64,000 nucleotides of DNA from the NCBI GenBank assembly GCA_947165005.1, contig CAMUYN010000004.1, forward strand, positions 1,927 to 65,926, in the 5' to 3' direction. The position numbers and the translations under genes were made by a program. The number at the start of each line of letters is the position of its first letter. Positions within the stretch are counted from its first letter, which is position 1. Under the pieces are notes generated by a model that saw only the letters and a list, made by a program, of their open reading frames with translations, did not search any database and was not told the DNA's origin. This DNA is from an uncultured Bacillota bacterium (GTDB lineage: Bacteria > Bacillota_I > Bacilli_A > RF39 > UBA660). Positions 1 to 64,000 of this stretch are shown here, piece after piece.

Positions 1-818
1 AAATTAAGGAAATTTGTGATATTGTCAACCCTAAATTGGGAGTGATAACTTCTATTGGACCTCAGCATTTAGAAAGCTTTAAATCAATAGAAAATGTTAT
101 TAAAACAAAATTTGAATTATATGATGCAGTTAATAAAAATGGTGGAATCACATTTTTAAATTATGATAATGAATATATTTCTAAACAAAAGAAAGAGAAT
201 ATTAAAACATATGGTATTAACAATAAAAAACTAGATTATAATGCTTATGATTTAAAATCTTCTTCAAGTGGTTTAAAATTCAAAATTGATAATGTAGAAT
301 TTAAAACCAGTTTAATTGGAAGACATAATATTACTAATATAACTGGTGCTATTGCAGTTGCCAATTATTTAGGAATAGAATTAGATAGATTAGTACCTAG
401 AGTTAGAGAAATTAAGAGTGTAGAACATAGATTACAATTGTTGAATAAAGGTAATTATAATATAATTGATGATGCTTATAATGCAAATCCAGTTAGTTCA
501 AAATCTGCAATTGATACATTGCTTGAATTTGATGGTACTAGGATAATAGTTACTCCTGGATTAATTGAACTTGGTAATGAATCCGAAAAATATAATAAGG
601 AATTTGGAGAATACATGTGTGATTGTGATTATATATTTATAGTTAATAGCACTGTATCTAAATATGTATTAAAAGGAATTGAAAAAAAGAAGTATAACAA
701 AGATAAATTATTTATAGTAGATAGTCCTACAGAAGCAGTTTCAAAAATAATAGGAATGAATCTAAAAGATGTTACTATTTTACTTGAGAATGATTTACCA
801 GATAACTATAATAAGTAG
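1..818 (+). CDS. murF: UDP-N-acetylmuramoyl-tripeptide--D-alanyl-D-alanine ligase MurF, C-terminal part (5' end upstream of window)
   Basis: Frame is open back to position 3 (IKEICDIVNPKLGVITSIGPQHLE). Mur-ligase motifs are present: TSIGxxHLE, GRHNITN, IIDDAYNANP. ddl follows directly. Confidence 0.85.
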   Translation, partial: IKEICDIVNPKLGVITSIGPQHLESFKSIENVIKTKFELYDAVNKNGGITFLNYDNEYISKQKKENIKTYGINNKKLDYNAYDLKSSSSGLKFKIDNVEFKTSLIGRHNITNITGAIAVANYLGIELDRLVPRVREIKSVEHRLQLLNKGNYNIIDDAYNANPVSSKSAIDTLLEFDGTRIIVTPGLIELGNESEKYNKEFGEYMCDCDYIFIVNSTVSKYVLKGIEKKKYNKDKLFIVDSPTEAVSKIIGMNLKDVTILLENDLPDNYNK

Positions 819-832
819 AGAGGATGATATAA

Positions 833-2026
833 ATGAAAATTAAAGTAGGTGTATTTTTTGGTGGTAAAAGTGTTGAACATGAAGTTTCAATAATAACTGC
901 TATTCAAGCAATTGAAAACATGGATAAGGATAAATATGATGTTATTCCTATCTATATAACTAAAGATAATAAAATGTTTGTAGGAGACTTAATTGGGGAT
1001 ATATCTAATTATAAAGATATAGATAATTTAATAAAAAATAGTACTCAAATAATGCTTGCCCAAAAAGATGATAAAGTAGCATTACTAAGATGTGAAAAAA
1101 AATTATTTAAGGATAATGTATATGATTATATAGATATAGCTTTCCCAATAGTACATGGTACTAATGTTGAAGATGGAACTTTACAAGGATTCTTAAAGAT
1201 GTTTAATATACCGTATACAGGTTGTGATGTAATGTCATCAGCAGTTGGTATGGATAAATATGTATGTAAATGTGTATTAAAAGATAATAATATACCAATA
1301 TTAGATTGTAAATGCGTTTCTTCAAGAGATTATAATATAAACTCAGATAAGATTATTAAAGAAATAGAAAAAGAATTTAAGTATCCAGTAATAGTTAAAC
1401 CTATTAATTTGGGATCTAGTGTAGGTATTAAAATAGCTAAAGATAGAAACGAATTAGTTGATGCTATTGAAAATGCATTTACATATGCAAGAAAAATATT
1501 AATTGAAAGAGCAATTAAGAATTTAAAAGAAATAAACTGTTCTGTAGTAGGAGATTATGAATCTGCTAAAGCATCTGAATGTGAAGAACCAGTTAAGACT
1601 GACGAAATATTAAGTTATAAAGATAAATATATTTCAGGTGGTAAAAAAGGTGGAGCTAGTAAATCAATGAACGCTTCAGTATTAAAATTACCTGCAGAAA
1701 TAGATAAGAAAACTAAAGATAAAATACAAGAATTAGCATTAAAAACATTTGATGTTTTAGGATGCTCTGGAGTAATTCGTATAGACTTTATGATTGATAA
1801 AGATACTAAGGAAATATTTGTTAATGAAGTAAATACTATTCCTGGTTCATTATCATTCCATTTATGGAAAGCTACTGATTTAAACTATACTAAATTACTT
1901 GATGAATTAATTTCTTTAGCTTTAAAAAGAAGTAGAGAGGAAAAAGAAATAACATATTCATTTGATAGTAATATATTATCTGGTGTATCTATGAATAGTT
2001 TAAAAGGCTCTAAATTAAATAAATAA
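833..2026 (+). CDS. ddl: D-alanine--D-alanine ligase
   Basis: N-terminus KIKVGVFFGGKSVEHEVSIITA and ATP-grasp C-terminal motifs (IRIDFMID, FVNEVNTIPG). SD GAGAGGA lies upstream. Confidence 0.9.
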   Translation: MKIKVGVFFGGKSVEHEVSIITAIQAIENMDKDKYDVIPIYITKDNKMFVGDLIGDISNYKDIDNLIKNSTQIMLAQKDDKVALLRCEKKLFKDNVYDYIDIAFPIVHGTNVEDGTLQGFLKMFNIPYTGCDVMSSAVGMDKYVCKCVLKDNNIPILDCKCVSSRDYNINSDKIIKEIEKEFKYPVIVKPINLGSSVGIKIAKDRNELVDAIENAFTYARKILIERAIKNLKEINCSVVGDYESAKASECEEPVKTDEILSYKDKYISGGKKGGASKSMNASVLKLPAEIDKKTKDKIQELALKTFDVLGCSGVIRIDFMIDKDTKEIFVNEVNTIPGSLSFHLWKATDLNYTKLLDELISLALKRSREEKEITYSFDSNILSGVSMNSLKGSKLNK

Positions 2027-2036
2027 CGGAGGTTAT

Positions 2037-2831
2037 ATGAAAGTAGTAGTAATAACTGGATCTGCACGTGGCTTTGGCCTTGAAATGGCTTAAGAATTCA
2101 AGAAAAATGGTTATAATGTAGTTATATTAGATATTAATAAAGAAGCATTAAAAGATGCAACTAAATCACTTGGAGAAATAAAAAAAGGCAAGGTATTAGC
2201 TATTCCGTGTGACATCACTAAAGAAAAAGACGTTATTAACGTAATAGATACTGTTAATAAGGAATTTAAAAGAATAGACGTATGGATTAATAATGCCGGT
2301 GTAAATCAAAGTGATAATTATGTCTTTGATATTGATTCATCTGAAATAGAAAAATTAATTAATATAGATTTAATTGGTACAATGATATGTTCATCTAAGG
2401 TATCTAAATATATGATTAATCAAAAATTTGGATCAATCTATAATGTTGAAGGACATGGTTCTAATGATGCTAAAATAGAAAAACTAACTATATATGGAAC
2501 TGCTAAAAGAGGAGTAACATATTTCACAGAGAGTTTAGCCAATGAATTAAAAGACTACAATATTACTATAGGTAAAATAACTCCAGGTATTATGATTACT
2601 AATTTTATATATCATAGTTTAGGTGATGGTAAAGAACTAACTATAGATGATAAAACTAAAAAAATCTATAATATTCTTGGAGATTATCCAGAAACTATTG
2701 CTAAATTTATGGTAGAAAAAATTATAAATAATAAAAAGAAAAATCCTAAGTTTGTATGGTTATCAAACTTTAGAGCATTTAGAAGATTTATGTCTTATCC
2801 ATTTACAAAAAGAGACTTATTTGAAAAATAA
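2037..2831 (+). pseudogene. Short-chain dehydrogenase/reductase (SDR) interrupted by one in-frame TAA at 2091..2093 (codon 19)
   Basis: ATG 2037 with SD GGAGG gives MKVVVITGSARGFGLEMA-stop. The same frame continues open as EFKKNGYNVVILD...NNAG...YGTAK to 2831. TGxxxGxG, NNAG and YxxxK motifs are all intact. Confidence 0.75.
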
Positions 2832-2841
2832 GTCTTTTTTA
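2813..2841 (+). terminator. Rho-independent terminator
   Basis: 9-bp stem agacttatt/aataagtct with loop tgaaa, followed by a T-run. The stem spans the stop codon. Confidence 0.7.
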
Positions 2842-2850
2842 TGTTATAAT
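2842..2850 (+). promoter_or_regulatory. Extended -10 promoter element TGtTATAAT
   Basis: tgttataat lies immediately after the terminator and 17 nt before the methyltransferase start. Confidence 0.45.
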
Positions 2851-2866
2851 TTTTTTGGTGATGATC

Positions 2867-3466
2867 ATGTCAAAATGGGGAATAGAAGAAAAAGAAACTT
2901 TAGATGCAATTAAAATTCTTAGGGGGAATATACTTAATATAGCAGCAGGAGATGGTAGATTTAATAATAAATTACTAGAGATATCAGATTCTGTAACTGC
3001 TATAGATATTGATGAAAAAGAATTAAATATTTTAAAAGAAAATAGTGATTCAAATAATCTAATTACTAAGGTAGTAGATATAACAAAAAGATTTCCGTTT
3101 GAGGATTCTTCATTTGATGGAATATTTTGTACAGGAACACTTCATTTATTCGATGTAGAGACAGTTAAAAGTATTCTAAAAGAAATAAAAAGAGTATTGA
3201 AACCAAATGGCAAAATAGTATTAGATTTTGCAACTGATATTAAAAGATTAGATAAAGAAGGAAATATAGTTACATTTGAGGGTGAAGGTAGTTATAGTAC
3301 TAGTGAAGCAGTAGAATTATTTGAAAAAGAATTAAATGATTTTTCTTTAAATATCGATAAGTCTACATTTAAAGAAGAAAACTTAAATGATGATGCAGGT
3401 TATAATCAAATTACTGGAAATTTTTTGATTATTAGTGGAACCAAAAAATATATTAAAAGACTTTAA
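2867..3466 (+). CDS. Class I SAM-dependent methyltransferase
   Basis: Motif I ILNIAAGDGRF with a downstream acidic residue (AIDID). ATG 2867 is preferred over the track start 2855 because GGTGATGA sits just upstream as SD. Confidence 0.7.
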   Translation: MSKWGIEEKETLDAIKILRGNILNIAAGDGRFNNKLLEISDSVTAIDIDEKELNILKENSDSNNLITKVVDITKRFPFEDSSFDGIFCTGTLHLFDVETVKSILKEIKRVLKPNGKIVLDFATDIKRLDKEGNIVTFEGEGSYSTSEAVELFEKELNDFSLNIDKSTFKEENLNDDAGYNQITGNFLIISGTKKYIKRL

Positions 3467-3479
3467 TAGGTCTTTTTTT
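3455..3479 (+). terminator. Weak rho-independent terminator
   Basis: Stem aaagac/gtcttt with an 8-nt loop and a T-run. It is followed by another tgttataat at 3481..3489. Confidence 0.4.
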
Positions 3480-3505
3480 ATGTTATAATTATATAAGGTG
3501 GGAAT

Positions 3506-4453
3506 ATGTTTTATTTAATATATGGTTTAGAAAATTATTTGATAAATGAAAATATTAAAAAAATCATTGATGACTTAAAAATTAATAGTGAAGAAATAGT
3601 AAAATTAGATATGAATTCTTCCTCTATTAATTCTCTTTTAGTTGAGGCAAGTTCTGTAAACATGTTCTCTGATAGAAAACTAATCTTATGTGATAATTCA
3701 TCGTTTTTATCTAGTAAAGATGATATTAATTCTAAAGAAGATATTGAAGAATTAATTAAATATTTAGATCATCCTTTTGAAGATGTATATTTAGTATTTA
3801 TTTTAAGAGAAGAAACAATTGATTCGAGAAAAAAGATTAGTAAATTAATATCTAGTATTAGTAAAGTATATGTTTGTAATAAGATAGAGAATTATAATTT
3901 AAATAATTATTTAATGGATTATATAAGAGGAGAGGGTTATACTATTTCTTCTAGAAATATTGAGTTATTAATTAGCAAAACTTCTTATGAATTATCTGTT
4001 ATTATGAAAGAATTAGATAAACTATTTATATATAAAGACAAAGATAAAAAGATAACTGAGGAAGATATAGAAAATGTTATTACTAATAATATTGAAACAA
4101 ATATATTTGATTTAACTAATGCAATAATTAATAAAGAAAAAAGTAAAATAGATAAATTATATAAAGAATTAATTAAGAGAAAAGAAGATCCTCTTAAGTT
4201 AATAGTTACTTTATCTAATCAATTTAGATTATATTTACAAGTTAAAATAATGAGAAATAATGGCTTTAGTGAAAAAGAAATTGTTTCTACATTAAAAGAA
4301 CATCCTTATAGAATTAGTTTAGCCTTAAAGAATGATTATTCTATAGAGGAATTAAAAGATAATTTAGAAAAATTATCTAAATTAGATTTAGATATTGTAA
4401 GTGGTAAAGTGGATAAAGAATTTGGTTTTGAAATGTATCTACTAAATATATAG
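3506..4453 (+). CDS. holA: DNA polymerase III subunit delta
   Basis: Size (315 aa), N-terminus FYLIYGLENYLINE and overall HolA-like layout. SD AAGGTGGG lies upstream. Confidence 0.7.
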   Translation: MFYLIYGLENYLINENIKKIIDDLKINSEEIVKLDMNSSSINSLLVEASSVNMFSDRKLILCDNSSFLSSKDDINSKEDIEELIKYLDHPFEDVYLVFILREETIDSRKKISKLISSISKVYVCNKIENYNLNNYLMDYIRGEGYTISSRNIELLISKTSYELSVIMKELDKLFIYKDKDKKITEEDIENVITNNIETNIFDLTNAIINKEKSKIDKLYKELIKRKEDPLKLIVTLSNQFRLYLQVKIMRNNGFSEKEIVSTLKEHPYRISLALKNDYSIEELKDNLEKLSKLDLDIVSGKVDKEFGFEMYLLNI

Positions 4454-4462
4454 GAGGTCTAT

Positions 4463-5929
4463 ATGAATAAAGAATTAATAATGTTAATGATTCTTGATGG
4501 ATTTGGAATAAGTAATTTAGAAGAGGGTAATGCTATTAAAAAAGCTAATACTCCTAATCTAGATTATTTATTTAGCAATTATCCTAATTCCAAAATAAGT
4601 GCATCAGGTGAAGCGGTAGGATTACCAAAAGGACAAATGGGTAATTCTGAAGTCGGACATACAAATATTGGAGCAGGAAGAATAGTTTATCAAGATTTAG
4701 TTAGAATTAATAAATCTATTGAAGATAGATCTTTTTATGATATAAAAGAATTTAATGATGCGATTGATAATGCAATTAAGAATAATACTAATTTACATAT
4801 AATGGGACTTGTTTCTGATGGTGGAGTACATTCTCATATTAATCATTTATTAGCGTTATTAGAACTATGTAAATTAAGAAATTTTGATAGAGTATATATA
4901 CATGCATTTACTGATGGAAGAGATACTAATCCTAAATCGGGATTAGAATTTGTTAAAAGAATAAATGCTAATATAGCATCTATTAGTGGTAGATATTATG
5001 CTATGGATAGAGATAATAGATTAGATAGAATAGATCTTGCATATGATGCTATTGTTAATGCTAAAGGAGATAATTTTAATAGTGCTACTGAAGCTATAGA
5101 AAACTCATATAACTCTGATATAACTGATGAATTTATTAAACCAGTTATTATTAATGGTGGTAAAAAAATTAATGATAATGACTCAATAATATTCTTTAAT
5201 TTTAGACCTGATAGAGCAAGAGAGTTAACTAAAAAAATAATAGAAAATATTAATACATATTATGTATGTATGACAGAATATGATAAAACATTTAATAATG
5301 TTCATATAGCATTTAAACCAGAAGAATTAAAGAATACTTTTGGTGAATATATATCAAATTTAGGATATACACAACTAAGAATAGCAGAAACAGAAAAGTA
5401 TGCACATGTAACTTTCTTCTTTAATGGTGGAAAAGAAGATATATATAAAAATGAAGATAGAATATTAGTACCATCTCCAAAAGTAGCAACATACGATATG
5501 ATGCCAGAGATGAGTGCAAATATAGTTAGAGATAAAGTAATTGAAGCAATAGATAGTGATAAATATAATGTAATAATACTTAATTTTGCTAATACTGATA
5601 TGGTTGGTCATACAGGTAATTTGGATGCTACTATAAAAGCAGTAGAAACTATAGATACTGCAATTGGTATGATATATAAAAAAGTATTAGGACATAATGG
5701 TATATTACTAATAACAGCAGATCATGGTAATGCAGAAAAGATGTTAGATAATAACGGAATATTTACTGCACATACAACTAATTTAGTACCATTAATTATT
5801 ACTAAAAAAGGTATTAAATTAAATGACGGTAGATTATGTGATATTACTCCAACTATGCTTGATTTAATGGGATTAGATAAACCTAGTGAAATGACAGGTA
5901 TATCTTTAATAGGTGAAGAAAATGACTAG
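4463..5929 (+). CDS. gpmI: 2,3-bisphosphoglycerate-independent phosphoglycerate mutase
   Basis: Motifs LMILDGFG, GNSEVGHTNIGAGR, TDGRD, ADHGNAE. Confidence 0.92.
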   Translation: MNKELIMLMILDGFGISNLEEGNAIKKANTPNLDYLFSNYPNSKISASGEAVGLPKGQMGNSEVGHTNIGAGRIVYQDLVRINKSIEDRSFYDIKEFNDAIDNAIKNNTNLHIMGLVSDGGVHSHINHLLALLELCKLRNFDRVYIHAFTDGRDTNPKSGLEFVKRINANIASISGRYYAMDRDNRLDRIDLAYDAIVNAKGDNFNSATEAIENSYNSDITDEFIKPVIINGGKKINDNDSIIFFNFRPDRARELTKKIIENINTYYVCMTEYDKTFNNVHIAFKPEELKNTFGEYISNLGYTQLRIAETEKYAHVTFFFNGGKEDIYKNEDRILVPSPKVATYDMMPEMSANIVRDKVIEAIDSDKYNVIILNFANTDMVGHTGNLDATIKAVETIDTAIGMIYKKVLGHNGILLITADHGNAEKMLDNNGIFTAHTTNLVPLIITKKGIKLNDGRLCDITPTMLDLMGLDKPSEMTGISLIGEEND

Positions 5930-6737
5930 AAGAGAGGAAATAGAGAGAAGTTTAATAACTAAATTTAGAAAAGATATATATTCTAAATTTGTTAAAGCAG
6001 TAGCAGATTATGAACTAATAAAACCAGATGATAAAATCATGGTTTGTATTAGCGGTGGTAAAGATTCATTTTTACTAGCTAAGTGTATTGAAGAATTAAT
6101 TAAACATGGTAAATTTAAATTTGAAGCTAAATATGTAGTAATGAATCCGGGATATAAAAAAGAAATAATAAAACAAATAAAAGATAATGCTAAAATACTT
6201 GGAGTTGATATAGAAATATTTGATAGTGATATATTTGAAGTTGCTAATAAACTTGCTCCAGAAGCACCATGTTATATGTGTGCTAGAATGAGAAGAGGAT
6301 TCTTATATAATAAAGCTAAAGAACTAGGATGTAATAAAATTGCTTTAGGACATCATTTTAATGATGTTATAGAAACATCTTTATTAGCTATGCTTTATTC
6401 ATCAGAAATAAAAACTATGTTGCCTAAATTACATAGTGATAATTTTCCTGGTTTAGAATTAATTAGACCTTTATATTTAGTTAGAGAAGAAGATATAATT
6501 AGTTTTGCTAGATATAATAATCTTAATTTTATTAACTGTGCATGTAAGTTTACTGAAAATGATAAACATGATGGTAAAAGATATGAAGTTAAGATGTTAA
6601 TAAAGGATTTAAACGAAAAGAATAAATTAGTAGAAGATAATATATTTACTGCTCTTGATAATATTAATTTAGATTGTGTTTTAGGATATAGAAAGGGTGA
6701 CGAAAAACATTCGTTTTTAGATGATTATGAAAAATAG
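5922..6737 (+). CDS. TtcA-family PP-loop ATPase (tRNA 2-thiocytidine synthetase-like)
   Basis: PP-loop CISGGKDS and Cys motifs CYMCARMRRG and NCACKF. ATG 5922 (SD AGGTGA 5 nt upstream) is preferred over GTG 5913 and overlaps the gpmI stop. Confidence 0.75.
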   Translation: MTRREEIERSLITKFRKDIYSKFVKAVADYELIKPDDKIMVCISGGKDSFLLAKCIEELIKHGKFKFEAKYVVMNPGYKKEIIKQIKDNAKILGVDIEIFDSDIFEVANKLAPEAPCYMCARMRRGFLYNKAKELGCNKIALGHHFNDVIETSLLAMLYSSEIKTMLPKLHSDNFPGLELIRPLYLVREEDIISFARYNNLNFINCACKFTENDKHDGKRYEVKMLIKDLNEKNKLVEDNIFTALDNINLDCVLGYRKGDEKHSFLDDYEK

Positions 6738-7407
6738 TGATTTTTTAAAAAATAGTATAATTGCTCATAGAGGTATCTATGATAATAAAAAGGTAATAGA
6801 AAATACTATAAGTTCTTTTATTAAAGCAATTAACAAAGGATATGCTATAGAGCTTGATTTGCATTTAACTAAAGATAATAAAATAATAGTTTTTCATGAT
6901 GATAAATTAGAAAGATTAACAAATGATAAAGGCTATATAAAAGATAAAACTATAAAGGATATAAAGAATCTAAAATTACTTAATACGGATAATTATATTC
7001 CTTCTTTTGATGAAGTACTATCATTAGTAAATGGAAAAGTACCTTTATTAATAGAATTAAAGAATGATAGAGATGATTTTAAGTTAGAAAAAGAAGTAAT
7101 AAAACAATTAAATAATTATGAGGGAGAATTTGCTATTCAGTCATTTAGACCAAGAACTATTTTATATTTCAGGATATTTAAAAAGAGTTTCATTAGAGGA
7201 TTGTTAATTAGTCAAAATTCTAATAAAAAATATAATTCATTAAAGAAAATCAATATATGTAAACCGGATTTTATTAATGTTGATAAAAAGATGTTAGATA
7301 ATAATATTGTTAAAGATTTTAATGGTATAAAATTAGCATATACATTAGAAAAAAAAGAAAAGAATATATATAGTGATAAATGTGATAATATGATTTGTAA
7401 TATCTAA
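6721..7407 (+). CDS. Glycerophosphodiester phosphodiesterase family protein
   Basis: GDPD motifs IAHRG, ELDLHLTKDNKIIVFHDDKLERLT, PSFDEVL. The start could instead be ATG 6727. Confidence 0.8.
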   Translation: MIMKNSDFLKNSIIAHRGIYDNKKVIENTISSFIKAINKGYAIELDLHLTKDNKIIVFHDDKLERLTNDKGYIKDKTIKDIKNLKLLNTDNYIPSFDEVLSLVNGKVPLLIELKNDRDDFKLEKEVIKQLNNYEGEFAIQSFRPRTILYFRIFKKSFIRGLLISQNSNKKYNSLKKINICKPDFINVDKKMLDNNIVKDFNGIKLAYTLEKKEKNIYSDKCDNMICNI

Positions 7408-7427
7408 TTTACAAATCATTTTTTTTG
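7390..7427 (+). terminator. Rho-independent terminator
   Basis: Perfect 11-bp stem atgatttgtaa/ttacaaatcat and a T8 run. The stop codon lies in the loop. Confidence 0.8.
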
Positions 7428-7458
7428 ATTATAATTATAGATGAAAGGAAGTAAAAAA

Positions 7459-8532
7459 ATGAAAAAAATATACAAAATATTTATGGTTTTAGCACTAGTT
7501 ATTTTTATATGTCCACTAACTACTAAAGCTTATACACAAGATGGTTTATTTAGAGCAGATTATGATGTAACTGTAAATGATGAAATGCAAGGTTCTGGAT
7601 TTATAGCTGGAAACACAGTAGCAATTAATAATAAAATAAATGGAATTTTATTTGGTGCTGGGTATACAGTTAATGTCACTGGAGAAAGTGATTATGCTTT
7701 TGTAGCAGGAAATATTCTTAATATAAAAGGAGCATCTTTTAAAGATGGATTTATAGCAGGTCAAATAATTAAAGTTGAAAATGTTAATGCAATTAGGGAT
7801 ATGTATATAGCAGGACAAAAGATCAATCTTACTGGTAATGTTGGGAGAAATCTATATGTTGCTGGAGAAGATGTAGTAATTGATGGAGTAATTGCTGGGA
7901 ATGTTTATGTAGATTCTAGTAATATAACTATTAACAGCAATGCTGTTATAAATGGTAAATTAGTATATAATGAAGATTCTAAAGTAGTAATAAGTAAGGA
8001 TGCAAATCTTAATTCTAAAGAGACATATAAAAATAAATCAGCAAGTATTGAAGTAGATCCAAAAGTATCATTTGGAAGTACTATTATTAGTAAATTAATA
8101 GATACAGCTACTAGTTTATTAAATATTCTTGCAGTAGGATTATTAATGGTTTTATTAATACCAGCTTTATTTAAGAAACTAAAAGAGATAGAAGCTAATA
8201 GATTATTACCTTCATTTGCTTGGGGATTGTTAATACTAATTGCAGTTCCAATAGTATCTTTGATTGCAATAATAACTTATGTAGGTATTTCTACTGGTAT
8301 AATAGCTACAGTTTTATATGGGGTATTAGTTTATATATCTACAATAATTAGTGCATATACTGTAACAAGTCTAATATTAAAAGATAAAGTTAAAAATCCA
8401 TATTTAGTATTATTAATAGGCTTATCTTGCCTATATATTATTAAATTAATTCCATTCTTAGGTGGTTTAACTACATTTGCATTTATATGTTTAGGGCTTG
8501 GATTATTAACAAATTTAATTAAAAGAAAATAG
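7459..8532 (+). CDS. Secreted beta-helical (bactofilin/polymer-forming-like repeat) protein with C-terminal multi-pass membrane domain
   Basis: Signal peptide MKKIYKIFMVLALVIFICPLTTKA. Repeated G-x-[IV]-x-[IV]-x-G units (VAGNILNIKG, IAGQKINLTGNVG, IAGNVYVD). At least 4 hydrophobic helices occupy the last ~150 aa. ATG 7459 follows AAAGGAAG. Confidence 0.5.
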   Translation: MKKIYKIFMVLALVIFICPLTTKAYTQDGLFRADYDVTVNDEMQGSGFIAGNTVAINNKINGILFGAGYTVNVTGESDYAFVAGNILNIKGASFKDGFIAGQIIKVENVNAIRDMYIAGQKINLTGNVGRNLYVAGEDVVIDGVIAGNVYVDSSNITINSNAVINGKLVYNEDSKVVISKDANLNSKETYKNKSASIEVDPKVSFGSTIISKLIDTATSLLNILAVGLLMVLLIPALFKKLKEIEANRLLPSFAWGLLILIAVPIVSLIAIITYVGISTGIIATVLYGVLVYISTIISAYTVTSLILKDKVKNPYLVLLIGLSCLYIIKLIPFLGGLTTFAFICLGLGLLTNLIKRK

Positions 8533-8578
8533 TTAAAATACTATTTTCTTTTTTTATTTTCTAGTATAATAATACTAG

Positions 8579-9325
8579 GTGATTTATTTGGAAACATTAG
8601 TTAATGAATTAATTATATATTTCTTAAATGAAAAAGAACATCCGATTATTGATATGCCTAGTTCATATATTAATAAAAGAGAATTACTTAGAGGTTTAAT
8701 AAATGTAAGACCTGCAACGTATTTGGATGAAGAAATAATAAAAAAAGAGGATACTTTATTACAGCTAGAACTAAAAGAAAAAAATATTAAAGATATAAAC
8801 GAAATACCAGGTAGATTAAGCGTATGGAAGGGAAATATTACTGAAATAAAGACCGGTGCAATAGTTAATTATGCAACACCAAAATTAACAGGATGTTTTA
8901 AACCTAATCATAATTGTATAGATAACAATATTCATTCAAATGCAGGTATTCAATTAAGATTAAAATGCAAAGAAATATCTAGAGATAAAGAAATTGAAGT
9001 AAGTAAAGTTGCTTTGACTAAAGGATACAACTTGCCTTGTGATTATATTATTCATACTGTAAAACCTAATGTTGATGATATAGATGAAACAGTAATAGAA
9101 CAAATTAAGTACTGTATTATTAATTCTTTAGATTTAGCTAAAAAGAATAATATCGATACAATATGTATCCCAAATTTAACAGTTAAAACTGAGGATAAAG
9201 ACTTAGTTGCTAAGACTATATTAGATACGGTAAAGAATTATTTAAAAGATGATGATTTTTTCAAAAAAATAGTTATAAATGTATTAACTTTGGACAGTTA
9301 TAACATTTATTCGAAATATATATAA
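8579..9325 (+). CDS. Macro-domain protein (protein-ADP-ribose hydrolase family)
   Basis: WKGNITEIKTGAIVNYATPKLTGCFKPNHNCIDNNIHSNAGIQLRLKC matches the GNIT..IVNAAN..GCFxPxHxCIDNxIHxxAGxQLR pattern. The start is uncertain: GTG 8579, or TTG 8588 just after AGGTGA. Confidence 0.7.
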   Translation: MIYLETLVNELIIYFLNEKEHPIIDMPSSYINKRELLRGLINVRPATYLDEEIIKKEDTLLQLELKEKNIKDINEIPGRLSVWKGNITEIKTGAIVNYATPKLTGCFKPNHNCIDNNIHSNAGIQLRLKCKEISRDKEIEVSKVALTKGYNLPCDYIIHTVKPNVDDIDETVIEQIKYCIINSLDLAKKNNIDTICIPNLTVKTEDKDLVAKTILDTVKNYLKDDDFFKKIVINVLTLDSYNIYSKYI

Positions 9326-9327
9326 AA

Positions 9328-9353
9328 ATGATTAATTTTAATCATTTTTTTTT
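9328..9353 (+). terminator. Rho-independent terminator
   Basis: Stem atgatta/taatcat followed by T9. Confidence 0.7.
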
Positions 9354-9364
9354 GCTCAAAAAAC

Positions 9365-9394
9365 TTGAAAAAATATACCATATAATGATACAAT
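9365..9394 (+). promoter_or_regulatory. Candidate sigma-A promoter of the giant-protein operon
   Basis: TTGAAA (9365..9370), an 18-nt spacer, then TACAAT (9389..9394). Confidence 0.3.
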
Positions 9395-9416
9395 TATAAA
9401 GAGAATAGGTGAGTGT

Positions 9417-12400
9417 ATGGAAAATAAAAATAATAATAAAAGAATAGCTATTTATATAGCAGTATTGATTGCGCTTTTAGGGGGCAGTTTTATTATTTAT
9501 AAGATAGCAAGTGCATCTATAAATAATGCAGTTATTAGTAGAATTACTTTGACTTCAATTGAGACAGGTAATAATATTGATCCAGAAGGAGAAGATAATT
9601 TAGTTACTACCTGTGAAAGTGAGGATGCTTGCTTTAGTACATATACTGCATCAAAAGATAGTAGTAAAGAAAATATATTAGTAAAATCTTTTGATAAGAT
9701 TAAATATAATTTTAATTTTAATATTGTGGATTCTTCTGATTCAACACATGATATTGATGATGTAACAATTAATTTGAAAGTAAATCTTTCTGAAGAAGAT
9801 AAGAAATATGTTTCCTTTGATGGCATAAATTGTTCTAATGATGGATTATGCATAATTAGAAATAATAGTTCTTATGAAGCAAGTAATTATTCAGTAACTT
9901 TAAATGTTAATAATGCTCCAAATGGGTATGAGATTAAACCAACTTTTACATTTGATGTTGAAGATAACAAATTAGATACACCTGTAGTACTAGGATACAA
10001 TGAACTAAGTGAAACAAATTATTATTATTCTTATTTAGATGGAACATATTCATTTAATGGACCAGATAATAAAATGCCAACAATTGTTTCATCAAGTGAA
10101 GGAACTATTTCATATGTTTTATATCCAAACTCATCAGATACTAATTTTACACAAGGTGCTAAATATGATGGAAAAGATGGTAGATTTATTACTTATTTAC
10201 TAGGTATAAAAACAGATGGATCGTTATCTGGAACATATTATCCTAGTAATGAAATCACATTCAAAATTAATTTTTCACAAGATAATAGCTTAATACCTAT
10301 AGTACAAGATAATTGGATTAGATTTTATGATAACAATATAGTAGATAGTATAAGACCAATAACTTATAGTTTACCATATAGTATATTAAATTTAGATTCA
10401 GATAGATCAATAAGAAGACCAGGTAATATTTCAATATCAAAAAATGGATATGAAATAAATGTTAAAGTATCTGATTTCGATATTCTTTTAGATGGACCAT
10501 CTAAGAATGCTAATGATACAGACATAGATGGATCATATATATCAACACTTGCTATTACTAATTTCTCACCTAGAGGAGAAGCTGATGGACAAAATGTGAT
10601 TAATAATACAATTACATTATCAACAATTGATAATCAATTAATTGGAACTAGAACTATTGAAAACTCATATGAACAAGTTGCTGTTTCTTCAGGAAACAAT
10701 TTAAATGAGGAAAATAGTGCGGATATAGTAACATCATCTTCTTGGTATGATGAAAGTGAAACTACTCCATTATCACTTAGAAATGGAGGTTCAGGATCTG
10801 TTTCAAAAGGAACAATTGTTAAATATATTACTAAATTTAAAAATAATAAAACTTCTTTAAATAGTGGTTTAAAAGAAGTAATAAAATTTGATACATACGC
10901 CTATAGAGTTCTTCCATATGATACAAATAATGATATTGATATTAGAATTAAATGTGGAACAACAGATTGTAAAAATATATCATCAGATGATTTTGATATA
11001 AAATTTGTAAGTGGCTCTTTTGATTATTTTATTGATGATATAGTACAATATGAATTAAATGATATATCATCACTAAAATTATCAGATAATGATAAATCAA
11101 TTGCTAGTGCATGTTCAAATATTGATTTAACAAGTCTTAATAAAGATCAAATTCAAAATTTATATGGTGGACCATGTATAAAGGCTAAAGATAATATAGA
11201 AACTATATTTGATAAAATAAGTGATGCAACTAAGGTTTCTGGTGATACTGATACAGAAATTCCAATTAGTAAAATAATAGTTCAAACTAAAAAGGGTGTA
11301 ACTTTACCAGATGGAGCAGAAGTAACTGCAATAGTAAAAGCAAGAGTAAGAAATGTGTCTGATTTAACACATAATTATCAAGCAACTACCATGATTTCTA
11401 CATCTGATTATGATAATGAATTATATTATTATGCACCACAAATTAATGAAGCAATATCTAAAGATAACTATATTAAAACTGCATATGTGGGAAATACATC
11501 TATTGATTCTTATGACTTTATTGGAGATTCACTTAAAATAGTTAACTTTACACTTAGACAAAATATTAGTGTTACTAATAAAAATAGTGATGGTTCTTTG
11601 AAAACAAAATATAGAACTACTAATAATGAAATAATTACTTATAAATTAGAAACATCTTTAAGTGATAATAGTATGGATTTACAAGCAGATGATACTTGGT
11701 ATATCAAGAAAATATATACCTATGTATATATTCCAAAAACATTAGAGTATGTTCCTGACGATGGTTTAATTAAACCAGATATGGTTATAGATGATATAAA
11801 TGATACAGTTTTAAAATATACTATTGTTTCTTCTGGAGATAAAATTAAAGCTAATATGAAGATAAAGGATATTTATTTTAAAACTAAATTATCTCCTAAA
11901 TTAAGTGGACAAACAACAAATATAGTTGTCAGAAGTTATCCTGAAGGAGAAAACATTAATGGTGAAATTGATACTACAATAAGAAGTGGTAAGATGGCAG
12001 AATTTACTATTCAAGGAACAGGTATTAATGAAGTAATTGGATCAATATCAACTGGAAATTCCGGATCTGTTATAGAAAAGGATGGAACAATTGATTATGT
12101 ATTAAATGCTTATAATAATACTGGTGATGATGTAAATGATTATAAAATTATTGATGTTTTACCATATAATAGAGATAATAATAACTCTAGTTTTAATGGA
12201 AGTTATTCAGTTAAGATTACTTCTGATTTGGTTAATTTAGATAATATAAAATGTACAAAAGTATCACCAAATGAAATTAATAAAGATAATGATGATATAT
12301 GGAAATCTTGTGGAGATATCAAGAATTCATTTGTTTCTGATATTACAGGAATAAAAATTGATAATATTTCTATTGAACAAGAATCTTCTATGGATGAAAT

Positions 12401-14018
12401 AATTATTAGTTTGAAAACAAAAGATAATAAATCATCTGATAAATATAACAATAGTTTTAAAGGATACGCTAGTGGTTCAAATGAAAATGTTTCAAATGTA
12501 GTTGAAGTATCAGTTGTTAATAGGACAATTTCTGGAATAGTTTTCTTAGATGAAGAAGAAAATGGCGTAAAAGAAGATAATGAATCATTTATTAAAGATG
12601 TACCTGTTACTCTATATAAGATAAGCGAAACAGATGAATTAGATAAAGTAGCAGATACTACTACTGATGAAAATGGATATTATGAATTTAATAATTTAGA
12701 AAAAGGTAGATATAAGATAAGAGCAAAATATGATGTTAATAAATATGATTTAACTCTTAGATATGCTACTGAAGATACTTCAAAAGATTCTGATGCTTAT
12801 TTAATTGATTCTAATGGAACTATAGAAATAAGTGATAAAAATGAGGCTTCAAAAGGATTACTTCTTTCGGAAGAAATAAATGAATTATCTAATATGGATA
12901 TTGGATTAACTATTAAACATACTTTTGGATTTGTTATGAGCAAATATATTACTAGAATAGATTTATCTAATAATGGTTTATTAACTACAACTGATTATGA
13001 TAATTTATCAAAAGTATCAATAAATGTTATTAATCCAAAAAAATATACAGCAAAAGTATATTATGGAATATCAATTACAAATAATTCAAATAAAGCTGGA
13101 TATATTAACTTAGTTAAAGAGGATATACCAAATGGATTTATATTTGATAAGAATTATCCAGAAAATGCCGGATGGTTTGAAATGAATGGTATGTTAGGAA
13201 ATAGAAGTTTAGAAACTAAACTTGTTAGGCCTAATGAAACAGTATATCTACAAATAGTATTATTCTTACCAGCAAGAGATGAGGCGGGATCATTTATTAA
13301 TACTGCAAGTGTTGCAGAAGTAACTGAGTTTAATCCGACTACAAAAGTTATAAAAGAAAATGAATATGTTAATTCAGATGAATATCAAGTTGGCGATTCT
13401 CTAAGATATGCAGGAGTTAATTTCCATGTAATTGGTGCAGTACCAAATGGAAATGAACAAATACTAACTTTACTTGCTGATTCTAATCAAACTTCATTAA
13501 ATCATTTACCAAGTAATGGTGTTTATAAATGGAGTAATTCAATTATTAATAATTATATAAATAATGAATGGATCAATTTGCACAATATTAATCCTTCATC
13601 ATTAATACCATTTAATATATGTGATGATGCATCTGGATTATTTAATTCAAATGCAAATGGTGGAGTAGTAGATGCTAATAGTTGTGCATCAAATATTTAT
13701 ACAACATCTAATGCAAGATTACTTACTCAAGCAGAATTTAATACATTAATTAATAACTTAACTGATTCAAGTTTCTTATTTAACGGTGATTTCTGGTTAA
13801 TGGATGCAGTTTATGCTTCAAATGGAGATTATAATGAGTATGGAGAACTTAATGCGAATTATGATACATCAAATCTAGTTAAATATGTTAATTCATCAAG
13901 TTCTAGTGTACTTCCAGTACAAGGAACTAGTGGATTTGATAAGAATGTTAATGTTACATCTAAATTACAAGTTAGACCAGTAATTAGGATATCAACAAAT
14001 AACATTATATTGGAATAA
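9417..14018 (+). CDS. 1533-aa surface/secreted protein with N-terminal signal-anchor and no C-terminal anchor
   Basis: SD AGGTGAG. N-terminus KRIAIYIAVLIALLGGSFIIY. It contains DUF11-like segments, an SdrD-B-like domain and a DUF6273-like C-terminal domain (see sub-features). Confidence 0.85.
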   Translation: MENKNNNKRIAIYIAVLIALLGGSFIIYKIASASINNAVISRITLTSIETGNNIDPEGEDNLVTTCESEDACFSTYTASKDSSKENILVKSFDKIKYNFNFNIVDSSDSTHDIDDVTINLKVNLSEEDKKYVSFDGINCSNDGLCIIRNNSSYEASNYSVTLNVNNAPNGYEIKPTFTFDVEDNKLDTPVVLGYNELSETNYYYSYLDGTYSFNGPDNKMPTIVSSSEGTISYVLYPNSSDTNFTQGAKYDGKDGRFITYLLGIKTDGSLSGTYYPSNEITFKINFSQDNSLIPIVQDNWIRFYDNNIVDSIRPITYSLPYSILNLDSDRSIRRPGNISISKNGYEINVKVSDFDILLDGPSKNANDTDIDGSYISTLAITNFSPRGEADGQNVINNTITLSTIDNQLIGTRTIENSYEQVAVSSGNNLNEENSADIVTSSSWYDESETTPLSLRNGGSGSVSKGTIVKYITKFKNNKTSLNSGLKEVIKFDTYAYRVLPYDTNNDIDIRIKCGTTDCKNISSDDFDIKFVSGSFDYFIDDIVQYELNDISSLKLSDNDKSIASACSNIDLTSLNKDQIQNLYGGPCIKAKDNIETIFDKISDATKVSGDTDTEIPISKIIVQTKKGVTLPDGAEVTAIVKARVRNVSDLTHNYQATTMISTSDYDNELYYYAPQINEAISKDNYIKTAYVGNTSIDSYDFIGDSLKIVNFTLRQNISVTNKNSDGSLKTKYRTTNNEIITYKLETSLSDNSMDLQADDTWYIKKIYTYVYIPKTLEYVPDDGLIKPDMVIDDINDTVLKYTIVSSGDKIKANMKIKDIYFKTKLSPKLSGQTTNIVVRSYPEGENINGEIDTTIRSGKMAEFTIQGTGINEVIGSISTGNSGSVIEKDGTIDYVLNAYNNTGDDVNDYKIIDVLPYNRDNNNSSFNGSYSVKITSDLVNLDNIKCTKVSPNEINKDNDDIWKSCGDIKNSFVSDITGIKIDNISIEQESSMDEIIISLKTKDNKSSDKYNNSFKGYASGSNENVSNVVEVSVVNRTISGIVFLDEEENGVKEDNESFIKDVPVTLYKISETDELDKVADTTTDENGYYEFNNLEKGRYKIRAKYDVNKYDLTLRYATEDTSKDSDAYLIDSNGTIEISDKNEASKGLLLSEEINELSNMDIGLTIKHTFGFVMSKYITRIDLSNNGLLTTTDYDNLSKVSINVINPKKYTAKVYYGISITNNSNKAGYINLVKEDIPNGFIFDKNYPENAGWFEMNGMLGNRSLETKLVRPNETVYLQIVLFLPARDEAGSFINTASVAEVTEFNPTTKVIKENEYVNSDEYQVGDSLRYAGVNFHVIGAVPNGNEQILTLLADSNQTSLNHLPSNGVYKWSNSIINNYINNEWINLHNINPSSLIPFNICDDASGLFNSNANGGVVDANSCASNIYTTSNARLLTQAEFNTLINNLTDSSFLFNGDFWLMDAVYASNGDYNEYGELNANYDTSNLVKYVNSSSSSVLPVQGTSGFDKNVNVTSKLQVRPVIRISTNNIILE
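12528..12835 (+). other. SdrD B-like (Cna-B-type) domain inside the 1533-aa protein
   Basis: ISGIVFLDEEENGVKEDNESFIKDVPVTLYK...TTTDENGYYEFNNLEKGRYKIRAKY...DSDA fits the G-x-V-[FW]-x-D-x-N-x-N-G...T-x-x-G-x-Y-x-F-x-L-x-x-G-x-Y...DSD pattern. Confidence 0.6.
13383..14015 (+). other. DUF6273-like C-terminal domain
   Basis: YQVGDSLRYAGVNFHVIG...ILTLLAD...WSNSIINNYINNEW...ARLLTQAEF...FWLMDA...QVRPVIRIS follows the pattern known for DUF6273 (W-V-L, LLS-x-E, YWLRS, VRPA near the end). Confidence 0.45.
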
Positions 14019-14029
14019 AGAGGGATAAT

Positions 14030-14587
14030 ATGAAGATAATAAATAAATATAAAAATCAATTAGTCATAGGAGCAATTACCATTTTAGCTTTAATTGCTTC
14101 TATGATAATATTCTATAAACTAGATAATGATGGAATGAATAATTATGGTATATATAATGTTAAATATAAAGTATATCAAAATAATAAATGGTCTAAATCA
14201 TCAAGAAATGGTATTGAAATAGGAGATAAGATAAATCCTATAAAAAATATAGAAATTAGTACAAAAGAAAATGAAGGTAAAGTATATTTTTATACTTATA
14301 CTAATGAATGGTCAGAACAAACATTTATAAAGGGTGAAAATAATGAAAAAGATATCTCTGGTATAAAAATGAAATTATCTGACAAATTATATAAAAAATA
14401 TAAAGTATGTTATAGAACATATAATAAAAAAGATAAATGGCTTAACTGGGCATGTAGTGGTGAAATAAGTGGAAATAAAAAAGAACCAATAACTGCTATC
14501 GAAATAAAGATTATTCCAAAAAATAGTGTTAAGTTTGAATATCTAAAAGACTATAATAAAGTATTAAACAATAGTGAAAACTTCTAG
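14030..14587 (+). CDS. Membrane-anchored protein with three degenerate ChW-like repeats
   Basis: N-terminal helix LVIGAITILALIASMIIFY. Three Y-x-x-Y/H...W...G...I-x-x-I-x-I units, for example KVCYRTYNKKDKWLNWACSGEISGNKKEPITAIEIKI. It starts 11 nt after the upstream stop and has SD AGAGGG. Confidence 0.5.
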   Translation: MKIINKYKNQLVIGAITILALIASMIIFYKLDNDGMNNYGIYNVKYKVYQNNKWSKSSRNGIEIGDKINPIKNIEISTKENEGKVYFYTYTNEWSEQTFIKGENNEKDISGIKMKLSDKLYKKYKVCYRTYNKKDKWLNWACSGEISGNKKEPITAIEIKIIPKNSVKFEYLKDYNKVLNNSENF

Positions 14588-14598
14588 AGGAGGGCTAT

Positions 14599-17500
14599 AT
14601 GATTAAGAGATTTTTAAATAGAAAGAATCTAAGAATATTTGCATTAATCTTTTCATTAATATTAGTATTAGTTGCAATATATTATATAGATTTAGCAAAA
14701 TTTAATTCTAAACTCGTTAAATATGATAGTAAATATCTAATAAAAGTAACATATTTAATCGGTGATAGAGATAAATTAGATGAAAATATCACAATAGATG
14801 ATACAATTTTTAATAATGATGATTCTATTTTATATAACGCTTCTCAAAGAGTTCCACTTACAAAAAATGGAGATTATTTAGAAGCAGATTTAAGTTCATT
14901 TACAAATAAGATTCTATTAGAACATGTTTCGGATTATGTATTTGCTAATAATAACTTAAATGGTGAAACGGTAGAAGGATGTACTTATGATAAAGAAAAG
15001 AAGGTAATCAGGGTACCATTTAGTTTTTATAAGGATATAGATTCAAAATCAAATACTGCTCCTATTCAAATTGAAATTGAAAGCTTATTAACTAATAAAG
15101 AAATCAAAAATCTTAAGACAGATTATAGTGTAAAGAAATTAATTACATATAATAATACTGCAAGTAATGAACTTATGCAGTTAGATACAAAAATATCATT
15201 ATCTAATTATATTAATAGTGATTTATCTAAAGAAAATGTTTATGTATATTTAAATAATTCAAAAAATAGTTTAGACAAAGATTCATTTGAATATGATTAT
15301 AAAACAAAAACATTAATTATTGATATGCCTGCAATACTTATTAATAAGGTAGATATTAAAATAGGAAATAATATAATTAAAAATGTTTTTGCAGTAACTC
15401 CCGCTCAAATGACAGGATATAAGTTGACAGAAAAGCCACAGAATTTATTAGATTATAACAATTATAGGACTAGAGGTATGGTTTGGTCTGGTTCCTATGA
15501 AGGAGTATCGAATAATAATTTATTATTATATTGTTATGATACTACTACGAGAACTATAGAAGGTGGAAAGCAACAATGTATTGATTTTACTGTTGGTAAT
15601 ACAACATATGGTAAAACTGCAAATGATGCAGTAACAGTGTTTATGTATGATAGATCATATAGATGGACAGGATCAGAATATGCTGTTGCAAATACTCCTG
15701 GTTCATCTGGAGCACAATATAATGGCGATATGTGGCCTTATATGGTAAATACGGGGCATGCAACAATAAATGATGATGGACTAACTTTCTTGCCATTTGA
15801 AGATCCTGATTTATACATATTATTAGAATGTATTCATGATTCTGAAGCCGTAGCAAAAGCTTCAACAGATCCTATCTTTGTTAGAATAGGTATTTCTGAA
15901 GATCATAGCAGTGATAATTACTTAATTTTAAAGGCAACAACAGAAACCAAAGACCGTAACAAAGGTGGCTGGGGTGCTCAAATGGGTAAAGCATATTTTA
16001 AAGTGTATTGGGAAGACTCAACTTGTAAATTACCTGTTTCAAAAACCTTACAGTTAATATCACCTGATAGCACAGATGTTGCAACAGTATCAGCAGGTTT
16101 ATATACTAATAGTACTTGTACTGGTACACCTTTAGAAACAAAAAATATAAATGTAACTTTGGCCGATCAAGCTAGTACTTCTACAACATTTGATACAGAT
16201 TTACAAATTGGGCAAACATATTATTATAATGAAATAGGATTTACTGGACCAGGTGGAGTTAATTTGATGCCAAAATTTAACTACATGAATTGGCCTTGCT
16301 CCGATAGAGTAGCAGCAGATGATGATGGCGATGGATTATGCGATGATCCTGTCAACATGTATAATAATGAAGTGTCATACTGTTATAAAGTGTTTAAAAC
16401 AGATAAGGAGACGGGAAATCCGGTTAGGAATACGACATGGACAATGACTGGTGAAGATGGAGTTGTATATAGTCCAATTGTATTTGAGGAAAATAATAGT
16501 GCAACATTTACGGGTTTACCATATCAAAACTATACATTAAAAGAAACTACAGCTAATCCAGCTGACTTAGATGGAAATTCCAGTTTCGATTACTTTAACG
16601 ATAATGCAGCAGGAGTAACTGTTAATAAAACTAGTTTAACTCTAGAACCAGGCAGTTGTAATTCTACAACAAAAACAGATACTAAAGTATATTATTGTAT
16701 TAAGATAAAGAAAATGGATTATTCAACTGGCGAGGCCCTTGATGGGGCAGAATTTACTGCTACAAAGGGAAATAGGACTATAGATAAAAATAGTTCTGAT
16801 TATAGTTCTTCCAATGGAATTACCTCATTCTTTATAGGAGATAGTTCAACAATTGGTGCTTTCACTATAACTGAAACAGTTGCTCCTCCAGGATATACAA
16901 TTTTTGAAAGCAGCAAAGTAGTTTATCCAGTTGCATTATATGAATATGCAAGCGAAGGTGCTGCAAGAACTGCATGTTTAGGAAATAATACGCTTGCTTA
17001 TGATGGATCATCATTTGCTTCAAAAACATATAATAATGGAACTAACAATTATGTGTTTAGAGAAAAGAGTTATTTAATAAATTGGTATAAGACTGTAGAA
17101 GATGGTACAACAAAAGCTGATGGGGCTAAGTTCAAAGTAAGAAAACAAGGGACAAATCAATTTATAACAGTTAGTGCTCCAGAGAGTACAACTGACGGAA
17201 ATAGTATTAATAAAGCATGTTATCAGTATACAGGTACAAGCGAAACTGGAACAGAGATGACTGCAGGTTCTAAGGGTTCAACTAATATAAATATGACTGG
17301 TGAAGTCTGTGTTGCTGGTTTACCAACTGGAACATATACTATATATGAAACAGAAGCAGCAGAATATCATACTTTTGGTATGACAGATAATATTCATATA
17401 ACAGCAGATGATACATTTAAAGGTATGACTGATGGAAATAAGTTTATTAACTATAGAACTGAATTTGAATTCACTAAAGATGTTGCTTCTGGAGATGAAG

Positions 17501-20500
17501 TAATTAATGGAATGGACTGGAGTAGCATAACTACTGAAGAGTTAAAGCAAATTGCATTTGAAGTAACTACTGAAAACGGAAGTACACCACTTGCATTTAT
17601 TAAAGTTTCTGATGGAGTATATGAATATGTATCAAATGATATTGATTCACCAGCTGTTGTTCCACCAACACCACAATTATATATTGGTGATAATCGTAAG
17701 ATAAAAATATATCATTTACCTAAAGGAAGTTATAAAATTAAAGAGGTAAGAACATGCTGTGATACATCTTGTTCATCTTGCAATGCATCTTCTTGTAGTG
17801 GTTATTATTATCCAGAATATAATCCGGTAGATGACTTTAAATTTGTTATAGATGATTGTTCTTCATCAAATGCTTATGCAACATCATCATGTGGTGGTCA
17901 AATATCTACTGCATATACAACAAATTTACCAACTTCAATCTTACTTACTAAGAGAGATTTGTATGGATATGCAAATAGTTCAAAACCTGTAAAATTTGAA
18001 AATGAGGATGAAGTAAATGCATTTGACAATATAACATTTAGGTTAAAAGATGAAAATGGTAATTATGTTAAACTATTAAGAGTTGATGATTCTGCAACAT
18101 GTTCAAACTTCGGAACTGCAATATATAGATATGTTGATGAATCACTATTAACACAAGCTCAAAGAAATGCATTAACATATGATCTACATACATGTAATGG
18201 TCATATAGAAATAACTCATTTATGTAGAGGAAAAACATATATAATTGAAGAATATTCAGTTCCAAATAATACTGTATTTACAGTACCTGGTGTTCATATA
18301 GAAAAGACATATCAGTTACCGTTTACTGAAGATGGTAAAATGTGTTGTAATGATCATGAAGTAACACCAGTTACTCAGACTATTATTGATGATGAACCAA
18401 CTAGAATAGTTTTATACAAGAAGAATAATAGGACTAGTGATGATATTCACGAAGGAGCAAATAAAAAGGAAACTGCAACTTTTGAGGTATATGCATGTGA
18501 TTTAAATGTTGCAACATGTACTAAGAATCAATCTACTGGAAATAAAATTAAATTTGGAAATCCAATAGTACAAGGAAATGAGACAATTTATCCTGCATTA
18601 TTAGATCAAACAGCATATAGTGGTTATGTAACATCATTAAATCTTACAACTGAAGGTTCACAAGGTAAATTAGTATTAAAATATTTACCTTCAAACTATA
18701 AATATGTTGTCGTAGAAACTAATGCACCAGATGGATATTTTAATGTAATTGGTGCTCTAGCAGAAACTGAAATTGCATCGGTACCTACGAGTACAACTGA
18801 TGCTTCAGCAAATAGAAAAAATATTATTGATTATCCTACAATGATTAAATTCAAAAAGGATGATATTTATAAATATTATAGTAATAGTGATGTAGATCAA
18901 TTAAATTCTAGTAATAAAATCTTTGATACAATGACATTTGTACTAAGAGATAAAGATGGAAACATAGTTAGTCTTAAGAAAGTAGCTGATGGAGAATATA
19001 GATATATTCAAAATGATGGAACTACTACAGGCAATAATGTTACTGAATTACATACTAAAAATGGTGAATTATTAATTACTAATATTTATAGAAATGAAAA
19101 ATACTATATAGAGGAAACTAAATCTGATACAAAAGGTAATTTCATATTACCAAAGAATATTTCAAAACCATCAGGAATTCCTTCTGGATGGAATTGGAAA
19201 GGACATCCTTATGTTGTCTATAACTTAGGTTCTACATTACCAAATGGTTCTCAAGGTGGAACAGTAGCTCCTGAATCATTAACTAGTCTAATTGAAAATA
19301 AACCAACTAGGGTTGTATTTGAAAAGAGAGATAGAACTTCTGGTAGTTTAATTGATGATTCATTAAATAATGAAAAAATAACTTTCAATGTATATAGATG
19401 TCCTAAAACAGTAGAACATTGTAGAGCTAATTCACAAGGAGCAGAACTTGTATATTTTGAAGATAGAGCAGTAATTAATGGTTTAACTGATGATATATCT
19501 TCTGTTACACCACCTGTTTTAACTTATAAGTATAGTAAGACAAATTCTTCAAGCAATAAAGTATCTGATTTAATTACAGATAGAGGAGTATTAGTACTTG
19601 CTTATCTTCCTAGTGATTATAGTTATTCATTATTTGAAAAATCTTCAACTTATGGATACTATAAACCAACTGGAGCAGCAGCATATACAGATTTCACAGT
19701 ATTATCTGAATCAACTGATGAATCTGATTATGTAGATCTAACTGCTTTAGTAGAAAATACACCAACAGGATTAACATTTATTAAGAGTGATTTATATAAT
19801 TATTATACTGAAGACGATTTAAGTGCTATAAAGGCAGAATCATCAAGAATATTTGATTCTATATCATTCATATTAAGAGATAAAGATGGAAATATCTTAA
19901 ATGTAAAATGTACTTCTAATGGAGAAGTTCAAAATAATAAGAATACAAATAATTCTTGTAATACAGGAGAGTATAGATATCTTCCAGTAGATAATAAAAA
20001 CGTTATAAATGTATTGCATACTAAAAACGGTAAATTACAAGTTAATTATTTAAATGAAGGTGAAACTTACTATATAGAAGAAGTAAGTAGTGATGTAGAT
20101 AAATCATTTGTTTTACCTGATTACTTAGATAAAGATTTGAATTATGGTCAACAATTACCATTTGATAATAATGGTCATCCGGTTGTAAAATATATTCTTC
20201 CAAGTGAAATAGATTCTAATCAAGTTTCTGTTACTGCAGAGATAAAGAATATTCCAACTAGAGTTATATTTGAAAAGAGAGATAAAAAATATAATTATTT
20301 AATACCAGATGAAACTACAACATTTGAAGTTTATAGATGTCCTAAAGATAATGGAAATAACACATTGTGTAGTCCAAGTTCTTATAACACAGTAGAGGAA
20401 AGAGAGCAAGCTGGTATGAAGCTAATCAAGTTTGAACCTCGTTCTGTAATTACTAATGATTTAGAAGATCCTGGAATTGAAGTATATAAGATGATGAGTG

Positions 20501-21753
20501 ACAGTACTGCAGAAAATAAAACTATGTGTACTGATACAGTAACTACAAATTGTTATGTTAGTTCTGTTCATCCTTATGTAGGAAGATTAATTCTTAGATA
20601 TTTACAAGCTGATTATAACTATGTGTTATTAGAAACAGTTGCACCAACAAATTATAATTTACCTGTTGGAAGTAGTAGAGAAACTCCATTTAGTGTTGTA
20701 ACTAATACAGTATCAGTTGATGAAGTTGATATTCCAAATAAACCAACAGCACTAATAATAAGAAAATATGCTGATGTTGATGGAGATAGTGAGGCAGATA
20801 GTACAAAACTACTTGGTGGAGCTAAATTTAAAGTATATAAAGTAAATAATTATGATCCTTCTAAGAAAATACAAGATCAAGATAAAGAAATAGTTAAATT
20901 AAAAACTATTAAAGATGGTATATATGAAAATAGACCTGTACTTGATACAGATGTTATAACTACTTGTACAGGTGATAATTGTTCATATAATCCAAATACA
21001 ATTGGTAGTGATATTGAAAGCATAGATGATTTAATAAATGCATCTGGAACAAATATTACATCTGTATTAAAAGAAGGAACAGCATTAATTCAATATTTAG
21101 AATATAATACATACTATATTATTGAAGAAGTAGAAGCCCCAACTGGTTATAGCTTACCAGAAAATGATGATAATAGATTTACACTAGTACATATTAAAGA
21201 AAACGAAACAAAAGTAGTAGATACTTTAAATGCATTAGTAAATAAACCAACATCATTTACATTCTATAAATTTGATGAATATAATACACCACTTGATGGA
21301 GCAACATTCTATCTACAAAAATTAGATAATGAAAAGAAATATAATACTTTAACAGTATCAAAAGAAGTATTAGATAACGGAAAAGTTGTATATCGTTCAA
21401 ATCCTCTTTCAGAAGAAGTAAATATTACAACATCTGGTGGGGAAGCAACAGTATATTACTTAGAACCAGGTCAATATAGAATTCTAGAAGTAAGTGCTGC
21501 AGAAGGATATGAACTTCCTAAGAAAACAATAAATGTTGCTACATTCTTTGTTGATGAAGATGGATTAGTATATGGAAATAATATAATTACTAATAAAAAA
21601 CCATCAGAAACTATTGAGTATTTAGCATCTGATAAAGCAGAATTAATAATTAATATTCAAACTGGAAAAGTAGTTATAAAATATGGATTAATAATTGTAT
21701 TATTAGTCGGAACTATTGTTGGATTAATGATATTATTAAAGAAAAGAAAGTAA
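14599..21753 (+). CDS. 2384-aa surface protein with N-terminal signal-anchor, many SpaA/Cna-B-type (prealbumin-like) domains and a C-terminal NIQTG sorting signal
   Basis: SD GGAGGG. Repeated motif G-A-x-F-x-[VL]...G-x-Y-x-[IL]-x-E-x-x-AP-x-GY, for example LDGATFYLQK...EPGQYRILEVSAAEGYELP. The C-terminus is tripartite. Confidence 0.9.
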   Translation: MIKRFLNRKNLRIFALIFSLILVLVAIYYIDLAKFNSKLVKYDSKYLIKVTYLIGDRDKLDENITIDDTIFNNDDSILYNASQRVPLTKNGDYLEADLSSFTNKILLEHVSDYVFANNNLNGETVEGCTYDKEKKVIRVPFSFYKDIDSKSNTAPIQIEIESLLTNKEIKNLKTDYSVKKLITYNNTASNELMQLDTKISLSNYINSDLSKENVYVYLNNSKNSLDKDSFEYDYKTKTLIIDMPAILINKVDIKIGNNIIKNVFAVTPAQMTGYKLTEKPQNLLDYNNYRTRGMVWSGSYEGVSNNNLLLYCYDTTTRTIEGGKQQCIDFTVGNTTYGKTANDAVTVFMYDRSYRWTGSEYAVANTPGSSGAQYNGDMWPYMVNTGHATINDDGLTFLPFEDPDLYILLECIHDSEAVAKASTDPIFVRIGISEDHSSDNYLILKATTETKDRNKGGWGAQMGKAYFKVYWEDSTCKLPVSKTLQLISPDSTDVATVSAGLYTNSTCTGTPLETKNINVTLADQASTSTTFDTDLQIGQTYYYNEIGFTGPGGVNLMPKFNYMNWPCSDRVAADDDGDGLCDDPVNMYNNEVSYCYKVFKTDKETGNPVRNTTWTMTGEDGVVYSPIVFEENNSATFTGLPYQNYTLKETTANPADLDGNSSFDYFNDNAAGVTVNKTSLTLEPGSCNSTTKTDTKVYYCIKIKKMDYSTGEALDGAEFTATKGNRTIDKNSSDYSSSNGITSFFIGDSSTIGAFTITETVAPPGYTIFESSKVVYPVALYEYASEGAARTACLGNNTLAYDGSSFASKTYNNGTNNYVFREKSYLINWYKTVEDGTTKADGAKFKVRKQGTNQFITVSAPESTTDGNSINKACYQYTGTSETGTEMTAGSKGSTNINMTGEVCVAGLPTGTYTIYETEAAEYHTFGMTDNIHITADDTFKGMTDGNKFINYRTEFEFTKDVASGDEVINGMDWSSITTEELKQIAFEVTTENGSTPLAFIKVSDGVYEYVSNDIDSPAVVPPTPQLYIGDNRKIKIYHLPKGSYKIKEVRTCCDTSCSSCNASSCSGYYYPEYNPVDDFKFVIDDCSSSNAYATSSCGGQISTAYTTNLPTSILLTKRDLYGYANSSKPVKFENEDEVNAFDNITFRLKDENGNYVKLLRVDDSATCSNFGTAIYRYVDESLLTQAQRNALTYDLHTCNGHIEITHLCRGKTYIIEEYSVPNNTVFTVPGVHIEKTYQLPFTEDGKMCCNDHEVTPVTQTIIDDEPTRIVLYKKNNRTSDDIHEGANKKETATFEVYACDLNVATCTKNQSTGNKIKFGNPIVQGNETIYPALLDQTAYSGYVTSLNLTTEGSQGKLVLKYLPSNYKYVVVETNAPDGYFNVIGALAETEIASVPTSTTDASANRKNIIDYPTMIKFKKDDIYKYYSNSDVDQLNSSNKIFDTMTFVLRDKDGNIVSLKKVADGEYRYIQNDGTTTGNNVTELHTKNGELLITNIYRNEKYYIEETKSDTKGNFILPKNISKPSGIPSGWNWKGHPYVVYNLGSTLPNGSQGGTVAPESLTSLIENKPTRVVFEKRDRTSGSLIDDSLNNEKITFNVYRCPKTVEHCRANSQGAELVYFEDRAVINGLTDDISSVTPPVLTYKYSKTNSSSNKVSDLITDRGVLVLAYLPSDYSYSLFEKSSTYGYYKPTGAAAYTDFTVLSESTDESDYVDLTALVENTPTGLTFIKSDLYNYYTEDDLSAIKAESSRIFDSISFILRDKDGNILNVKCTSNGEVQNNKNTNNSCNTGEYRYLPVDNKNVINVLHTKNGKLQVNYLNEGETYYIEEVSSDVDKSFVLPDYLDKDLNYGQQLPFDNNGHPVVKYILPSEIDSNQVSVTAEIKNIPTRVIFEKRDKKYNYLIPDETTTFEVYRCPKDNGNNTLCSPSSYNTVEEREQAGMKLIKFEPRSVITNDLEDPGIEVYKMMSDSTAENKTMCTDTVTTNCYVSSVHPYVGRLILRYLQADYNYVLLETVAPTNYNLPVGSSRETPFSVVTNTVSVDEVDIPNKPTALIIRKYADVDGDSEADSTKLLGGAKFKVYKVNNYDPSKKIQDQDKEIVKLKTIKDGIYENRPVLDTDVITTCTGDNCSYNPNTIGSDIESIDDLINASGTNITSVLKEGTALIQYLEYNTYYIIEEVEAPTGYSLPENDDNRFTLVHIKENETKVVDTLNALVNKPTSFTFYKFDEYNTPLDGATFYLQKLDNEKKYNTLTVSKEVLDNGKVVYRSNPLSEEVNITTSGGEATVYYLEPGQYRILEVSAAEGYELPKKTINVATFFVDEDGLVYGNNIITNKKPSETIEYLASDKAELIINIQTGKVVIKYGLIIVLLVGTIVGLMILLKKRK
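17929..20664 (+). repeat. Three tandem copies of a two-domain (A+B) module, ~300 aa each, inside the 2384-aa protein
   Basis: A copies start at 17929, 18835 and 19762 (PTSILLTKRDLYGY / PTMIKFKKDDIYKYY / PTGLTFIKSDLYNYY). B copies begin PTRIVLYKKNNR / PTRVVFEKRDR / PTRVIFEKRDK. The copies are diverged at DNA level. Confidence 0.8.
21652..21753 (+). other. C-terminal sorting-signal-like tail: NIQTG + hydrophobic helix + KKRK
   Basis: Sequence NIQTGKVVIKYGLIIVLLVGTIVGLMILLKKRK-stop. Confidence 0.65.
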
Positions 21754-21761
21754 GGGATAAT

Positions 21762-22415
21762 ATGGCTAAGAACAAAGTTAAAAAACTTGATAAAAAACAA
21801 ATAATATTCTTATGCGTAGTAGGGATAATAGTCATATTATCCTTACTAGTAATTATTTCTAGTTTGTTTGGAAATTTTGAAACAGTAAAATTAAAGAAAA
21901 ATAATAATGAAATATTTACTATTAAGGATTTAACAATCAATAATCTGAAATTCTTATCAACATCTGAAGAAGTTATAAATGAATTGGGATATCCAAAACA
22001 AACAAAGAAAGTAAAAAAAGGGAAATATAATTATATTGAATATTATTATAAGGGTTTAAAACTAACATTAAAAGAAAATTATAATGACTATGTTTTAACT
22101 GGTGCAGAAATAACATCAAGTAAATATAAGACTAGCAGAAATATAAAAGTAGGAAATAAAGTATTAAAAGTAATTGATAAATATAATGTTGAGAATGAGT
22201 CAGGTAATTATATTTATAAAAATTATACTATTGATGCTTTAAATGATAATTTAGTAAAAGATAATGCTTATTTTAGCTATAGAAATAGTAAAGAAATAAG
22301 ATATTATAATAAAGATGCTGTTATTGAAGGTAGTCCTACAAATCGTGCTGAATTAAGATTTAATTATAGATTTGGTAGAATTAATAAAATAACATGGTCT
22401 TATGATATTAATTAA
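21762..22415 (+). CDS. 217-aa membrane-anchored protein of unknown function (last gene of the operon)
   Basis: Starts 8 nt after the upstream stop with SD AAGGGA. N-terminal helix IIFLCVVGIIVILSLLVIISSLF. I recognise no motif. Confidence 0.7.
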   Translation: MAKNKVKKLDKKQIIFLCVVGIIVILSLLVIISSLFGNFETVKLKKNNNEIFTIKDLTINNLKFLSTSEEVINELGYPKQTKKVKKGKYNYIEYYYKGLKLTLKENYNDYVLTGAEITSSKYKTSRNIKVGNKVLKVIDKYNVENESGNYIYKNYTIDALNDNLVKDNAYFSYRNSKEIRYYNKDAVIEGSPTNRAELRFNYRFGRINKITWSYDIN

Positions 22416-22439
22416 TTTATAAAAAATAAATAAATCTTG

Positions 22440-22468
22440 TTGACAAAAAATATCAGTAATGATATTAT
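22440..22468 (+). promoter_or_regulatory. Promoter of tRNA-Asn
   Basis: TTGACA (22440..22445), a 17-nt spacer, then extended -10 TGaTATTAT (22460..22468). The tRNA starts 21 nt further on. Confidence 0.65.
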
Positions 22469-22488
22469 TGATATTGTCAACAAGGATT

Positions 22489-22564
22489 GCTCGATTAGCT
22501 CAGTTGGTAGAGCGCTTGACTGTTAATCAAGATGTCACAGGTCCGAGTCCTGTATCGAGCGCCA
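22489..22564 (+). tRNA. tRNA-Asn (anticodon GTT)
   Basis: Hand-folded cloverleaf: acceptor gctcgat/atcgagc, anticodon stem cttga/tcaag with loop ctGTTaa, T-arm acagg-tccgagt-cctgt, encoded CCA. Length 76 nt. Confidence 0.93.
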
Positions 22565-22575
22565 TTTTGATATTA

Positions 22576-22600
22576 AAAGAGCCATATGGTTCTTTTTTTT
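22576..22600 (+). terminator. Rho-independent terminator
   Basis: Stem aaagagcc/ggttcttt (one G-U pair), loop atat, followed by a T-run. Confidence 0.6.
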
Positions 22601-22634
22601 CTACTATGATATACTTATATCAAGGAGGATATAT

Positions 22635-22943
22635 ATGAAAGATAAATCTTATTTTGATGGGGGATTATTACAACTTATTGGGTGGAAATTACTTGGAGCA
22701 TTAATAACAACAATTACTCTTGGTATTTGTTATCCATGGGCAGTATGCATGATATATAATTGGGAAACAAAACATACCGTAATTGAAGGAAGAAGACTTA
22801 AATTTACTGGAACAGCAGTAGGTTTATTTGGAAGTTGGATTAAATGGCTATTATTAACAATTATCACTTTAGGTATCTATGGTTTCTGGGTAAATATTAA
22901 AATAAAAAAATGGATTACAAAACATACTGTTTTTGCTGATTAG
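22635..22943 (+). CDS. Small two-helix membrane protein, DUF898/YjgN-like
   Basis: FDGGLLQLIGWKLLGALITTITLGICYPWA...HTVIEGRRLKFTG...IITLGIYGFW...KWITKHTVF. SD AGGAGG. TGaTATACT at 22607..22615. Confidence 0.6.
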   Translation: MKDKSYFDGGLLQLIGWKLLGALITTITLGICYPWAVCMIYNWETKHTVIEGRRLKFTGTAVGLFGSWIKWLLLTIITLGIYGFWVNIKIKKWITKHTVFAD

Positions 22944-22971
22944 TCTAAAATGTAAATATTATCAAAATACA

Positions 22972-23001
22972 TTGACTTTAAAGGAAAAAGTGTGTTAATA
23001 T
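22972..23001 (+). promoter_or_regulatory. Promoter of the T-box/aspS-gatCAB operon
   Basis: TTGACT (22972..22977), an 18-nt spacer, then TGtTAATAT (22993..23001). Confidence 0.55.
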
Positions 23002-23010
23002 ATAGTTGCA

Positions 23011-23250
23011 AAAACGAAGAAAAGGACGAGTATCATACCTTATCATATTAGAGAGTCCTAGATGGTGAAAATGGATTATGATGGATATGTGAAAGAACAC
23101 CTTGGAGTTTATTAACTGAAATTAGTAGGTTAATACGTATATCTGACGTTATAGATCAAAGGTCATTATTTATAATGATGAATTTGGGTGGTACCACGGA
23201 TTTAACAGTTATTCGTCCCTTACATGGGATAAGTAACTGTTTTTTATTTT
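23011..23250 (+). promoter_or_regulatory. T-box riboswitch leader, apparent Asn (AAC) specifier
   Basis: The following elements are present:
- GAGTA (23028..23032) on the 5' side of the specifier loop.
- AGAGAG (23050..23055).
- Distal-loop GGTGAAAA (23064..23071).
- Specifier-loop 3' side TGAAAGAACA, closed by CCTT (23100..23103) pairing with AAGG (23022..23025).
- T-box sequence AATTTGGGTGGTACCACGG (23181..23199).
- Terminator hairpin 23204..23240 followed by a T-run. Confidence 0.8.
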
Positions 23251-23262
23251 ATAGGAGGAAAT

Positions 23263-25020
23263 ATGAAAGAAAATATTTTTAGAACTCATAATAATGGTGA
23301 ATTAAGAGAAAGTGATATCGGAAAGAAAGTAAGATTATCTGGATTTGTTGATACTATTAGAGACCATGGTGGTGTACAATTTGTGGATTTAAGAGATAAT
23401 TATGGTAGAACACAAGTTGTAGTGCATGATGAGAATCTATTAAAAGGAATTTCAAAGGAAACTGTTATTAAAGTAGAAGGAGAAGTAATTAGAAGAGATG
23501 ATGAAACAATCAATGAAAAACTACCTACAGGTTTAGTTGAAGTTGTGTGCGAAAAATTAGAATTACTATCAAATCGTGCTGAACAAATACCTTTTGAAAT
23601 AGATTTAAGTAAAGATACTAATGAAGAAGTTAGACTTAAATATAGATATTTAGACTTAAGAAATCAAGAAGTTAATAAAAACATTAAATTAAGAAGTGAA
23701 TTATTACATTTCTTAAGAAATAAAATGTATGATAATGGCTTTACAGAAGTACAAACACCATTACTTACTGCAAGTTCACCAGAAGGAGCAAGAGACTTTG
23801 TTGTTCCTAGTAGAAAATTTAAAGGAAAATTCTTTGCATTACCACAAGCACCACAAATATATAAAGAATTATTAATGGTTGGTGGTTTTGATAAATACTT
23901 CCAAGTAGCACCTTGTTTTAGAGATGAAGATGGAAGAAAAGATAGAACTTTAGAATTCTACCAATTAGACTTTGAAATGAGTTATGTAACTGAAGATGAT
24001 ATATTAGAAGTTGGTGAAGATATTTATTATGATGTATTTACTAAATTTAGTAATAAAAATGTAAATGAAAAACCATTTAGAAGAATATCATATAAAGAAG
24101 CAATGGATTCTTATGGATCAGATAAACCTGATTTAAGAAACCCTTTAATTATTAAAGATGCTTCAGAAGTATTAAAAAATACTACATTTAAACCATTTAG
24201 TGAATCTGTTATTAAAGTAATAGTAGTAGACAATATTGGAGATAAACCAAATAGTTGGTTTAATGAAGTAGTAGATTTTGCTAGTTCAATAGGTATGCCA
24301 GGTATTGGATATATTACATTACTTTCTGATGGTACATTTAAAGGACCTATTGATAAATTCTTAAGTGAAGAAGAAAGAAGTAATTTAATTAAAGAATTTG
24401 ATATGAAAGAAAATAGTGTTATGTTCTTCATAGCAAATAAGAATAAAAAAATTGCTCAAAAATTTGCTGGTCAAATAAGAGATGAATTAGGAAGAAAATT
24501 AGATTTAATTGATCCTAATAGAATAGAAGTAGCTATCATTAATGATTTTCCAATGTTTGAATATGATGATAAAGAAAAGAAATGGGATTTCTGTCATAAC
24601 CCATTTTCTAAACCTAAATTAGAAGAAGGACAAGATTATGATTTGGCTAACTTAGAAGATATAGTGGCACATCAATTTGACTTTGTAGCAAATGGATTTG
24701 AACTTGCATCAGGTGCTATTAGAAATACTAATTTAGAATTACTTGAAAAAGGATTTGAAAAAGTTGGTTATCCAAAGGGCACATTAGAAAAGAGATTTAC
24801 ATCACTTGCAACAGCATTTAAGTATGGAGCTCCACCACATGGAGGAATGGCTCCTGGTATTGATAGAATTCTAATGATAATTCAAGATGAACCAAACTTA
24901 AGAGAAGTTCAAGCATTCCCATGTAATTCATCTGGACAAGATGCTATGATGGGTGCACCTAGTGTATTAGATGCTAAACAATTAGAGGAACTTGGAATCA
25001 AAATAGATAAGGAGGATTAA
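23263..25020 (+). CDS. aspS: Aspartate--tRNA ligase (bacterial type, probably non-discriminating)
   Basis: Class II motifs FRDED, QLDFEMS and GGMAPGIDR over 585 aa. SD AGGAGG. Confidence 0.92.
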   Translation: MKENIFRTHNNGELRESDIGKKVRLSGFVDTIRDHGGVQFVDLRDNYGRTQVVVHDENLLKGISKETVIKVEGEVIRRDDETINEKLPTGLVEVVCEKLELLSNRAEQIPFEIDLSKDTNEEVRLKYRYLDLRNQEVNKNIKLRSELLHFLRNKMYDNGFTEVQTPLLTASSPEGARDFVVPSRKFKGKFFALPQAPQIYKELLMVGGFDKYFQVAPCFRDEDGRKDRTLEFYQLDFEMSYVTEDDILEVGEDIYYDVFTKFSNKNVNEKPFRRISYKEAMDSYGSDKPDLRNPLIIKDASEVLKNTTFKPFSESVIKVIVVDNIGDKPNSWFNEVVDFASSIGMPGIGYITLLSDGTFKGPIDKFLSEEERSNLIKEFDMKENSVMFFIANKNKKIAQKFAGQIRDELGRKLDLIDPNRIEVAIINDFPMFEYDDKEKKWDFCHNPFSKPKLEEGQDYDLANLEDIVAHQFDFVANGFELASGAIRNTNLELLEKGFEKVGYPKGTLEKRFTSLATAFKYGAPPHGGMAPGIDRILMIIQDEPNLREVQAFPCNSSGQDAMMGAPSVLDAKQLEELGIKIDKED

Positions 25021-25021
25021 T

Positions 25022-25318
25022 ATGAGTAAATTTACCAAAGAAATGGTTGATGATTACGCAGATAAATTATTAATTGGCTTAACACCTGAAGAAAACAAAA
25101 TGGTATTAGATGAATTTGATATTATTGATGAACAAATCAATATTATTAATGATATACCAGGTATTAAAAATGTTGAACCTATGACTCATTGCCTTGATGA
25201 TTTTGAATTTGAATTAAGAGAAGATACTATAGAAGAATCTGTTCCAATAGAAGAATTATTACAAAACTGTGATGAATTCTCTGGAAGAGAAGTAGAAGTA
25301 CCAAAGGTGGTGGGCTAA
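25022..25318 (+). CDS. gatC: Asp/Glu-tRNA amidotransferase subunit C
   Basis: 98 aa, located between aspS and gatA, with a typical acidic GatC sequence (VEPMTH). Confidence 0.85.
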   Translation: MSKFTKEMVDDYADKLLIGLTPEENKMVLDEFDIIDEQINIINDIPGIKNVEPMTHCLDDFEFELREDTIEESVPIEELLQNCDEFSGREVEVPKVVG

Positions 25319-25319
25319 G

Positions 25320-26786
25320 ATGAAATACATGAATAAAAGTATTGAAAAACTTCATGAATTATTAAAGAGTGGTGAAGTTACTTCAAAAGAATTAATCGAA
25401 GAATCATTAAAACTATCACATGAAGTAGAAGAAAAATATAATGCATTCGTAACTATATTAGATGATGCAAAAGAAGTAGAAGTTACAGATAATTTATTAT
25501 CAGGAATACCTTGTGGTATTAAAGATAACTATTCTACTAAAGGAGTATTATCTACAGGAAGTAGTAATACTTTAAAAGATTATGTACCATTCTTTGATGC
25601 AACTGCATATGCTAAATTAAAAGAAGCAGGGGCAGTAATGGTTAATAAAACTGCTATGGATGAATTTGGTATGGGTGGAACAGGTACTACTTGTCATACT
25701 GGTACTGTATTAAATCCATGGGATAAAACAAGAATGTGTGCTGGATCATCATCAGGTTCTGCATGTGCAGTAGCAGCAGGAGTATATCCATATGCTACTG
25801 GATCAGATACTGGAGATTCAATAAGAAAACCAGCTGCATATTGTGGTATAGTCGGATATAAACCAACATATGGAATGATTTCTAGATATGGCTTATTCCC
25901 ATTCGCATCATCATTAGATCACTTAGGAGTATTAACTAGAAATGTTAAGGATGCTGCTATAGTAGTAGATGAAATGAAGGGTATAGATAAAAATGATATG
26001 ACTACTTGGGATTCAAGTAAGATAAATTTAAAGAAATCTTTAACTGGAGAAGTTAAAGGTAAAAAATTATGTTACATAAAAGAATTATGTGATATTAATG
26101 AATATCCAAATGCCTCAAAAGAATTAAAAGAGCATTTAGAAAATTTCTTTAAAGCAGTAGAACTTGCCAAAGAAATTGGTATGGAAGTAGAAGAAGTTTC
26201 AGTAGATAGAACATTACTTAATGCATCAGCATCAGTATATGTTGTTATATCTTGTGCAGAAGCAACTTCTAACATGTCTAACTTAACAGGTATTATATTT
26301 GGACCAAGAAGTAAGGGTTTTGATAACTGGATAGATATGGTTAAAGATTATAGAACTAAAGGATTCTCTTCATTAATAAAAAGAAGATTTGTTATTGGTT
26401 CTTATGTACTACAATCACAAAATCAAGAAAGATATTTTAGAAATGCTCAAAGAGTAAGAAGATTACTTGTTGATGCATGGAAAGATTTATTTAAGAAATA
26501 TGATGGCGTTATATTACCAGTTGGTGTTGGACCTGCTAAACATATTGATGGAGATAAAGATATGCTTACTAATGATTTAGCAACGGTAGCGCTTGATGAA
26601 CACTTACAAATAGGTAACTATGGTGGATTCCCATCAATTACTATTCCAGATGGGTTTATAGATGGTCTTCCAGTAGCTTTAAATATAACAGGTAACTGTT
26701 ATGATGATGAAAATGTTCTTAATATTGCTTATGCCTTAGAAAATGCATTAGGATTTAAGGATCAAATAGCAAAGGAAGGTGAGTAA
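25320..26786 (+). CDS. gatA: Asp/Glu-tRNA amidotransferase subunit A
   Basis: Amidase signature GGSSSGSACAVAAG...GSDTGDSIRKPAA. Confidence 0.92.
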   Translation: MKYMNKSIEKLHELLKSGEVTSKELIEESLKLSHEVEEKYNAFVTILDDAKEVEVTDNLLSGIPCGIKDNYSTKGVLSTGSSNTLKDYVPFFDATAYAKLKEAGAVMVNKTAMDEFGMGGTGTTCHTGTVLNPWDKTRMCAGSSSGSACAVAAGVYPYATGSDTGDSIRKPAAYCGIVGYKPTYGMISRYGLFPFASSLDHLGVLTRNVKDAAIVVDEMKGIDKNDMTTWDSSKINLKKSLTGEVKGKKLCYIKELCDINEYPNASKELKEHLENFFKAVELAKEIGMEVEEVSVDRTLLNASASVYVVISCAEATSNMSNLTGIIFGPRSKGFDNWIDMVKDYRTKGFSSLIKRRFVIGSYVLQSQNQERYFRNAQRVRRLLVDAWKDLFKKYDGVILPVGVGPAKHIDGDKDMLTNDLATVALDEHLQIGNYGGFPSITIPDGFIDGLPVALNITGNCYDDENVLNIAYALENALGFKDQIAKEGE

Positions 26787-26787
26787 G

Positions 26788-28251
26788 ATGGAATATAAAG
26801 TTAAAGTTGGTCTAGAAATGCACTGTGAAATATCAGAAACAAATACTAAAGTATTTTCATCTGCTCGTAATTCATATAGTGTTGTACCAAATGAAAATAT
26901 TAGACCTGTAGATATGGCTTTTCCAGGAATACTTCCTGTTGTTAATAAAGAAGCTGTAAGAATGAGTTTAATGGCTTCTATGGTACTTAATTGTAAGCAA
27001 CCAAAATATATGTATTTTGAAAGAAAAAACTATTATTATCCAGACTTACCAAAAGGATACCAATTAACTCAAAATCCACCAGAAGATACAGTAGGTATGA
27101 TGGGTTATGTTGATTTTGAAGTAAATGGTGAAGAAAAAAGAGTAAGAATAGATAATATACATTTAGAAGAAGATGCTGCATCCTTAGATCACTTATATGA
27201 TGTATCTACGATTGATTATAATAGAGCAGGTGTTCCTCTTTTAGAACTTGTTACTATGCCTGATATATCGTCTGCTGATGAAGCAGTTGCTTTCCTAGAA
27301 CACATGAGATCAGTATATCAATATTTAGGTATATCTGAAGCTGATTCTAAAAAAGGACAAATTAGATGCGATGTTAATATATCTATAATGGATGAATCTT
27401 TAGAAGATATTCCACAAAATTGGGGAACAAAAGTAGAAATAAAGAATGTTAACTCTTTTGGCGGAGTAAGAGATGCAATTATATATGAAGTAAAAAGACA
27501 AACTAAAGCAAAAGAAAATGGCACTTACGATACTGAAATAGAACAAGAAACAAGAAGATGGGATGAAGAATCTGGTACTACTATTAGAATGAGAAGTAAA
27601 GTAGACGCAATAGATTATAAATATTTTGTTGAACCAAATATTCCTAGATTTAAACTTAGTGATGAATGGTTAGAAGATATAAGAAAATCTATTCCAGAGC
27701 TTGCTTATGATAGAAAGAAAAGATATATGAATGATTATGGTTTATCTGAATATGATTCAAATATCTTAGTAAAAGAAAAGAAGATAAGTGATTTTTTTGA
27801 AGAAACTATTAAATTAGGTGCTGATCCTAAAGAAGCTTGTAACTGGGTAAACGGTATGATTTTATCATATTTAAATTATCATTTATTAACAATTGATGAA
27901 ATCTATATAACACCAGAAATGCTTCGTGATTTAATTAAATTAATTGATGATAAAACTATTTCATCAAAACAAGCTAAAGATGTATTTGCTAAAGTCTTAG
28001 AAGAAAAGAAAGAACCAAGAGAAATAGTTAAAGATGAAGGTATGATGCAAATAACTGATGAATCTTCAATAGAAGGTATCGTTGATGAAGTTATCGCAGA
28101 AAACCCTCAAGTAGTGGAGTCTTATGATCCAGCTAATCCAAAAGCACTTGATTATTTTATTGGTCAAGTAATGAAAAAGACTAGAGGAAAAGCAAATCCA
28201 ACAATCGCATATAACATGATGAAAGAAAAACTAGATAATTTAAAAAAATAA
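26788..28251 (+). CDS. gatB: Asp/Glu-tRNA amidotransferase subunit B
   Basis: MEYKVKVGLEMHCE, NRAGVPLLE and a C-terminal YqeY-like tail. ATG 26788 is preferred (SD AAGGAAGGTGAG). Confidence 0.92.
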   Translation: MEYKVKVGLEMHCEISETNTKVFSSARNSYSVVPNENIRPVDMAFPGILPVVNKEAVRMSLMASMVLNCKQPKYMYFERKNYYYPDLPKGYQLTQNPPEDTVGMMGYVDFEVNGEEKRVRIDNIHLEEDAASLDHLYDVSTIDYNRAGVPLLELVTMPDISSADEAVAFLEHMRSVYQYLGISEADSKKGQIRCDVNISIMDESLEDIPQNWGTKVEIKNVNSFGGVRDAIIYEVKRQTKAKENGTYDTEIEQETRRWDEESGTTIRMRSKVDAIDYKYFVEPNIPRFKLSDEWLEDIRKSIPELAYDRKKRYMNDYGLSEYDSNILVKEKKISDFFEETIKLGADPKEACNWVNGMILSYLNYHLLTIDEIYITPEMLRDLIKLIDDKTISSKQAKDVFAKVLEEKKEPREIVKDEGMMQITDESSIEGIVDEVIAENPQVVESYDPANPKALDYFIGQVMKKTRGKANPTIAYNMMKEKLDNLKK

Positions 28252-28280
28252 GTAAAAGTATATAACTTTTACTTTTTTTT
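28252..28280 (+). terminator. Rho-independent terminator
   Basis: Stem gtaaaagt/acttttac, loop atata, then T8. TGaTATAAT follows at 28282..28290. Confidence 0.75.
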
Positions 28281-28313
28281 GTGATATAATTTTATTAATT
28301 GTGGGTGGTTAGT

Positions 28314-29303
28314 ATGGGTAAAGATTTTGCTGAATTACCTTTTGAAGAAATGATGAAACAAAATAGAAGATTAAGATTAATAATTAAACTATTAATTTTG
28401 TTTTTTCTTGCCCTAATTTTAGTAATGCTTGTATTTAAGAAAAATGTTGTGCCAGTTAATTTTAAATTAAAAGGAAATGATGTAATAGTAATAAATATAG
28501 GTGAAGGAAAATATAAAGAAGAAGGTTATAAGGCTTATTTATTCAAAAAAGATGTTAGTAAAAATGTAAAGATAACAGATAATATTAATTATAAAAAAAT
28601 AGGAACTTATGAAATAAAATATAGATTGGTCATAAAGAATCTAAATATAGATAAAACTATTATAAGAAAAGTATCTGTAGTAGATAAAATACCACCAGAA
28701 TTAAATATTAATTCTGATCTTGAGGTTTACGCAAATTTAAATGAAACATATGCAGAACCTACATACGAAGCAAAAGATAATTATGATGGTGATATTACTA
28801 ATAAAGTAAAAAAGGAAAGTAATTTGGACCTTTCTAAAGAGGGAGAATATACAGAAACATTTACTGTAGAAGATTCTTCTGGAAATAAGACTACTAAAGA
28901 AATAAAAATAATAGTAAGAGAAAAAGCAAAGAACACATATATTATTATATCAATCGGTGATCAATGGTTAACTTATTATAATATGGGTAAAGTAGCACTA
29001 GAAACACCAGTTGTTACAGGAAATTATGGTAATACACCATATGGAACATTCTATGTTAATAATAAGGCTAGAAACGTAACATTAAAAGGACCTGAAGATG
29101 ATCCATATGAATCATTTGTATATTACTGGATACCTTTTATTAGTTCTACTCATGGAATGCATGATGCAACATGGAGATGGAGTTTTGGTGGAGATATATA
29201 TACTTATGATCCATCTCATGGATGTGTAAATATGCCTCTTGATAAAGCAAGAGATTTATATTATATGGTTGAAATAGGTACTCCTGTTTATATAGTTGAA
29301 TAA
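28314..29303 (+). CDS. L,D-transpeptidase (YkuD domain) with N-terminal membrane anchor and DUF5011-type Ig-like domains
   Basis: Catalytic HGMHDATWR...SHGCVNMP. Ig-like segment PPELNINSD...YAEPTYEAKDNYDGDITNKV. ATG 28314 follows GGGTGG. Confidence 0.8.
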   Translation: MGKDFAELPFEEMMKQNRRLRLIIKLLILFFLALILVMLVFKKNVVPVNFKLKGNDVIVINIGEGKYKEEGYKAYLFKKDVSKNVKITDNINYKKIGTYEIKYRLVIKNLNIDKTIIRKVSVVDKIPPELNINSDLEVYANLNETYAEPTYEAKDNYDGDITNKVKKESNLDLSKEGEYTETFTVEDSSGNKTTKEIKIIVREKAKNTYIIISIGDQWLTYYNMGKVALETPVVTGNYGNTPYGTFYVNNKARNVTLKGPEDDPYESFVYYWIPFISSTHGMHDATWRWSFGGDIYTYDPSHGCVNMPLDKARDLYYMVEIGTPVYIVE

Positions 29304-29337
29304 AAAAGACTTTAAAAAGTCTTTTTATTTTTTTTAT
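29304..29337 (+). terminator. Rho-independent terminator
   Basis: Stem aaaagacttt/aaagtctttt followed by a long T-run. Confidence 0.75.
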
Positions 29338-29376
29338 AAATATGATATAATACTTTTTACCAAAGGGGAGATATGC

Positions 29377-30312
29377 ATGAAAGTAGCTACTACTGGTGAA
29401 TTGAATTATGCTAGAAAACTATTGGAAAATGAAGAAATTGATTTAGCTATAAAAGAATTAAAGAAACTTCGTGATAGATATCCTAATGATACTGTAGTAT
29501 TATATGAACTTGGATCTGTTCTTCTTAAACAAGGTAAAGAATCAGAAGCATTCTATTTACTAAGTTTAGCAAGAAACGAAAACAATAAGTATGCAATTAC
29601 ATATGATATCGGAGCATATTACTTATCAAAGGGTGACTTTGAACGAGCTGAAGAAAATTTCCTAGTTTTATTAAAAGGAAATGATTCATATAAGTGCTAT
29701 GGTCTATTTGGACTTATAAAAACATATATACATACTGAGGATTATGAAACAGCACTAAATTGTTTTAATAGGTTAGAAAAAATAAGGGAATATACAGATT
29801 TTAGAATATCACATTACTATAATTTAAAATTCTTATTACTTTTTAAAAATGGATTATTAATTGATGAGACACTAGCAGATAATTATTTTAGAAAACAACT
29901 TGTTGATTATAGTGAAGAAGCTACTATAGAACATATTAAGGAGCATTTAAAGGATTTAGAACAATTAAATGAAGAGGAATTAAGAGATAAAAAATTCCAT
30001 TCTGTATTTAAAAAAGATACCGATATAATTGCTTTATATAAATATTGCCAAGAATTAATTAAAGATAAAAGACCAGATGGATATAGTGAAGTTGATTATT
30101 ATAGATGTAAACTTAGTAATTCTATCGGAGCAACTTATTCAAATAAAGAGACTATGTATGTAGAAATTGTTACTTTACCTAATTCTAAAGATATATTATC
30201 TATATATCCGGTATTTATAGAGCATGTTAATAAAAATTCTCAACAAAAAGAGAAAGAAAGAAAACAACCAAAGAAAAGAAAATATAAAAAAAATAAAAAT
30301 TGGAATAATTAA
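29377..30312 (+). CDS. TPR-repeat protein with lysine-rich tail
   Basis: TPR-like helices (YELGSVLLKQGKESEAFYLLSLA, GAYYLSKGDFERAEENF). ATG 29377 follows AGGGGAG. The track start 29296 lies inside the upstream terminator/promoter region. Confidence 0.65.
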   Translation: MKVATTGELNYARKLLENEEIDLAIKELKKLRDRYPNDTVVLYELGSVLLKQGKESEAFYLLSLARNENNKYAITYDIGAYYLSKGDFERAEENFLVLLKGNDSYKCYGLFGLIKTYIHTEDYETALNCFNRLEKIREYTDFRISHYYNLKFLLLFKNGLLIDETLADNYFRKQLVDYSEEATIEHIKEHLKDLEQLNEEELRDKKFHSVFKKDTDIIALYKYCQELIKDKRPDGYSEVDYYRCKLSNSIGATYSNKETMYVEIVTLPNSKDILSIYPVFIEHVNKNSQQKEKERKQPKKRKYKKNKNWNN

Positions 30313-30329
30313 TTATTCCAATTTTTTTA
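30298..30329. terminator. Bidirectional terminator (TPR gene on + strand, tRNA-Leu on - strand)
   Basis: Perfect palindrome aattggaataatt/aattattccaatt, flanked by an A-run on the left and a T-run on the right. Confidence 0.7.
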
Positions 30330-30334
30330 TTTAT

Positions 30335-30420
30335 TGGTGCTCCTGATCGGAATCGAACCGATACTTCTTTAGGAAACCAGATTTTGAGTCTGACGCGTCT
30401 ACCAGTTCCGCCACAGGAGC
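30335..30420 (-). tRNA. tRNA-Leu (anticodon CAA), class II with long variable arm
   Basis: The reverse complement folds as acceptor gctcctg/caggagc, anticodon loop ctCAAaa, long variable arm, T-arm atcgg-ttcgatt-ccgat, encoded CCA. Length 86 nt. Confidence 0.92.
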
Positions 30421-30428
30421 ACATAAAA

Positions 30429-30437
30429 ATTATATCA
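30429..30437 (-). promoter_or_regulatory. Extended -10 (TGaTATAAT on minus strand) for tRNA-Leu
   Basis: The reverse complement reads tgatataat, 8 nt upstream of the tRNA 5' end. Confidence 0.5.
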
Positions 30438-30499
30438 TATTTTTATTTGTTATGTATATTTATTTTATATATTTACAAAATAATATTAGAGGAGGAATT

Positions 30500-30721
30500 A
30501 TGAAAGAATACAAAGAAGTACCAAATATATTAACTGGTAAAGATTTAGATTATTTAACTGATTTATTTAATTGGAATTTTAATTCATATAAAGTAGCAGT
30601 AAACTCGTGTGATTATACTAGAGATAATGATCTAAGAAAAATAATGGAGAAATCTACAAAGATTTTTTGTGAATCTATGAATGATGTTATTTCAATTCTA
30701 GAAGGAGGTCTAAATGAGTAA
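30500..30721 (+). CDS. Small spore-coat-like protein (Coat F-related, tentative)
   Basis: SD GAGGAGG. LTGKDLDYLTDLFNWNFNSYK...RDNDLRKIMEK resembles small clostridial coat proteins. It overlaps the next gene by 8 nt. Confidence 0.4.
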   Translation: MKEYKEVPNILTGKDLDYLTDLFNWNFNSYKVAVNSCDYTRDNDLRKIMEKSTKIFCESMNDVISILEGGLNE

Positions 30722-31025
30722 GATATGTAATCCTAAAATAAAATTAGATTATGGTCTTAATATGAATGATAAGGACCATATAACAGAATTATTAACTTTA
30801 GTTAAAGCAATGGAAAAAAATACTTGTGTATTTATGACTGAATGTAGTAATGAAATTCTTTTTAAAAAAATAGAAAATATTTTTAATAAATATAAGGACT
30901 TACAAAGGGATATTTATGAAACTATGTTTAGAAAAGGATTATATGCTATGGAACCAGTAGAAGAAAAAAATATAACTAGTAAATTAACAACATTAAATGA
31001 AAATTTTGAATCTCTTGATGATTAA
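30714..31025 (+). CDS. Coat F domain spore coat protein (tentative)
   Basis: LNMNDKDHITELLTLVKAMEKNTCVFMTECSNEILFKK...RDIYETMFRKGLY fits the Coat_F pattern (ND-x-D...L...K...E-x-SN...M-x-x-x-G-x-Y). Confidence 0.5.
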   Translation: MSKICNPKIKLDYGLNMNDKDHITELLTLVKAMEKNTCVFMTECSNEILFKKIENIFNKYKDLQRDIYETMFRKGLYAMEPVEEKNITSKLTTLNENFESLDD

Positions 31026-31048
31026 GCACTTTTATAAGTGCTTTTTTT
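31024..31048 (+). terminator. Rho-independent terminator
   Basis: Stem aagcactt/aagtgctt, loop ttat, then T7. Confidence 0.75.
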
Positions 31049-31069
31049 GTGGTATTATTTTATATATAT

Positions 31070-31144
31070 TGCCCCTTAGCCAAGTGGTAAGGCATCAGGT
31101 TCTGACCCTGACATGCGTAAGTTCGAATCTTACAGGGGCAGCCA
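31070..31144 (+). tRNA. tRNA-Gln (anticodon CTG)
   Basis: Acceptor tgcccct/aggggca, D-arm gccaagtggtaaggc, anticodon stem tcagg/cctga with loop ttCTGac, T-arm gtaag-ttcgaat-cttac, encoded CCA. Length 75 nt. Confidence 0.92.
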
Positions 31145-31157
31145 TTATAAAATAAGG

Positions 31158-31181
31158 CAATTCTATAAGAATTGTTTTTTT
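31158..31181 (+). terminator. Rho-independent terminator after tRNA-Gln
   Basis: Stem caattct/agaattg, loop ata, then T7. Confidence 0.6.
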
Positions 31182-31187
31182 CATAAT

Positions 31188-31216
31188 TTGACAAAATTCA
31201 TAGAAAGTTGTATTAT
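31188..31216 (+). promoter_or_regulatory. Sigma-A promoter of rel
   Basis: TTGACA (31188..31193), a 17-nt spacer, then TATTAT (31211..31216). Confidence 0.6.
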
Positions 31217-31247
31217 ATATCAAATTAAAAAAAGGGGAGGGATAGGC

Positions 31248-32942
31248 ATGATTAATATCAATGACTGGAGAAATTATACAATAGAGACATTAATCGAATT
31301 TGTTAAATTGTATGATACAAGACCAGAATCTATTAGTAAAATAGAAAAAGCCTATAAGACTGCTCTAGCTTTACATGGAAGAACAAAAAGAGCTAGTGGT
31401 GAACCATATATATCACATCCAGTTGCTGTAGCCAATTTCTTAGCTATCATGAGAGTAGATATTGATACTATTTGTGCTGGACTTCTTCATGATACTATTG
31501 AGGATACTAATTATACAAAGGAAAAGTGTGAAAAGGAATTTGGTTTAGATGTTGCAGAAATAGTTGAAGGTGTTACTAAGATTAATAAGATGGATGATGT
31601 AGATCTTACATCTTTAAATATGTCTCTAACTGATGAAGATCAAAAGAGTTTAAAAATATTAAATAAGAAAAAGATTATAGAAAGTTTATTATATGACCCA
31701 AGAATAATTATAGTAAAACTTGCGGATAGATTGCATAATATGCTTACTATTGGATATAAAACGCCGGTTAAACAAAAATTAAAAGCAGCAGAAACATTAG
31801 AATTATATGTTCCTCTTGCTAATAAATTAGGTATATATAGAATACAGCAAGAGCTTGAAGATGCATCATTAAAATGTATTGAACCATATATTTATAATAG
31901 ATTAATGGTTATAAGAGAAAAAATAAAAGATGATAACTTATCAATGTTAAATTCAATGCTTGCTAAAATGGTTTTGGTAATTAGTGATAATTTAAAAGAT
32001 GTTGGTGGTTTTGATAAATCTGAAATGGATGAAAAGAATAGTGATGATTTATTACAAGAAACCATATTTGTTGGAGAAAACTATAGTAGAACAAGAATTA
32101 AACACGTTTATGGAATATATGAAGCTTTAGTTAAAATGGCTCCAGAAACTATAGATTTAAGAAATCCTGAAGAACTTAGTGAATATATAAGACAATTATT
32201 ATTTGATAAAGAAAGTTTTGAGGAAATTCACGATCTTAGAGTTATTAAATTAATTATGAAAGATACAAAGAGTTGTTTCCAAGTTTTAAATTTATTACAC
32301 CAAAATTATTCATATAAAAATCAATACTTTAAAGATTATATAAATGCTCCTAAATATAATATGTATAGATCTTTACATTCTACAGTTCATAGTGAAGATG
32401 GGAAATTTGTTCAATTCCAAATTAGAACTGTTGAACATGAAATGAGAGATACATATGGACTTGCATGGGAATTATATAAATTTGAAGGTAAAAATACAAG
32501 AGAAAGAATATTAGAAGAATTTAAAAAATATCCAGCTTATCAAAAATTACTTGATATAAAAGAAGATAGAACTGTTTCTAATTTAGAGGGATATCAAACT
32601 TTAATAGATAAAGAAATATTAAGTACGAAGGAAATAACAGTAATTAATAAAGCAACAGGTAAACCTGTGTATATAAGAGAAGATGCTACAATTTTAGATT
32701 TTGCATATCTAGTAGGTGGGCCTTTAGGAGATCATTTGGTCAAGGCTACATTAAATGATGTTGTATATGAATTAACTATTAAAAAGGGTAAAGTTAATTC
32801 TAAAATATGTCCTTTTAATATAAGATTAAAAGAGGGCGATGAATTATTAGTTGAGTTTGATGAAAATATTTGGTGTCCTAGACCTAATACAGATATTGAA
32901 AGAAAGAAATCTAAAAAGAAAGCAAAAAAGCTTATATTATGA
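31248..32942 (+). CDS. rel: RelA/SpoT-homolog (HD hydrolase + synthetase-like + TGS domains; no ACT/RRM domain)
   Basis: - HD motif: HPVAVANFL...LLHDTIEDT...KLADRLHNM.
- Synthetase-like: RIKHVYGIYEALVKM, DLRVIKLIM, DYINAPKYNMYRSLHSTV, VQFQIRT.
- TGS: VINKATGKPVYIREDATILDFAY.
- ATG 31248 follows AGGGGAGGG; the track start 31113 lies inside tRNA-Gln. Confidence 0.85.
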   Translation: MININDWRNYTIETLIEFVKLYDTRPESISKIEKAYKTALALHGRTKRASGEPYISHPVAVANFLAIMRVDIDTICAGLLHDTIEDTNYTKEKCEKEFGLDVAEIVEGVTKINKMDDVDLTSLNMSLTDEDQKSLKILNKKKIIESLLYDPRIIIVKLADRLHNMLTIGYKTPVKQKLKAAETLELYVPLANKLGIYRIQQELEDASLKCIEPYIYNRLMVIREKIKDDNLSMLNSMLAKMVLVISDNLKDVGGFDKSEMDEKNSDDLLQETIFVGENYSRTRIKHVYGIYEALVKMAPETIDLRNPEELSEYIRQLLFDKESFEEIHDLRVIKLIMKDTKSCFQVLNLLHQNYSYKNQYFKDYINAPKYNMYRSLHSTVHSEDGKFVQFQIRTVEHEMRDTYGLAWELYKFEGKNTRERILEEFKKYPAYQKLLDIKEDRTVSNLEGYQTLIDKEILSTKEITVINKATGKPVYIREDATILDFAYLVGGPLGDHLVKATLNDVVYELTIKKGKVNSKICPFNIRLKEGDELLVEFDENIWCPRPNTDIERKKSKKKAKKLIL

Positions 32943-32951
32943 GATAAAAAA

Positions 32952-32979
32952 ATGAAGGAGTAATCCTTCATTTTTTTTT
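32952..32979 (+). terminator. Rho-independent terminator
   Basis: Stem atgaagga/tccttcat, GTAA tetraloop, then T9. Confidence 0.8.
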
Positions 32980-32988
32980 ATATTATTA

Positions 32989-33017
32989 TTGACCTATATG
33001 CTAATAAATGTTAAAAT
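32989..33017 (+). promoter_or_regulatory. Promoter of tRNA-Ser
   Basis: TTGACC (32989..32994), a 17-nt spacer including TGt, then TAAAAT (33012..33017). Confidence 0.55.
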
Positions 33018-33030
33018 TATATTGCAGTTT

Positions 33031-33123
33031 GGAGTAGTACTCAAGAGGCTGAAGAGGCGTCCCTGCTAAGGATGTAGACCGGGGTAACCTGGTGCGAGAG
33101 TTCAAATCTCTCCTGCTCCGCCA
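33031..33123 (+). tRNA. tRNA-Ser (anticodon GCT), class II
   Basis: Acceptor ggagtag/ctgctcc (one G-U pair), anticodon loop ctGCTaa, long variable arm, T-arm gagag-ttcaaat-ctctc, encoded CCA. Length 93 nt. Confidence 0.92.
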
Positions 33124-33132
33124 TATAAAAAT

Positions 33133-33157
33133 AACTAACAATTTGTTAGTTTTTTTA
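33133..33157 (+). terminator. Rho-independent terminator
   Basis: Stem aactaaca/tgttagtt followed by T7. Confidence 0.7.
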
Positions 33158-33214
33158 TTGCCTTTTAAGAATTAATATATTAGAATATATAGCATTATTG
33201 AAAGGGAAATTGGC

Positions 33215-33766
33215 ATGGGTATAATAGATTTAAATCAAGAAAATATAAAGAAATTAATATCTTTAAAAGAGAAAAATTGGGAAAATATTGATACTACAAA
33301 TTGTTATGCTTTTGCACTTGGATTGGATATACCTGAAAGAAATTTGGCTACAAATATATATCAATTAGGAGTATTTTACTCTATTATGAATGATGTGCCT
33401 TTCTATGAATTAAATATGATGCCATATGAGAAAAGATTACTATTAGATTTAAAGGCACTAGGTATAAAATATAGTTTATCAAGTCCAAATGAAAATTCAA
33501 CTTGTTCTTATAATTTTGGAGAAAATGGAATTGAATCAATTAATTATTATTGGTTAATTTCTATGTTTGAAAATAGTAAAACATTAGATTTTCATTTTTT
33601 AAGAAAGAGTATGGATGGCAAATGGTGGCATAAGGAAGGCTATGAAGGAACAAGGCCAACTAAGAAAGATAAAAATGGGAATATTATATTAGATCCTAGA
33701 GATTGTGATTTAGGTCTTTATAAATATAAAAAAACATATAAACTTAGCATTAATAAGAGGAATTAA
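33215..33766 (+). CDS. Hypothetical cytoplasmic protein (183 aa)
   Basis: Clean ORF with its own terminator. The only motif-like feature is TTNCYAFALG near the N-terminus, with His residues later (DFHFL, WWHKEG). Confidence 0.6.
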   Translation: MGIIDLNQENIKKLISLKEKNWENIDTTNCYAFALGLDIPERNLATNIYQLGVFYSIMNDVPFYELNMMPYEKRLLLDLKALGIKYSLSSPNENSTCSYNFGENGIESINYYWLISMFENSKTLDFHFLRKSMDGKWWHKEGYEGTRPTKKDKNGNIILDPRDCDLGLYKYKKTYKLSINKRN

Positions 33767-33786
33767 TTACTATTAATTCTTTTTTT
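33760..33786 (+). terminator. Rho-independent terminator
   Basis: Stem gaattaat/attaattc, loop tact, then T7. Confidence 0.7.
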
Positions 33787-33816
33787 GTATAAAAAAACCA
33801 CCTTTTACACATTATT
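33787..33816 (+). promoter_or_regulatory. Candidate forespore-type (sigma-F/G-like) promoter upstream of sigG
   Basis: GTATA (33787..33791), 18 nt, then CATTATT (33810..33816). This resembles the GHATR / CAHWHTA consensus recalled for Bacillus sigma-G promoters. Confidence 0.3.
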
Positions 33817-33831
33817 TAAGTAGGAGGAATT

Positions 33832-34602
33832 ATGGCTATAAATAAAGTAGAAATAACAGGAATTAATACAACTAATTTACATACTATTAAATCAAAAGAA
33901 ATGGAGGAAATGTTTAAAGAATTAAAAAAAACTAATAATAAAGAAATAAGGGATAAATTAGTTATGGGAAATCTAAAATTAGTTCTAAGTATTTTGAAAA
34001 AATATAATAATAGAAATGAAAATTTAGATGATTTGTTTCAAATAGGATGTGTTGGTCTAGTAAAGGCAATAGATAATTTTGATCTTAGCTATGGTGTAAA
34101 GTTTTCAACATATTCAGTGTTGATGATAGAAGGTGAAATAAGAAAATATTTAAGAGATAATAATACTATTAGAATTTCTAGGAGTTTAAAAGAAAATGCA
34201 TATAAAATATTAAAATTTAAAAATGATTATATGGTTAATCATGGTAAAGAACCATCTGTTGATTTAATAAGTAAGGAATTAAATATAGAGAAAAAAGATC
34301 TATTATTATCATTAGAAGCGACAAAGTCTATTATTAGTTATTTTGATCCTATATATGATGATGGTGGTGAAACTATATATTTGTATGATCAGTTATCATC
34401 TAATGAAAATGATATTCTAGATGAGGTAATACTTAAAAATGCAGTGGAAGAATTAAAATCAAAGGAGAAGCAAGTATTTGTAGATAGATATATTAATGGT
34501 AAAACTCAGATTGAATTAAGTGAAGAATTAAATATATCTCAAGCACAAGTGTCTAGGATAGAAAAAAATGCATTAAAAAACATAAAAAAACTAATAAAAT
34601 AA
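33832..34602 (+). CDS. sigG: Sporulation sigma factor SigG
   Basis: NKVEITGINTTNL..., DDLFQIGCVGLVKAIDNFD, KFSTYSVLMIEGEIRKYLRDNNTIRISRSL, PIYDDGGETIYLYDQ, ISQAQVSRIEK. By recall it is closer to Bacillus SigG than to SigF. Confidence 0.85.
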   Translation: MAINKVEITGINTTNLHTIKSKEMEEMFKELKKTNNKEIRDKLVMGNLKLVLSILKKYNNRNENLDDLFQIGCVGLVKAIDNFDLSYGVKFSTYSVLMIEGEIRKYLRDNNTIRISRSLKENAYKILKFKNDYMVNHGKEPSVDLISKELNIEKKDLLLSLEATKSIISYFDPIYDDGGETIYLYDQLSSNENDILDEVILKNAVEELKSKEKQVFVDRYINGKTQIELSEELNISQAQVSRIEKNALKNIKKLIK

Positions 34603-34624
34603 TATATTTTATTAGAGGTGATTT

Positions 34625-34846
34625 ATGAGACTATCTGATATGCAAGATAAAGATGTTGTTGAATTAAAAACAGGTATTAAAGTAGGAAATATAATAGATA
34701 TTAAGATTAATAAAGAAGGGATGATTGAATCATTGATTTTAGAAAAAAGAAAATATTCTAGATTATTTTCTTCAAATGATGAAATAGAAATATCTTTTAG
34801 TAAAATAGAAAGTATAGGTGAAGATGTTATATTAATTAATAGTTAA
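34625..34846 (+). CDS. ylmC: YlmC/YmxH-family sporulation protein (PRC barrel)
   Basis: MRLSDMQDKDVVELKTGIKVGNIIDIKINKEG...IESLIL; 73 aa. Confidence 0.8.
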   Translation: MRLSDMQDKDVVELKTGIKVGNIIDIKINKEGMIESLILEKRKYSRLFSSNDEIEISFSKIESIGEDVILINS

Positions 34847-34876
34847 TAATGTGCTATAATCATTATGGAGGTAACT

Positions 34877-35851
34877 ATGGAAAAAAATAAAAAACTGTTA
34901 TTAATATCTAGTATAGCAATGATTTTTTATGTTGTACCTAGTTTAATATTTACTCTTATAAATGGAATGGGTAATAATTTGTTTATAAAAATCTATAATA
35001 TTTCTATGTTTAGTTTATCAATAATAGGGATAATTTTATTCATGATTTATGCTTTTAGTAAAAAGAATATCAATAGAGGATTAGAATTTATAATATCAAT
35101 TATCTTTTTCCTAATGAATATTATTTCTGGAGTATTAGGTTTCATTTACTTTAAAAGAACAAGTACATATAAAATGAGGGAATTACCTAAATTAGAAATA
35201 TTATATAATCATAAAAAAATAGTATATATAATAGTATTTTTAATAAGTATGGTGTTTATATTTGTTATTCCAAGTATACTAGAGGGTAAAATTATTGGAA
35301 TAATACTAGATATTATTGTATTAGCAATGATGATTTTGATTTTTTATAAAGACTTAAAAAGAGATTTTAAGTATTTTAAAGAATACTTTAGAGAGTATAA
35401 TTCCTATGTCTTTAAAATGTTTGGAATATCTCTTGCAGTTATACTTGTATTATCTGTGTTTATAAGAATTTATACAGGTATTGATAATGCTACAAATCAA
35501 ACAAATTTGATGAAAACAATGGATAAAATGCCAATATACTTAGTTTTACTTGCCTGTGTTTATGCACCTTTTGTAGAAGAATTATTATTCAGAGGTTTAT
35601 TTAGAAAAATATTTAATAATAAATGGGTATTTATTATCGTATGTGGTGTAGTTTTCGGCGCATTACATGTTATTGATGATTTTCAAAGTATAAAAGAATT
35701 ATTATACATATTACTATATAGTTCACTTGGTATGTTTTTATCAGCAGTATACTATAAAACTAATAATTTGTTCTGTAATATTTATTTTCATATATTACAA
35801 AATTCATTAGCTCTAATAGGTATGATATTGTTAAAATTATTAGGTATGTAA
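34877..35851 (+). CDS. CPBP-family intramembrane glutamic endopeptidase (CAAX/Abi-like) with extended N-terminal multi-pass region
   Basis: Motifs EELLFRG, FGALH and HILQN in the C-terminal third, with about 8 hydrophobic helices. TGcTATAAT at 34849..34857. ATG 34877 follows GGAGGT. Confidence 0.8.
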   Translation: MEKNKKLLLISSIAMIFYVVPSLIFTLINGMGNNLFIKIYNISMFSLSIIGIILFMIYAFSKKNINRGLEFIISIIFFLMNIISGVLGFIYFKRTSTYKMRELPKLEILYNHKKIVYIIVFLISMVFIFVIPSILEGKIIGIILDIIVLAMMILIFYKDLKRDFKYFKEYFREYNSYVFKMFGISLAVILVLSVFIRIYTGIDNATNQTNLMKTMDKMPIYLVLLACVYAPFVEELLFRGLFRKIFNNKWVFIIVCGVVFGALHVIDDFQSIKELLYILLYSSLGMFLSAVYYKTNNLFCNIYFHILQNSLALIGMILLKLLGM

Positions 35852-35878
35852 ATTAACTAGAAATAGTTAATTTTTTTT
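35851..35878 (+). terminator. Rho-independent terminator
   Basis: Stem aattaacta/tagttaatt, loop gaaa, then T8. Confidence 0.75.
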
Positions 35879-35888
35879 ATTAAAATCC

Positions 35889-35917
35889 TTGTTAAAAATC
35901 TATAAAAATTGTATAAT
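35889..35917 (+). promoter_or_regulatory. Candidate promoter of the 3798-aa gene
   Basis: TTGTTA (35889..35894), a 17-nt spacer, then TATAAT (35912..35917). Confidence 0.5.
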
Positions 35918-35956
35918 ATAATTACTATATAATAAACAATAATAGAGGATATCTAT

Positions 35957-38900
35957 ATGAAGAATTTTAGTAAGAAAAGAATTTTTGCTCTATTTGGATT
36001 TATGATGCTTGTAATAATTGCTACAGGCGTTTTTATAGTTTTTAAGTATGACAAATATAAAGGTTTAATTAACATTAAATCATCAGAACTAAAATTATTA
36101 TCTGATGTTTCATTAGCTACAAATATTCATGGTACTGATGAGGTCAATTATGAAGTTAAATATACATTAGACAAAATTGATGGAGTTAAAAAAAGAGATG
36201 TAGTTTTAAAGGGTGAACTAAAATCAGAGTATGCTAGATTCAAGGGTACTAATAATTCTAAAATAACTTCTGAAGTAACTAATGATGGCAAAAATATAGT
36301 AATGACTATTAAGGATGTACCACTTGGTAAAGAACAAACTGTTAAATTTAAAATAAATGTATTAAATGCACCAAATAAGGAAGAAATAAAACCAATAATT
36401 GATATAAAAGAATCAACTGGAGAATATGCAAGATTAGATACTGATACTTTAACTGTAGAAACTAATAGTGTTGAAGGCGTTGTATATGACGAAAATAATT
36501 TGAAAGTTAAAAATATTGAGTTAAGTATTCTTAAAGATGATAAAGAAGTAAAAAGAACTTATACTAATACAGAAGGCAGATTTATATTTAGTGATCTAGA
36601 AGAAGGAAACTATACAGTAAGAGTAGAAGAAGATATCTATGAATTATCATCTGATTCAAGAACAACAGAAAATAATGAAAATTTAATTTTAAAAGTTAAT
36701 GAAGCAGATAAATTCAATATAGAGATTCATAAATATATTAGTAATTTAAAACTAGTAGTTGATGGTAAAGAGAATAATTATTCTTATGATGATGTAGATA
36801 AAGTAGTTAGATCAATTAAAAAGTTTAACAATGTATCTGGTGAAATAGAATATAAATTAGTAGTAAAAAATAACAGTGATAAAAATACTAAGATAAAAGA
36901 ATTAGTAGATAGTTTAGGAGAAGGGCTATCATTTGATAAATCAAAAAATCCTGGATGGGAAGTAATAGATAACAAGATTAAATTTCTTCCGGTAGAAGAC
37001 GTTATATTATCTCCTTATGAAAAAAGAGAATATAAAATAACTATAGATATTGTAAATACTAAAGAGTTAAAAACTTATATTAATAAACTAACTACTAAGG
37101 GTGAAATTAATAACAAAGTAGTATTTATACTAGATGGCAAAGAAATAAGAAATATAAATGTTATCGAAGGAAATAAAATAACTAAACCTGAATTAGATAA
37201 AGAAATTATTTGGTATACAGACATAAATAAAACAAATCAATATAATTTTAATAATTCAGTTACTAAAGATTTAATATTATATGGGGATTATGTTAAAGAG
37301 GAACCAGATCCAGATCCAATTATTAATGTTTATACTGTAACATATTTGGATCAAGGTAATTTATTCTATGAAGAAGAAGTAGAAGAAAATAGTCATGCTG
37401 AAGGAATAACTGATATACCAGCAAAACCACATAATATATTTATTGGTTGGTATTTAAATGATTCATTATTTGACTTTGATACATTAATCGCTGAAGATAT
37501 AACTTTAGAAAGCAAATATGAAGAGGTTGAAGCACCATCAATCAATCGTACCCCAGATGGATGGACTAATAACGGTTTAATAGTTTCAATATCATCTGAT
37601 CATGACGATTATACATATATGTATAAAATAGGTGATGGTAATTATACTTTGTATACTGGACCATTTGCTTTAAACGAAAATGATACAATATATGCATATT
37701 CAATAAAGAATGGTATAACATCGTTAGAAACAACACTTGTTATAGACACTATTGATAAAATTAATCCAACTATAGTAGATAGTGAAATAACTAATATTAC
37801 ACCAATTAGTGCCAGATTAAATTTAAGTATACTTGATGAACAATCTGGATTAGATAAATATAGAGTATATATTGATAATGTATTAGTATTTGAATCATTA
37901 TCATATGTTACTAATCCAAACGATGAAAAGAATGAAACATATTTTATATCTAATTTAGATGAATTAAATACATATGTTATTAAATTAGAAGTAATAGATA
38001 AAGTAGGTAATAAAACTTCTTATGAGCATAATATAGATACACCTTCTAAACATTATGTAGCAAGAGTATTAAATTATAATTTAGAAGAAATACAAAAATT
38101 TGAATCATTAAATGAAGCAATTACTAGTGACTTATGTTTATCTAGCTGTTATATTGAAATGATTGATAATGTTATAGAAAGTAATATAATTGGGCAAAAT
38201 CAAAATATAACAATCGATCTAAATGGTAAAGTAATTACAGGTGAGAATAATTATGCACTTTATAATAATGGAAAATTAAATATAATTGATTTAAATGAAA
38301 ACTATGTAGGAAAAGTATATTCAGATAATATTGCTATTATCAATGATGGTACTTTGATAGTTGGTATAAATGAAGAAGAACCTGATGTATCAGATACACA
38401 ACCAATAATTGAAGGGAATACTTCTGGTATAAAAAATAACAGTATTTTAGATTATTATGATGGGCATATTATTGGTAATGTTCCAGTAGATGGACTTGTA
38501 ACTGAAACACCATTCTTACATAATACTCAAATAGTTGAAACTTCTGGTGGTAAACCAGAGACAAAATTAAATAAAGTTGCAGATGCTGTCGCTAGACTTA
38601 ATTCTGTTTATTATACTGAAGCACAAGCTGCTATTGATAAATCGCTAAAAGGTTATGAAGATGAAGTAGATTATACAAGACCTTTAATTGAACAATTAAG
38701 AAGTGATGATAACTATAGATTTATCTATGATGAAAAAGCACATTGCGTTGTTAATGATAATAAATATTCGAGTAATACATTAGCACATTCATATATTAAA
38801 CTTGATTTAACAAATTATACAGATAGTCAGATGCTAACTATTAATGCAGAAATAGATAATAATGGTAATTCATCTTCATATGGATATGTAACAATTACAG

Positions 38901-41900
38901 AAAGTATAGATACCCCTTTATATAATCAAACTGAAGGAAGATTAATATATATCAAAGGTAAAGTTTCAGCAAAAGATTATTCAACATTGCTTCAAAAAGG
39001 TAAAGTTTATTATATTCATATTGGATATAGAAAAGATAGTAATAATAGTGTTTCTACTGATACATTTAGGGTTAATAAAATTACTTTAGGTAATTTTGAG
39101 TCTGCTTCATTTTCTAATCTTGATGAAGTAATTATGTATAATGATTCATCCTATTACTTTGAAAAAGATGAAAATGATTACTATGTAAGTAATAATACAG
39201 GAATTCATTCTTCTACTGCTCATTCATATTTTGTTGTAGATTTAACAAATGTAAATGAAGATAAATACATAGTAATGAATGCAAAAATTTCTTCACAAAG
39301 CAGTGATTATGGATATATTACAGTAAATAATAATATTAACTTACCACCAGTTACAAATTCTGCTGGTAGACAAGTATATATAAGCGGAGAGCAAACTAAC
39401 AAACAATATATTATAAAATTATATAGGAATCAAATAAATGTAGTTCATTTATGTTACTATAAAAATGGAAATACTAATACTGGAGAAGATAAATTTACAA
39501 TCACATCTATTACACCATATGCTAACAATGCTGGATATTATGATGATGTTGAAATGGTTAATAATGGTACTTATTATTTTGAAAGACAAGAAGATGGAAG
39601 TTATAAAAATAATAATAAAGGTGTTAAGAGTAGTGTAGCTAATTCATATATGTTATTTGATTTAACAAATGAATTAGAAGATTTAGTAGTAACCATTGAT
39701 GTTACTATCAGTAGTGAAAATTCTGATAAAGGGTATATAACTATTACAGATAATCCAATTGCACCATTATATAGTTCGGCTACTGGAAGAATATATTTTT
39801 CGGGAGGTAATACTACTACTACAGTTCTTCAAACTACATTAAGTGCAGGTAAAAAGAATTATATTCATTTTGGATATAGAAAAGATAGTTCAATTGATTC
39901 TTATAATGATGAATTTACAATAAATTCATTAAAGATTCTTAATCCATGTACTATGGATAATATAGATTTTATAACAACGAAGACTGATAATCATTCTAGC
40001 AGTGAAACAATACCAGTATTAAATCAAAAGGTTGAAACAGTAGAACTTGTAAAAGATGTAACATTATCACAACCACTTGAAATTGTTAGTACAAGAGATG
40101 TTATTTTAGATTTAAATGGTAAGTCTTTAACTACATCAGCTGAAAGTGAAGTTATTAACAATAAAGGAAGTTTAAAAATAATAGATACTGATTTTGATAG
40201 AAGAAAAACTATTAATATCGAATACAAAACAGAACAAGCAAGATTATTTGAACAAGCAAGAGAAAAGTATTTAGCTGATGTAGAAGAATATGAAGAATAT
40301 GCCGGATTATGCGATGGATGTGAACCAAGTGAAGAATATTTGGTTGATCAGACAATAAAACAAGAAATAGAATATAGTGGTGGTGAATTTGTATATACTC
40401 CGCATTATACTGGTAGTTATAAACTAGAAGTATGGGGTGCTCAAGGTGGCTCTGCAACTTATAATAATACAACTGCAACTGGTGGATATGGCGGATATTC
40501 TAAAGGCATAGTTACACTAACTGAAGGTGCACCAATATACATTAATGTTGGAGGACAAGGTGTTAATAACTCAGATGGAGATGCTCCTGGCGGATATAAT
40601 GGAGGGGGAGCATGTTCTAAAGATAACTATGGTATTGGAGGATCTGGTGGGGGAGCTACTCATGTTGCTACAAAGTCAGGTTTACTTTCAACATTAAATA
40701 ATGATGTAGACAAAATCTTAATTGTTGCTGGTGGAGGAGCCGGTAGTGGAAGAGAGTATTCTAACCGTTCAGCCATTGGTGGTAATGGTGGAGGCTTTGA
40801 AGGAAATAAAGGTATAAACTCAAAGGATAATCCTGGAATAGGAGGAACACAAACTTCTGGTGGTGCCTTTGGTAAAGGACCAGACTACGGTGGCTGGTAT
40901 GCATCACCTGGTGGTGGATTCTACGGAGGAACTGCAGGCTGCGGAAGTGGTGGTGGTTCTGGTTATATTGGTAATCAATTGTTAACCGATAAAGAAATGA
41001 ACTGCTACGAATGTAAAGAATCTAATGAGGAATCTACAAAGACTGTATCAAATACATGTGTTAATGATGATCCTATAGAAAATTGTTCAAAGATAGGTAA
41101 TGGCTATGCTAAAATATCGATGGTATTAACTGACGAAGAGATAGAAGAAATGAAGAAGAATTTACCTAAAACCTATAACATTAAAACAATGCCTGTGTTT
41201 AAAGATTATTTAACTGAAATTGATTTTGATGATTCAATTGATATTGATGAAATAACAGTTGATTCAGAAGTTAGTTATAATAATAAAGTTGAAGAGAGCG
41301 TACAAGGTAATGTTTATAGTACAACATATAGTGTTATTTTAAATAATTATGGTGCATACTTAAATATCGAAAGTGGTAATGTAACATTAGATAAATCAGG
41401 ATATTACCATGCAATCAATAACAAGGGTAAATTAACACTAGGTGAAAATGCATATGTTAAAGCATTACAAAAAAATAATAGAGGTATATATAATAATGAA
41501 TCTGGAGATATTTTAGATGGATCAGGAACAATAACTACTGAAGGAGCAGATAGCATTGGTATATTAAATGACTCTGTTAATGATGACAAGATTAAAGGGT
41601 ACACTATTAAGAACACGCAAAGTACATCATATAATTTTTATAATCAAAATTATCATGTATTAGAATTAGATGGAATAACTACTAGTGGACCTGGTACTGA
41701 TATATATCAAAATGCAGATAGTGATTTAACAATTAAAAATAGTAAGCTTGGTAGTAATAATAGTAATAGTTATTCATTCTATTCTAATGAATCAAGCATA
41801 GAAAGCATTATTACATTTAATAATTGTAATGTATTAAATGAAATAAGGAATAGGCAAAATTCATATAGAAAAATAAATATAATTAATTCAAGCTTAATAT

Positions 41901-44900
41901 CTACAAGTAATAAGAAAAATATCTATAACTATAATGGAGAGATAACATTAAATAATACAATTATAATTAATAGATCAAATAATGTAAGCAGTATTGATAA
42001 TAATTCACGTTATAGACCTAACGGTTGGGCTGCACCAGTACCTTCAATTGAAAATTATGGTATTATTAATATTTCTGGTGGTTCAATTAATACAGAAGTT
42101 GCTAAAAATAGTAATTATTCTTTTATAGGTATAGCTAATCTTACCGGTGGAACAGTCAATATAAATGGGACATTTGAAATAAAGGATTCTCATGATAATG
42201 GTATTTTAAACTATGGAACTTTAACACTTGGTAATAATTCTGATTCAGTTACTTTAAATCCAATAATTAAAGGTAAAACAAGTGCAATATATAATGCTGT
42301 TTCTTCAACATTTAATTATTATGATGGAACATTAGTTGGTTCGTTATCAAAAACTCTTGATGGAATAGTAACTAGTATCCCAGATAATTATGATTTATAT
42401 GTTACAGCAGAAGATAATAAAGAAACAATAGTCTTAAAATCTTATATAGATATGATTGCTGATGAAGAATATGTTGCTGCAATAGGTATGGATAAATATG
42501 TATCAATCCAAAGTGCTATTGATTCAGTTAGTGAATCAAATAATCCTACTGAAATTACATTATTAAGAAATATCGAAACCGCAGTTAATAATAATATTCC
42601 GATTGGTAAAAACATTTCTGTTAATCAGAAGAATCATTTTATTAAATCACATAATACTAGTTCATGCTTTACTAATAATGGAACATTTGAATTAACTGAT
42701 GATACTAATAATCCAAATTATGAAAATATAACTTTTAGTAATTTGATAATAAATAATGGAACAGCAAACTATAGCAATATTAAATCCAAGATTATAACAA
42801 CTAACAAAATTATTCATAATAGTGCTGGAGCAACTATGAATATTTCTAATGGAGAAATATATTCGACAATGTATAAAATAATAAGTAATTCTGGATATAT
42901 GAATATAATTGATACCAAGATGAGTGGGAATGCATATAGTACTTCTCAGCAAGATTTACTTATTAATAATTCTAACGGATCTATGGTTTTAACAAGATGT
43001 GATATAAAATATACATATAGAGGACCTACAATTTCAAATTATGGAAATTTAGAAATTTATGATTCAACAGCATTATTAACTGGAGATTTTAGTGCTACAA
43101 CAGTATTTGTATATAATGCATCAAGTGGTTATACTAAGATCGAAGGCGGTAACTATGGTGCCTCAAATTCTAGTAATAATAAAAAAGGGACATTAATTTC
43201 TAATGCTTCAGGAGAATCATTATTAAAAAATGTTACATCTAATTTTAATAGAATTGCATATGTATCTGGTGGAACAACAAATATTCAAAACGGTACTTAT
43301 AATTGTGCAGGAACAAAAACAATTGAAACTGCTGGAGGAACAATAAATATTACTGGTGCTGCAATCAATAATTCATCTGGTGGCGGAGGCAATGACGGAT
43401 TAATATATACTACAAAAACTAGTACTATTAATATTACTAATACAAATATAAACCAAACAAGTTCAAATACATCTAATGATTATTTGATTTATCCAATTGG
43501 TTCTGATAACGAATCTGTTATTACAATTACAAATAGTACATTAATTTCTAATTATTACACTGTTTATTTGGCATCAGGTAGTAATGCAAATATAACACTA
43601 GATATAATATCAGGGACATTGAAATCTAATAATAAAAATGCAATATATATAGTAAGTGGCACACCAACAATTAATATAGGTGTAAAGGATGGAGATGTAA
43701 GTACTCAAAATCCTCAAATAATTGGTAAAACATATGGAATATATAATGGTGTAACTAACACTACTATTAATTTCTATGATGGAGTAATAAGTGGTGAAAC
43801 AGCTATATATGGTAAAATGTCAGAATTTGAAGATGGATATGATATAGTCTTAAATACAGTAGATAATATAGAGTATAAAACACTAGGTCTATTACCATTG
43901 ATAAAGAATATAGATAAAGATACAACGCATTATACACTTTATGATGCACTTGATAAAGCAAGTAATAATGATAGATTAGAATTACTAAGAGAATATACAT
44001 CATCACCAGCAGTTTCTGTAGTAGAAAATAATAAGATATTAACACTTGATTTAAAAGGACATAAAATACAGCAAAATAATACTAATTTATTAATAAATAA
44101 TGGCACTTTAACAATTAAATCTACTGAAGATGGAGGAATGATTGAATCAAATTCAAGTGAAGCAATTATTAATAATGGAACATTAAATATCGAAAGCGGT
44201 AAATTTAATCAAACTACAACTAACTATATATTAAAGAATAATGAAGGTGCTACATTAAATATTAATGATGGAGATATAAGTACAACTAAAACTAGAGCGA
44301 TAGATAATTATGGATATTTAAATGTTAACTCTGGTAATATTTATTCTACTGATAATAATATATCTATGGGTGATTCGACAATAAGCTTAATTAAGAATTC
44401 ATCAACTGGTGAAATTGTGTTAGATGGTGGAACAATTACTTATTCTGGTAGAGGATCAGCCATAAATAATTCTGGTACAGTAGAATCAAATAATCCTACA
44501 GTAAATTTATATGGTTATACATCTGGATGGGTTTCTTTAACTCCATATATTACTAATAATTCATCAGGATATGTAGAAATCACAGGTGGTAATTATGGTA
44601 AAACAGCAAATAATGGAATATTAATAGTAAATGCTGGAGAGGCAGAAGTTACTAATGCAGATAGTGATTTACAGAAATTATTAACCAATACAGGAACATT
44701 AACTGTAACTGGTGGTGATTATACCTTTGGTTATAAGTATCTTAATGGGAATCGCCATTATATAATAGCTTCTGGTGGAACACTTGATCTAAGTAATATA
44801 AAAATAACATTTGAAAATACGGGTACAAGCAATACATTCGGTGATTATATTATAATCTATAATGATGCTGAAGTAACAATTACTAATTCTATAATTAAAA

Positions 44901-47353
44901 ATGAATCCGGTACAAGAATAGACAGAATAATATATCAATATGGTACATCTAAGCTAGATATCATTAATAGTAGTATACTTGCAAATACAGAAATACCAGC
45001 AATAGAATTAAAAGATTCTTGCATAACAAATGTTATTTCTGGTGAAGTTAGTAGTAGTCTAGATATTGGAATTAAAGTAGCAGGTTCAGCACAATTAACA
45101 ATCGGTACACATGATTATAATGTAAGCACAGCAGATCCTATAATATCAGGAAAGACATATGGGTTATATAATTCTTCTACATCATCAACAGTTAATTTCT
45201 ATGATGGAGTAATAAGTGGTGAGACGGCTATATATGGTAAAATTTCAGTAGTAGAAGATGAATATGATATAGTTCTAAATAAAGTAGATAATGTAGAGCA
45301 TAAAACACTAGGTCTATTACCATTAATAGAAAATATTGATAAAAATACAACTCATTATACTTTGAAGGATGCAATTGATAAAGCAAGTAATAATGATAGA
45401 TTAGAATTATTAAGAGAATATACATCATCACCAATAGTAGAAACAGTAGAAAATAATAAGATATTAACACTTGATTTAAAAGGACATAAAATACAACAAA
45501 ATAATGCTAATTTATTAATAAATAATGGTACTTTAACGGTAAAAACTTCAATTGATGGAGGAAGGATAGAATCAAATTCAGGTGCAATATTTGTAAATAA
45601 TGGAACACTTACTATTGAAAATGGTAAATATACTCAAACAACTTCAAATTATGTGATTACAAATAATGTAGGAGCAACATTTAATATTACAGGAGGAGAA
45701 ATCTCTGTTCCTAAAGAAAATTCTATTAATAATTCAGGAATATTAAATATTAGTGATGCAAAAGTATATGCTACTTCTAATAGCTCATATACAACTCTTA
45801 TTAATAATACTGCTGATGGAGAAATAGTCATAAATAGAGGAGAATTTATTGATTTTACTTATAATAGAATAATAGATAATGCTGGAAGAGTGGAAGCGAA
45901 TAATTGTATCGTTGATATTGGACATAGCGCTTTAAATGAATCAAATGGTACATTTATAAGAAATACATCAAGTAATAGTTATGCAAAAATTAATGGTGGA
46001 ACATTTGGAGCAATCCTAGATGTAGCAGCTCATAGAGGTCTAATACTAACTAATGAAGCAGGTACTGCGGATATTACTGGTTTTATTGATAATTATTTTG
46101 ATAAGTATTCAACTGAAAGCGGTTCCTATAGTGGAATTTTGGTAGGTGGTGGAACAGTTAATATTACTAATGCTACTATTAATCAATATAAAAATAATAT
46201 TCCTATTTATGCAAATGGAACTGCTACAATAAATATATCAAATAGTAATATTAATCTTGGTAATACTGAATGCATTTCACTAAATGATTATTCTACAGCA
46301 AATATACTTTCAGGAACCATTAAATCTGATTTTACATATGCAATTACAATAAATGGTAATTCTAGTAAACATCCTACATTAAATATAGGTACTTTAGGAG
46401 GAACAGTTTCAACTAGTGATCCAATTATTCAAGGTAAAACATTTAGTATATTTAATAAAGATAATCAAGGTAGAGTTTATTTCTATGATGGTATATTAAG
46501 AGGTGAAACAGGTGTTATATCTGGTGCAATTACTGATTATGAACCTGGTTATAAAGAAGATAGGTATCAATATACTGACCCAGAAACAAGTATTAATTAT
46601 TATGAATCAAAATTAACTGTAATAAGTGATGATATAAGGGCAATATCTGTTGGAAATATAAATTTTGAATCTATTCAATCTGCAGTTAATTATGCAGTAA
46701 GTAATAATATTTCTAGAATCGATTTATATCATGATATAGAATTATCTAGTGATCTTATTAAACCTTCTGGAATAAATGTAGATATATATTTAAATAATTA
46801 TCAAATTATTACAGGTAGTTATACTATAGATTCTGGTATAAATCTTATAAGTGGTAACAATGAACCAAATAATAATTTAGGAGCAAGTATATTAAAACCT
46901 AAATATCATACTGAAAATATCGTTATTTATGAACTTGAAGATGGAAGTGAATTAGATACTACTAATACTTATAATCTATATAAATTAGTTCAAAGTAATT
47001 ATGATATTGTTAGAGTTAATGAAAATAGAATAGGTAATTATGATATAGGAAAAGATATAAAAGAATTAAGAACTGTAAATGGAAGAATTTACATCAATAA
47101 TTTATCTGAAGGCACTTATAAATTAGTAAGTTCATCTAATAAAGAAATTACTTTTGATGTATTATCTAATGGTGTAAGTTCTAATGTAAGAGTAAATGAT
47201 AAAGTAACTATTAATAGAATAGTGTCTGTTATAGCTACAGTTATATTACAAATACAAACAGGTAATAATAAATCTATATATCTATTACTAATTTTGTTAA
47301 TAATCATTGTTATTCTTGGTTTAACAGCAATAAAAAGACATAAGAGAATATAA
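35957..47353 (+). CDS. 3798-aa mosaic surface protein with N-terminal signal-anchor, a glycine-rich (ALK/LTK-type) domain, five beta-helix-like modules and a C-terminal QIQTG sorting signal
   Basis: A single uninterrupted 11,397-nt ORF with SD AGAGGA. N-terminus KKRIFALFGFMMLVIIATGVFIV. Domains are listed as sub-features. Confidence 0.9.
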   Translation: MKNFSKKRIFALFGFMMLVIIATGVFIVFKYDKYKGLINIKSSELKLLSDVSLATNIHGTDEVNYEVKYTLDKIDGVKKRDVVLKGELKSEYARFKGTNNSKITSEVTNDGKNIVMTIKDVPLGKEQTVKFKINVLNAPNKEEIKPIIDIKESTGEYARLDTDTLTVETNSVEGVVYDENNLKVKNIELSILKDDKEVKRTYTNTEGRFIFSDLEEGNYTVRVEEDIYELSSDSRTTENNENLILKVNEADKFNIEIHKYISNLKLVVDGKENNYSYDDVDKVVRSIKKFNNVSGEIEYKLVVKNNSDKNTKIKELVDSLGEGLSFDKSKNPGWEVIDNKIKFLPVEDVILSPYEKREYKITIDIVNTKELKTYINKLTTKGEINNKVVFILDGKEIRNINVIEGNKITKPELDKEIIWYTDINKTNQYNFNNSVTKDLILYGDYVKEEPDPDPIINVYTVTYLDQGNLFYEEEVEENSHAEGITDIPAKPHNIFIGWYLNDSLFDFDTLIAEDITLESKYEEVEAPSINRTPDGWTNNGLIVSISSDHDDYTYMYKIGDGNYTLYTGPFALNENDTIYAYSIKNGITSLETTLVIDTIDKINPTIVDSEITNITPISARLNLSILDEQSGLDKYRVYIDNVLVFESLSYVTNPNDEKNETYFISNLDELNTYVIKLEVIDKVGNKTSYEHNIDTPSKHYVARVLNYNLEEIQKFESLNEAITSDLCLSSCYIEMIDNVIESNIIGQNQNITIDLNGKVITGENNYALYNNGKLNIIDLNENYVGKVYSDNIAIINDGTLIVGINEEEPDVSDTQPIIEGNTSGIKNNSILDYYDGHIIGNVPVDGLVTETPFLHNTQIVETSGGKPETKLNKVADAVARLNSVYYTEAQAAIDKSLKGYEDEVDYTRPLIEQLRSDDNYRFIYDEKAHCVVNDNKYSSNTLAHSYIKLDLTNYTDSQMLTINAEIDNNGNSSSYGYVTITESIDTPLYNQTEGRLIYIKGKVSAKDYSTLLQKGKVYYIHIGYRKDSNNSVSTDTFRVNKITLGNFESASFSNLDEVIMYNDSSYYFEKDENDYYVSNNTGIHSSTAHSYFVVDLTNVNEDKYIVMNAKISSQSSDYGYITVNNNINLPPVTNSAGRQVYISGEQTNKQYIIKLYRNQINVVHLCYYKNGNTNTGEDKFTITSITPYANNAGYYDDVEMVNNGTYYFERQEDGSYKNNNKGVKSSVANSYMLFDLTNELEDLVVTIDVTISSENSDKGYITITDNPIAPLYSSATGRIYFSGGNTTTTVLQTTLSAGKKNYIHFGYRKDSSIDSYNDEFTINSLKILNPCTMDNIDFITTKTDNHSSSETIPVLNQKVETVELVKDVTLSQPLEIVSTRDVILDLNGKSLTTSAESEVINNKGSLKIIDTDFDRRKTINIEYKTEQARLFEQAREKYLADVEEYEEYAGLCDGCEPSEEYLVDQTIKQEIEYSGGEFVYTPHYTGSYKLEVWGAQGGSATYNNTTATGGYGGYSKGIVTLTEGAPIYINVGGQGVNNSDGDAPGGYNGGGACSKDNYGIGGSGGGATHVATKSGLLSTLNNDVDKILIVAGGGAGSGREYSNRSAIGGNGGGFEGNKGINSKDNPGIGGTQTSGGAFGKGPDYGGWYASPGGGFYGGTAGCGSGGGSGYIGNQLLTDKEMNCYECKESNEESTKTVSNTCVNDDPIENCSKIGNGYAKISMVLTDEEIEEMKKNLPKTYNIKTMPVFKDYLTEIDFDDSIDIDEITVDSEVSYNNKVEESVQGNVYSTTYSVILNNYGAYLNIESGNVTLDKSGYYHAINNKGKLTLGENAYVKALQKNNRGIYNNESGDILDGSGTITTEGADSIGILNDSVNDDKIKGYTIKNTQSTSYNFYNQNYHVLELDGITTSGPGTDIYQNADSDLTIKNSKLGSNNSNSYSFYSNESSIESIITFNNCNVLNEIRNRQNSYRKINIINSSLISTSNKKNIYNYNGEITLNNTIIINRSNNVSSIDNNSRYRPNGWAAPVPSIENYGIINISGGSINTEVAKNSNYSFIGIANLTGGTVNINGTFEIKDSHDNGILNYGTLTLGNNSDSVTLNPIIKGKTSAIYNAVSSTFNYYDGTLVGSLSKTLDGIVTSIPDNYDLYVTAEDNKETIVLKSYIDMIADEEYVAAIGMDKYVSIQSAIDSVSESNNPTEITLLRNIETAVNNNIPIGKNISVNQKNHFIKSHNTSSCFTNNGTFELTDDTNNPNYENITFSNLIINNGTANYSNIKSKIITTNKIIHNSAGATMNISNGEIYSTMYKIISNSGYMNIIDTKMSGNAYSTSQQDLLINNSNGSMVLTRCDIKYTYRGPTISNYGNLEIYDSTALLTGDFSATTVFVYNASSGYTKIEGGNYGASNSSNNKKGTLISNASGESLLKNVTSNFNRIAYVSGGTTNIQNGTYNCAGTKTIETAGGTINITGAAINNSSGGGGNDGLIYTTKTSTINITNTNINQTSSNTSNDYLIYPIGSDNESVITITNSTLISNYYTVYLASGSNANITLDIISGTLKSNNKNAIYIVSGTPTINIGVKDGDVSTQNPQIIGKTYGIYNGVTNTTINFYDGVISGETAIYGKMSEFEDGYDIVLNTVDNIEYKTLGLLPLIKNIDKDTTHYTLYDALDKASNNDRLELLREYTSSPAVSVVENNKILTLDLKGHKIQQNNTNLLINNGTLTIKSTEDGGMIESNSSEAIINNGTLNIESGKFNQTTTNYILKNNEGATLNINDGDISTTKTRAIDNYGYLNVNSGNIYSTDNNISMGDSTISLIKNSSTGEIVLDGGTITYSGRGSAINNSGTVESNNPTVNLYGYTSGWVSLTPYITNNSSGYVEITGGNYGKTANNGILIVNAGEAEVTNADSDLQKLLTNTGTLTVTGGDYTFGYKYLNGNRHYIIASGGTLDLSNIKITFENTGTSNTFGDYIIIYNDAEVTITNSIIKNESGTRIDRIIYQYGTSKLDIINSSILANTEIPAIELKDSCITNVISGEVSSSLDIGIKVAGSAQLTIGTHDYNVSTADPIISGKTYGLYNSSTSSTVNFYDGVISGETAIYGKISVVEDEYDIVLNKVDNVEHKTLGLLPLIENIDKNTTHYTLKDAIDKASNNDRLELLREYTSSPIVETVENNKILTLDLKGHKIQQNNANLLINNGTLTVKTSIDGGRIESNSGAIFVNNGTLTIENGKYTQTTSNYVITNNVGATFNITGGEISVPKENSINNSGILNISDAKVYATSNSSYTTLINNTADGEIVINRGEFIDFTYNRIIDNAGRVEANNCIVDIGHSALNESNGTFIRNTSSNSYAKINGGTFGAILDVAAHRGLILTNEAGTADITGFIDNYFDKYSTESGSYSGILVGGGTVNITNATINQYKNNIPIYANGTATINISNSNINLGNTECISLNDYSTANILSGTIKSDFTYAITINGNSSKHPTLNIGTLGGTVSTSDPIIQGKTFSIFNKDNQGRVYFYDGILRGETGVISGAITDYEPGYKEDRYQYTDPETSINYYESKLTVISDDIRAISVGNINFESIQSAVNYAVSNNISRIDLYHDIELSSDLIKPSGINVDIYLNNYQIITGSYTIDSGINLISGNNEPNNNLGASILKPKYHTENIVIYELEDGSELDTTNTYNLYKLVQSNYDIVRVNENRIGNYDIGKDIKELRTVNGRIYINNLSEGTYKLVSSSNKEITFDVLSNGVSSNVRVNDKVTINRIVSVIATVILQIQTGNNKSIYLLLILLIIIVILGLTAIKRHKRI
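36470..36646 (+). other. Carboxypeptidase-regulatory/Cna-B-like beta-sandwich domain
   Basis: VEGVVYDENNLKVKNIELSILKDDKEVKRTYTNTEGRFIFSDLEEGNYTVRVEEDIYEL. Confidence 0.6.
37115..37519 (+). other. Two Listeria-Bacteroides repeat (Flg_new-type) units
   Basis: VVFILDGKEIRNINVIEGNKITKP...WYTDINKTNQYNFNNSVTKDLILYGDY, and YTVTYLDQGNLFYEEEVEENSHAE...PHNIFIGWYLNDSLFDFDTLIAEDITLESKY. Confidence 0.65.
38714..39943 (+). repeat. Three tandem copies of an unassigned ~140-146-aa domain
   Basis: Copies start at about 38714, 39152 and 39572. Shared pattern: Y-[YF]-F-E...S-x-A-[HN]-SY...DLTN...[IV]-x-A-x-I-S-S...D-x-GY-[IV]-T-[IV]...GR...Y-[IY]-H-[IFL]-[GC]-Y-[RY]-K-[DN]...D-x-F-x-[IV]. Confidence 0.75.
40364..41128 (+). 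other. Glycine-rich domain of the Gly_rich/ALK-LTK GRD type
   Basis: EIEYSGGEFVYTPHYTGSYKLEVWGAQGG...TGGYGGYSKG...IYINVGGQG...PGGYNGGG...GGSGGGATHV...ILIVAGGGAGSG...GGNGGGFEG...GGGFYGG...GSGGGSGYIG...GNGYAKISMV. The local G+C is visibly higher because of GGN codons. Confidence 0.75.
43772..44105 (+). repeat. Intragenic DNA repeat, copy 1
   Basis: Aligns without indels to 45197..45530. My hand count gives about 37 mismatches in about 345 nt. The offset is exactly 1425 nt. Confidence 0.85.
45197..45530 (+). repeat. Intragenic DNA repeat, copy 2
   Basis: See copy 1. It encodes FYDGVISGETAIYGK...LGLLPLI.NIDK.TTHYTL.DA.DKASNNDRLELLREYTSSP...ENNKILTLDLKGHKIQQNN.NLLINNGTLT. Confidence 0.85.
47249..47353 (+). 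other. C-terminal sorting-signal-like tail: QIQTG + hydrophobic helix + KRHKRI
   Basis: Sequence QIQTGNNKSIYLLLILLIIIVILGLTAIKRHKRI-stop. Confidence 0.65.
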
Positions 47354-47376
47354 TCTCATATGTCTTTTTTTATATT

Positions 47377-47406
47377 AAAACAAGAGTTTAATATAACTCT
47401 TGTTTT
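47377..47406. terminator. Bidirectional terminator between convergent genes
   Basis: 12-bp stem aaaacaagagtt/aactcttgtttt, loop taatat. It overlaps the stop of the minus-strand lipoprotein gene. Confidence 0.7.
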
Positions 47407-48248
47407 AATTTATCAATATTATCATTCATTATAGAAATATAATTTTTACCATCATTTTTATCTTCTGTAGTTATATTATTAATTGGATCAATATATAATA
47501 CTTCTAATTCACTATTTTCTTCTTTTAATTTTTTTGTATATTCGTTTTCTTCATCACCAGATAAGATATATATATATTTTACTTCTCCATCAGTAACTAA
47601 ATTTTTAGCATCATTATATATTTTATCTGTTATTGATTTTTCATCTATTGAAGTAATATTTAAACCATATTTTGATAAGAATGTTAGTTCATTATTTTGA
47701 ACAATTATATCTTTATTAGAGGCATTTTCAGCCATTTCTTTTAGTTCAACATCTAAGTTTGAAATACTTATTTTTAACGTTTCATAGTTATCATCAATTT
47801 TTTTATCTAAGTTTTCAGAAGAAACATATTCTTTTAATCCTTCTTTTATATTTCTTGCGACCATTAATACATTTGATGGATTTATCCAAACTTCATCTTC
47901 TGAATACTTATATTCTATTCTGTTAGTGGAATCTATTATTCTTAATTTTCTATTATCATTAACCATAGTAACTATGTATTCTTTTTCTTTACCAAGACCA
48001 TTATATATAACTAAATCACTGTTACCATAATCTTTTATTTGTTTATTAGTTAATTTATAATCATATGGATTAATTCCTTGAGGATACATATTATTTATAG
48101 TAGAATAATTTCCATATAATTCACTCGTAACATACTCAATTGGATAAACACTAGTATATATAGTAATATTTTCCATAGAGTCAGTAGAACATCCAGTTAA
48201 TAAGAATAAACCTATTAATAATATTATAAAACTAATTTTCTTTTTCAT
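47388..48248 (-). CDS. Lipoprotein of the ZnuA/TroA-type solute-binding fold with substituted metal ligands
   Basis: Lipobox LFLLTGC. ZnuA-like blocks are present (YPIEYV...GINPYDYKLT...SDLVIYNGLGKE, EVWINPSN, TFLSKYGL), but the usual His positions read Y, E/V and N. Strong SD AAGGAGGAA. Confidence 0.6.
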   Translation of the reverse strand: MKKKISFIILLIGLFLLTGCSTDSMENITIYTSVYPIEYVTSELYGNYSTINNMYPQGINPYDYKLTNKQIKDYGNSDLVIYNGLGKEKEYIVTMVNDNRKLRIIDSTNRIEYKYSEDEVWINPSNVLMVARNIKEGLKEYVSSENLDKKIDDNYETLKISISNLDVELKEMAENASNKDIIVQNNELTFLSKYGLNITSIDEKSITDKIYNDAKNLVTDGEVKYIYILSGDEENEYTKKLKEENSELEVLYIDPINNITTEDKNDGKNYISIMNDNIDKLKQELY

Positions 48249-48468
48249 TTTTCCTCCTTAATGGTACTGGATCATAAATATTATCATGTTTCCAAGGTAC
48301 ACATTTACTTATTCTTTTTATAGTTAAATAAGTTCCATAAAAAAATCCAAATCTTTCATAAGCTTCTTTAGAGTATTCCGAACATGTTGGTATATATTTA
48401 CAATACTTATGAGAACTTAATGGTAAACTTTGATATATTTTTATCAAAAATATCATAAAATTTTTCAT
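48232..48468 (-). CDS. yidD: Membrane protein insertion efficiency factor YidD
   Basis: IKIYQSLPLSSHKYCKYIPTCSEYSKEAYERFGFFYGTYLTIKRISKCVPW...DPVP; 78 aa. Confidence 0.85.
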   Translation of the reverse strand: MKNFMIFLIKIYQSLPLSSHKYCKYIPTCSEYSKEAYERFGFFYGTYLTIKRISKCVPWKHDNIYDPVPLRRKNEKEN

Positions 48469-48554
48469 ACATTCACCATAACCATTTTATCATAAATATT
48501 ATCTTCTATCTAGTGTAAAGTAATAAATTAAAAAAATAATTAGTAAAATATATA

Positions 48555-48563
48555 TGTTATAAT
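48555..48563 (+). promoter_or_regulatory. Extended -10 element TGtTATAAT
   Basis: tgttataat lies 21 nt upstream of ATG 48584. Confidence 0.45.
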
Positions 48564-48583
48564 TAATAATAAGGAGAGATAAT

Positions 48584-49483
48584 ATGAATTGTAAAAATTG
48601 TGGTTTCCCATTAACAAATGACAATAAAACATGTCCTAGTTGTGGGACATTAAATGAAAATTATATAGAAAAAGAGGTTTTAGAAACACCAGTAGAGCAA
48701 GTTAAGGAGCAATCTTCATTTGATGATATATTTACACCTAATAATACTGTAGTAACTGAAGAGGTATCTGCTTATAAAGAACCAAAGAAAAAGAATACGG
48801 CATTAATTGTTATTCTTATTATTGTAGGATTATTAGTATTAGGATTAGGAGTATTTTTTTCAATCCGTTTTTTAGTAGGTAGAATAGGTACATTAACACC
48901 AACTACAGTAACACCTAGTAAACAAACAACTAATAATCAAACAACTAATACTAGTAGTAATAAGGATAAAGGTAAGAGATCAAATGTGAAAGTATATGTA
49001 GTTTTTGATAATATGACTATTGATGAAATAGTGGATAATATTTTTAAATTACAAAATATTTCTGCTGGTGAAAGTGCGTATTATTTTACAGATAGATTTA
49101 TATTGCCAGAAAATGCTTATATTTTATCAAATAAAGAACATAAATTTGGAACTAATCCTAGATGGAGTTTTGTTACATATTCAAAAGAAGGATACATGAC
49201 ACAAGTTTTACTTCAAGATATAAAAGAGGAAGACGATGGAACAATAACCTTTAGTAGGGGTGCTTATATAGATCCTTATATGCATTTTGCTGATTTAGAA
49301 AAAGCAGAAGAAGTCTATAAAGCATTATATGATAAATATAAATTAATGGGTACTATTGTAAAAGAAAGCAATCATGATAATGGAATGAGCACAAAAATAG
49401 AAATTGGTGGAGAAACTTATATGCTAGGTTTATATCATCACAATAATATTAAGCAAGTGCATATACAATTACCAATAGAATAA
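48584..49483 (+). CDS. Zinc-ribbon / single-pass membrane protein, unknown extracytoplasmic domain
   Basis: MNCKNCGFPL...CPSCG, helix ALIVILIIVGLLVLGLGVFFSI, T/N-rich linker, then a ~170-aa C-terminal domain. Confidence 0.7.
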   Translation: MNCKNCGFPLTNDNKTCPSCGTLNENYIEKEVLETPVEQVKEQSSFDDIFTPNNTVVTEEVSAYKEPKKKNTALIVILIIVGLLVLGLGVFFSIRFLVGRIGTLTPTTVTPSKQTTNNQTTNTSSNKDKGKRSNVKVYVVFDNMTIDEIVDNIFKLQNISAGESAYYFTDRFILPENAYILSNKEHKFGTNPRWSFVTYSKEGYMTQVLLQDIKEEDDGTITFSRGAYIDPYMHFADLEKAEEVYKALYDKYKLMGTIVKESNHDNGMSTKIEIGGETYMLGLYHHNNIKQVHIQLPIE

Positions 49484-49495
49484 TAGGAGAAAAAT

Positions 49496-50653
49496 ATGAA
49501 TTGTAAAAATTGTAATAGCTCTTTAGAAGAAGGAACAACATTTTGTCCAAACTGTGGGCAAGCAGTTAATGAAGAAATAGTAGAGGAAGTAACTAATGCA
49601 GCAACTACTGTTAATAATACTTCATTTAGCGAGAAGAAAAATAATAAAGCACCTTTAATAATAGGTATTATAGCAGGATGTTTAATTATTTTAGGTATAC
49701 TAATATTAGTTGCTATAAAATTTGTTATGCCTATTTTTAATAATAAATCATCTAGTGATAATAAACCTGAAACTAAAACCGAAGCAGTCAAAACAATTGA
49801 ATTGGATGAATATACATTTACATTGCCAGAAGGTTTTTCAGTATTGGAACCAAACGGTGTAAAAGTTGTTGGTAATGAGAATTTCTATTTTGTTTTAGAT
49901 AATGCAAGAATATCTGAATCAACTTATGATGATTTATTAGGAACAAAATATTATATTGCATTAGAATTATCTAAGACTTTAAAAGATATGAATTATATTA
50001 GTGCAGATGAAGAAATACATAATGGACAAAAATATTTAATATTTAGATTTTCATATACTCAAAGTGGAGAAACTTATTATTATGATTGCACATATACAGA
50101 ATTACCTGATGGTGCAGTATTAATAATGTGCATTGATTATATTCCTAATTATAAATCAACTGGTTATAATACACTAAGTACATTTATAAAATCAGCAAAA
50201 TCTAAAAAATCAGATACAAAAATAGGTAATGATACAGTTATAGGAAGTACAGAACTTGGATATTTAAAATTACCTGGAACATGGTATAGATTTTATGATA
50301 CAACAGGAAATAAATCAGGATTACAATATACTAAAGATTCTATATGGATAGTTAGTATTGATACTATTGATGTTTCATCTACTAGTACTGCAGAATTACT
50401 TGGTAAAACTGCAATTTATAGTATGAAATATGGTGATAATCCTGCAACTAAAGCAGAAGGTGCTAAGATTAAAGTTGCGGGTTATGATGGATATCAAGCT
50501 TATGGTTATTATGCAAGTGAAAACAAATATTTAGTGGAATGGTTCTTTGAACCAGGTGATGGTAAAGTACATTATATTAGTGTTGAAGGTCCAGATGCTT
50601 CATCAGACAATTTTAAAATTCCTGATACATTCTCACTTACAAAAATAAATTAG
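49496..50653 (+). CDS. Zinc-ribbon / single-pass membrane protein (paralogous N-terminus), unknown extracytoplasmic domain
   Basis: MNCKNCNSSL...CPNCG, helix PLIIGIIAGCLIILGILILVAI, then a ~290-aa C-terminal region. Confidence 0.7.
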   Translation: MNCKNCNSSLEEGTTFCPNCGQAVNEEIVEEVTNAATTVNNTSFSEKKNNKAPLIIGIIAGCLIILGILILVAIKFVMPIFNNKSSSDNKPETKTEAVKTIELDEYTFTLPEGFSVLEPNGVKVVGNENFYFVLDNARISESTYDDLLGTKYYIALELSKTLKDMNYISADEEIHNGQKYLIFRFSYTQSGETYYYDCTYTELPDGAVLIMCIDYIPNYKSTGYNTLSTFIKSAKSKKSDTKIGNDTVIGSTELGYLKLPGTWYRFYDTTGNKSGLQYTKDSIWIVSIDTIDVSSTSTAELLGKTAIYSMKYGDNPATKAEGAKIKVAGYDGYQAYGYYASENKYLVEWFFEPGDGKVHYISVEGPDASSDNFKIPDTFSLTKIN

Positions 50654-50677
50654 TCTTCAAATTGAAGACTTTTTTTG
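50652..50677 (+). terminator. Rho-independent terminator
   Basis: Stem agtcttc/gaagact followed by T7. TGaTATAAT follows. Confidence 0.75.
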
Positions 50678-50710
50678 ATATAATTGATATGTTTGATTGG
50701 AGGAAGTATT

Positions 50711-51511
50711 ATGATAGAAAAAGTAAATCCATCTCATCCAGATAAGATTGCCGATAGAATATCTGGTGCTATAGTAGATTTATCTTATATAAAAGATGAA
50801 AACCCAAAAATAGCAGTAGAAGTATTAATAGGTCATAAAGAATGTAATATTATTATAGAGAGTAATGTTTCTTTTACTGAAGAAGAAGTATCTAATATAG
50901 TAAGAAGAATAACAAAACAAGACGATATAAGTATTAATTTAAAACAAGTTCCACAAGATGTAGAACTAGCTAAAAATCAGAAGGAAGAATTGAGATGTGG
51001 AGATAATGGTATATTTAAAGGTGTTCCATTAACTAGTAATGAAAAAGAACTATCTAAAATAGTAAGAGATATTTATAAAATAAAGGATACTGATGGAAAA
51101 TACATTTTAACTGATGATAAATTAATTGTTTGTCAAAGTAATATGACAAATGAGGAACTAAGAAATTTACTAGGAAATATAAGAAAAGAAGTAATTATTA
51201 ATCCACTTGGTGAATGGACTGGTGGAACAGATGTAGATACTGGTGCTACTAATAGAAAATTAGGTAGTGATATGGGTCATAGTGTAACTGGTGGTGGATT
51301 ACATGGTAAAGATTTATCTAAAGCAGATGTAAGCATTAATATATATGTATTCAAAAAAGCACAAGAATTAGGTAAGGAAGTAGAATTATGCTGTGCTATT
51401 GGAGATAGATATGTAGATGGTAAACCATATAATGAAATAGTAAATGAAGCTAGAGAATATATAAATGAGTTAGGTGGCTTTGAAAAATTTGCTGAATGGG
51501 GATTATATTAA
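50711..51511 (+). CDS. Compact (266-aa) S-adenosylmethionine synthetase (MetK)-like protein
   Basis: SHPDKIADRISGAIVD (compare GHPDKxxDQISDAxLD), CGDNGIF (compare GAGDQGLMFG), INPLGEW..GGTDVDTGATNRKLGSDMGH..TGGGLHGKDLSKADVS (compare INPTGRFVIGGPxGDxGLTGRKIIVDTYGG..HGGGAFSGKDPSKVDRS). ATG 50711 follows GGAGGAAG. Confidence 0.65.
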   Translation: MIEKVNPSHPDKIADRISGAIVDLSYIKDENPKIAVEVLIGHKECNIIIESNVSFTEEEVSNIVRRITKQDDISINLKQVPQDVELAKNQKEELRCGDNGIFKGVPLTSNEKELSKIVRDIYKIKDTDGKYILTDDKLIVCQSNMTNEELRNLLGNIRKEVIINPLGEWTGGTDVDTGATNRKLGSDMGHSVTGGGLHGKDLSKADVSINIYVFKKAQELGKEVELCCAIGDRYVDGKPYNEIVNEAREYINELGGFEKFAEWGLY

Positions 51512-51546
51512 TCCCTTTTTATGTTATAATAAGAGTGGTGATTAAT

Positions 51547-52203
51547 ATGAATATTATTAGCAAATATAATATTGATTTAGAAAATGACATAGTTAAAAGA
51601 GCTTTTACTCATTCTAGTTATGTTAATGAGACTAAAAAGGGTGAAGACTATGAAAGATTAGAGTTTTTAGGAGATAAAATTCTTGATTTTATAGTGAGCG
51701 AATATTTATACATAAATGATGATTATGATGAAGGAAAGATGACTAAACTTAGATCTAGTTATGTATGTGAGAAAGCTTTAGCTTGCTATTCAAATAGTCT
51801 TGATTTTCCTAAGTATTTAAGACTCGGTAAAGGTGAAGAATTAACTGGTGGTAGACAAAAACAGTCTATTCAAGCAGATATATTTGAATCATTTTTAGCA
51901 TCAGTATATCTTACTAAGGGGTTTGATATAGTTAAGAATATAGTATATGATGTAGTAATACCATATATAAAAGAAGAAAAAGATTTATTTTTACATGATT
52001 ATAAGACCGTTTTACAAGAAATAGTACAAACTGATAAAAAGTCTACTGTATATGAAATAACTGATGAAGAAGGCCCTTCTAATGAGAAAGTATTTACGTG
52101 TATTGTTAAAGTAGATGGAATAGTATTAGGAAAAGGAACTTCAACATCTAAAAAAGATGCTGAACAAGAAGCAGCTAAAGATGCATTAAGTAAATTAAAG
52201 TAG
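51547..52203 (+). CDS. rnc: Ribonuclease III
   Basis: AFTHSSY, ERLEFLGDKILDF, a C-terminal dsRBD (TSTSKKDAEQEAAKDAL). ATG 51547 follows AGTGGTGA. Confidence 0.9.
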   Translation: MNIISKYNIDLENDIVKRAFTHSSYVNETKKGEDYERLEFLGDKILDFIVSEYLYINDDYDEGKMTKLRSSYVCEKALACYSNSLDFPKYLRLGKGEELTGGRQKQSIQADIFESFLASVYLTKGFDIVKNIVYDVVIPYIKEEKDLFLHDYKTVLQEIVQTDKKSTVYEITDEEGPSNEKVFTCIVKVDGIVLGKGTSTSKKDAEQEAAKDALSKLK

Positions 52204-52209
52204 GTGTTT

Positions 52210-52719
52210 ATGGAATTATTAGATGTATATAATGAAGAAGGAAAGGTAACTGGAAGAATAGTTACAAGAGGGGATAAAAGTGCAATTTTTAATGAAGGAG
52301 AGCATATAGCAATAGCACAGATATATATAGAAAATGATGAAGGAAAATTTTTAATAGAAAAATCATCTAAAGTAAATGGATATAGATTATTACCAACAGG
52401 AGGTCATATTTCATCTGGAGAAACTCCATTAGAAACAATTATTAGGGAAACAAAAGAAGAAATTGGCCTTGATATTAGCAAGGATGAAATAATAGATTTA
52501 GGTTTTATGATAGTAGATAAACCAGTTAGATTCATTTTTTATATAAAAAAGAATGTTAATTTAGATGAATTAAAATTACAAACTGAGGAAGTAGAGGGCG
52601 TAATTTATATGACAGCAGATGAAATAAGGGAAGCTATTGCTGATGGCCGTATGCATGGTGCACATAATTATATTCTAGATAGAGTATTAAATTATACTAA
52701 TAAACATAAAAAAATGTAG
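52210..52719 (+). CDS. Nudix hydrolase
   Basis: Nudix box GGHISSGETPLETIIRETKEEIGL. Confidence 0.8.
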   Translation: MELLDVYNEEGKVTGRIVTRGDKSAIFNEGEHIAIAQIYIENDEGKFLIEKSSKVNGYRLLPTGGHISSGETPLETIIRETKEEIGLDISKDEIIDLGFMIVDKPVRFIFYIKKNVNLDELKLQTEEVEGVIYMTADEIREAIADGRMHGAHNYILDRVLNYTNKHKKM

Positions 52720-52795
52720 GAGTAATCCTATTTTTTTATTGTTTTATATTATAAAATATAGTATAATTTTATAATGTGAATAGTAGGTGTAAGAT

Positions 52796-55741
52796 ATGCA
52801 TTTAAAGAAAATTAAAATGATAGGATTTAAGTCATTTGTCAATCCAACTGAAATAGTTTTTGATGGTAATATAACTGGTGTAGTTGGACCAAATGGTTCA
52901 GGTAAAAGTAATATAGTTGATGCTATAAGATGGGTACTTGGGGAACAATCTATTAAATCACTTCGTGGAGAAGGATCAATGAGCGATGTAATATTCTCTG
53001 GTAGTAAAAGTAGAAGTGCATCATCTTTTGCTAGTGTTATATTAACTTTTGATAATAGTGATAAATATTTATCCCTTGATACTGATGAAGTAACTATTAA
53101 AAGAACAGTATATAAATCTGGTGATAATGAATATGAAATAAATAATACTAAATGTAGATTAAAAGATATAACAGATTTATTTACAGATACTGGTGCTTCT
53201 AAAGAATCATTTAATATTATCTCTCAAGGGGATATAGCTAATATATTAAGTTCTAAACCTGAAGATAGAAGAGTTATATTTGAAGATGCTTCTGGTACTT
53301 TAAAATATAAAAAGAGAAAAGAAGAATCTTTAAGAAAACTTGCTAAGACTAATGATAATCTAGTAAGAATAAATGATATCATAATGGAAAATGAAACTAG
53401 AATTAATCCATTAAAAGAACAAAAAGAACGTGCAGAAATATACCTAAAAGATAAAGAATTACTTGAAGAAAATGAAATCGCTTTAGTAGTTAAAGATATT
53501 GATGAATATAATATTACTTATAAAGAAGCTAAATCTAAAATAGAAGAATTAAATGATAAGATAACTGAAATATTATCTAAAACATCTACTAATCAAGCAG
53601 TTATCGAAGAAGTTAAAACAACATTAAATAATTTAAATGATGAATTATATAATAAACAACAAGAATTAGTAAAAATATCAGCAAGTGTAGAAAGATTATC
53701 TGGAGAAAAGAATCTTATTAGTGAAAGAAGTAAATATAATTCTGAAGATATGAAATTACATGATAATATTCTTTTATTAAAAGAACAATTATTACAAATA
53801 GAAAATGAATTAAAGACTATTAATACTAATAAAGAAATAGATACTAAAGATAATAAAGAATTATCTAATAAATTAGAATCTATAGAAAAAGAAATAACTA
53901 AAGAAGAAGAAAATAAATCTAAATTATTAGAGGATTCAAATAAATATATTAGAGATTTAACTTTATTAAGATCTAGAAAAGAACAATTAGAAAATGATAT
54001 AGAAAATAATTCTAATTTACCATTTGCAGTAAGAAGTATTCTTGCTAATCCAAAACTAATTGGTATAGAAGGTGCAATAGGTAATTTATTTGAAACAAAA
54101 GAAGAATATGTACTTGCTATAGATGCAGCACTAGGATCTTGTAGTTCATATATAGTTACTGTTAATGAAAATAATGCTAAAGATGCAGTAGAGTATTTAA
54201 AAAACAATAATTTAGGTAGAGCAACATTCTATCCAATGAATGTTATTAAACCAAGGTCTATTGATCCAGAAAACATGAATAAATTAAAATTTGATAATAG
54301 ATATTTAGCTATAGCAATAGATTTAATTGATGCAGATGATAAATATAAAAATATATTAGCTAGTTTATTAGGAAATGTAATAGTATGTAAGACACTTGAT
54401 GATGCTAATAAAGTATCTAAATCTATTAATAATAGATATAAAATAGTTACTCTTGGCGGCGATATAGTTAATGCTGGCGGATCAATAACTGGTGGTTCAA
54501 TAAAGACTAAAAATAGTGTTTTAAATATTAAATATGAACTAGAAGAAACTATTAAAAAGATATCTACTTATGAAAATAATTTATCTATTACTGAAGATAA
54601 AATTAATATTAGTGATGAAAACTATACTAATTTAAGTAATAAGAGAAAAGATTTAATATTAGAAATAAATACTAAGAGTGGTATTTTAAGAGATAGAGAT
54701 AATAAAGAAGAAAATTTAATTCTTAGAAAGAATTCTATTGAATTAGAACTTAAAAATAATAATGATAAGATTAATAATGTTCTTCTTGATGAAGAAAATG
54801 AAATCTTAAATAAGTTCTATGAAGAAAAGAATAAGAAAGAAACCATAGAGATTGAAATAAATGAAGTAATTAAAAAGATTAATGATAAAAAAGATGAATT
54901 ATATAATTATGAGACTAATTTAAAGATAGAAAATGGTGATTATAATAAACTACAAGAAGAATTAAAGAAGAATGAAATTACTGTTTCTAAATTAGATGTA
55001 AGAATAGATAATTTACTTGAAATACTTTCTAATGATTATCAATTGACATATGAGAAAGCAAAAGAAAATTATGAACTTAATATGCCAATTGATGAAGCTA
55101 GAGTACTTGTTACTAAATTAAAAAGAGAAATTAAATCACTTGGTGAAGTTAATGTATCTGCTATTGAAGAATATAAACAAGTTAGTGAAAGATATGAATT
55201 CTTACTTCATCAAAAGGATGATTTATTAAGAGCAAGAGATATGCTTCTTGATATCATTAAACAAATGGATGATGTTATGAAAGAAAAATTCGCTGAGACA
55301 TTTAAAAAGGTTGAAGAAGAATTTAAGAAAACATTTAGAACATTATTTGGTGGAGGGGAAGCAGAACTTAAACTTACTGAGCCAGGTAATATTTTAGAAA
55401 CAGGTATTGATATAGTTGCAACACCTCCTGGAAAGAAATTAAAACATATTTCGCTACTTTCTGGAGGAGAAAAGACATTAACTGCAATATCACTATTATT
55501 TGCAATACTTAATGTAAGACCAGTTCCATTCTGTGTACTAGATGAAGTAGAAGCTGCTCTTGATGAAGTTAATGTTGATAATTTTGGTAAATATTTAAGT
55601 TCTTATAAAGATAAGACTGAATTTATAGTTATAACACATAAAAAGAAGACTATGGAATATGCAGATACATTATATGGTGTTACTATGCAAGAATCTGGTG
55701 TATCTAAATTAGTTAGTGTTAAATTACAAGATTTAAAATAA
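52796..55741 (+). CDS. smc: Chromosome segregation protein SMC (short form, 981 aa)
   Basis: Walker A GPNGSGKSN, a long K/E/N-rich coiled coil, a hinge (GRATFYPMN), signature LSGGEK and Walker B CVLDEVEAALD. Confidence 0.9.
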   Translation: MHLKKIKMIGFKSFVNPTEIVFDGNITGVVGPNGSGKSNIVDAIRWVLGEQSIKSLRGEGSMSDVIFSGSKSRSASSFASVILTFDNSDKYLSLDTDEVTIKRTVYKSGDNEYEINNTKCRLKDITDLFTDTGASKESFNIISQGDIANILSSKPEDRRVIFEDASGTLKYKKRKEESLRKLAKTNDNLVRINDIIMENETRINPLKEQKERAEIYLKDKELLEENEIALVVKDIDEYNITYKEAKSKIEELNDKITEILSKTSTNQAVIEEVKTTLNNLNDELYNKQQELVKISASVERLSGEKNLISERSKYNSEDMKLHDNILLLKEQLLQIENELKTINTNKEIDTKDNKELSNKLESIEKEITKEEENKSKLLEDSNKYIRDLTLLRSRKEQLENDIENNSNLPFAVRSILANPKLIGIEGAIGNLFETKEEYVLAIDAALGSCSSYIVTVNENNAKDAVEYLKNNNLGRATFYPMNVIKPRSIDPENMNKLKFDNRYLAIAIDLIDADDKYKNILASLLGNVIVCKTLDDANKVSKSINNRYKIVTLGGDIVNAGGSITGGSIKTKNSVLNIKYELEETIKKISTYENNLSITEDKINISDENYTNLSNKRKDLILEINTKSGILRDRDNKEENLILRKNSIELELKNNNDKINNVLLDEENEILNKFYEEKNKKETIEIEINEVIKKINDKKDELYNYETNLKIENGDYNKLQEELKKNEITVSKLDVRIDNLLEILSNDYQLTYEKAKENYELNMPIDEARVLVTKLKREIKSLGEVNVSAIEEYKQVSERYEFLLHQKDDLLRARDMLLDIIKQMDDVMKEKFAETFKKVEEEFKKTFRTLFGGGEAELKLTEPGNILETGIDIVATPPGKKLKHISLLSGGEKTLTAISLLFAILNVRPVPFCVLDEVEAALDEVNVDNFGKYLSSYKDKTEFIVITHKKKTMEYADTLYGVTMQESGVSKLVSVKLQDLK

Positions 55742-55797
55742 TTCTTGTAATTTATATAAAAATAATTATAATAGTTAAAAAAGAAAAGAGGAATAAT

Positions 55798-57411
55798 ATG
55801 AGTAAAGTATATATTTTTGGTCATCAAAGACCAGATACTGATGCTGTTACTGCAGCAATTACATTATCATATTTAGAAAATGAATTAGGTATGGATGCTG
55901 AACCAAGAGTACTTGGATCATTAAATGATGAAACTAAATATGTATTAGATTATTTTAAAGTTAAAGAACCTAAATATCTAAATGATGTAAGATTACAATT
56001 AAAAGATATTAAATATCATAAAGGCATGATGCTTGATGGAGATTCTACTATTAATGAAACATATGATTACTTAGTAGAAAATAATATTACAGGTTTACCA
56101 ATAGTAGATTCTGATAATAAATATTTAGGAATAGTTACATTAAAGGATTTAGCTAGAGAAATAATTAGTGGTAATTATAATAGATTAGATACTAGTTATG
56201 ATAATATAGTTAAGACTTTAAATGGTGAAAAAGTATTAAAATTCAATAAAGAAATTTCTGGTGATTTATTAGTAGCATCTTATAATCAAGAAACATTTAC
56301 TAAAGATGTTAATTTAACTAACGAAAATATTCTTTTAGTAGGAGATAGACATAAGATTCATGAATATGCAATTAATAATAATATTAGATTATTAATAGTA
56401 ACTGGATCTAATGAAGTATTAAAAGAAAATATAGAACTTGCTAAGAAGAATAAAGTTAATATCATAAGAACTCATTTAGATACATTTACTGCATCTAAAT
56501 TAATTGGTTTATCTAATAAAGTTAGAAATATATTACATAGAGATTCTATTACATTTAAAGAAAGCGATTTCTATGATGATTTTGTTGAAGAAACAAAGAG
56601 ACTAAAACATAATAATTATCCAATTGTTAATTCAAATGATAAATGCTTAGGTTTAATTAGAGTAACTGATATAGTAGAAAAGAATAATAAGAAAGTAATA
56701 CTTGTTGATCACCAAGAAGCAGAACAAAGTGCTCAAGGATTAGATCAAGCAGAAATAGTAGGTATAGTAGACCATCATAAGATTGGTAATATTTCTACTA
56801 AATTACCTATTAATTTTAGAAATATGGCTGTAGGTTCTTCTAATACTATTATTTATCAATTATATAAAGAAAATAATGTTAAAATACCTAAAGAAATAGC
56901 AGGTTTAATGATATCAGGTATACTTTCTGATACATTAATATTACAAAGCCCAACAACTACTGATTTAGATAGAGAAACAGTAAAAGAATTATCTAAATTA
57001 TTAAAGATTGATTATGAAAAATATGCAATTGAAATGTTTAAAGCAGGTACTTCTCTTAAAGGTAAATCTTATAATGAAGTTATTAATACAGATCTTAAGA
57101 CATTTACATCTGGAGATACTAAATTTGCAGTTGCTCAAGTATTTACTCTTGATATAGATGAGATTAACAAAGATATAGATAACTACTTAAATGCATTAGA
57201 AGAAAATAATACTAAACTTGGGTGTGAATTCACTATGCTTGCATTTACTGATGTAATTAATAATGGATCATATGTTATTTATACAGAAAAGGCTAAAGAT
57301 ATATTAGCATCTGGATTTAAGAAAGCTGATTTCAAGCAAATGACATATATCAAAGGACTTGCTTCTAGAAAGAAACAAATGGTTCCAGTAATTCTTTCTG
57401 AATTAGAATAA
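55798..57411 (+). CDS. ppaC: Family II (DHH) inorganic pyrophosphatase with inserted CBS/DRTGG regulatory region
   Basis: FGHQRPDTDAV, VDHQE, IVDHHKIG, LSDTL. CBS-like segments lie between DHH motifs. 537 aa. Confidence 0.85.
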   Translation: MSKVYIFGHQRPDTDAVTAAITLSYLENELGMDAEPRVLGSLNDETKYVLDYFKVKEPKYLNDVRLQLKDIKYHKGMMLDGDSTINETYDYLVENNITGLPIVDSDNKYLGIVTLKDLAREIISGNYNRLDTSYDNIVKTLNGEKVLKFNKEISGDLLVASYNQETFTKDVNLTNENILLVGDRHKIHEYAINNNIRLLIVTGSNEVLKENIELAKKNKVNIIRTHLDTFTASKLIGLSNKVRNILHRDSITFKESDFYDDFVEETKRLKHNNYPIVNSNDKCLGLIRVTDIVEKNNKKVILVDHQEAEQSAQGLDQAEIVGIVDHHKIGNISTKLPINFRNMAVGSSNTIIYQLYKENNVKIPKEIAGLMISGILSDTLILQSPTTTDLDRETVKELSKLLKIDYEKYAIEMFKAGTSLKGKSYNEVINTDLKTFTSGDTKFAVAQVFTLDIDEINKDIDNYLNALEENNTKLGCEFTMLAFTDVINNGSYVIYTEKAKDILASGFKKADFKQMTYIKGLASRKKQMVPVILSELE

Positions 57412-57426
57412 TTTAATCATAAAGAA

Positions 57427-57452
57427 AATAAGACTTTATGTCTTATTTTTTT
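57427..57452 (+). terminator. Rho-independent terminator
   Basis: Stem aataagac/gtcttatt, loop tttat, followed by a T-run. Confidence 0.75.
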
Positions 57453-57483
57453 ATTTGTGCATATATTTAATTAGGTGAAATAT

Positions 57484-59391
57484 ATGTTTTTTAATATTAT
57501 CCATAAAAGAATTAAAATATTTTTTATATTTGTAATAATTATGTTTATTATTATATTTTTAAAGGTTATTTATTTGCAGGTAATAAAATATAATAAATTA
57601 AAAAATGGTGCAGATGATTTATGGAGTAGAGAATTACCAATAGAGGGTGATCGTGGGTTAATATATGATAGAAATTTAGATCCTCTAGCTACTAATTTGA
57701 CAACCACATCATTAGTATTAATTCCAAATCAAATAAAAGATAAAGAATTAGTATCAAGTAAACTAGCTGATATATTAAATGTATCTAAAGAAGATATGGA
57801 TAAACATGTATATAAGAAAACATCAATTGAAAGAGTTCACCCTGAAGGAAGAAAACTTGGTTTTGATGTATCTAATAAGATTAGTGATTTGAAATTAGAT
57901 GGTGTATATCTTGTTAAGGAAGCTAAAAGATATTATCCCTATAATAATAATTTATCTCAAGTACTTGGTTTTGTAGGAATAGATAATCAAGGATTATCTG
58001 GATTAGAATTAAATTATGATGAGTATTTAAAAGGAAAAAGTGGTTCTATTAAATATTTTAGTGATGCTAAAGGAAATAAACTTGATATAAGTGAAATATA
58101 TAATGAACCAAGTAATGGAATGAATCTAATGTTAACAATAAATAATGAATTACAAAAATCAGTAGAAAGAGAACTTGATAATGCAGTATTAAAATATAAT
58201 CCTGAACATGCACTTGCTATTGCTATGGATCCAAATACTGGTGAAATACTTGCTATGAGTTCTAGACCAAATTTTGATCCAAATAATTATAAGAAATATG
58301 ATACTGAAACATTAAATAGAAATTTACCGATATGGATGAGTTATGAACCAGGTAGTACATTTAAAATAATAACTCTATCTGCATCACTTGAAGAAAAAAC
58401 TATAGATTTATACAAAGATACTTTTTATGATAGTGGACATATACAAGTTGAAAATGCCAAGATAAAATGTTGGAAAACCGGAGGACATCATGCTGAAACA
58501 TTTTTGAATGTGGTAGAGAATTCATGTAATCCCGGATTTGTAGTTATGGGGCAAAAATTAGGAAAAGAAAGATTATTTAATTATATTAATAAGTTTGGAT
58601 TTGGGATTAAGACAGGCATAGATTTAAGTGGAGAAGCTAGTGGAATTATGTTTAATATAGATAGAGTAGGTCCTGTAGAACTTGCTACTACTTCTTTTGG
58701 ACAAGGTGTTAGTGTTACGCCGATACAACAAATTACTGCAGTAAGTGCTGCAATTAATGGTGGATATTTATATAAACCATATATAGTTAAAGCACTTCTT
58801 GAACCTGAAACTAATACTCAGATAAAAACATATGATAAAAAATTAGTAAGAAGGGTAATAAAAGAGGAAACAAGCAAAGAAGTGAGAACTGCATTAGAAA
58901 GTGTTGTTACTAATGGTACTGGAAGAAATGCCTTTATTGATGGATATAGGGTTGGTGGTAAAACTGGTACTGCACAAAAAGTAAATAATGGGATATATAT
59001 GACGGGTAATTATATCGTTTCATTTATAGGATTTATGCCAAGTGATAATCCCGAAATTATTGTTTATGTGGCAATTGATAATCCTAAAGGTGTAGTGCAA
59101 TATGGCGGAACAGTTGCAGCACCAATAGCACGAAATATTTTATATGATTCAATTAGTATTCTTAATATAAAAAAATCAAAAAAAGCAGCAGAGAAGAAAT
59201 ATCAGTTTAATGAAAAAAAGTATATTGAGGTTCCCAATTTTGTCGGTAAGAATATAAGTGAATTAGGCAAAATAAACAATGGATTATTAATTGAATACAC
59301 TGGTACAGGTAAAAGAGTAATTTATCAATCAATAAAATCAAAAGAAAGAGTACTCGAGGGTAGTAAAATAAGAGTATTATTAGGTGATTAA
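57484..59391 (+). CDS. Class B penicillin-binding protein (PBP2B/SpoVD-like) with one PASTA domain
   Basis: Motifs STFK, SCN and KTGTA, with a C-terminal PASTA-like segment (VPNFVGKNISEL). ATG 57484 follows AGGTGA. Confidence 0.88.
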   Translation: MFFNIIHKRIKIFFIFVIIMFIIIFLKVIYLQVIKYNKLKNGADDLWSRELPIEGDRGLIYDRNLDPLATNLTTTSLVLIPNQIKDKELVSSKLADILNVSKEDMDKHVYKKTSIERVHPEGRKLGFDVSNKISDLKLDGVYLVKEAKRYYPYNNNLSQVLGFVGIDNQGLSGLELNYDEYLKGKSGSIKYFSDAKGNKLDISEIYNEPSNGMNLMLTINNELQKSVERELDNAVLKYNPEHALAIAMDPNTGEILAMSSRPNFDPNNYKKYDTETLNRNLPIWMSYEPGSTFKIITLSASLEEKTIDLYKDTFYDSGHIQVENAKIKCWKTGGHHAETFLNVVENSCNPGFVVMGQKLGKERLFNYINKFGFGIKTGIDLSGEASGIMFNIDRVGPVELATTSFGQGVSVTPIQQITAVSAAINGGYLYKPYIVKALLEPETNTQIKTYDKKLVRRVIKEETSKEVRTALESVVTNGTGRNAFIDGYRVGGKTGTAQKVNNGIYMTGNYIVSFIGFMPSDNPEIIVYVAIDNPKGVVQYGGTVAAPIARNILYDSISILNIKKSKKAAEKKYQFNEKKYIEVPNFVGKNISELGKINNGLLIEYTGTGKRVIYQSIKSKERVLEGSKIRVLLGD

Positions 59392-59482
59392 ATTGTTAAA
59401 ATACGTAAAAATTTTTAATTTATTATCTAATTATTCATTTGTATATGATATAATTAATAAAGATACGAAGGATGTGTTAAAT

Positions 59483-60475
59483 ATGTATGTATTAACTAAA
59501 TCAGTTTTAGCTTTAATGATTGGTTTTATTGTTGCTTCTGTTTTTGGCTTAATATTTGTACCATATATGAAAAAGAAACATTTTGGTCAAGTAACAAGTA
59601 AATTTGTAAAGCAACATAAGGGGAAAAGTGGTACCCCAACAATGGGTGGCTTAATATTTATTATATCCACAATAATAACAATAGCAGCATTAGTATTAAC
59701 TAATAAAATGACTATTACCACAAATTTATTGATAGTTTTATTTGTATTTTTAGGTTATGCATTAATTGGGTTTATAGATGATTTTATGAAATTAAAATTT
59801 AAATCTAATGAAAAAGGGTTAACAGTAATACAAAAATTTGTCGCTCAAATAATACTAGCTATATTAATTTTTTATCTATATGTTAAAGATGGATCAAATC
59901 CTAATATTGAGATAACAGGGTTAAATATAAATATAAATTTAGGATTCATGTATGGATTCTTTATATTATTTATGCTTGTTGGTACAAGTAATGCGGTAAA
60001 TCTAACTGATGGACTTGATGGACTTGCAGCAGGGTTATCAGTTATAGCTTTTGGTGTATATGGTATGATAGCGTGGAGTTCTTCATGGCTATCTGGATAT
60101 GATTCAATAGCAATTTTCTGTTTTGTATTAGTTGGAGGATTACTTGGATTTCTTGCATTTAATTCTTATCCAGCAAAGATATTTATGGGTGATATGGGAT
60201 CACTTGCACTAGGAGGAACACTTGCTATGATTGCTATGCTTACTAGAAGAGAATTATTACTTGTTGTAGTTGGTGGAGTATTTGTTATTGAAACTTTATC
60301 AGTTATACTACAAATAGCATCAGTAAAACTAAGAGGTAAGAGATTATTCCCAATGGCACCAATACACCATTCATTTGAGAAAAAAGGATGGAATGAACCA
60401 GATATTGTTAAATTATTCTATGTTGTAGGGTTTGTTTTAGGAGCAATATCTATTATTTACGGAGTTTGGATCTAA
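59483..60475 (+). CDS. mraY: Phospho-N-acetylmuramoyl-pentapeptide transferase
   Basis: KxGTPTMGG, DDFxK, NAVNLTDGLDGLA, MGDxGSLALGG. ATG 59483 is chosen because the upstream 33 codons of the track ORF look non-coding. Confidence 0.9.
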   Translation: MYVLTKSVLALMIGFIVASVFGLIFVPYMKKKHFGQVTSKFVKQHKGKSGTPTMGGLIFIISTIITIAALVLTNKMTITTNLLIVLFVFLGYALIGFIDDFMKLKFKSNEKGLTVIQKFVAQIILAILIFYLYVKDGSNPNIEITGLNININLGFMYGFFILFMLVGTSNAVNLTDGLDGLAAGLSVIAFGVYGMIAWSSSWLSGYDSIAIFCFVLVGGLLGFLAFNSYPAKIFMGDMGSLALGGTLAMIAMLTRRELLLVVVGGVFVIETLSVILQIASVKLRGKRLFPMAPIHHSFEKKGWNEPDIVKLFYVVGFVLGAISIIYGVWI

Positions 60476-61563
60476 TGAAGAAAATTGATTATAAATTATT
60501 AATTGCAGTTGTTATTTTAACTCTATTTGGTTTGTTAATGATTTATTCTTCATCCAGTGTATGGGCAGAATATAAGTTCCATGATTCATTTAGATATCTA
60601 AAACTACAAAGTATATTTTTTATAATCAGTTTAATAATAATGTATATAGTAATAAAAATAGATTATACGTACTACTTAAAGAAAGCAAATATTATATTAA
60701 TAATTTGCTTTCTTTTATTATTACTTGTCTTAATACCAGGACTTGGTGTTGTTAGAAATGGTAGTAGAAGCTGGTTTAAACTTGGTTTTATTGCAATGCA
60801 ACCTAGTGAATTTATGAAACTCTCTTTGATTATATTTACAAGTAAATATTTGAGTAATAATCTAAAAGAAATAAAAAGTATTATTAAGGGAGTAATACCA
60901 ATATTATTTATAACTATATTAGCTTTCTTATTAATTATGCTTGAACCAGATATGGGGACTGGATTAATTATTTTAGTAACTACGATTGGTTTATTGTTTG
61001 TATCAGGAGTTGAATTATCTTTTTTTGTTAAAATAATGATATTAGGTTTAATGGGCTTATCAGGATTAATAATAATTGCCCCTTATAGATTAAATAGAAT
61101 ACTATCATTTATTAATCCTTTTAATGATCCACTTGGTACTGGGTTTCAAGCAATACAATCTATGTATGCAATTGGACCTGGGGGGTTATTTGGTACGGGT
61201 TTATTTAAAAGCATTCAAAAACAGTTTTATTTACCAGAACCCCAGACTGATTTTATATTTTCTATTATATCTGAAGAATTTGGAATTCTAGGAAGTATAA
61301 TAGTGCTTGGATTATTTGCATATATTATTTATAGAATCATAAAAACAGCTTTGAAATGTAATGATTTATTTTCTAAGTTTTTATGCTTTGGTATAATTTT
61401 CCAATTATCTATCCAAATAATTCTGAATTTAGGTGTAGTAACGACATTATTTCCAGTAACTGGAGTGACTTTACCATTTTTAAGTTATGGTGGATCTAGT
61501 TTATTGATTACATATATAAGTATTGGAATTATTTTAAATATTTCAAAAAATAATGTAAACTAA
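60475..61563 (+). CDS. ftsW: SEDS-family peptidoglycan polymerase FtsW/SpoVE
   Basis: QPSEFMK, PDMGT, LPEPQTDFIFS and SYGGSS motifs. The ATG overlaps the mraY stop (TAATG). Confidence 0.88.
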   Translation: MKKIDYKLLIAVVILTLFGLLMIYSSSSVWAEYKFHDSFRYLKLQSIFFIISLIIMYIVIKIDYTYYLKKANIILIICFLLLLLVLIPGLGVVRNGSRSWFKLGFIAMQPSEFMKLSLIIFTSKYLSNNLKEIKSIIKGVIPILFITILAFLLIMLEPDMGTGLIILVTTIGLLFVSGVELSFFVKIMILGLMGLSGLIIIAPYRLNRILSFINPFNDPLGTGFQAIQSMYAIGPGGLFGTGLFKSIQKQFYLPEPQTDFIFSIISEEFGILGSIIVLGLFAYIIYRIIKTALKCNDLFSKFLCFGIIFQLSIQIILNLGVVTTLFPVTGVTLPFLSYGGSSLLITYISIGIILNISKNNVN

Positions 61564-61616
61564 AATATACATTTTATAAAAAATATGATATTATATCTAA
61601 AGAAAAGAGGGATAGT

Positions 61617-62027
61617 ATGGCTGAAACAAAAGTAATAAAAGTAAATAAAACAATAACTGGCTTAGAATTAAAATTTGAGGTATTATTAGTATATTTATTA
61701 TGCTTTTTAGGATTTATATTTGCATTTATGAAGGATGAAAAAGTATCAAGAGATGCAAGATTTCATTATAAACAATCTGGTGCTATATTTGTAGTTTGTT
61801 TAGGTATATCAATAGTTCAAGGAATCCTTGGAGCATTTGCTACTGCTCTTGTTATTACACCATTATTTGTTATATCTGTATTATTATGGATAGTAGTAGG
61901 TGTATTAAGTTTAGCAGCATTAATAGTATTCGTATTTGCTATTATTACTATTATAAAGGCATTTTATAATGAAAGATTTGAAATTCCAGTTATTATTAAA
62001 TTAGCAAATCTTATTTGGAAAGAGTAA
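61617..62027 (+). CDS. Small multi-pass membrane protein (DUF4870-like)
   Basis: Three to four hydrophobic helices and a RDARFHYKQSGAIF motif. SD AGAGGGA. Confidence 0.55.
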   Translation: MAETKVIKVNKTITGLELKFEVLLVYLLCFLGFIFAFMKDEKVSRDARFHYKQSGAIFVVCLGISIVQGILGAFATALVITPLFVISVLLWIVVGVLSLAALIVFVFAIITIIKAFYNERFEIPVIIKLANLIWKE

Positions 62028-62040
62028 AGTAAAATATAAA

Positions 62041-62066
62041 AAGAAGAAAATAGTTCTTCTTTTTTA
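62041..62066 (+). terminator. Rho-independent terminator
   Basis: Stem aagaagaa/ttcttctt followed by a T-run. TGaTATAAT follows at about 62074. Confidence 0.7.
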
Positions 62067-62094
62067 TTTGCTGTGATATAATTAAATAGGTGAT

Positions 62095-63165
62095 ATGATG
62101 AGAGTAATAATATCTGCAGGTGGATCAGGTGGACATATTTATCCAGCCTTAGCAATTATTAACAAAATTAAGGAACATGATAAAGATGCAGAATTTTTAT
62201 ATATAGGTACAACTACTAGAATGGAAAAAGACATAATACCAAGTCACAATATTAATTATGTTGGTCTTGATACTTATGGCTTACAGAGAAAGATTACACT
62301 TAATAATATAAAAGTTATATTTAAATTTCTAGGAGCAATAAATAAAGCAAAAAGAATTATAAAAGAATTTAAACCAGATATTGTAATTGGATGTGGTGGT
62401 TATGTTATGGCCCCAGTTATTTATGCTGCAAAAAAATGTGGCGTTAAAACATTAGTCCATGAACAAAATAGTGTGCTTGGTTTATCAAATAAATTGATGC
62501 TTAAATATACAGATACATTATGTACATCATTTAAGAGTATGAAGTTAGATAATGTTAATGTAGTATATACTGGTAATCCTCAAGGTGATAGTGTATATAA
62601 TTTGATCCCTTATTCAAAAAGAAAATTCGGATTAACTGATAATAAAAAACTAGTTTTAATAGTAATGGGATCTCAAGGGTCTAAAACAGTTAATGAAGTA
62701 TTAAAAAATTCTTTGACTAAGTTTGATAATAGTTATGAAGTATTAATCGTAACCGGAAAAGATTATTATGATAGTTATAAACAAATAAAAAGAAATAGTA
62801 ATGTTTTTGTTGAACCATTTATTGATAACCTAAATAGATTATTTAGTAAAACTGATTTACTTGTATCAAGAGCAGGAGCAACAACAATTAGTGAATTAAT
62901 AGGAACTAATACTCCGACAATACTTATACCAAGCCCTTATGTTACTGAAAATCATCAATATAAAAATGCTATGGACTTGGTAAAAAATAATGCGGCAAGA
63001 ATAATCGAGGAAAAGGATTTAACAACAGATAATCTAATTAACGAAATAAATGATTTGATACATGATGATAAAACATTAAAAGAGATGAAATCTAATTTAA
63101 AAAAATTAGAAATTCACGATGCTGGAGAAAAGATTTATACTGAAATAGAAAAGTTGGTGAAGTAA
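62095..63165 (+). CDS. murG: UDP-N-acetylglucosamine--N-acetylmuramyl-(pentapeptide) pyrophosphoryl-undecaprenol GlcNAc transferase
   Basis: ISAGGSGGHIYPALAI, HEQN and SRAGATTISEL motifs. Confidence 0.9.
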   Translation: MMRVIISAGGSGGHIYPALAIINKIKEHDKDAEFLYIGTTTRMEKDIIPSHNINYVGLDTYGLQRKITLNNIKVIFKFLGAINKAKRIIKEFKPDIVIGCGGYVMAPVIYAAKKCGVKTLVHEQNSVLGLSNKLMLKYTDTLCTSFKSMKLDNVNVVYTGNPQGDSVYNLIPYSKRKFGLTDNKKLVLIVMGSQGSKTVNEVLKNSLTKFDNSYEVLIVTGKDYYDSYKQIKRNSNVFVEPFIDNLNRLFSKTDLLVSRAGATTISELIGTNTPTILIPSPYVTENHQYKNAMDLVKNNAARIIEEKDLTTDNLINEINDLIHDDKTLKEMKSNLKKLEIHDAGEKIYTEIEKLVK

Positions 63166-64000
63166 ATGATAGAAAAAGAAAATGTAAAATTAAATGAGAG
63201 TTTAAAAGAACACACAACTTATAAAGTAGGTGGTACTTGTAAATATTTTATTACCCCTAAAGACATTGATGGATTGATAGATTTATTAAAATATTTAAGA
63301 AAAAATAACATTAAGTATATGATACTAGGTAATGGATCAAATACAATTTTTTCTTCATCAGAATATGATGGCGTAATAATAAATTTATGTAATTTGAATT
63401 CTATGGTAATTGAAGATAACAAAATATACGTTGAAGCAGGTTATCAATTAATAAAGCTATCAATGGATGCTCTAAATAATAGCTTAAGCGGATTAGAATT
63501 TGCAGCTGGGATACCTGGAAATGTAGGTGGAGCAATATTTATGAATGCTGGAGCTTATAAAAGTGATATGTCTAATCTTATTAAAACTGTTACTTTTTTA
63601 GATGAAAATCTTGAACTAAAGACACTTAAAAATGAAGAATTAGATTTTTCTTATAGAAAGAGTTTATTTCAAAGTAAGGATTATATAATAATTAGTGCTG
63701 TATTAGAACTAACTCCAGGTAAAAAGGAAGAAATCAAGGATTTAATGGATAGACGTAAGGAAAGAAGAATTGAATCTCAACCGCTTGATTATCCTTCTGC
63801 TGGGTCTGTATTTAGAAATCCAAGCGAAGATGTTTTTGCAGGGAAATTAATTGAAGATCTAGGTTTAAAAGGATATCAGATTGGTGGAGCTAAGATATCA
63901 GAAAAACATGCTAATTTTATCATTAATGTAGGTGATGCTACAGGAGAAGATATTAAAGAATTAATAGATTTAGTTAAAGTAAAAGTAAAAGAAAAATATA
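63166..64000 (+). CDS. murB: UDP-N-acetylenolpyruvoylglucosamine reductase, N-terminal ~278 codons (3' end beyond window)
   Basis: This gene is not in the supplied track. ATG 63166 abuts the murG stop. My translation reads MIEKENVKLNESLKEHTTYKVGGTCKYFITP...ILGNGSNTIF...GLEFAAGIPGNVGGAIFMNAGAY...SAGSVFRNP, open to the window end. Confidence 0.88.
   Translation, partial: MIEKENVKLNESLKEHTTYKVGGTCKYFITPKDIDGLIDLLKYLRKNNIKYMILGNGSNTIFSSSEYDGVIINLCNLNSMVIEDNKIYVEAGYQLIKLSMDALNNSLSGLEFAAGIPGNVGGAIFMNAGAYKSDMSNLIKTVTFLDENLELKTLKNEELDFSYRKSLFQSKDYIIISAVLELTPGKKEEIKDLMDRRKERRIESQPLDYPSAGSVFRNPSEDVFAGKLIEDLGLKGYQIGGAKISEKHANFIINVGDATGEDIKELIDLVKVKVKEKY

What the first reader, a model, noticed from the sequence alone, without database searches (positions are those of the whole stretch)
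9417..22415. Four-gene, 13-kb surface-protein operon: an unanchored 1533-aa protein, a ChW-like protein, a wall-anchored 2384-aa stalk and a 217-aa unknown
Seen in sequence:
- Four same-strand ORFs are separated by only 11, 11 and 8 nt, each with its own SD.
- They are bounded by a strong terminator (9328..9353) and by the tRNA-Asn promoter.
- All four products begin with a K/R-rich segment plus one hydrophobic helix.
- Only the 2384-aa product has the IQTG tail.

Inference: the four proteins are made together and may form one surface structure. One model is a SpaA/Cna-B-domain stalk carrying or cooperating with the 1533-aa protein, which ends in a DUF6273-like putative binding domain, with two small membrane-tethered accessory proteins. 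I know of no characterised system with this composition.
Basis: partly seen in the sequence, partly recalled or inferred. Interest (0 to 1): 0.6.

Follow-up and report, generated by a model that had tools for sequence, protein, structure and literature searches.

The report
Conserved four-gene surface adhesin cluster
An uncultured, small-genome gut bacterium and its relatives keep the same four surface-protein genes together (a long stalk, a large unanchored partner and two small membrane-tethered helpers), so they probably work as one attachment device of a composition not described before.

Summary
ORFs of 1533 (A), 185 (B), 2384 (C) and 217 aa (D) lie at the stated coordinates, 11, 11 and 8 nt apart. 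Each has an SD and an N-terminal K/R-plus-helix segment, and only C ends in NIQTG-TM-KKRK.

- **Host:** an 875-kb, 26% GC MAG from ruminant gut. It belongs to a Bacilli lineage that includes 'Clostridium sp. CAG:433'.
- **Conservation:** all four families are confined to this lineage.
- **C:** a SpaA/CnaB-type stalk.
- **B:** a ChW triplet, supported at family level.
- **D:** a membrane-tethered tandem BLIP-like protein.
- **A:** an orphan 1030-aa head, with only 49 relatives among 1.84 billion representatives, followed by an SdrD-B domain. The DUF6273 call is below threshold.
- **Anchoring:** 'wall-anchored' is not shown. The tail [NGTS][IP]xTG looks like a sortase signal, but its closest studied analogue, C. 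difficile CbpA NVQTG, is not cut by SrtB in vitro.
- **Transcription:** no usable RNA data were found.

Verdict: a real, conserved, lineage-specific surface-protein module and a new variant of Gram-positive adhesin operons. Physical assembly is inferred only.

The parts
9324..9353 (+). A-U-rich hairpin plus U9. Likely terminator of the preceding gene (8579-9325) and the upstream boundary of the unit.
   Evidence: -7.4 kcal/mol, z -4.25. Sequence.
9365..9394 (+). Promoter-like site TTGAAA-18-TACAAT with an extended -10 TG
   Evidence: 10 of 12 matches, TG present. It is the only such site in the 91-nt gap before gene A. Consensus match only.
9417..14018 (+). Gene A, 1533 aa. It has an N-terminal signal or anchor helix, an orphan head (aa 1-1030), an SdrD_B domain (aa 1038-1131), a weak DUF11-like domain (aa 1209-1299) and a C-terminal roughly 190 aa with a sub-threshold DUF6273 resemblance. 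It has no C-terminal anchor.
   Evidence: Full-length homologues at 36-67% identity in every genome of the lineage.
12528..12809 (+). SdrD B-like (prealbumin-fold) domain of A
   Evidence: PF17210, E 5.7e-16, 59 bits against a cut-off of 29.7.
14030..14587 (+). Gene B, 185 aa. N-terminal TM helix plus three ChW-like repeats.
   Evidence: 19 of 34 family members hit PF07538. Model pLDDT 91. No PDB fold match.
14599..21753 (+). Gene C, 2384 aa. It has an N-terminal signal or anchor, a head of about 590 aa with no known domain, and then tandem SpaA/CnaB-type Ig-like domains carrying conserved Lys / Glu / Asn-Asp positions. It ends in a C-terminal sorting-like tail.
21652..21753 (+). C-terminal tail of C: NIQTG (aa 2352-2356), a conserved K-V-V-I-K-Y-G-L-I-I hydrophobic span, and KKRK.
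   Evidence: Consensus [NGTS][IP]xTG across 20 or more homologues. No TIGR01167 hit.
21762..22415 (+). Gene D, 217 aa. N-terminal TM helix plus two BLIP-like/DUF4309-like alpha-beta repeats, ending in an invariant WSYD motif.
   Evidence: pLDDT 80; 3d4e E 4e-4; also 2qzb and 4ygt. It lies directly after a C-type gene in all 14 genomes of the genus.
21817..21848 (+). 14-bp hairpin inside the D coding sequence, in the segment that encodes the TM helix
   Evidence: -18.7 kcal/mol, z -5.6. Similar hairpins in the G005 and G008 orthologues. Meaning unknown.
22436..22484 (+). Palindrome over the tRNA-Asn promoter. It is the only structured element between D and the tRNA and has no U-run.
   Evidence: -21.9 kcal/mol, z -6.9.
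22489..22564 (+). tRNA-Asn (GTT), with a terminator at 22575-22596. This is the downstream boundary.

Best explanation
The locus is a co-expressed, lineage-specific cell-surface adhesion module of a small-genome gut Bacilli lineage. That lineage includes 'Clostridium sp. CAG:433' and is probably of the RF39 type.

**Core pair (C and D).** C is a long stalk whose head has no known fold. Tandem SpaA/CnaB-type domains, probably stabilised by isopeptide bonds, hold the head away from the cell. C is held at its C-terminus by a tripartite [NGTS][IP]xTG-hydrophobic-KKRK tail. I rate covalent transfer to peptidoglycan by one of the lineage's 2-5 sortases at about 55%, and an uncleaved membrane anchor at about 45%. 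D is a membrane-tethered tandem BLIP-like protein that is always encoded next to C. Its ectodomain is short, so it can reach only the membrane-proximal part of C. That part is the most conserved region of C. I infer that D binds this region and helps to position, retain or present C during anchoring.

**B.** B is a membrane-tethered ChW triplet. ChW is a module best known from endolysins and is thought to bind the wall. B probably ties the complex to the wall.

**A.** A is a conserved 1500-aa protein with an orphan head and no C-terminal anchor. It is a second ligand-binding component. It is either kept by its N-terminal helix or displayed through the C-type partner.

**Shown:** the gene layout, the domain content, the lineage restriction and the conserved clustering.

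**Inferred:** the single transcript, export, the mode of anchoring, and any contact between the four proteins.
For: Layout:
- Gaps of 8-11 nt, SDs, one promoter-like site and no terminator at any junction.

Synteny:
- D lies directly after a C-type gene in all 14 genomes of the genus.
- All four genes are in one cluster in G000, G008, G005, G001, G007, G004 and L049-L053.
- The order is a cyclic permutation, A-B-C-D or B-C-D-A.
- A paralogous pair, an unanchored A-like protein of about 1400 aa followed by an IQTG-tailed C-like protein of about 900 aa, recurs in at least 8 genomes.

Lineage restriction:
- None of A, B or D has a convincing match in the 46 other genera sampled; the only hits there are marginal ones to A's SdrD-type domain and to D.
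- The head of A has only 49 relatives among 1.84 billion representatives.

Domains:
- SpaA x5 in C, E 5.8e-44, with K / E / N-D positions.
- SdrD_B in A.
- ChW at family level in B.
- BLIP-like fold in D.

Tail:
- T-G is invariant, P2 is variable, and P3 is Ile or, once, Pro.
- A paralogous LQIQTG tail passes the LPXTG_anchor cut-off.
- Genomes of the genus carry 2-5 sortases.

C's last 520 aa are its best-conserved part (42-77% identity against 23-45% for the head).

Literature:
- ChW repeats act in triplets and occur mostly in endolysins (PMC5817068).
- RF39 keeps peptidoglycan, sortases and spo0A (PMC10868615).
Against: - There is no transcript evidence. The only runs that hold the sequence are low-depth fragments of unknown type.
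- A is unlinked from C-D in 5 of 14 genomes, and B is absent from 4. A fixed four-part machine is therefore not obligatory.
- P0003's own tail does not hit TIGR01167.
- The tail's flanks (AEL[IV][IV] and [IV][KR]YGLII) are more conserved than usual for a sorting signal. NIQT also aligns with the inter-domain junction N-x-P-T.
- C. difficile SrtB does not cut NVQTG.
- This genome shows only one sortase, which fits no class, though the assembly is 88.6% complete.
- The fold matches for D have high probability but low TM-scores (0.23-0.45).
Confidence: 0.55

Rival explanations
1. The genes are co-located but independent. A and C are two separate adhesins, and B and D are unrelated small envelope proteins. 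They share a promoter or a neighbourhood but form no common structure.
For: A is on a different contig or far from C-D in G013, G012, G010, G006 and G002. B is missing from 4 genomes. Gene order differs between genomes. No interaction data exist.
Against: C-D adjacency is kept in 14 of 14 genomes at 38-82% protein identity. The four-gene cluster is kept in at least 11 genomes across hosts that include ruminants, rabbit and human. A paralogous A-like/C-like pair recurs. D occurs only beside C-type or A-type genes.
Confidence: 0.25
2. C is not sortase-anchored. The xIxTG tail is the end of a vestigial CnaB-like strand followed by a permanent transmembrane anchor, or it is handled by an enzyme other than sortase. 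'Wall-anchored' would then be wrong. This rival concerns only the anchoring step and is compatible with the module model.
For: NVQTG of C. difficile CbpA is not cleaved by SrtB in two independent assays (PMC4155245; PMC4371152). P0003's tail gives no TIGR01167 hit. I-I-N-I-Q-T aligns with the junction motif I-x-N-x-P-T. The residues after TG (KYGLII) are unusually conserved. Only one unclassifiable sortase is seen in this genome.
Against: The pattern is that of a pentapeptide sorting motif: invariant T-G, free P2, and one GPRTG variant with Pro at P3. The TM-plus-basic tail is canonical. Relatives have 2-5 sortases of three size classes. The LQIQTG tail of the 3798-aa paralogue passes the LPXTG_anchor cut-off. 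The CPBP protease next to that paralogue is not kept adjacent in G007 or G009.
Confidence: 0.4
3. The locus encodes a sortase-polymerised pilus. C would be the shaft pilin and A a tip or base subunit.
For: There is a weak hit of C (aa 2064-2217) to the SpaH/EbpB major-pilin model, E 2.3e-9. C has SpaA-type domains with E-box-like motifs.
Against: The pilin hit scores 36.6 bits against a cut-off of 95. No sortase gene lies in or beside the cluster in any of the loci examined. The genome's sortase is not class C (39 bits against 160). A has no sorting signal, so sortase cannot join it through its C-terminus. Neither A nor C has a YPK pilin motif. At 2384 aa, C is far larger than shaft pilins.
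Confidence: 0.05

Closest known systems
C. difficile CbpA (collagen-binding surface protein with an NVQTG tail)
   Same: It is a surface protein of a Firmicute gut anaerobe whose C-terminal tail has N-[VI]-Q-T-G in place of LPXTG. The same genome also carries xPxTG sortase substrates. Here there are three [NS]P[PK]TG proteins. In both cases the mode of anchoring is unresolved.
   Different: No sequence comparison with CbpA was made here. CbpA is a single gene product with a known ligand (collagen). Nothing in the papers read mentions an accessory ChW protein, BLIP-like protein or large unanchored partner.
MSCRAMM-type adhesins (Cna, SdrD): head plus CnaB/SdrD-B repeat stalk plus sorting signal
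   Same: C has the same plan: signal, non-repeat head, tandem CnaB/SpaA-type domains carrying the Lys/Glu/Asn positions, and a C-terminal tripartite tail. A carries an SdrD_B domain.
   Different: No collagen-binding or SdrG-type A-region was detected in either head. The motif is xIxTG, not LPXTG. The gene is embedded in a conserved multi-gene unit.
Sortase-dependent SpaA-type pilus operons
   Same: Both are clusters of several surface-protein genes with SpaA-fold domains.
   Different: There is no cluster-encoded class C sortase and no YPK pilin motif. Only one of the four proteins has a sorting-like tail.
Csc (cell-surface complex) clusters of lactobacilli and enterococci
   Same: Conceptually the nearest. 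They are conserved, lineage-restricted clusters of about four genes whose products use different anchoring modes and are thought to form one extracellular complex.
   Different: There is no homology. No DUF916 or other Csc-type domain appears in the Pfam scans, and no W-x-L motif occurs in A or C. The components here are a SpaA stalk, a ChW triplet, a BLIP-like protein and an orphan 1500-aa protein.
ChW-repeat proteins (C. acetobutylicum ChW family; endolysin wall-binding modules)
   Same: B has three repeats with the Y-x-Y...W...W...G...SGN...I-x-I pattern, and triplets are the proposed functional unit.
   Different: B itself scores below the Pfam cut-off (16.1 against 22 bits). It is a small N-terminally membrane-tethered protein with no enzyme domain. 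The ligand of ChW is unknown.
BLIP-like / DUF4309 (YjgB) / YfeY small envelope proteins
   Same: The ectodomain of D models as two helix-plus-four-strand repeats. Its best PDB matches are 3d4e, 2qzb and 4ygt (probabilities 1.00, 0.99, 0.90).
   Different: There is no sequence-level family hit. TM-scores are low because the two halves are oriented differently. D is TM-anchored rather than a lipoprotein, and it is tied to an adhesin gene.

Membership tests
Sortase-dependent pilus operon (SpaA type) | Pilus-specific class C sortase encoded in the cluster | tested here: not met
   No sortase ORF in 9417-22415 or its flanks. The only sortase is on another contig and scores 39 bits against 160 for class C. 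None is present in the related loci.
Sortase-dependent pilus operon (SpaA type) | All subunits carry a C-terminal sorting signal, and the shaft pilin has a YPK pilin motif | tested here: not met
   Only C has a sorting-like tail. There is no YPK in A or C. The major-pilin model NF033902 scores 36.6 bits against a cut-off of 95.
LPXTG cell-wall-anchored proteins (TIGR01167) | C-terminal LPXTG-type pentapeptide plus hydrophobic span plus basic tail, matching the model | tested here: inconclusive
   The tripartite layout is present. P0003's tail gives no TIGR01167 hit, while the paralogous LQIQTG tail of the 3798-aa protein scores 17.7 against a cut-off of 15.9. The motif consensus is [NGTS][IP]xTG.
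LPXTG cell-wall-anchored proteins (TIGR01167) | Cleavage after Thr and linkage to peptidoglycan by a sortase | not testable with these tools
   This needs biochemistry. The nearest analogue, NVQTG, is not cleaved by C. difficile SrtB.
CnaB/SpaA-domain stalk adhesins (MSCRAMM-like) | Tandem prealbumin-like SpaA/CnaB domains with Lys (first strand), Glu (Y-x-h-x-E) and Asn/Asp (last strand) | tested here: met
   PF17802, 5 stretches, E 5.8e-44. Eight N/D-x-P-T...K junctions and at least 7 Y-x-h-x-E motifs. Formation of the bonds themselves was not tested.
CnaB/SpaA-domain stalk adhesins (MSCRAMM-like) | Recognisable ligand-binding A region (Collagen_bind or SdrG-type) | tested here: not met
   No Pfam family in C aa 1-600 or A aa 1-1000, even at E up to 1. 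No PDB sequence match.
ChW (PF07538) | Match to the ChW repeat profile above the gathering score | tested here: inconclusive
   P0002 scores 16.1 bits against 22. However, 19 of 34 family members match at E up to 0.01, best 7.5e-7. One homologue carries a precomputed PF07538 hit. The three-repeat pattern is visible in the alignment.
DUF6273 (PF19789) | Match above the gathering score in the C-terminus of A | tested here: not met
   14.4 bits against 23.5 in P0001. Only 2 of 10 further family members give a hit, both below the cut-off at E 0.013-0.047.
BLIP-like / DUF4309 fold | Tandem helix plus four-strand antiparallel sheet repeats, superposable on solved members | tested here: inconclusive
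   The model (pLDDT 80) shows two such repeats. Foldseek gives 3d4e at E 4e-4 (probability 1.00), 2qzb at 0.99 and 4ygt at 0.90, but TM-scores are only 0.23-0.45. There is no Pfam or NCBIfam hit.
Csc/WxL cell-surface complex clusters | WxL-domain and DUF916 proteins in the cluster | tested here: not met
   The Pfam scans of all four proteins return no such domains. No W-x-L motif occurs in A or C.

The most novel reading that the evidence does not exclude
The lineage may use a previously undescribed surface-fibre system. Stalk proteins would carry an isoleucine-type xIxTG tail with conserved flanks (AELIIN-IQTG-xxxIKYGLII). A dedicated membrane-tethered BLIP-like partner (D), together with a specialised sortase or another enzyme, would handle that tail. 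The anchored stalk would in turn display a large unanchored orphan protein (A). The recurrence of unanchored A-like plus IQTG-tailed C-like gene pairs in these roughly 1-Mb genomes suggests this. If so, it would be a new sorting and display route. It might also explain how CbpA-type NVQTG proteins are anchored, and how these reduced-genome gut bacteria attach to host or partner cells.
Probability: 0.18. Interest if true: 0.7.

Novelty: new variant of a known kind. Interest (0 to 1): 0.45.

Why it matters
Small-genome uncultured gut Bacilli of this lineage are common in ruminants, rabbits and humans, and how they live is largely unknown. This genome spends about 5.5% of its assembled bases on a handful of giant surface proteins. 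One conserved, lineage-wide module among them combines a stalk, an orphan 1500-aa protein and two small membrane partners. It is the best available handle on how these organisms attach to a host, a particle or another microbe.

The xIxTG tail also gives a second, much larger natural set of examples for the unresolved question raised by C. difficile CbpA. That question is whether N-[VI]-Q-T-G tails are sortase substrates and, if so, which enzyme acts on them. Relatives with three size classes of sortase are natural candidates to test.

Tried and rejected
- **RNA evidence.** Two run searches and one read-laying gave only 150-480-nt low-depth contigs from runs of unknown type. Some cross the A/B, B/C and C/D junctions, but they cannot be called RNA, so they are not used as support.
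- **PDB sequence searches of A and C** returned nothing.
- **Fold search of the B model** gave no match at E up to 0.001.
- **Self-BLAST of C for repeats** failed for technical reasons. Motif scans replaced it.
PF02517 genes were mapped in all 14 genomes. The roughly 330-aa orthologue lies next to the 3798-aa IQTG gene here. In G007 it is on a different contig from the orthologous giant, and in G009 it is about 110 kb away. It is never inside the A-D cluster. The lead is therefore not supported as a general partner.
- **DUF6273 for the C-terminus of A**: rejected as a family call.
- **Pilus reading**: rejected (see rivals).
- **Toxin, contact-dependent inhibition or phage origin**: no such domains were found in any Pfam or NCBIfam scan, and GC content matches the genome.
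- **Search of A's head against 1.84 billion representatives** found only its own family, so no remote annotation could be transferred.
Full report
**1. Observation**

All are on the + strand, with gaps of 11, 11 and 8 nt. Each start is preceded by a purine-rich SD.

All four products begin with a K/R-rich stretch and a single hydrophobic helix of about 20 residues. Only C ends in AELIINIQTG-KVVIKYGLIIVLLVGTIVGLMILL-KKRK.

The upstream hairpin (9324-9349, followed by nine U) is real but made almost wholly of A-U pairs. It folds at -7.4 kcal/mol with z -4.25. A promoter-like TTGAAA-18-TGaTACAAT follows at 9365-9394.

Downstream lie the tRNA-Asn promoter (22440-22468), the tRNA gene (22489-22564) and its terminator (22575-22596). 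There is no U-tailed terminator between D and the tRNA, only a strong palindrome (-21.9 kcal/mol). Read-through into the tRNA is therefore possible. ORFs of 1533 and 2384 codons in 26% GC DNA cannot be chance.

**2. The organism**

The window is C4:1927-65926 of an 875-kb, 33-contig assembly estimated 88.6% complete. The GC content is 25-27% on every contig.

The assembly encodes Spo0A, one sortase and an FtsW/RodA-like protein. Public runs that hold the sequence are goat, bovine and other gut metagenomes.

Named records carrying the same gene cluster are MAGs labelled Bacilli, Firmicutes, Tenericutes or Erysipelotrichaceae bacterium. They come from rumen, sheep, roe deer, rabbit and human gut, and include 'Clostridium sp. 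CAG:433' and UMGS855. Small genomes that keep peptidoglycan genes, sortases and spo0A fit what is described for order RF39 (PMC10868615). The order assignment is my inference.

**3. What the proteins are**

*Protein C.*
- Pfam finds five SpaA (prealbumin-like) stretches, E 5.8e-44.
- From about aa 1100 to 2350 there are eight junctions of the form [ND]-x-P-T-x5-K.
- There are at least seven Y-x-h-x-E-x-x-A-P-x-G-Y-type motifs.
- These are the Lys, Glu and Asn/Asp positions that form intramolecular isopeptide bonds in CnaB-type domains (established knowledge). Whether the bonds form was not tested.
- The first roughly 590 aa match no family.
- No PDB chain is similar by sequence.

*Protein A.*
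- It has one clear SdrD_B domain (aa 1038-1131, E 5.7e-16) and a weak DUF11-like stretch.
- Its C-terminal resemblance to DUF6273 stays below the cut-off. P0001 scores 14.4 bits against 23.5, and only 2 of 10 further family members give a hit.
- Its 1030-aa head is an orphan. A full HMMER pass over 1.84 billion representative proteins found 49 hits, essentially all family members or fragments of them.
- Conservation is even along the whole protein. Three Cys pairs are invariant.

*Protein B.*
- B is a ChW-type protein at family level. Its own score is 16.1 bits against 22, but 19 of 34 homologues hit ChW, best E 7.5e-7.
- The alignment shows three repeats.
- The model is confident (pLDDT 91) and has no counterpart in the PDB.
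- ChW repeats are thought to work as triplets. They occur mostly in endolysins, and their ligand is unknown (PMC5817068).

*Protein D.*
- D has no family hit.
- It models (pLDDT 80) as a TM helix followed by two helix-plus-four-strand repeats.
- The best PDB matches are a putative beta-lactamase-inhibitor-like protein (3d4e, E 4e-4), YfeY (2qzb) and the DUF4309 protein YjgB (4ygt). This is a fold used for protein-protein binding in envelope proteins.
- TM-scores are low (0.23-0.45), so this is a fold-level resemblance, not a family membership.

**4.

*Distribution.* Searches of 61 genomes (the 14 of this genus plus one or two from each of 46 other genera of the family, order and class) gave these results:
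- D is in 14 of 14 genomes of the genus. Outside it there is only one marginal hit, E 4e-4 with two in-frame stops.
- B is in 10 of 14 and nowhere else.
- A is full-length in 14 of 14 and nowhere else.
- C-type proteins are in 14 of 14.

*Gene maps within the genus*:

| Arrangement | Genomes |
|---|---|
| A-B-C-D | G000, G008, G001 |
| A-B-C'-D-C | G005 |
| B-C-D-A | G007, G004 |
| D divergent from A-C | G003, G011 |
| C-D-B, A elsewhere | G013 |
| C-D only, A elsewhere, no B | G012, G010, G006, G002 |

*Further genomes.* A profile search of a collection of 185,579 species genomes added six more, including CAG:433 and UMGS855. Five read B-C-D-A, and the sixth is a contig that begins within D and continues into A.

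*Conclusions from the maps.*
- All four genes are in one cluster in at least 11 genomes.
- B-C-D-A and A-B-C-D are cyclic permutations of each other.
- The invariant core is C followed directly by D.
- In every locus mapped, D lies beside a C-type or an A-type gene.
- A paralogous two-gene unit, an unanchored A-like protein of about 1400 aa followed by an IQTG-tailed C-like protein of about 900 aa, occurs in this genome (C2:22082-28985). It is also present in at least seven relatives.
- The last 520 aa of C are its best-conserved part (42-77% identity). The head is the least conserved (23-45%).

**5. The tail and 'wall-anchored'**

In this genome four giant proteins end in IQTG-type tails: 900, 2384, 3798 and 5645 aa. 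Three others end in [NS]P[PK]TGD tails.

Across more than 20 C-type proteins the tail reads ...S-A-A-E-L-[IV]-[IV]-[NGTS]-[IP]-x-T-G-x3-[IV]-[KR]-Y-G-L-I-I...KK[RK]. The variants are NIQTG, SIQTG, TIQTG, NITTG, NISTG, TISTG, GINTG, GIRTG, GPRTG and one NIQTC.

*For a sortase signal.*
- T-G is invariant, P2 is free, and one variant has Pro at P3. That is the signature of a sortase pentapeptide.
- The paralogous LQIQTG tail passes the LPXTG_anchor cut-off.
- Relatives carry 2-5 sortases of three size classes.

*Against a sortase signal.*
- P0003's own tail does not hit that model.
- The flanks are unusually conserved.
- I-I-N-I-Q-T aligns residue for residue with the inter-domain junction I-x-N-x-P-T.
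- This assembly shows only one sortase, which fits no curated class.
- The nearest studied motif, NVQTG of C. difficile CbpA, was not cleaved by SrtB in two independent studies. Their authors doubted sortase anchoring (PMC4155245; PMC4371152).

I put covalent wall anchoring at about 55%.

That adjacency is not kept in G007 or G009, and CPBP genes are never inside the A-D cluster.

**6. Most likely mechanism**

*Shown.* One promoter-like site, four tightly spaced genes, no junction terminators, conserved clustering, and the domain content above.

*Inferred.*
- The four proteins are made together and exported by their N-terminal helices.
- C projects an unknown-fold head on a rigid CnaB-type stalk and is fixed at its C-terminus.
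- B and D stay at the membrane on short tethers, so they can touch only the wall or the membrane-proximal, conserved end of C.
- D, a protein-binding fold always encoded after C, most likely binds that end or the unprocessed tail. It would help to retain, orient or present C during anchoring.
- B, a ChW triplet, most likely binds a wall polymer.
- A, conserved along its whole length and lacking a C-terminal anchor, is a second ligand-binding component. It is held either by its own N-terminal helix or by the C-type partner. The recurring A-like/C-like pairs favour some dependence of A-type proteins on C-type proteins.

*Rivals.*
- Independent adhesins that merely share a neighbourhood (0.25).
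- An uncleaved membrane anchor in place of wall linkage (0.4; orthogonal to the module model).
- A sortase-built pilus (0.05). It is rejected because there is no class C sortase, no YPK motif and no sorting signal on A.

**7. Comparison with known systems and novelty**

C works like an MSCRAMM or CbpA-type stalk adhesin and meets the CnaB/SpaA-domain criterion. It lacks a recognisable ligand-binding A region and a canonical LPXTG.

The cluster is not a SpaA-type pilus operon, because the defining features were tested and not met. Conceptually it is closest to the Csc 'cell-surface complex' clusters of lactobacilli, which are conserved, lineage-restricted, roughly four-gene sets with mixed anchoring. 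That comparison rests on my own knowledge, and there is no homology.

I found no described system that combines a SpaA stalk with an xIxTG tail, a BLIP-like membrane partner, a ChW triplet and an orphan 1500-aa protein. I rate it a new variant of a known kind, the Gram-positive surface-adhesin operon.

Interest is moderate. The module is real, conserved and specific to a little-known gut lineage, and it enlarges the NVQTG puzzle. However, no unexpected mechanism has been shown.

**8. Limits**

- No transcript data were usable.
- No multimer prediction was available.
- No structure was predicted for A or C.
- The genome is incomplete.
- The order-level taxonomy is inferred.

Noticed in passing
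window 35957-47353 (and 34865-35851): A 3798-aa protein ends in VILQIQTG-TM-KRHKRI, and this tail passes the LPXTG_anchor cut-off (17.7 against 15.9 bits). A CPBP/Rce1-like membrane protease gene lies just upstream. That adjacency is not kept in G007 (different contigs) or G009 (about 110 kb apart).
   Followed up: partly
own genome C2:22082-28985 (outside the window): A paralogous two-gene unit. A 1402-aa unanchored protein shares A's aa 883-1304. It overlaps by 8 nt a 900-aa protein that ends in AELIINIQTG-TM-KKK. The same pair, in the same order, occurs in at least seven relatives.
   Followed up: partly
own genome, all contigs: Eight surface-protein genes (A, B, C, D, the 3798-aa and 5645-aa giants, and the 1402/900-aa pair) take up 48 kb, or 5.5% of the 875-kb assembly. 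Two tail classes coexist: IQTG type (4 proteins) and [NS]P[PK]TGD type (3 proteins).
   Followed up: partly
window 21817-21848: A 14-bp hairpin (-18.7 kcal/mol, z -5.6) lies inside the D coding sequence, 55 nt after its start, in the TM-helix codons. Comparable hairpins occur at the same place in the G005 and G008 orthologues, with partly different sequence. It could be a regulatory or stability element, or a by-product of codon use.
   Followed up: partly
window 22436-22484: A strong palindrome (-21.9 kcal/mol, z -6.9) spans the tRNA-Asn promoter and leader. It has no U-run, so transcripts from the four-gene unit may run into the tRNA or be processed there.
   Followed up: partly
L001 16-744 and 1267-1869 (own genome C14): A Spo0A-like response regulator lies two genes upstream of the genome's only detected sortase (200 aa). 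That sortase fits no NCBIfam sortase class (best is class C, 39 bits against 160). Relatives have 2-5 sortases of three size classes.
   Followed up: partly
own genome C3:62407-65294 and 74338-75390: A tandem family of four paralogues of 206-250 aa, plus a fifth of 350 aa about 9 kb further on. All share the N-terminus ...VISLGVAFAAFS-x-x-LNINGTA. It looks like a family of exported proteins with a special signal peptide. Not examined.
   Followed up: no
L026 (G005:C45) 1302-19667; L038 (G012:C5) 3751-15404: G005 has two C-type genes flanking D (1798 aa before it, 2351 aa after). This window's C is full-length similar to the second and most similar in its C-terminus to the first, which suggests recombination between stalk genes. 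G012 has two tandem C genes, one with NIQTC instead of NIQTG.
   Followed up: no

Follow-up and report, generated by a model that had tools for sequence, protein, structure and literature searches.

A conserved C-terminal module with an IQTG motif in giant surface proteins of an uncultured Bacillota bacterium resembles sortase sorting signals

Sortase signals consist of a pentapeptide, a hydrophobic segment and a tail of lysine and arginine residues. The signals of class B sortases include NPQTN (Staphylococcus aureus IsdC), NPKTG (Bacillus anthracis), NAKTN and NPKSS (Listeria), and (S/P)PxTG (Clostridioides difficile SrtB). The MYXO-, Synerg- and JDVT-CTERM tails are processed by the MrtX/MrtS/MrtJ systems. 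A residue other than proline at position 2 of a sortase pentapeptide has precedent in LAXTG and NAKTN (PMC8225981), and flanking residues are critical for class B sortase activity, as in B. anthracis SrtB (PMC11987632). The collagen adhesin CbpA (CD3145) of C. difficile carries NVQTG, which is nearly identical to the NIQTG described below, the likeness established being that of the pentapeptide. A sequence-only reading of the DNA analysed here took NVQTG for a motif accepted by C. difficile SrtB; this is mistaken, as NVQTG peptides stayed uncleaved by the enzyme in two independent studies (PMC4155245, PMC4371152). In the current view, CbpA probably does not count among the true substrates of sortases (PMC5569036).

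The DNA (hereafter the window) is a stretch of 64,000 nucleotides from an uncultured, low-GC Bacillota bacterium of gut or rumen (GCA_947165005.1, CAMUYN010000004.1:1927-65926). It encodes two giant surface proteins that end as follows.

14599..21753, plus strand: gene for a 2384-aa surface protein (ORF list)
21637..21753, plus strand: tail module 1, AELII-NIQTG-KVVIK-YGLIIVLLVGTIVGLMILL-KKRK-stop (translation, tail logo, AF2)
21652..21666, plus strand: pentapeptide NIQTG, at the place of LPXTG (translation; [N/S]IQTG in family-1 homologues)
21682..21750, plus strand: hydrophobic helix YGLIIVLLVGTIVGLMILL, followed by KKRK (translation, AF2)
35957..47353, plus strand: gene for a 3798-aa surface protein (ORF list, Pfam)
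47234..47353, plus strand: tail module 2, ATVIL-QIQTG-NNKS-IYLLLILLIIIVILGLTAI-KRHKRI-stop (translation)
47249..47263, plus strand: pentapeptide QIQTG (translation)
Extended peptides of the tail signal: AELIINIQTGKVVIKY and AEFIIGPRTGVAVIKY

Translation of 21652..21753 gives NIQTGKVVIKYGLIIVLLVGTIVGLMILLKKRK and a stop, and that of 47249..47353 gives QIQTGNNKSIYLLLILLIIIVILGLTAIKRHKRI and a stop, exactly as the sequence-only reading had them. Its description of a tripartite layout like that of a sortase signal, with IQTG at the position of LPXTG, is borne out in both giants: in each tail, a 19-residue hydrophobic helix is followed by KKRK or KRHKRI. Its claim that the two tails are otherwise unrelated has to be given up, and the signal is more than a pentapeptide. 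Both tails have alanine at -8, hydrophobic residues from -6 to -4, tyrosine at +7 and a common transmembrane (TM) pattern, and an HMM trained on one family's tails gives those of the other family a median of 21-26 bits, compared with 0-4 bits for layout-preserving shuffles. Mere reflection of a shared preceding domain was rejected as the source of this likeness, since hhalign finds no significant similarity between the preceding domains (single comparison, E=0.012; probability 3.6%), whereas the tails detect each other. Judged by their sequences, the two tails are homologous copies of one C-terminal module of approx. 45 residues. The conserved stretch of about 40-45 residues has the consensus A-[E/T]-L-I-[I/L/V]-[N/S/T/Q]-[I/L/V]-x-T-G, followed by six residues, tyrosine, a patterned TM helix and a K/R cluster.

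A chance resemblance or annotation artefact, in which unrelated hydrophobic C-termini share four residues by accident, would draw on the AT-rich genome, whose proteins are rich in isoleucine, lysine and asparagine, which inflates short matches. However, IQTG occurs twice in the 39 ORF products of the window, where 0.14 occurrences are expected in total, and each time it lies 28-29 residues from a C-terminus; for at least two proteins with IQTG inside a 22-position C-terminal zone, P is approx. 2e-5. These statistics, together with the cross-family HMM scores, the retention of the motif in every complete homologue and the database matches given below, refute this explanation, the probability of which is negligible.

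The 2384-aa protein starts with a hydrophobic signal or anchor, carries five SpaA/CnaB-type prealbumin-fold domains near its C-terminus and ends in the tail. Pfam SpaA matches five stretches of it (5.8e-44), and the match to SpaH/EbpB pilins is weak. A model of its C-terminal 240 aa resembles Gram-positive pilins and adhesins in the PDB, namely GBS, pneumococcal, enterococcal and Clostridium perfringens pilins and the B. anthracis TIE protein. In tail module 1, the pentapeptide is preceded by a conserved strand and followed by a juxtamembrane spacer, the TM helix and the basic tail. In the 240-aa AF2 model, a helix spans residues 218-239 (pLDDT approx. 76), with the TM helix beginning at Tyr +7, and the motif falls within a flexible, low-confidence linker before it, outside the last domain, which favours recognition by a sortase. 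The 18 further homologues of this protein (39-62% identity) keep the tail wherever the C-terminus is reached (P0007 is truncated), and every complete family-1 homologue has [N/S]IQTG. The 3798-aa protein, for which an exact sequence look-up gave no match, contains CarboxypepD_reg/SdrD_B-like, Flg_new and ALK_LTK glycine-rich domains and the same tail module; among homologues of its last 214 aa, the motif is still [T/S/Q]-[I/L]-QTG. The hydrophobic N-termini of the window's two giants have no obvious cleavage site and look like uncleaved signal anchors, which speaks against sortase substrates.

A profile of eight tails, searched against 1.84 billion (1.84e9) representatives, matched 113 protein clusters at E<=1e-3, in 110 of them at the extreme C-terminus. 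The test for C-terminal enrichment that had been proposed from the sequence was thereby effectively run at database scale, with a positive outcome. The matching clusters are of metagenomic origin, and ten that were checked suggest that no protein of a cultured organism is among them. A scan of genome contigs detected family 1 in two GTDB species only, one listed as 'MAG: Bacillales bacterium Tb.RUG.455', the other as 'uncultured Firmicutes bacterium'. A word-indexed protein search with a 90-tail alignment returned only three short fragments, and a literature search for IQTG with sortase or cell wall returned nothing relevant.

Throughout 125 unique tails, T-G is invariant, and the residue before it varies like the X of LPXTG (Q in 104, S in 10, R in four, D in three, I in two, and T or G in the rest). 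Substitution of T or G would cost only 4-6 bits, a margin that about half of the matches have, and none varies; thus, the invariance is not a search artefact. Position 1 is N, S, T, Q or G, most commonly asparagine (62/125; N or S in 82/125), and position 2 is I, L or V, with proline in just two tails, SPRTG (P0083) and GPRTG (P0097), which are otherwise homologous and have close relatives with GIQTG. NVQTG itself is the pentapeptide of three tails. The tails extend 20 to 38 residues beyond T-G (median 30). Conservation extends to A-E-L-I-I upstream, to x-x-[R/V]-[I/V]-[K/R]-Y-G-L-I-I downstream and to particular positions of the TM helix, namely Y+7 (117/125), I+11, I+18, G+20 and L+21.

The carriers of the tail are adhesins of the thioester/SpaA/CnaB type with signal peptides, many of them very large (up to 5700 aa), and include classic sortase-substrate architectures such as a TED thioester domain with SpaA or five SpaA domains. 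They are currently annotated as 'hypothetical' or as borderline 'LPXTG'. Of 67 long carriers with an initial methionine, 46 have a Sec signal peptide by a heuristic that asks for a charged n-region and a hydrophobic run of 12 residues or more; cleavage sites of the ..VNA/E type are found in many long carriers, and most of those that do not pass look like N-terminal fragments. The idea that many unrelated body families carry the tail was discarded: single-linkage clustering of 99 bodies of at least 200 residues, with tails removed, left two superfamilies, SpaA-type proteins and family-2 giants. Wide as its distribution is, the module is thus not promiscuous.

Among curated models, only TIGR01167 (LPXTG_anchor) matches consistently: it finds 61 of 90 tails at E<=0.1, always with T on T, and sampled tails score 14.3-18.7 bits around a cut-off of 15.9. 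Pfam Gram_pos_anchor (PF00746) finds 36 of the 90. Tail 2 by itself reaches 18.3-18.7 bits on TIGR01167 (cut-off 15.9), in an alignment that begins at the T (model position 4), and 19.8 bits on PF00746 (cut-off 20). Tail 1 has no TIGR01167 match and 11.8 bits on PF00746 and thus stays below the cut-off of every LPXTG model, which weighs against a sortase signal. So do two further features: a TM helix and flanks conserved across two families are atypical for classical sorting signals, and we know of no characterised sortase for which a beta-branched or aliphatic residue stands at position 2. As in LPXTG signals, the hydrophobic segment and a K/R-rich tail lie within approx. 35 residues of the motif. 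NCBIfam sortase-B signal models matched neither window tail (E<=10) nor any of ten individually scanned tails (E<=0.5), and none was among the 25 most frequent of 51 NCBIfam families for the 90 tails.

We consider it probable, at roughly 0.6, that the tail is a variant of the sortase-type signal. The proposal that a sortase reads an xIQTG-type signal is upheld in its layout, in the T-G register shared with LPXTG_anchor and by the sortase genes found at two related loci (see below); it is weakened by the NVQTG precedent, and the signal extends beyond the pentapeptide. By analogy with known sortase substrates, the adhesin would be exported by Sec and held in the membrane by its C-terminal helix and K/R stop-transfer tail. 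A membrane-anchored sortase would then meet the motif [N/S/T/Q]-[I/L/V]-x-T-G approx. six residues from the outer face of the bilayer, cut the T/G bond and join the protein to peptidoglycan or another subunit. From this analogy we infer that tail proteins may be cleaved and attached to the wall and that the enzyme may be a sortase. It would be encoded outside the window and is probably divergent and unclassified, like the sortase of the L008 operon described below, and the conserved flanks may act as extra specificity determinants.

The gene for the 2384-aa protein belongs to a conserved four-gene module, the other members of which are as follows.

9417..14018, plus strand: 1533-aa SdrD_B-domain giant without the tail, first of the module (Pfam SdrD_B 5.7e-16)
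14030..14587, plus strand: 185-aa single-pass membrane protein, module partner (faint ChW-like match)
21762..22415, plus strand: 217-aa single-pass membrane protein, module partner directly 3' of the tail gene (alignment)

As had been claimed, the 1533-aa protein and the two small proteins lack the tail. The 1533-aa gene adjoins tail-bearing SpaA genes at loci L002, L006-L009, L020-23 and L025-27, and the 185-aa protein has a homologous position at L008, L009, L020-23, L025 and L026. The 217-aa protein matches no family and no PDB entry, and a single-sequence AF2 model of it was useless (pLDDT 42). It was also considered as a cryptic sortase and rejected, having its sole cysteine in the TM segment and no invariant His/Cys.

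The window's 64 kb contain no sortase gene among their ORF products, in agreement with the sequence-only reading, and none lies within approx. 10 kb of the tail genes in eight other lineages (L002/6, L007, L018/19, L020-23, L025, L026, L027). Across 28 loci totalling 522 kb, the search found sortases only at L008 and L012. At L008, the homologous four-gene operon is immediately followed by a sortase gene (PF04203, TLVTC), and at L012 a 4487-aa giant with the tail has one 3 kb upstream; both favour a sortase signal. It counts against the sortase reading that the in-operon sortase of L008 pairs with the Pro-containing GPRTG tail, not with IQTG. This enzyme is short (197 aa); its best NCBIfam match is class C, at 51.9 bits against a cut-off of 160, its best PDB matches are 4D70 and 2KW8, which we take to be class D-type sortases, and it has no match to the srtB model and is not class B-like. 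Neither a srtB-type gene nor a heme-uptake context was apparent near the tail genes. With regard to SpaA-type pilus operons, SpaA domains are present, but the window operon has no sortase and that of L008 stays below the class C cut-off.

The lack of a sortase in the window and near most loci would suit a C-terminal membrane anchor that is never cleaved and does no more than hold the adhesin in the cytoplasmic membrane. The A-E-L-I-I-x-I-Q-T-G segment and the Tyr/Gly pattern would then serve structure or packing rather than enzyme recognition, for example as a juxtamembrane strand or in helix-helix contacts with small single-pass partners. Indeed, two conserved single-pass membrane proteins always flank family-1 genes, position-specific TM conservation such as that of Y+7 is seldom found in sortase signals and characterises specific TM-TM contacts, and in vitro the C. 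difficile sortase does not process CbpA with its NVQTG. However, T-G never varies although the residue next to it does so freely, a pattern that marks a scissile or recognition site and not packing; family-2 giants bear the tail without small partner genes; and the predicted flexibility around the motif, the SPRTG and GPRTG variants and the sortase gene in the L008 operon all fit a sortase motif better. An uncleaved anchor is thus unlikely.

One further gene of the window bears on the identity of the processing enzyme.

34865..35851, plus strand: 328-aa CPBP/Rce1-like intramembrane glutamic protease (Pfam Rce1-like 2.2e-18)

This gene lies 105 bp upstream of the 3798-aa gene, on the same strand, and its product has intact EExxxR, FxxxH and HxxxN motifs. 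Analogy with MrtX/MrtS/MrtJ would make the module a target of a non-sortase membrane protease or transpeptidase, either a CPBP protein or an unrecognised enzyme. Such a role is hinted at by weak similarity to MrtS (27.8 bits against a cut-off of 130, 2.5e-6) and MrtJ (22.9 against 75, 1e-4), by the coverage of the tail by no curated model, by the orphan status of the related NVQTG motif in C. difficile and by the length of the conserved module, which, with its TM helix, is nearer to dedicated 'X-CTERM' domains than to generic LPXTG signals. Against this, all matches of the protease to NCBIfam MroQ, MrtS and MrtJ are far under the cut-offs, with generic ABC_perm_CPBP and MroQ scoring better than the Mrt models; CPBP genes are abundant paralogues in Firmicutes; and the T-G register of the tail agrees with LPXTG models. 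The adjacency, looked for elsewhere as a test of the protease as sorting enzyme, is seen in the window only: L012 and all family-1 loci lack it, and tblastn found no CPBP homologue in the other 27 loci. Among the tails, JDVT-CTERM matched one of 90 (E=0.017), and Synerg-CTERM and MYXO-CTERM were not among the 25 most frequent families for them. The protease is a weakly supported candidate for an alternative processing enzyme, and a non-sortase route as a whole appears decidedly unlikely.

A broader idea, possible though somewhat doubtful, is that the tail is a self-contained, undescribed sorting domain of uncultured low-GC rumen and gut Firmicutes, with a dedicated enzyme beyond the six sortase classes and with CbpA as an outlying member. 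For such a domain of approx. 45 residues, the name 'AELIxNIQTG-CTERM' is proposed; its enzyme might be a new sortase clade like the 197-aa protein of L008 or a non-sortase such as CPBP. Should the tail prove to be a genuine sorting signal, it would provide a searchable marker for surface adhesins of poorly known uncultured gut and rumen Firmicutes, and its profile would permit partial phylogenetic profiling for the cognate enzyme. The space of sortase-type signals would gain aliphatic residues at the 'Pro' position, and the conserved flanks and TM helix would become part of the signal, which bears on sortase specificity and sortase-based protein engineering. Moreover, a handle would be gained on the anchoring of CbpA in C. 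difficile.

Compared with described systems, the tails share with MYXO-, Synerg- and JDVT-CTERM a dedicated conserved C-terminal domain of motif, TM helix and basic cluster and, in the window, a CPBP gene beside one target gene; however, the motifs of those domains are unlike those of the tails and the adjacency is not conserved. CbpA differs in that its NVQTG peptide is not cut by the single sortase of C. difficile; for pentapeptides this close to NIQTG, experiments have given these negative results only, which argue against the sortase reading. Class E LAXTG and Rumino_NPXTG (NF033846) are curated examples of pentapeptides that differ from LPXTG at positions 1-2 and are read by lineage-specific sortases, although their residues are unlike those of the tails; Rumino_NPXTG gave a 13-bit partial match to one of ten individually scanned tails. 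With class B signals the tails share asparagine as the commonest residue at position 1 and glutamine as that at position 3; Listeria NAKTN shows that proline at position 2 is dispensable, and SPRTG and GPRTG correspond to the (S/P)PxTG motif of C. difficile SrtB. In terms of the class B residues, position 1 is N or S in 82 of the 125 tails, position 4 is threonine in all and position 2 is proline in two, and the tails depart from class B in their aliphatic, beta-branched position 2. LPXTG signals (TIGR01167, PF00746) have L-P where the tails have [N/S/T/Q]-[I/L/V], and classical ones lack the cross-family conservation of approx. eight upstream residues and of the juxtamembrane/TM segment that is seen here. 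Nevertheless, both share the tripartite layout, with a pentapeptide ending in T-G, a helix and a K/R tail, and both stand at the extreme C-terminus of Sec-exported adhesins with CnaB/SpaA and thioester domains.

The C-termini of both giant proteins encoded in the window (26% G+C) carry a conserved module of approximately 45 residues, a larger finding than the sequence-only reading supposed. The two genes are:

14599..21753, + strand, ORF of giant 1 (2384 aa, SpaA-type, family 1)
35957..47353, + strand, ORF of giant 2 (3798 aa, family 2)

Translation gives the C-termini NIQTGKVVIKYGLIIVLLVGTIVGLMILLKKRK (giant 1) and QIQTGNNKSIYLLLILLIIIVILGLTAIKRHKRI (giant 2), exactly the xIQTG pentapeptide, helix, and basic tail that had been described; the 1533-aa SdrD_B protein (9417..14018) and the two small proteins (185 and 217 aa) lack the tail, as also stated at the time. 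Across all 39 ORF products of the window, IQTG is present just twice, 28-29 residues before the C-terminus in both cases. Composition alone predicts 0.14 occurrences anywhere in these products, and the chance that at least two proteins have IQTG in a C-terminal zone is P ~2e-5. At the other end, the hydrophobic N-termini of the two giants (14599..14720 and 35957..36080) resemble uncleaved signal anchors in which no obvious signal-peptide cleavage site was found, and they are followed by the family-specific conserved motifs IYYIDLxKFNS (family 1) and KYDKYKGL (family 2). Sec signal peptides are found in most full-length tail carriers, many of which have classical cleavage sites instead.

Within each family, the tail is strongly conserved. 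Searching with the whole 2384-aa sequence gave 19 proteins, namely the window's own (100% identity) and 18 metagenomic homologues (39-62% identity); all homologues that reach the C-terminus end in ...KAELII[N/S]IQTGK[V/T/I]V[I/V]KYGLII-(helix)-KKRK, and the last ~70 residues are much more conserved than the remainder of the protein. For giant 2, a search with the last 214 residues retrieved five homologues (45-66% identity); their tails read ATVIL[T]IQTG, ATVIITIQTG, or ATLILSLQTG, after which come a helix and a basic cluster. When the two families are aligned (T of T-G numbered 0), they have in common an alanine at -8, hydrophobic residues from -6 to -4, [I/L]-Q-T-G, and the register of the helix.

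We built a 45-position profile from eight tails and searched 1.84 billion representative proteins with HMMER; it matched 113 clusters at E<=1e-3, 14 of them at E<=1e-10. In 110 of the 113 clusters, at most a few residues separate the end of the match from the C-terminus, and the matched proteins are 47 to 5708 aa long. Across 125 unique tails, the upstream region and motif read A(114/125)-[E/T]-L-I-[I/L/V]-[N/S/T/Q/G]-[I/L/V]-[Q mostly]-T(125)-G(125), followed by x-x-[R/V]-[I/V]-[K/P/R]-Y(117)-[G/I]-L-I-I...I...G-L... and then K/R, with a median of 30 residues after T-G. Extended tail-motif peptides with the conserved flanks are SDKAELIINIQTGKVVIKY and SSAEFIIGPRTGVAVIKY.

Pentapeptides of the 125 unique tails (number of tails)
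NIQTG, 44
SIQTG, 11
TIQTG, 11
NISTG, 9
SLQTG, 8
QLQTG, 8
NVQTG, 3
SPRTG, 1
GPRTG, 1
Other rarer pentapeptides, remainder of the 125 tails

No variant of T-G was found among the profile matches, while the adjoining glutamine varies in 17% of tails. An origin of this invariance in the search itself is ruled out, since substitution of T or G costs just 4-6 bits and approximately half of the matches clear the threshold by more.

Two comparisons establish that the tails of both families are homologous. The HMM of one family's tails gives those of the other a median of 21-26 bits, compared with 0-4 bits for shuffles that preserve the polar/hydrophobic layout, whereas the domains directly preceding the tails have no significant similarity between families (hhalign E=0.012, probability 3.6%). 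The earlier statement that the two tails are otherwise unrelated is therefore wrong. The module is widespread, yet it is borne by two kinds of body: after removal of the tail, the 99 carriers with at least 200 body residues fall into just two single-linkage superfamilies, comprising 69 SpaA-type proteins and 30 family-2 giants. Every carrier is of metagenomic or MAG origin; a scan of genome contigs placed family 1 in just two GTDB species ('MAG: Bacillales bacterium Tb.RUG.455' and 'uncultured Firmicutes bacterium'). G+C is 23-28% in the related loci, one of which, L027, contains sporulation genes.

In the 2384-aa protein, five domains have the SpaA/CnaB prealbumin fold, and there is a weak match to the SpaH/EbpB pilin; mid-sized carriers combine thioester (TED) and SpaA domains. 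The C-terminal 240 residues of the 2384-aa protein, modelled with AF2 (mean pLDDT 58; 70-90 in the last domain), match pilins and adhesins of Gram-positive bacteria in the PDB, among them the GBS 2b backbone pilin, RrgA, EbpC, C. perfringens CppA, SpaD, and the B. anthracis TIE protein, all of which we take to be sortase substrates. Between the last domain and the helix, which starts at Tyr +7, the modelled chain is of low confidence and flexible from the domain end through the motif.

The SpaA gene with the tail belongs to a conserved four-gene module, the gene order of which differs between lineages:

TM protein, ~170-195 aa, faintly ChW-like
SpaA giant, bearing the tail
TM protein, ~214-228 aa
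SdrD_B giant, ~1520 aa, without the tail

Positions of the four-gene module
Window, 9417..22415
L008, 943..10888
L020, 3870..15215
L025, 1534..20947
L026, 1063..12203

Among the related metagenomic loci, the module is also found in L002/L006, L007, L009, and L021-23, and L027 has three of the four genes (SdrD_B giant, SpaA protein, and ~220-aa protein). The two small proteins (~185 and ~217 aa) have no family or solved-structure match, and the SdrD_B giant has a conserved C-terminus of its own, ...RPV[I/V]x[I/V]SxxNII[L/A]E. A gene for a 102-aa DUF898-type membrane protein (22635..22943 in the window) lies directly downstream of the module in the window, L002-L004, and L006. In close relatives, a second tail-bearing SpaA giant of 2347-2351 aa follows a 216-aa gene (L002 16188..23231; L006 13560..20615); in the window, which has no such paralogue, the DUF898 gene comes next. 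Also absent from the window is a tandem pair of secreted proteins of 976 and 1029 aa, inserted in L006 (21195..24125 and 24211..27300) between the DUF898 gene and aspS; these have cleavable signal peptides, no TM anchor, and the common C-terminal motif PDILSIINGD[D/N]AF...LPTLK[A/V]FN. The window has a tandem pair of another kind (48584..49483 and 49496..50653), paralogues that have a zinc-ribbon motif (MNCKNC...CPxCG) at the N-terminus and diverge in their C-terminal parts.

Neither Pfam nor NCBIfam (June 2026) contains a dedicated model for the tails. The sole consistently matching family is the generic LPXTG anchor (TIGR01167 in 61 of 90 tails and PF00746 in 36 of 90, at E<=0.1), and in nearly every individually scanned tail the alignment begins at model position 4, which places T-G on T-G. 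The scores are borderline: the tail of giant 2 reaches 18.3-18.7 bits (cut-off 15.9), and that of giant 1 does not reach the cut-off. The module is probably a variant LPXTG-type sorting signal in which an aliphatic residue takes the usual place of proline. A tail serving as a plain membrane anchor that is never cleaved is an improbable reading. We infer, with a probability of approximately 0.6, that the tail is processed by a divergent sortase whose gene lies elsewhere in the genome; the cleavage itself, which enzyme performs it, and linkage to the wall all belong to this inferred part.

No sortase was found in the window or within ~10 kb of tail genes in eight other lineages. In L008, the next gene after the module encodes a 197-aa sortase (PF04203) that has the His, TLVTC, and Arg; the tail there reads GPRTG. 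This sortase falls into no defined class (best match class C, 51.9 bits vs a cut-off of 160), and among solved structures it is closest to PDB 4D70 and 2KW8, both class D-type enzymes. Downstream (10991..14752, sortase included) are a WG_beta_rep protein and two N_methyl (type IV pilin-like) genes. In L012, a 163-aa minimal sortase (LMTC) is encoded 3 kb upstream of a tail-bearing 4487-aa giant. Its gene overlaps the 3' end of a substrate-like gene for a 567-aa SpaA-domain protein (both within 356..2525), which ends in VTMPITSKESNLAYLIMILINSVGYAFIKKYN (...MPITS-helix-KKYN), a signal of xPxTS type that differs from the IQTG module. Genomes typically encode ~0.3-1.3 sortases per Mb; as a rough estimate from a small sample, two in ~0.3 Mb of non-redundant flanking DNA would exceed this density.

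Handling of the tail by an enzyme other than a sortase seems less likely still than an uncleaved anchor. One candidate is a CPBP (Rce1-like) protease (34865..35851) encoded on the same strand as the 3798-aa protein and 105 bp upstream of its gene, with intact EExxxR, FxxxH, and HxxxN motifs; however, its scores fall well short of the cut-offs for MrtS and MrtJ, and its adjacency to a giant was seen in the window only and not in other loci, including L012, the one other informative family-2 locus.

A near-identical motif, NVQTG, was proposed for C. difficile CbpA. The sequence-only reading took C. difficile SrtB to accept NVQTG, but the published assays contradict this: the motif was left uncleaved both in FRET (PMC4155245) and in HPLC (PMC4371152), and in current descriptions CbpA is probably no true substrate of a sortase (PMC5569036). 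For a module whose flanks are conserved, these negative assays do not settle the matter, because the substrate, at least in the HPLC assay, was the bare pentapeptide Abz-NVQTG-Dap(Dnp) (PMC4371152) and residues flanking the pentapeptide on both sides are critical for B. anthracis SrtB (PMC11987632). No paper naming IQTG together with a sortase was found in the literature; precedents for residues other than proline at position 2 are LAXTG (class E) and NAKTN (Listeria SrtB) (PMC8225981).

Follow-up and report, generated by a model that had tools for sequence, protein, structure and literature searches.

An ALK/LTK-type glycine-rich domain within a predicted giant surface protein of an uncultured bacterium

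A protein of 3798 residues, encoded by an uncultured bacterium and predicted to be extracellular, carries in its interior a glycine-rich domain (GRD) of the kind that makes up the ligand-binding region of the receptors ALK and LTK. The gene lies in the window analysed here, a stretch of 64,000 nucleotides to which all coordinates refer and on whose plus strand all the features described below are found. The domain, which joins a TNF-like part to a glycine-rich one, occupies residues 1466-1724 (40352..41128), and its identification draws on a Pfam match, an AlphaFold2 model, Foldseek searches and a shuffle control. The full account that we propose combines three elements, namely the ALK-type identity of the domain, its anatomy as a cassette inserted into a stalk module, and a mechanism in which it would bind by displaying variable loops; taken as a whole, we consider this account likely. 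The locus adds a member to the Pfam family PF12810, which is already catalogued, and does not reveal a new kind of domain. More interesting is the picture at the level of the family, in which GRDs are fused to pilins, encoded in tandem arrays, present in several copies within giant proteins and capped by cysteines that occur in pairs.

A previous, sequence-only reading of this DNA had quoted a block of glycine runs followed by a Cys-containing cap. The translation of 40364-41128 (residues 1470-1724), which spans YTGSYKLEVWGAQGG to GSGGGSGYIG and then CYECKES...CVNDDPIENC, agrees with it exactly. Glycine accounts for 25.6% of the residues between 1485 and 1722, which form the Pfam envelope (40409-41122), versus 7.2% elsewhere in the giant protein, and no second glycine-run block with the same motifs is present in any of the six frames across the window. 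The same reading had assigned the block to the Pfam Gly_rich family under the accession PF12810. The accession is correct, the family now being named ALK_LTK_GRD, and the HMM check places the domain within it: the Pfam-A match (E=1.4e-32) covers model positions 7-242 of 243 without interruption, scores 114.1 bits with the whole protein and 122 bits with the fragment, against a curated gathering cutoff of 24.5, and takes in conserved non-glycine residues besides the glycine runs. This match is not due to composition, since an HMM made from 85 homologues, with the query left out, gave 314 bits to the native domain and -15 bits or less to all of 500 residue shuffles. Among the PDB sequences, phmmer with the single domain sequence returned zero matches, whereas a family profile retrieved ALK/LTK alone, with Caenorhabditis elegans SCD-2 (7lir) at 1.8e-7 and human ALK at about 1e-3; a profile was thus required for a sequence match in the PDB.

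The predicted structure leads to the same relatives. The AlphaFold2 model, for which residues 1460-1735 and an 86-sequence alignment were used as input, has a mean pLDDT of 94.7 and a pTM of 0.92, and ALK/LTK ligand-binding regions occupy the first 21 ranks of its Foldseek search of the PDB (E 4e-9 to 9e-7, prob 1.00), with moderate TM-scores of 0.38-0.47 and identities of 17-21%. The next ranks are taken by the tail tip of mycobacteriophage Bxb1 (9d93_Qb, E=1.8e-3) and the fibre of cyanophage Pam3 (7yfw_a, E=0.16). Given this model confidence and the ALK/LTK regions as the 21 best matches, the segment is predicted to be a folded domain and not a linker, as the sequence-only reading had held, and the kinship to the ALK/LTK ectodomain that it had proposed is borne out both by the profile and by the fold. 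In our view, residues 1466-1724 almost certainly have the same TNF-like beta-sandwich plus glycine-rich fold as the ALK/LTK ligand-binding region. Indeed, the TG region of these receptors (7nx1, 7nx3, 7mzy, 7lrz, 7n00, 7lir) shares PF12810 with the bacterial domain, with near-complete coverage of the model. The resemblance ends there: in the ALK/LTK receptors the GRD is followed by an EGF-like domain, one transmembrane helix and a cytoplasmic kinase, while no Pfam match to EGF-like, kinase, MAM or LDLa domains was obtained in the 3798-residue protein, which has the domain alone in common with them and is not an ALK-family receptor. To our knowledge, the ALKAL cytokine is absent from bacteria. 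In the model, the approximately 15 glycine runs receive neither helix nor strand assignment from DSSP, and the 10-residue blocks that contain them have mean pLDDT values of 92-98; their number is close to the 14 segments of polyglycine-II type given for ALK (PMC13243192), and homology to ALK suggests that they would adopt the polyglycine-II geometry.

The protein that hosts the GRD is encoded by one uninterrupted open reading frame (35957..47353), seen both in the ORF list and in the translation. Its product has a near-twin in a second assembly, with 3795 of the 3798 residues being the same (99.9%), and because this match comes from a separate assembly we take the frame as genuine and not as an assembly artefact. 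The protein opens with a basic and hydrophobic segment (MKNFSKKRIFALFGFMMLVIIATGVFIVF; 35957..36052), a putative signal peptide or signal anchor, followed by a CarboxypepD_reg-like domain and a Flg_new domain, both recognised by Pfam. Next come a first beta-helix-like module and three repeats of approximately 145 residues (residues 914-1340), and downstream of these lie four more beta-helix-like modules, of which three are repeats of approximately 475 residues with 30-72% identity. The C-terminus (47246..47350) has the motif LQIQTG, not the LPXTG of sortase-anchored proteins, then a hydrophobic stretch and the tail KRHKRI, and is described here as a sorting-like signal. The IQTG signal also terminates a second ORF of the window (14599-21753) and the giant protein P0288, which comes from an unrelated sample. 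No sortase was found by Pfam or NCBIfam among the window ORFs examined. The prepilin motif (G-F-T-L-x-E; PF07963) is absent from the giant protein, whose N-terminus reads MKNFSKKRIFALFGF. From these signals, we predict that the host of the GRD is extracellular, its N-terminal segment serving for export and its sorting-like C-terminus as an anchor.

The position of the GRD within this architecture is that of an insertion. An opening rung of the form LDLNGK...INNGTL.I is common to every beta-helix-like module, and in modules 1, 3, 4 and 5 the next rung adjoins it directly. In module 2, the first rungs (DVILDLNGKSLTTSAESEVINNKGSLKIIDTD, residues 1375-1412; 40079..40192), recognised by the motif shared with modules 1, 3, 4 and 5, are followed by an acidic linker with a CDGC pair (residues 1413-1465; 40193..40351), which appears helix-prone from its sequence, then by the GRD, and then by a second acidic linker (residues 1725-1790; 41129..41326) that leads back to the beta-helix module and in which the AlphaFold2 model predicts a helix at residues 1726-1734. 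The rest of module 2 restarts at YSVILNNYGAYLNIESGNV (41327..42526) and aligns with modules 3-5, the three repeats mentioned above (42254..46561), each of which is closed by a conserved ...FYDG... cap. Since the linker-GRD-linker unit separates the opening rung of module 2 from its remainder, we conclude that the GRD is a cassette inserted into one module of the stalk. As for the stalk itself, the AlphaFold2 model of one module of approximately 475 residues shows short strands throughout (pLDDT 73), and parallel beta-helix proteins fill all of its best 50 Foldseek ranks, with tailspikes, polygalacturonases, pertactin, PfbA and Ag43 among them; not one reaches E<=1e-3, the best E being only 5.8e-3, so the beta-helix assignment is weakly supported and the modules, which have no match to any Pfam family, are described here as possibly beta-helix-like. 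Giant beta-helix surface proteins and adhesins, with phage tailspikes, pertactin, PfbA and Ag43 as fold matches, have short-strand repeats in common with this protein, but no inserted GRD cassette.

The same anatomy is found in a relative from Clostridium sp. CAG:433, in which the order is identical: N-terminal region, first rung, helical linker, GRD and beta-helix. Its N-terminal 1400 residues are 38-41% identical to those of the window protein, its reading frame is interrupted at an A5 run, and the corresponding linker is present without the Cys pair. Giants that have this N-terminus in common hold 1, 2 or 5 GRD cassettes, with two in P0288 and five in the P0241 family. Orthology of the giants rests on local BLAST against individual loci and proteins; a homology query made of the GRD and its flanks gave matches at the level of the GRD only, with 33-53% coverage, and one made of the flanks by themselves gave no match, probably because the word index is saturated by N-rich words.

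Conservation is unevenly distributed over the domain. In an alignment of 784 unique domains, glycine occupies 23 of the 34 most conserved columns, and six variable loops lie between the glycine runs: loop 1, SATYNNTTAT (residues 1499-1508; 40451..40480; entropy 3.48 bits, occupancy 0.75); loop 2, VNNSDGDAP (1536-1544; 40562..40588; 3.63 bits), at which homologues have insertions; loop 3, ACSKDNYGI (1552-1560; 40610..40636; 3.53 bits); loop 4, REYSNRSAI (1599-1607; 40751..40777; 3.68 bits), with indels; loop 5, GNKGINSKDNPGI (1616-1628; 40802..40840; 3.27 bits), also with indels; and loop 6, GPDYGGWYAS (1641-1650; 40877..40906; 2.80 bits). The mean entropy of the six loops is 3.38 bits versus 1.49 bits for the other columns, a contrast that is descriptive and carries no test because a similar alignment had served to choose the loops. 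Part of the GRD surface is not diversifying, since the cap and many non-glycine positions are strongly conserved. The cap, a feature of the bacterial clade that distinguishes it from ALK/LTK, stands before the last strand and within the Pfam envelope (41003..41086), and its four cysteines (C1683, C1686, C1701 and C1710) are all invariant or nearly so in the homologue alignment A1. Across 742 domains, the cap pattern is CCCC in 499, CCxx in 154, xxxx in 51, xxCC in 9 and odd in 29. The cysteines are thus gained and lost pairwise, which points to two independent pairs and, most simply, to two disulfides; to judge from the sequences, C1683-C1686 and C1701-C1710 are the most likely ones. A single Cys4 zinc or other metal site is less likely, with 154 of the 742 domains having only the CxxC pair and 9 only the second one.

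The family to which the domain belongs is large. When all of 1.84 billion cluster representatives were scanned, the number of matching proteins was 4561 at a threshold of E<=1e-3, 1951 at E<=1e-10 and 576 at E<=1e-30, and most of them came from MAGs of uncultured gut Bacilli. Matched representatives 2000-7235 residues long, with 2-11 matched stretches, are numerous; GRDs embedded in giant proteins are common within PF12810. In contigs taken from one genome per species, relatives were located at 470 loci at least. Their hosts are nearly all MAGs of uncultured Bacilli, Tenericutes or Firmicutes, with gut samples, human and ruminant ones among them, as their source, and several of the genomes contribute 3-5 each to the 78 loci retained. 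Typical relatives have 280-480 residues and one C-terminal GRD, although many carry two copies and some three to seven, and in most of them the GRD, placed at the C-terminal tip, is the sole globular part that follows the pilin or anchor segment. A type IV prepilin motif occurs at the N-terminus of 14 of the 120 closest homologues; other relatives are fused to SipW/camelysin-like N-termini, to dockerin-like or IQTG C-termini, or to Ig-like and Flg_new domains. One locus (L045) consists of seven consecutive prepilin-GRD genes in tandem. The domains of these pilin-like or small anchored proteins, among them P0106 (named 'prepilin-type N-terminal cleavage/methylation domain-containing protein') and those of the tandem array, are 40-58% identical to the domain of the window, share its cap and come from the same group of organisms. 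They differ in their setting: the pilin-like GRD proteins have 280-450 residues and a C-terminal GRD, while the window protein has 3798 residues, an internal GRD and no prepilin motif. That the GRD family is extracellular and varies in copy number, from 1 to approximately 11 per protein, is strongly supported. No paper on bacterial PF12810 members was found in the literature searched; its sole mention of PF12810 concerns a fungus and states that the function is not known, and the TANB77 pilin paper (PMC11680825) is unrelated to the domain.

The closest parallels outside the cellular world are found in phages. The Pam3 protein gp24 is a receptor-recognising tip with a TNF-like and a glycine-rich part, six loops with two glycine-rich motifs each, and a trimeric assembly (PMC9608196). 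Both Pam3 gp24 (7yfw) and the Bxb1 tail tip (9d93) are TNF-like plus glycine-rich tips, but their structural matches to the GRD are weak, and these phage proteins are trimeric fibres that require a chaperone, whereas the GRD described here sits inside a cellular protein as an insertion. In gp38 of Salmonella phage S16 (6F45), a polyglycine-II lattice bears hypervariable receptor-binding loops (PMC9608196, PMC13243192). The principle of loop display would be the same as that proposed for the GRD, although the domain next to the lattice in gp38 is a beta-helix and not a TNF-like sandwich (PMC9608196), and gp38 was not retrieved with the GRD by either the sequence or the structure search. Among viral predicted structures, 105 match the GRD at E<=1e-3, some of them annotated as tail-fibre or virion proteins, and three PHROG families without an assigned function (7388, 5811 and 1589) match at 1e-25 to 1e-29.

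What could such a domain do? We propose that the conserved glycine runs would pack as a rigid scaffold, that this scaffold would keep the six hypervariable loops at fixed positions, that the beta-helix modules would act as the stalk and the four-cysteine cap as a structural clamp, and that the GRD would be the specificity-determining binding head, for a ligand that could come from the host, from a dietary glycan or from a neighbouring cell. By analogy, we lean towards the GRD as a ligand-binding head, which may be presented far from the wall, as the sequence-only reading had proposed. The GRD might instead be a purely structural strut or stabilising knob, with binding entrusted to the repeats of approximately 145 residues or to the grooves of the beta-helix. 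The strong conservation of scaffold and cap would fit such a role, as would the serial GRD copies of many giants, which recall spacer domains; yet the loops are the most variable part of the GRD, in most relatives the GRD is the only globular part and stands at the C-terminal tip, and the same fold binds in ALK and in phage Pam3 (PMC9608196). For these reasons we regard a purely structural role as unlikely.

A further possibility is self-association, in which the TNF-like sandwich would oligomerise, or pair across cells, and so drive aggregation or biofilm formation. TNF-like domains frequently trimerise. Pam3 gp24 is a trimer (PMC9608196), and the stalk modules weakly match beta-helix autoaggregation adhesins of the Ag43 type in fold. 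In the window protein, however, the GRD occurs once, inserted inside a stalk module that is monomeric, and hypervariable loops are ill-suited to a homophilic interface, which makes self-association less probable still than a structural role.

The genomic setting bears on a third possibility, that the gene codes for the tail fibre of a prophage, or is a fragment recently derived from a phage, and not for a cellular surface protein. The fold is indeed common among phage proteins, but the neighbours of the giant gene are housekeeping genes (aspS, gatA/B, relA/spoT, a sigma factor, znuA, rnc, smc-like, PBP, mraY and ftsW), the gene has what appear to be cellular export and anchoring signals, and viral contigs yielded 23 relatives only, all of them distant and partial and none with the cysteine cap; this housekeeping context and these weak viral-contig matches rule out a prophage origin, to which we give very little credence. 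The window also encodes a Mur ligase, Ddl, YkuD and a Coat F protein, and its housekeeping proteins are 50-61% identical to their counterparts on the MAG loci with relatives; together with a GC content of approximately 26%, the wall genes and these identities indicate a walled, low-GC Firmicute from the group of uncultured gut Bacilli, Tenericutes and Firmicutes. Finally, that the segment is a disordered, low-complexity glycine-rich linker matched to Pfam by composition, as its glycine share and the empty single-sequence phmmer search of the PDB might suggest, is ruled out by the near-full match to the Pfam model with its conserved non-glycine residues, by the shuffle control and by the confident AlphaFold2 model, and we attach practically no probability to it.

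Beyond this locus, and much more speculatively, the GRD cassettes could provide uncultured gut Bacilli with small genomes with their chief set of diversifying adhesins, deployed on type IV pilin tips, on small anchored proteins and, in 1 to approximately 11 copies, within giant beta-helix proteins; the glycine lattice could display loops on a scaffold that phage tail-fibre tips also use, and the metazoan ALK/LTK ligand-binding domain a domesticated descendant of a prokaryotic or phage adhesin fold. Taken as a whole, we consider this broader proposal rather unlikely. We know of no cultured models for the uncultured gut Bacilli, nor of proteins by which they interact with their hosts, and the present results provide a map of where the domain occurs in them: on pilin tips, in small anchored proteins and in giant beta-helix-like proteins. 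The GRD of 259 residues, predicted to be clamped by cysteines, is a tractable fragment towards the first structure and the first ligand of the bacterial family, and the ligand-binding module of ALK and LTK may have had a prokaryotic or phage source.

Both giant surface proteins encoded in the window share a non-canonical, sorting-like C-terminal arrangement, in which an [LI]-x-IQTG motif is followed by a hydrophobic stretch and a basic tail: LQIQTGNN...KRHKRI in the 3798-aa protein that carries the ALK/LTK-type glycine-rich domain (GRD) (47246-47350, + strand), and INIQTGK...KKRK in a protein of 2384 aa (21649-21750, + strand). The C-terminus of a 5802-aa GRD protein from a different sample (P0288) reads LSIQTG...KRKSTE. 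The 2384-aa protein (14599-21753, + strand) contains three SpaA (prealbumin-like) domains and many cysteine-rich stretches, and its gene explains the local rise in GC at 16-18 kb of the window. Small ORFs lie on either side of it (14030-14587 and 21762-22415), and further 5' is the gene for a 1533-aa SdrD_B protein (9417-14018), which lacks an IQTG-type anchor.

Within the 3798-aa protein, three tandem repeats of ~145 aa (38696-39976; aa 914-1340), 32-37% identical, have in common the pattern 'YYFE.DE...Y..NN.G..SS.AHSY..LDLTN...GYITI....P.....GR.Y..G....F.I..I'. They gave no Pfam match, and may represent an uncharacterised binding domain. Downstream of the gene, a zinc-binding protein of the ZnuA family is encoded in divergent orientation (47388-48248, - strand); next come two adjoining paralogous genes (48584-49483 and 49496-50653, + strand), whose products have an N-terminal zinc-ribbon motif (MNCKNCG/N...CP.CG) and then a membrane segment. 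The 275-aa ORF that comes after them (50684-51511, + strand) shows a weak, partial match to methionine adenosyltransferase (metK; 46.6 bits, where the cutoff is 309), confined to its N-terminal ~70 residues, and could encode a MetK that has been truncated or has diverged strongly.

In Clostridium sp. CAG:433 (FR893551.1), a frameshift at an A5 run (locus positions 7785-7812; GTAATAAAAACAGTGG) interrupts an orthologue-like giant gene, immediately 5' of the region encoding the GRD and its preceding helical linker. The break could reflect a sequencing error, a pseudogene or a slippage-prone switch. Its GRD cap retains the CxxC, and both later cysteines are replaced by Asn. On a 1.04-Mb contig of Bacilli bacterium RGIG7548, seven consecutive genes (locus positions 7566-16196) all encode a prepilin-type N-terminus (KGFTLVEL), a pilin body of ~150 aa and a C-terminal GRD; some have the four-cysteine cap, others a distinct C-terminal variant. 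About 4.5 kb upstream of this array are two sigma-70-like genes. Among the matching predicted viral structures in BFVD, many phage and giant-virus proteins of GRD fold carry the UniProt name 'receptor protein-tyrosine kinase'. This label looks like an automatic transfer from the ALK domain, and the proteins themselves look like tail-fibre or virion proteins rather than kinases.

Upstream of the 3798-aa gene are a sigma-70-family factor (33832-34602, + strand), whose homologues are encoded at 5 of the 78 GRD loci that were retrieved, and, one gene further on and immediately 5' of the giant gene, a CPBP/CAAX-type intramembrane glutamic protease (34865-35851, + strand). No sortase was matched by Pfam or NCBIfam among the window ORFs examined. 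At scores below the cutoff, the protease weakly resembles MrtS and MrtJ, two proteases that belong to C-terminal sorting systems, and on the basis of this resemblance it is possible that the IQTG signal is processed by the CPBP/CAAX-type protease encoded upstream.
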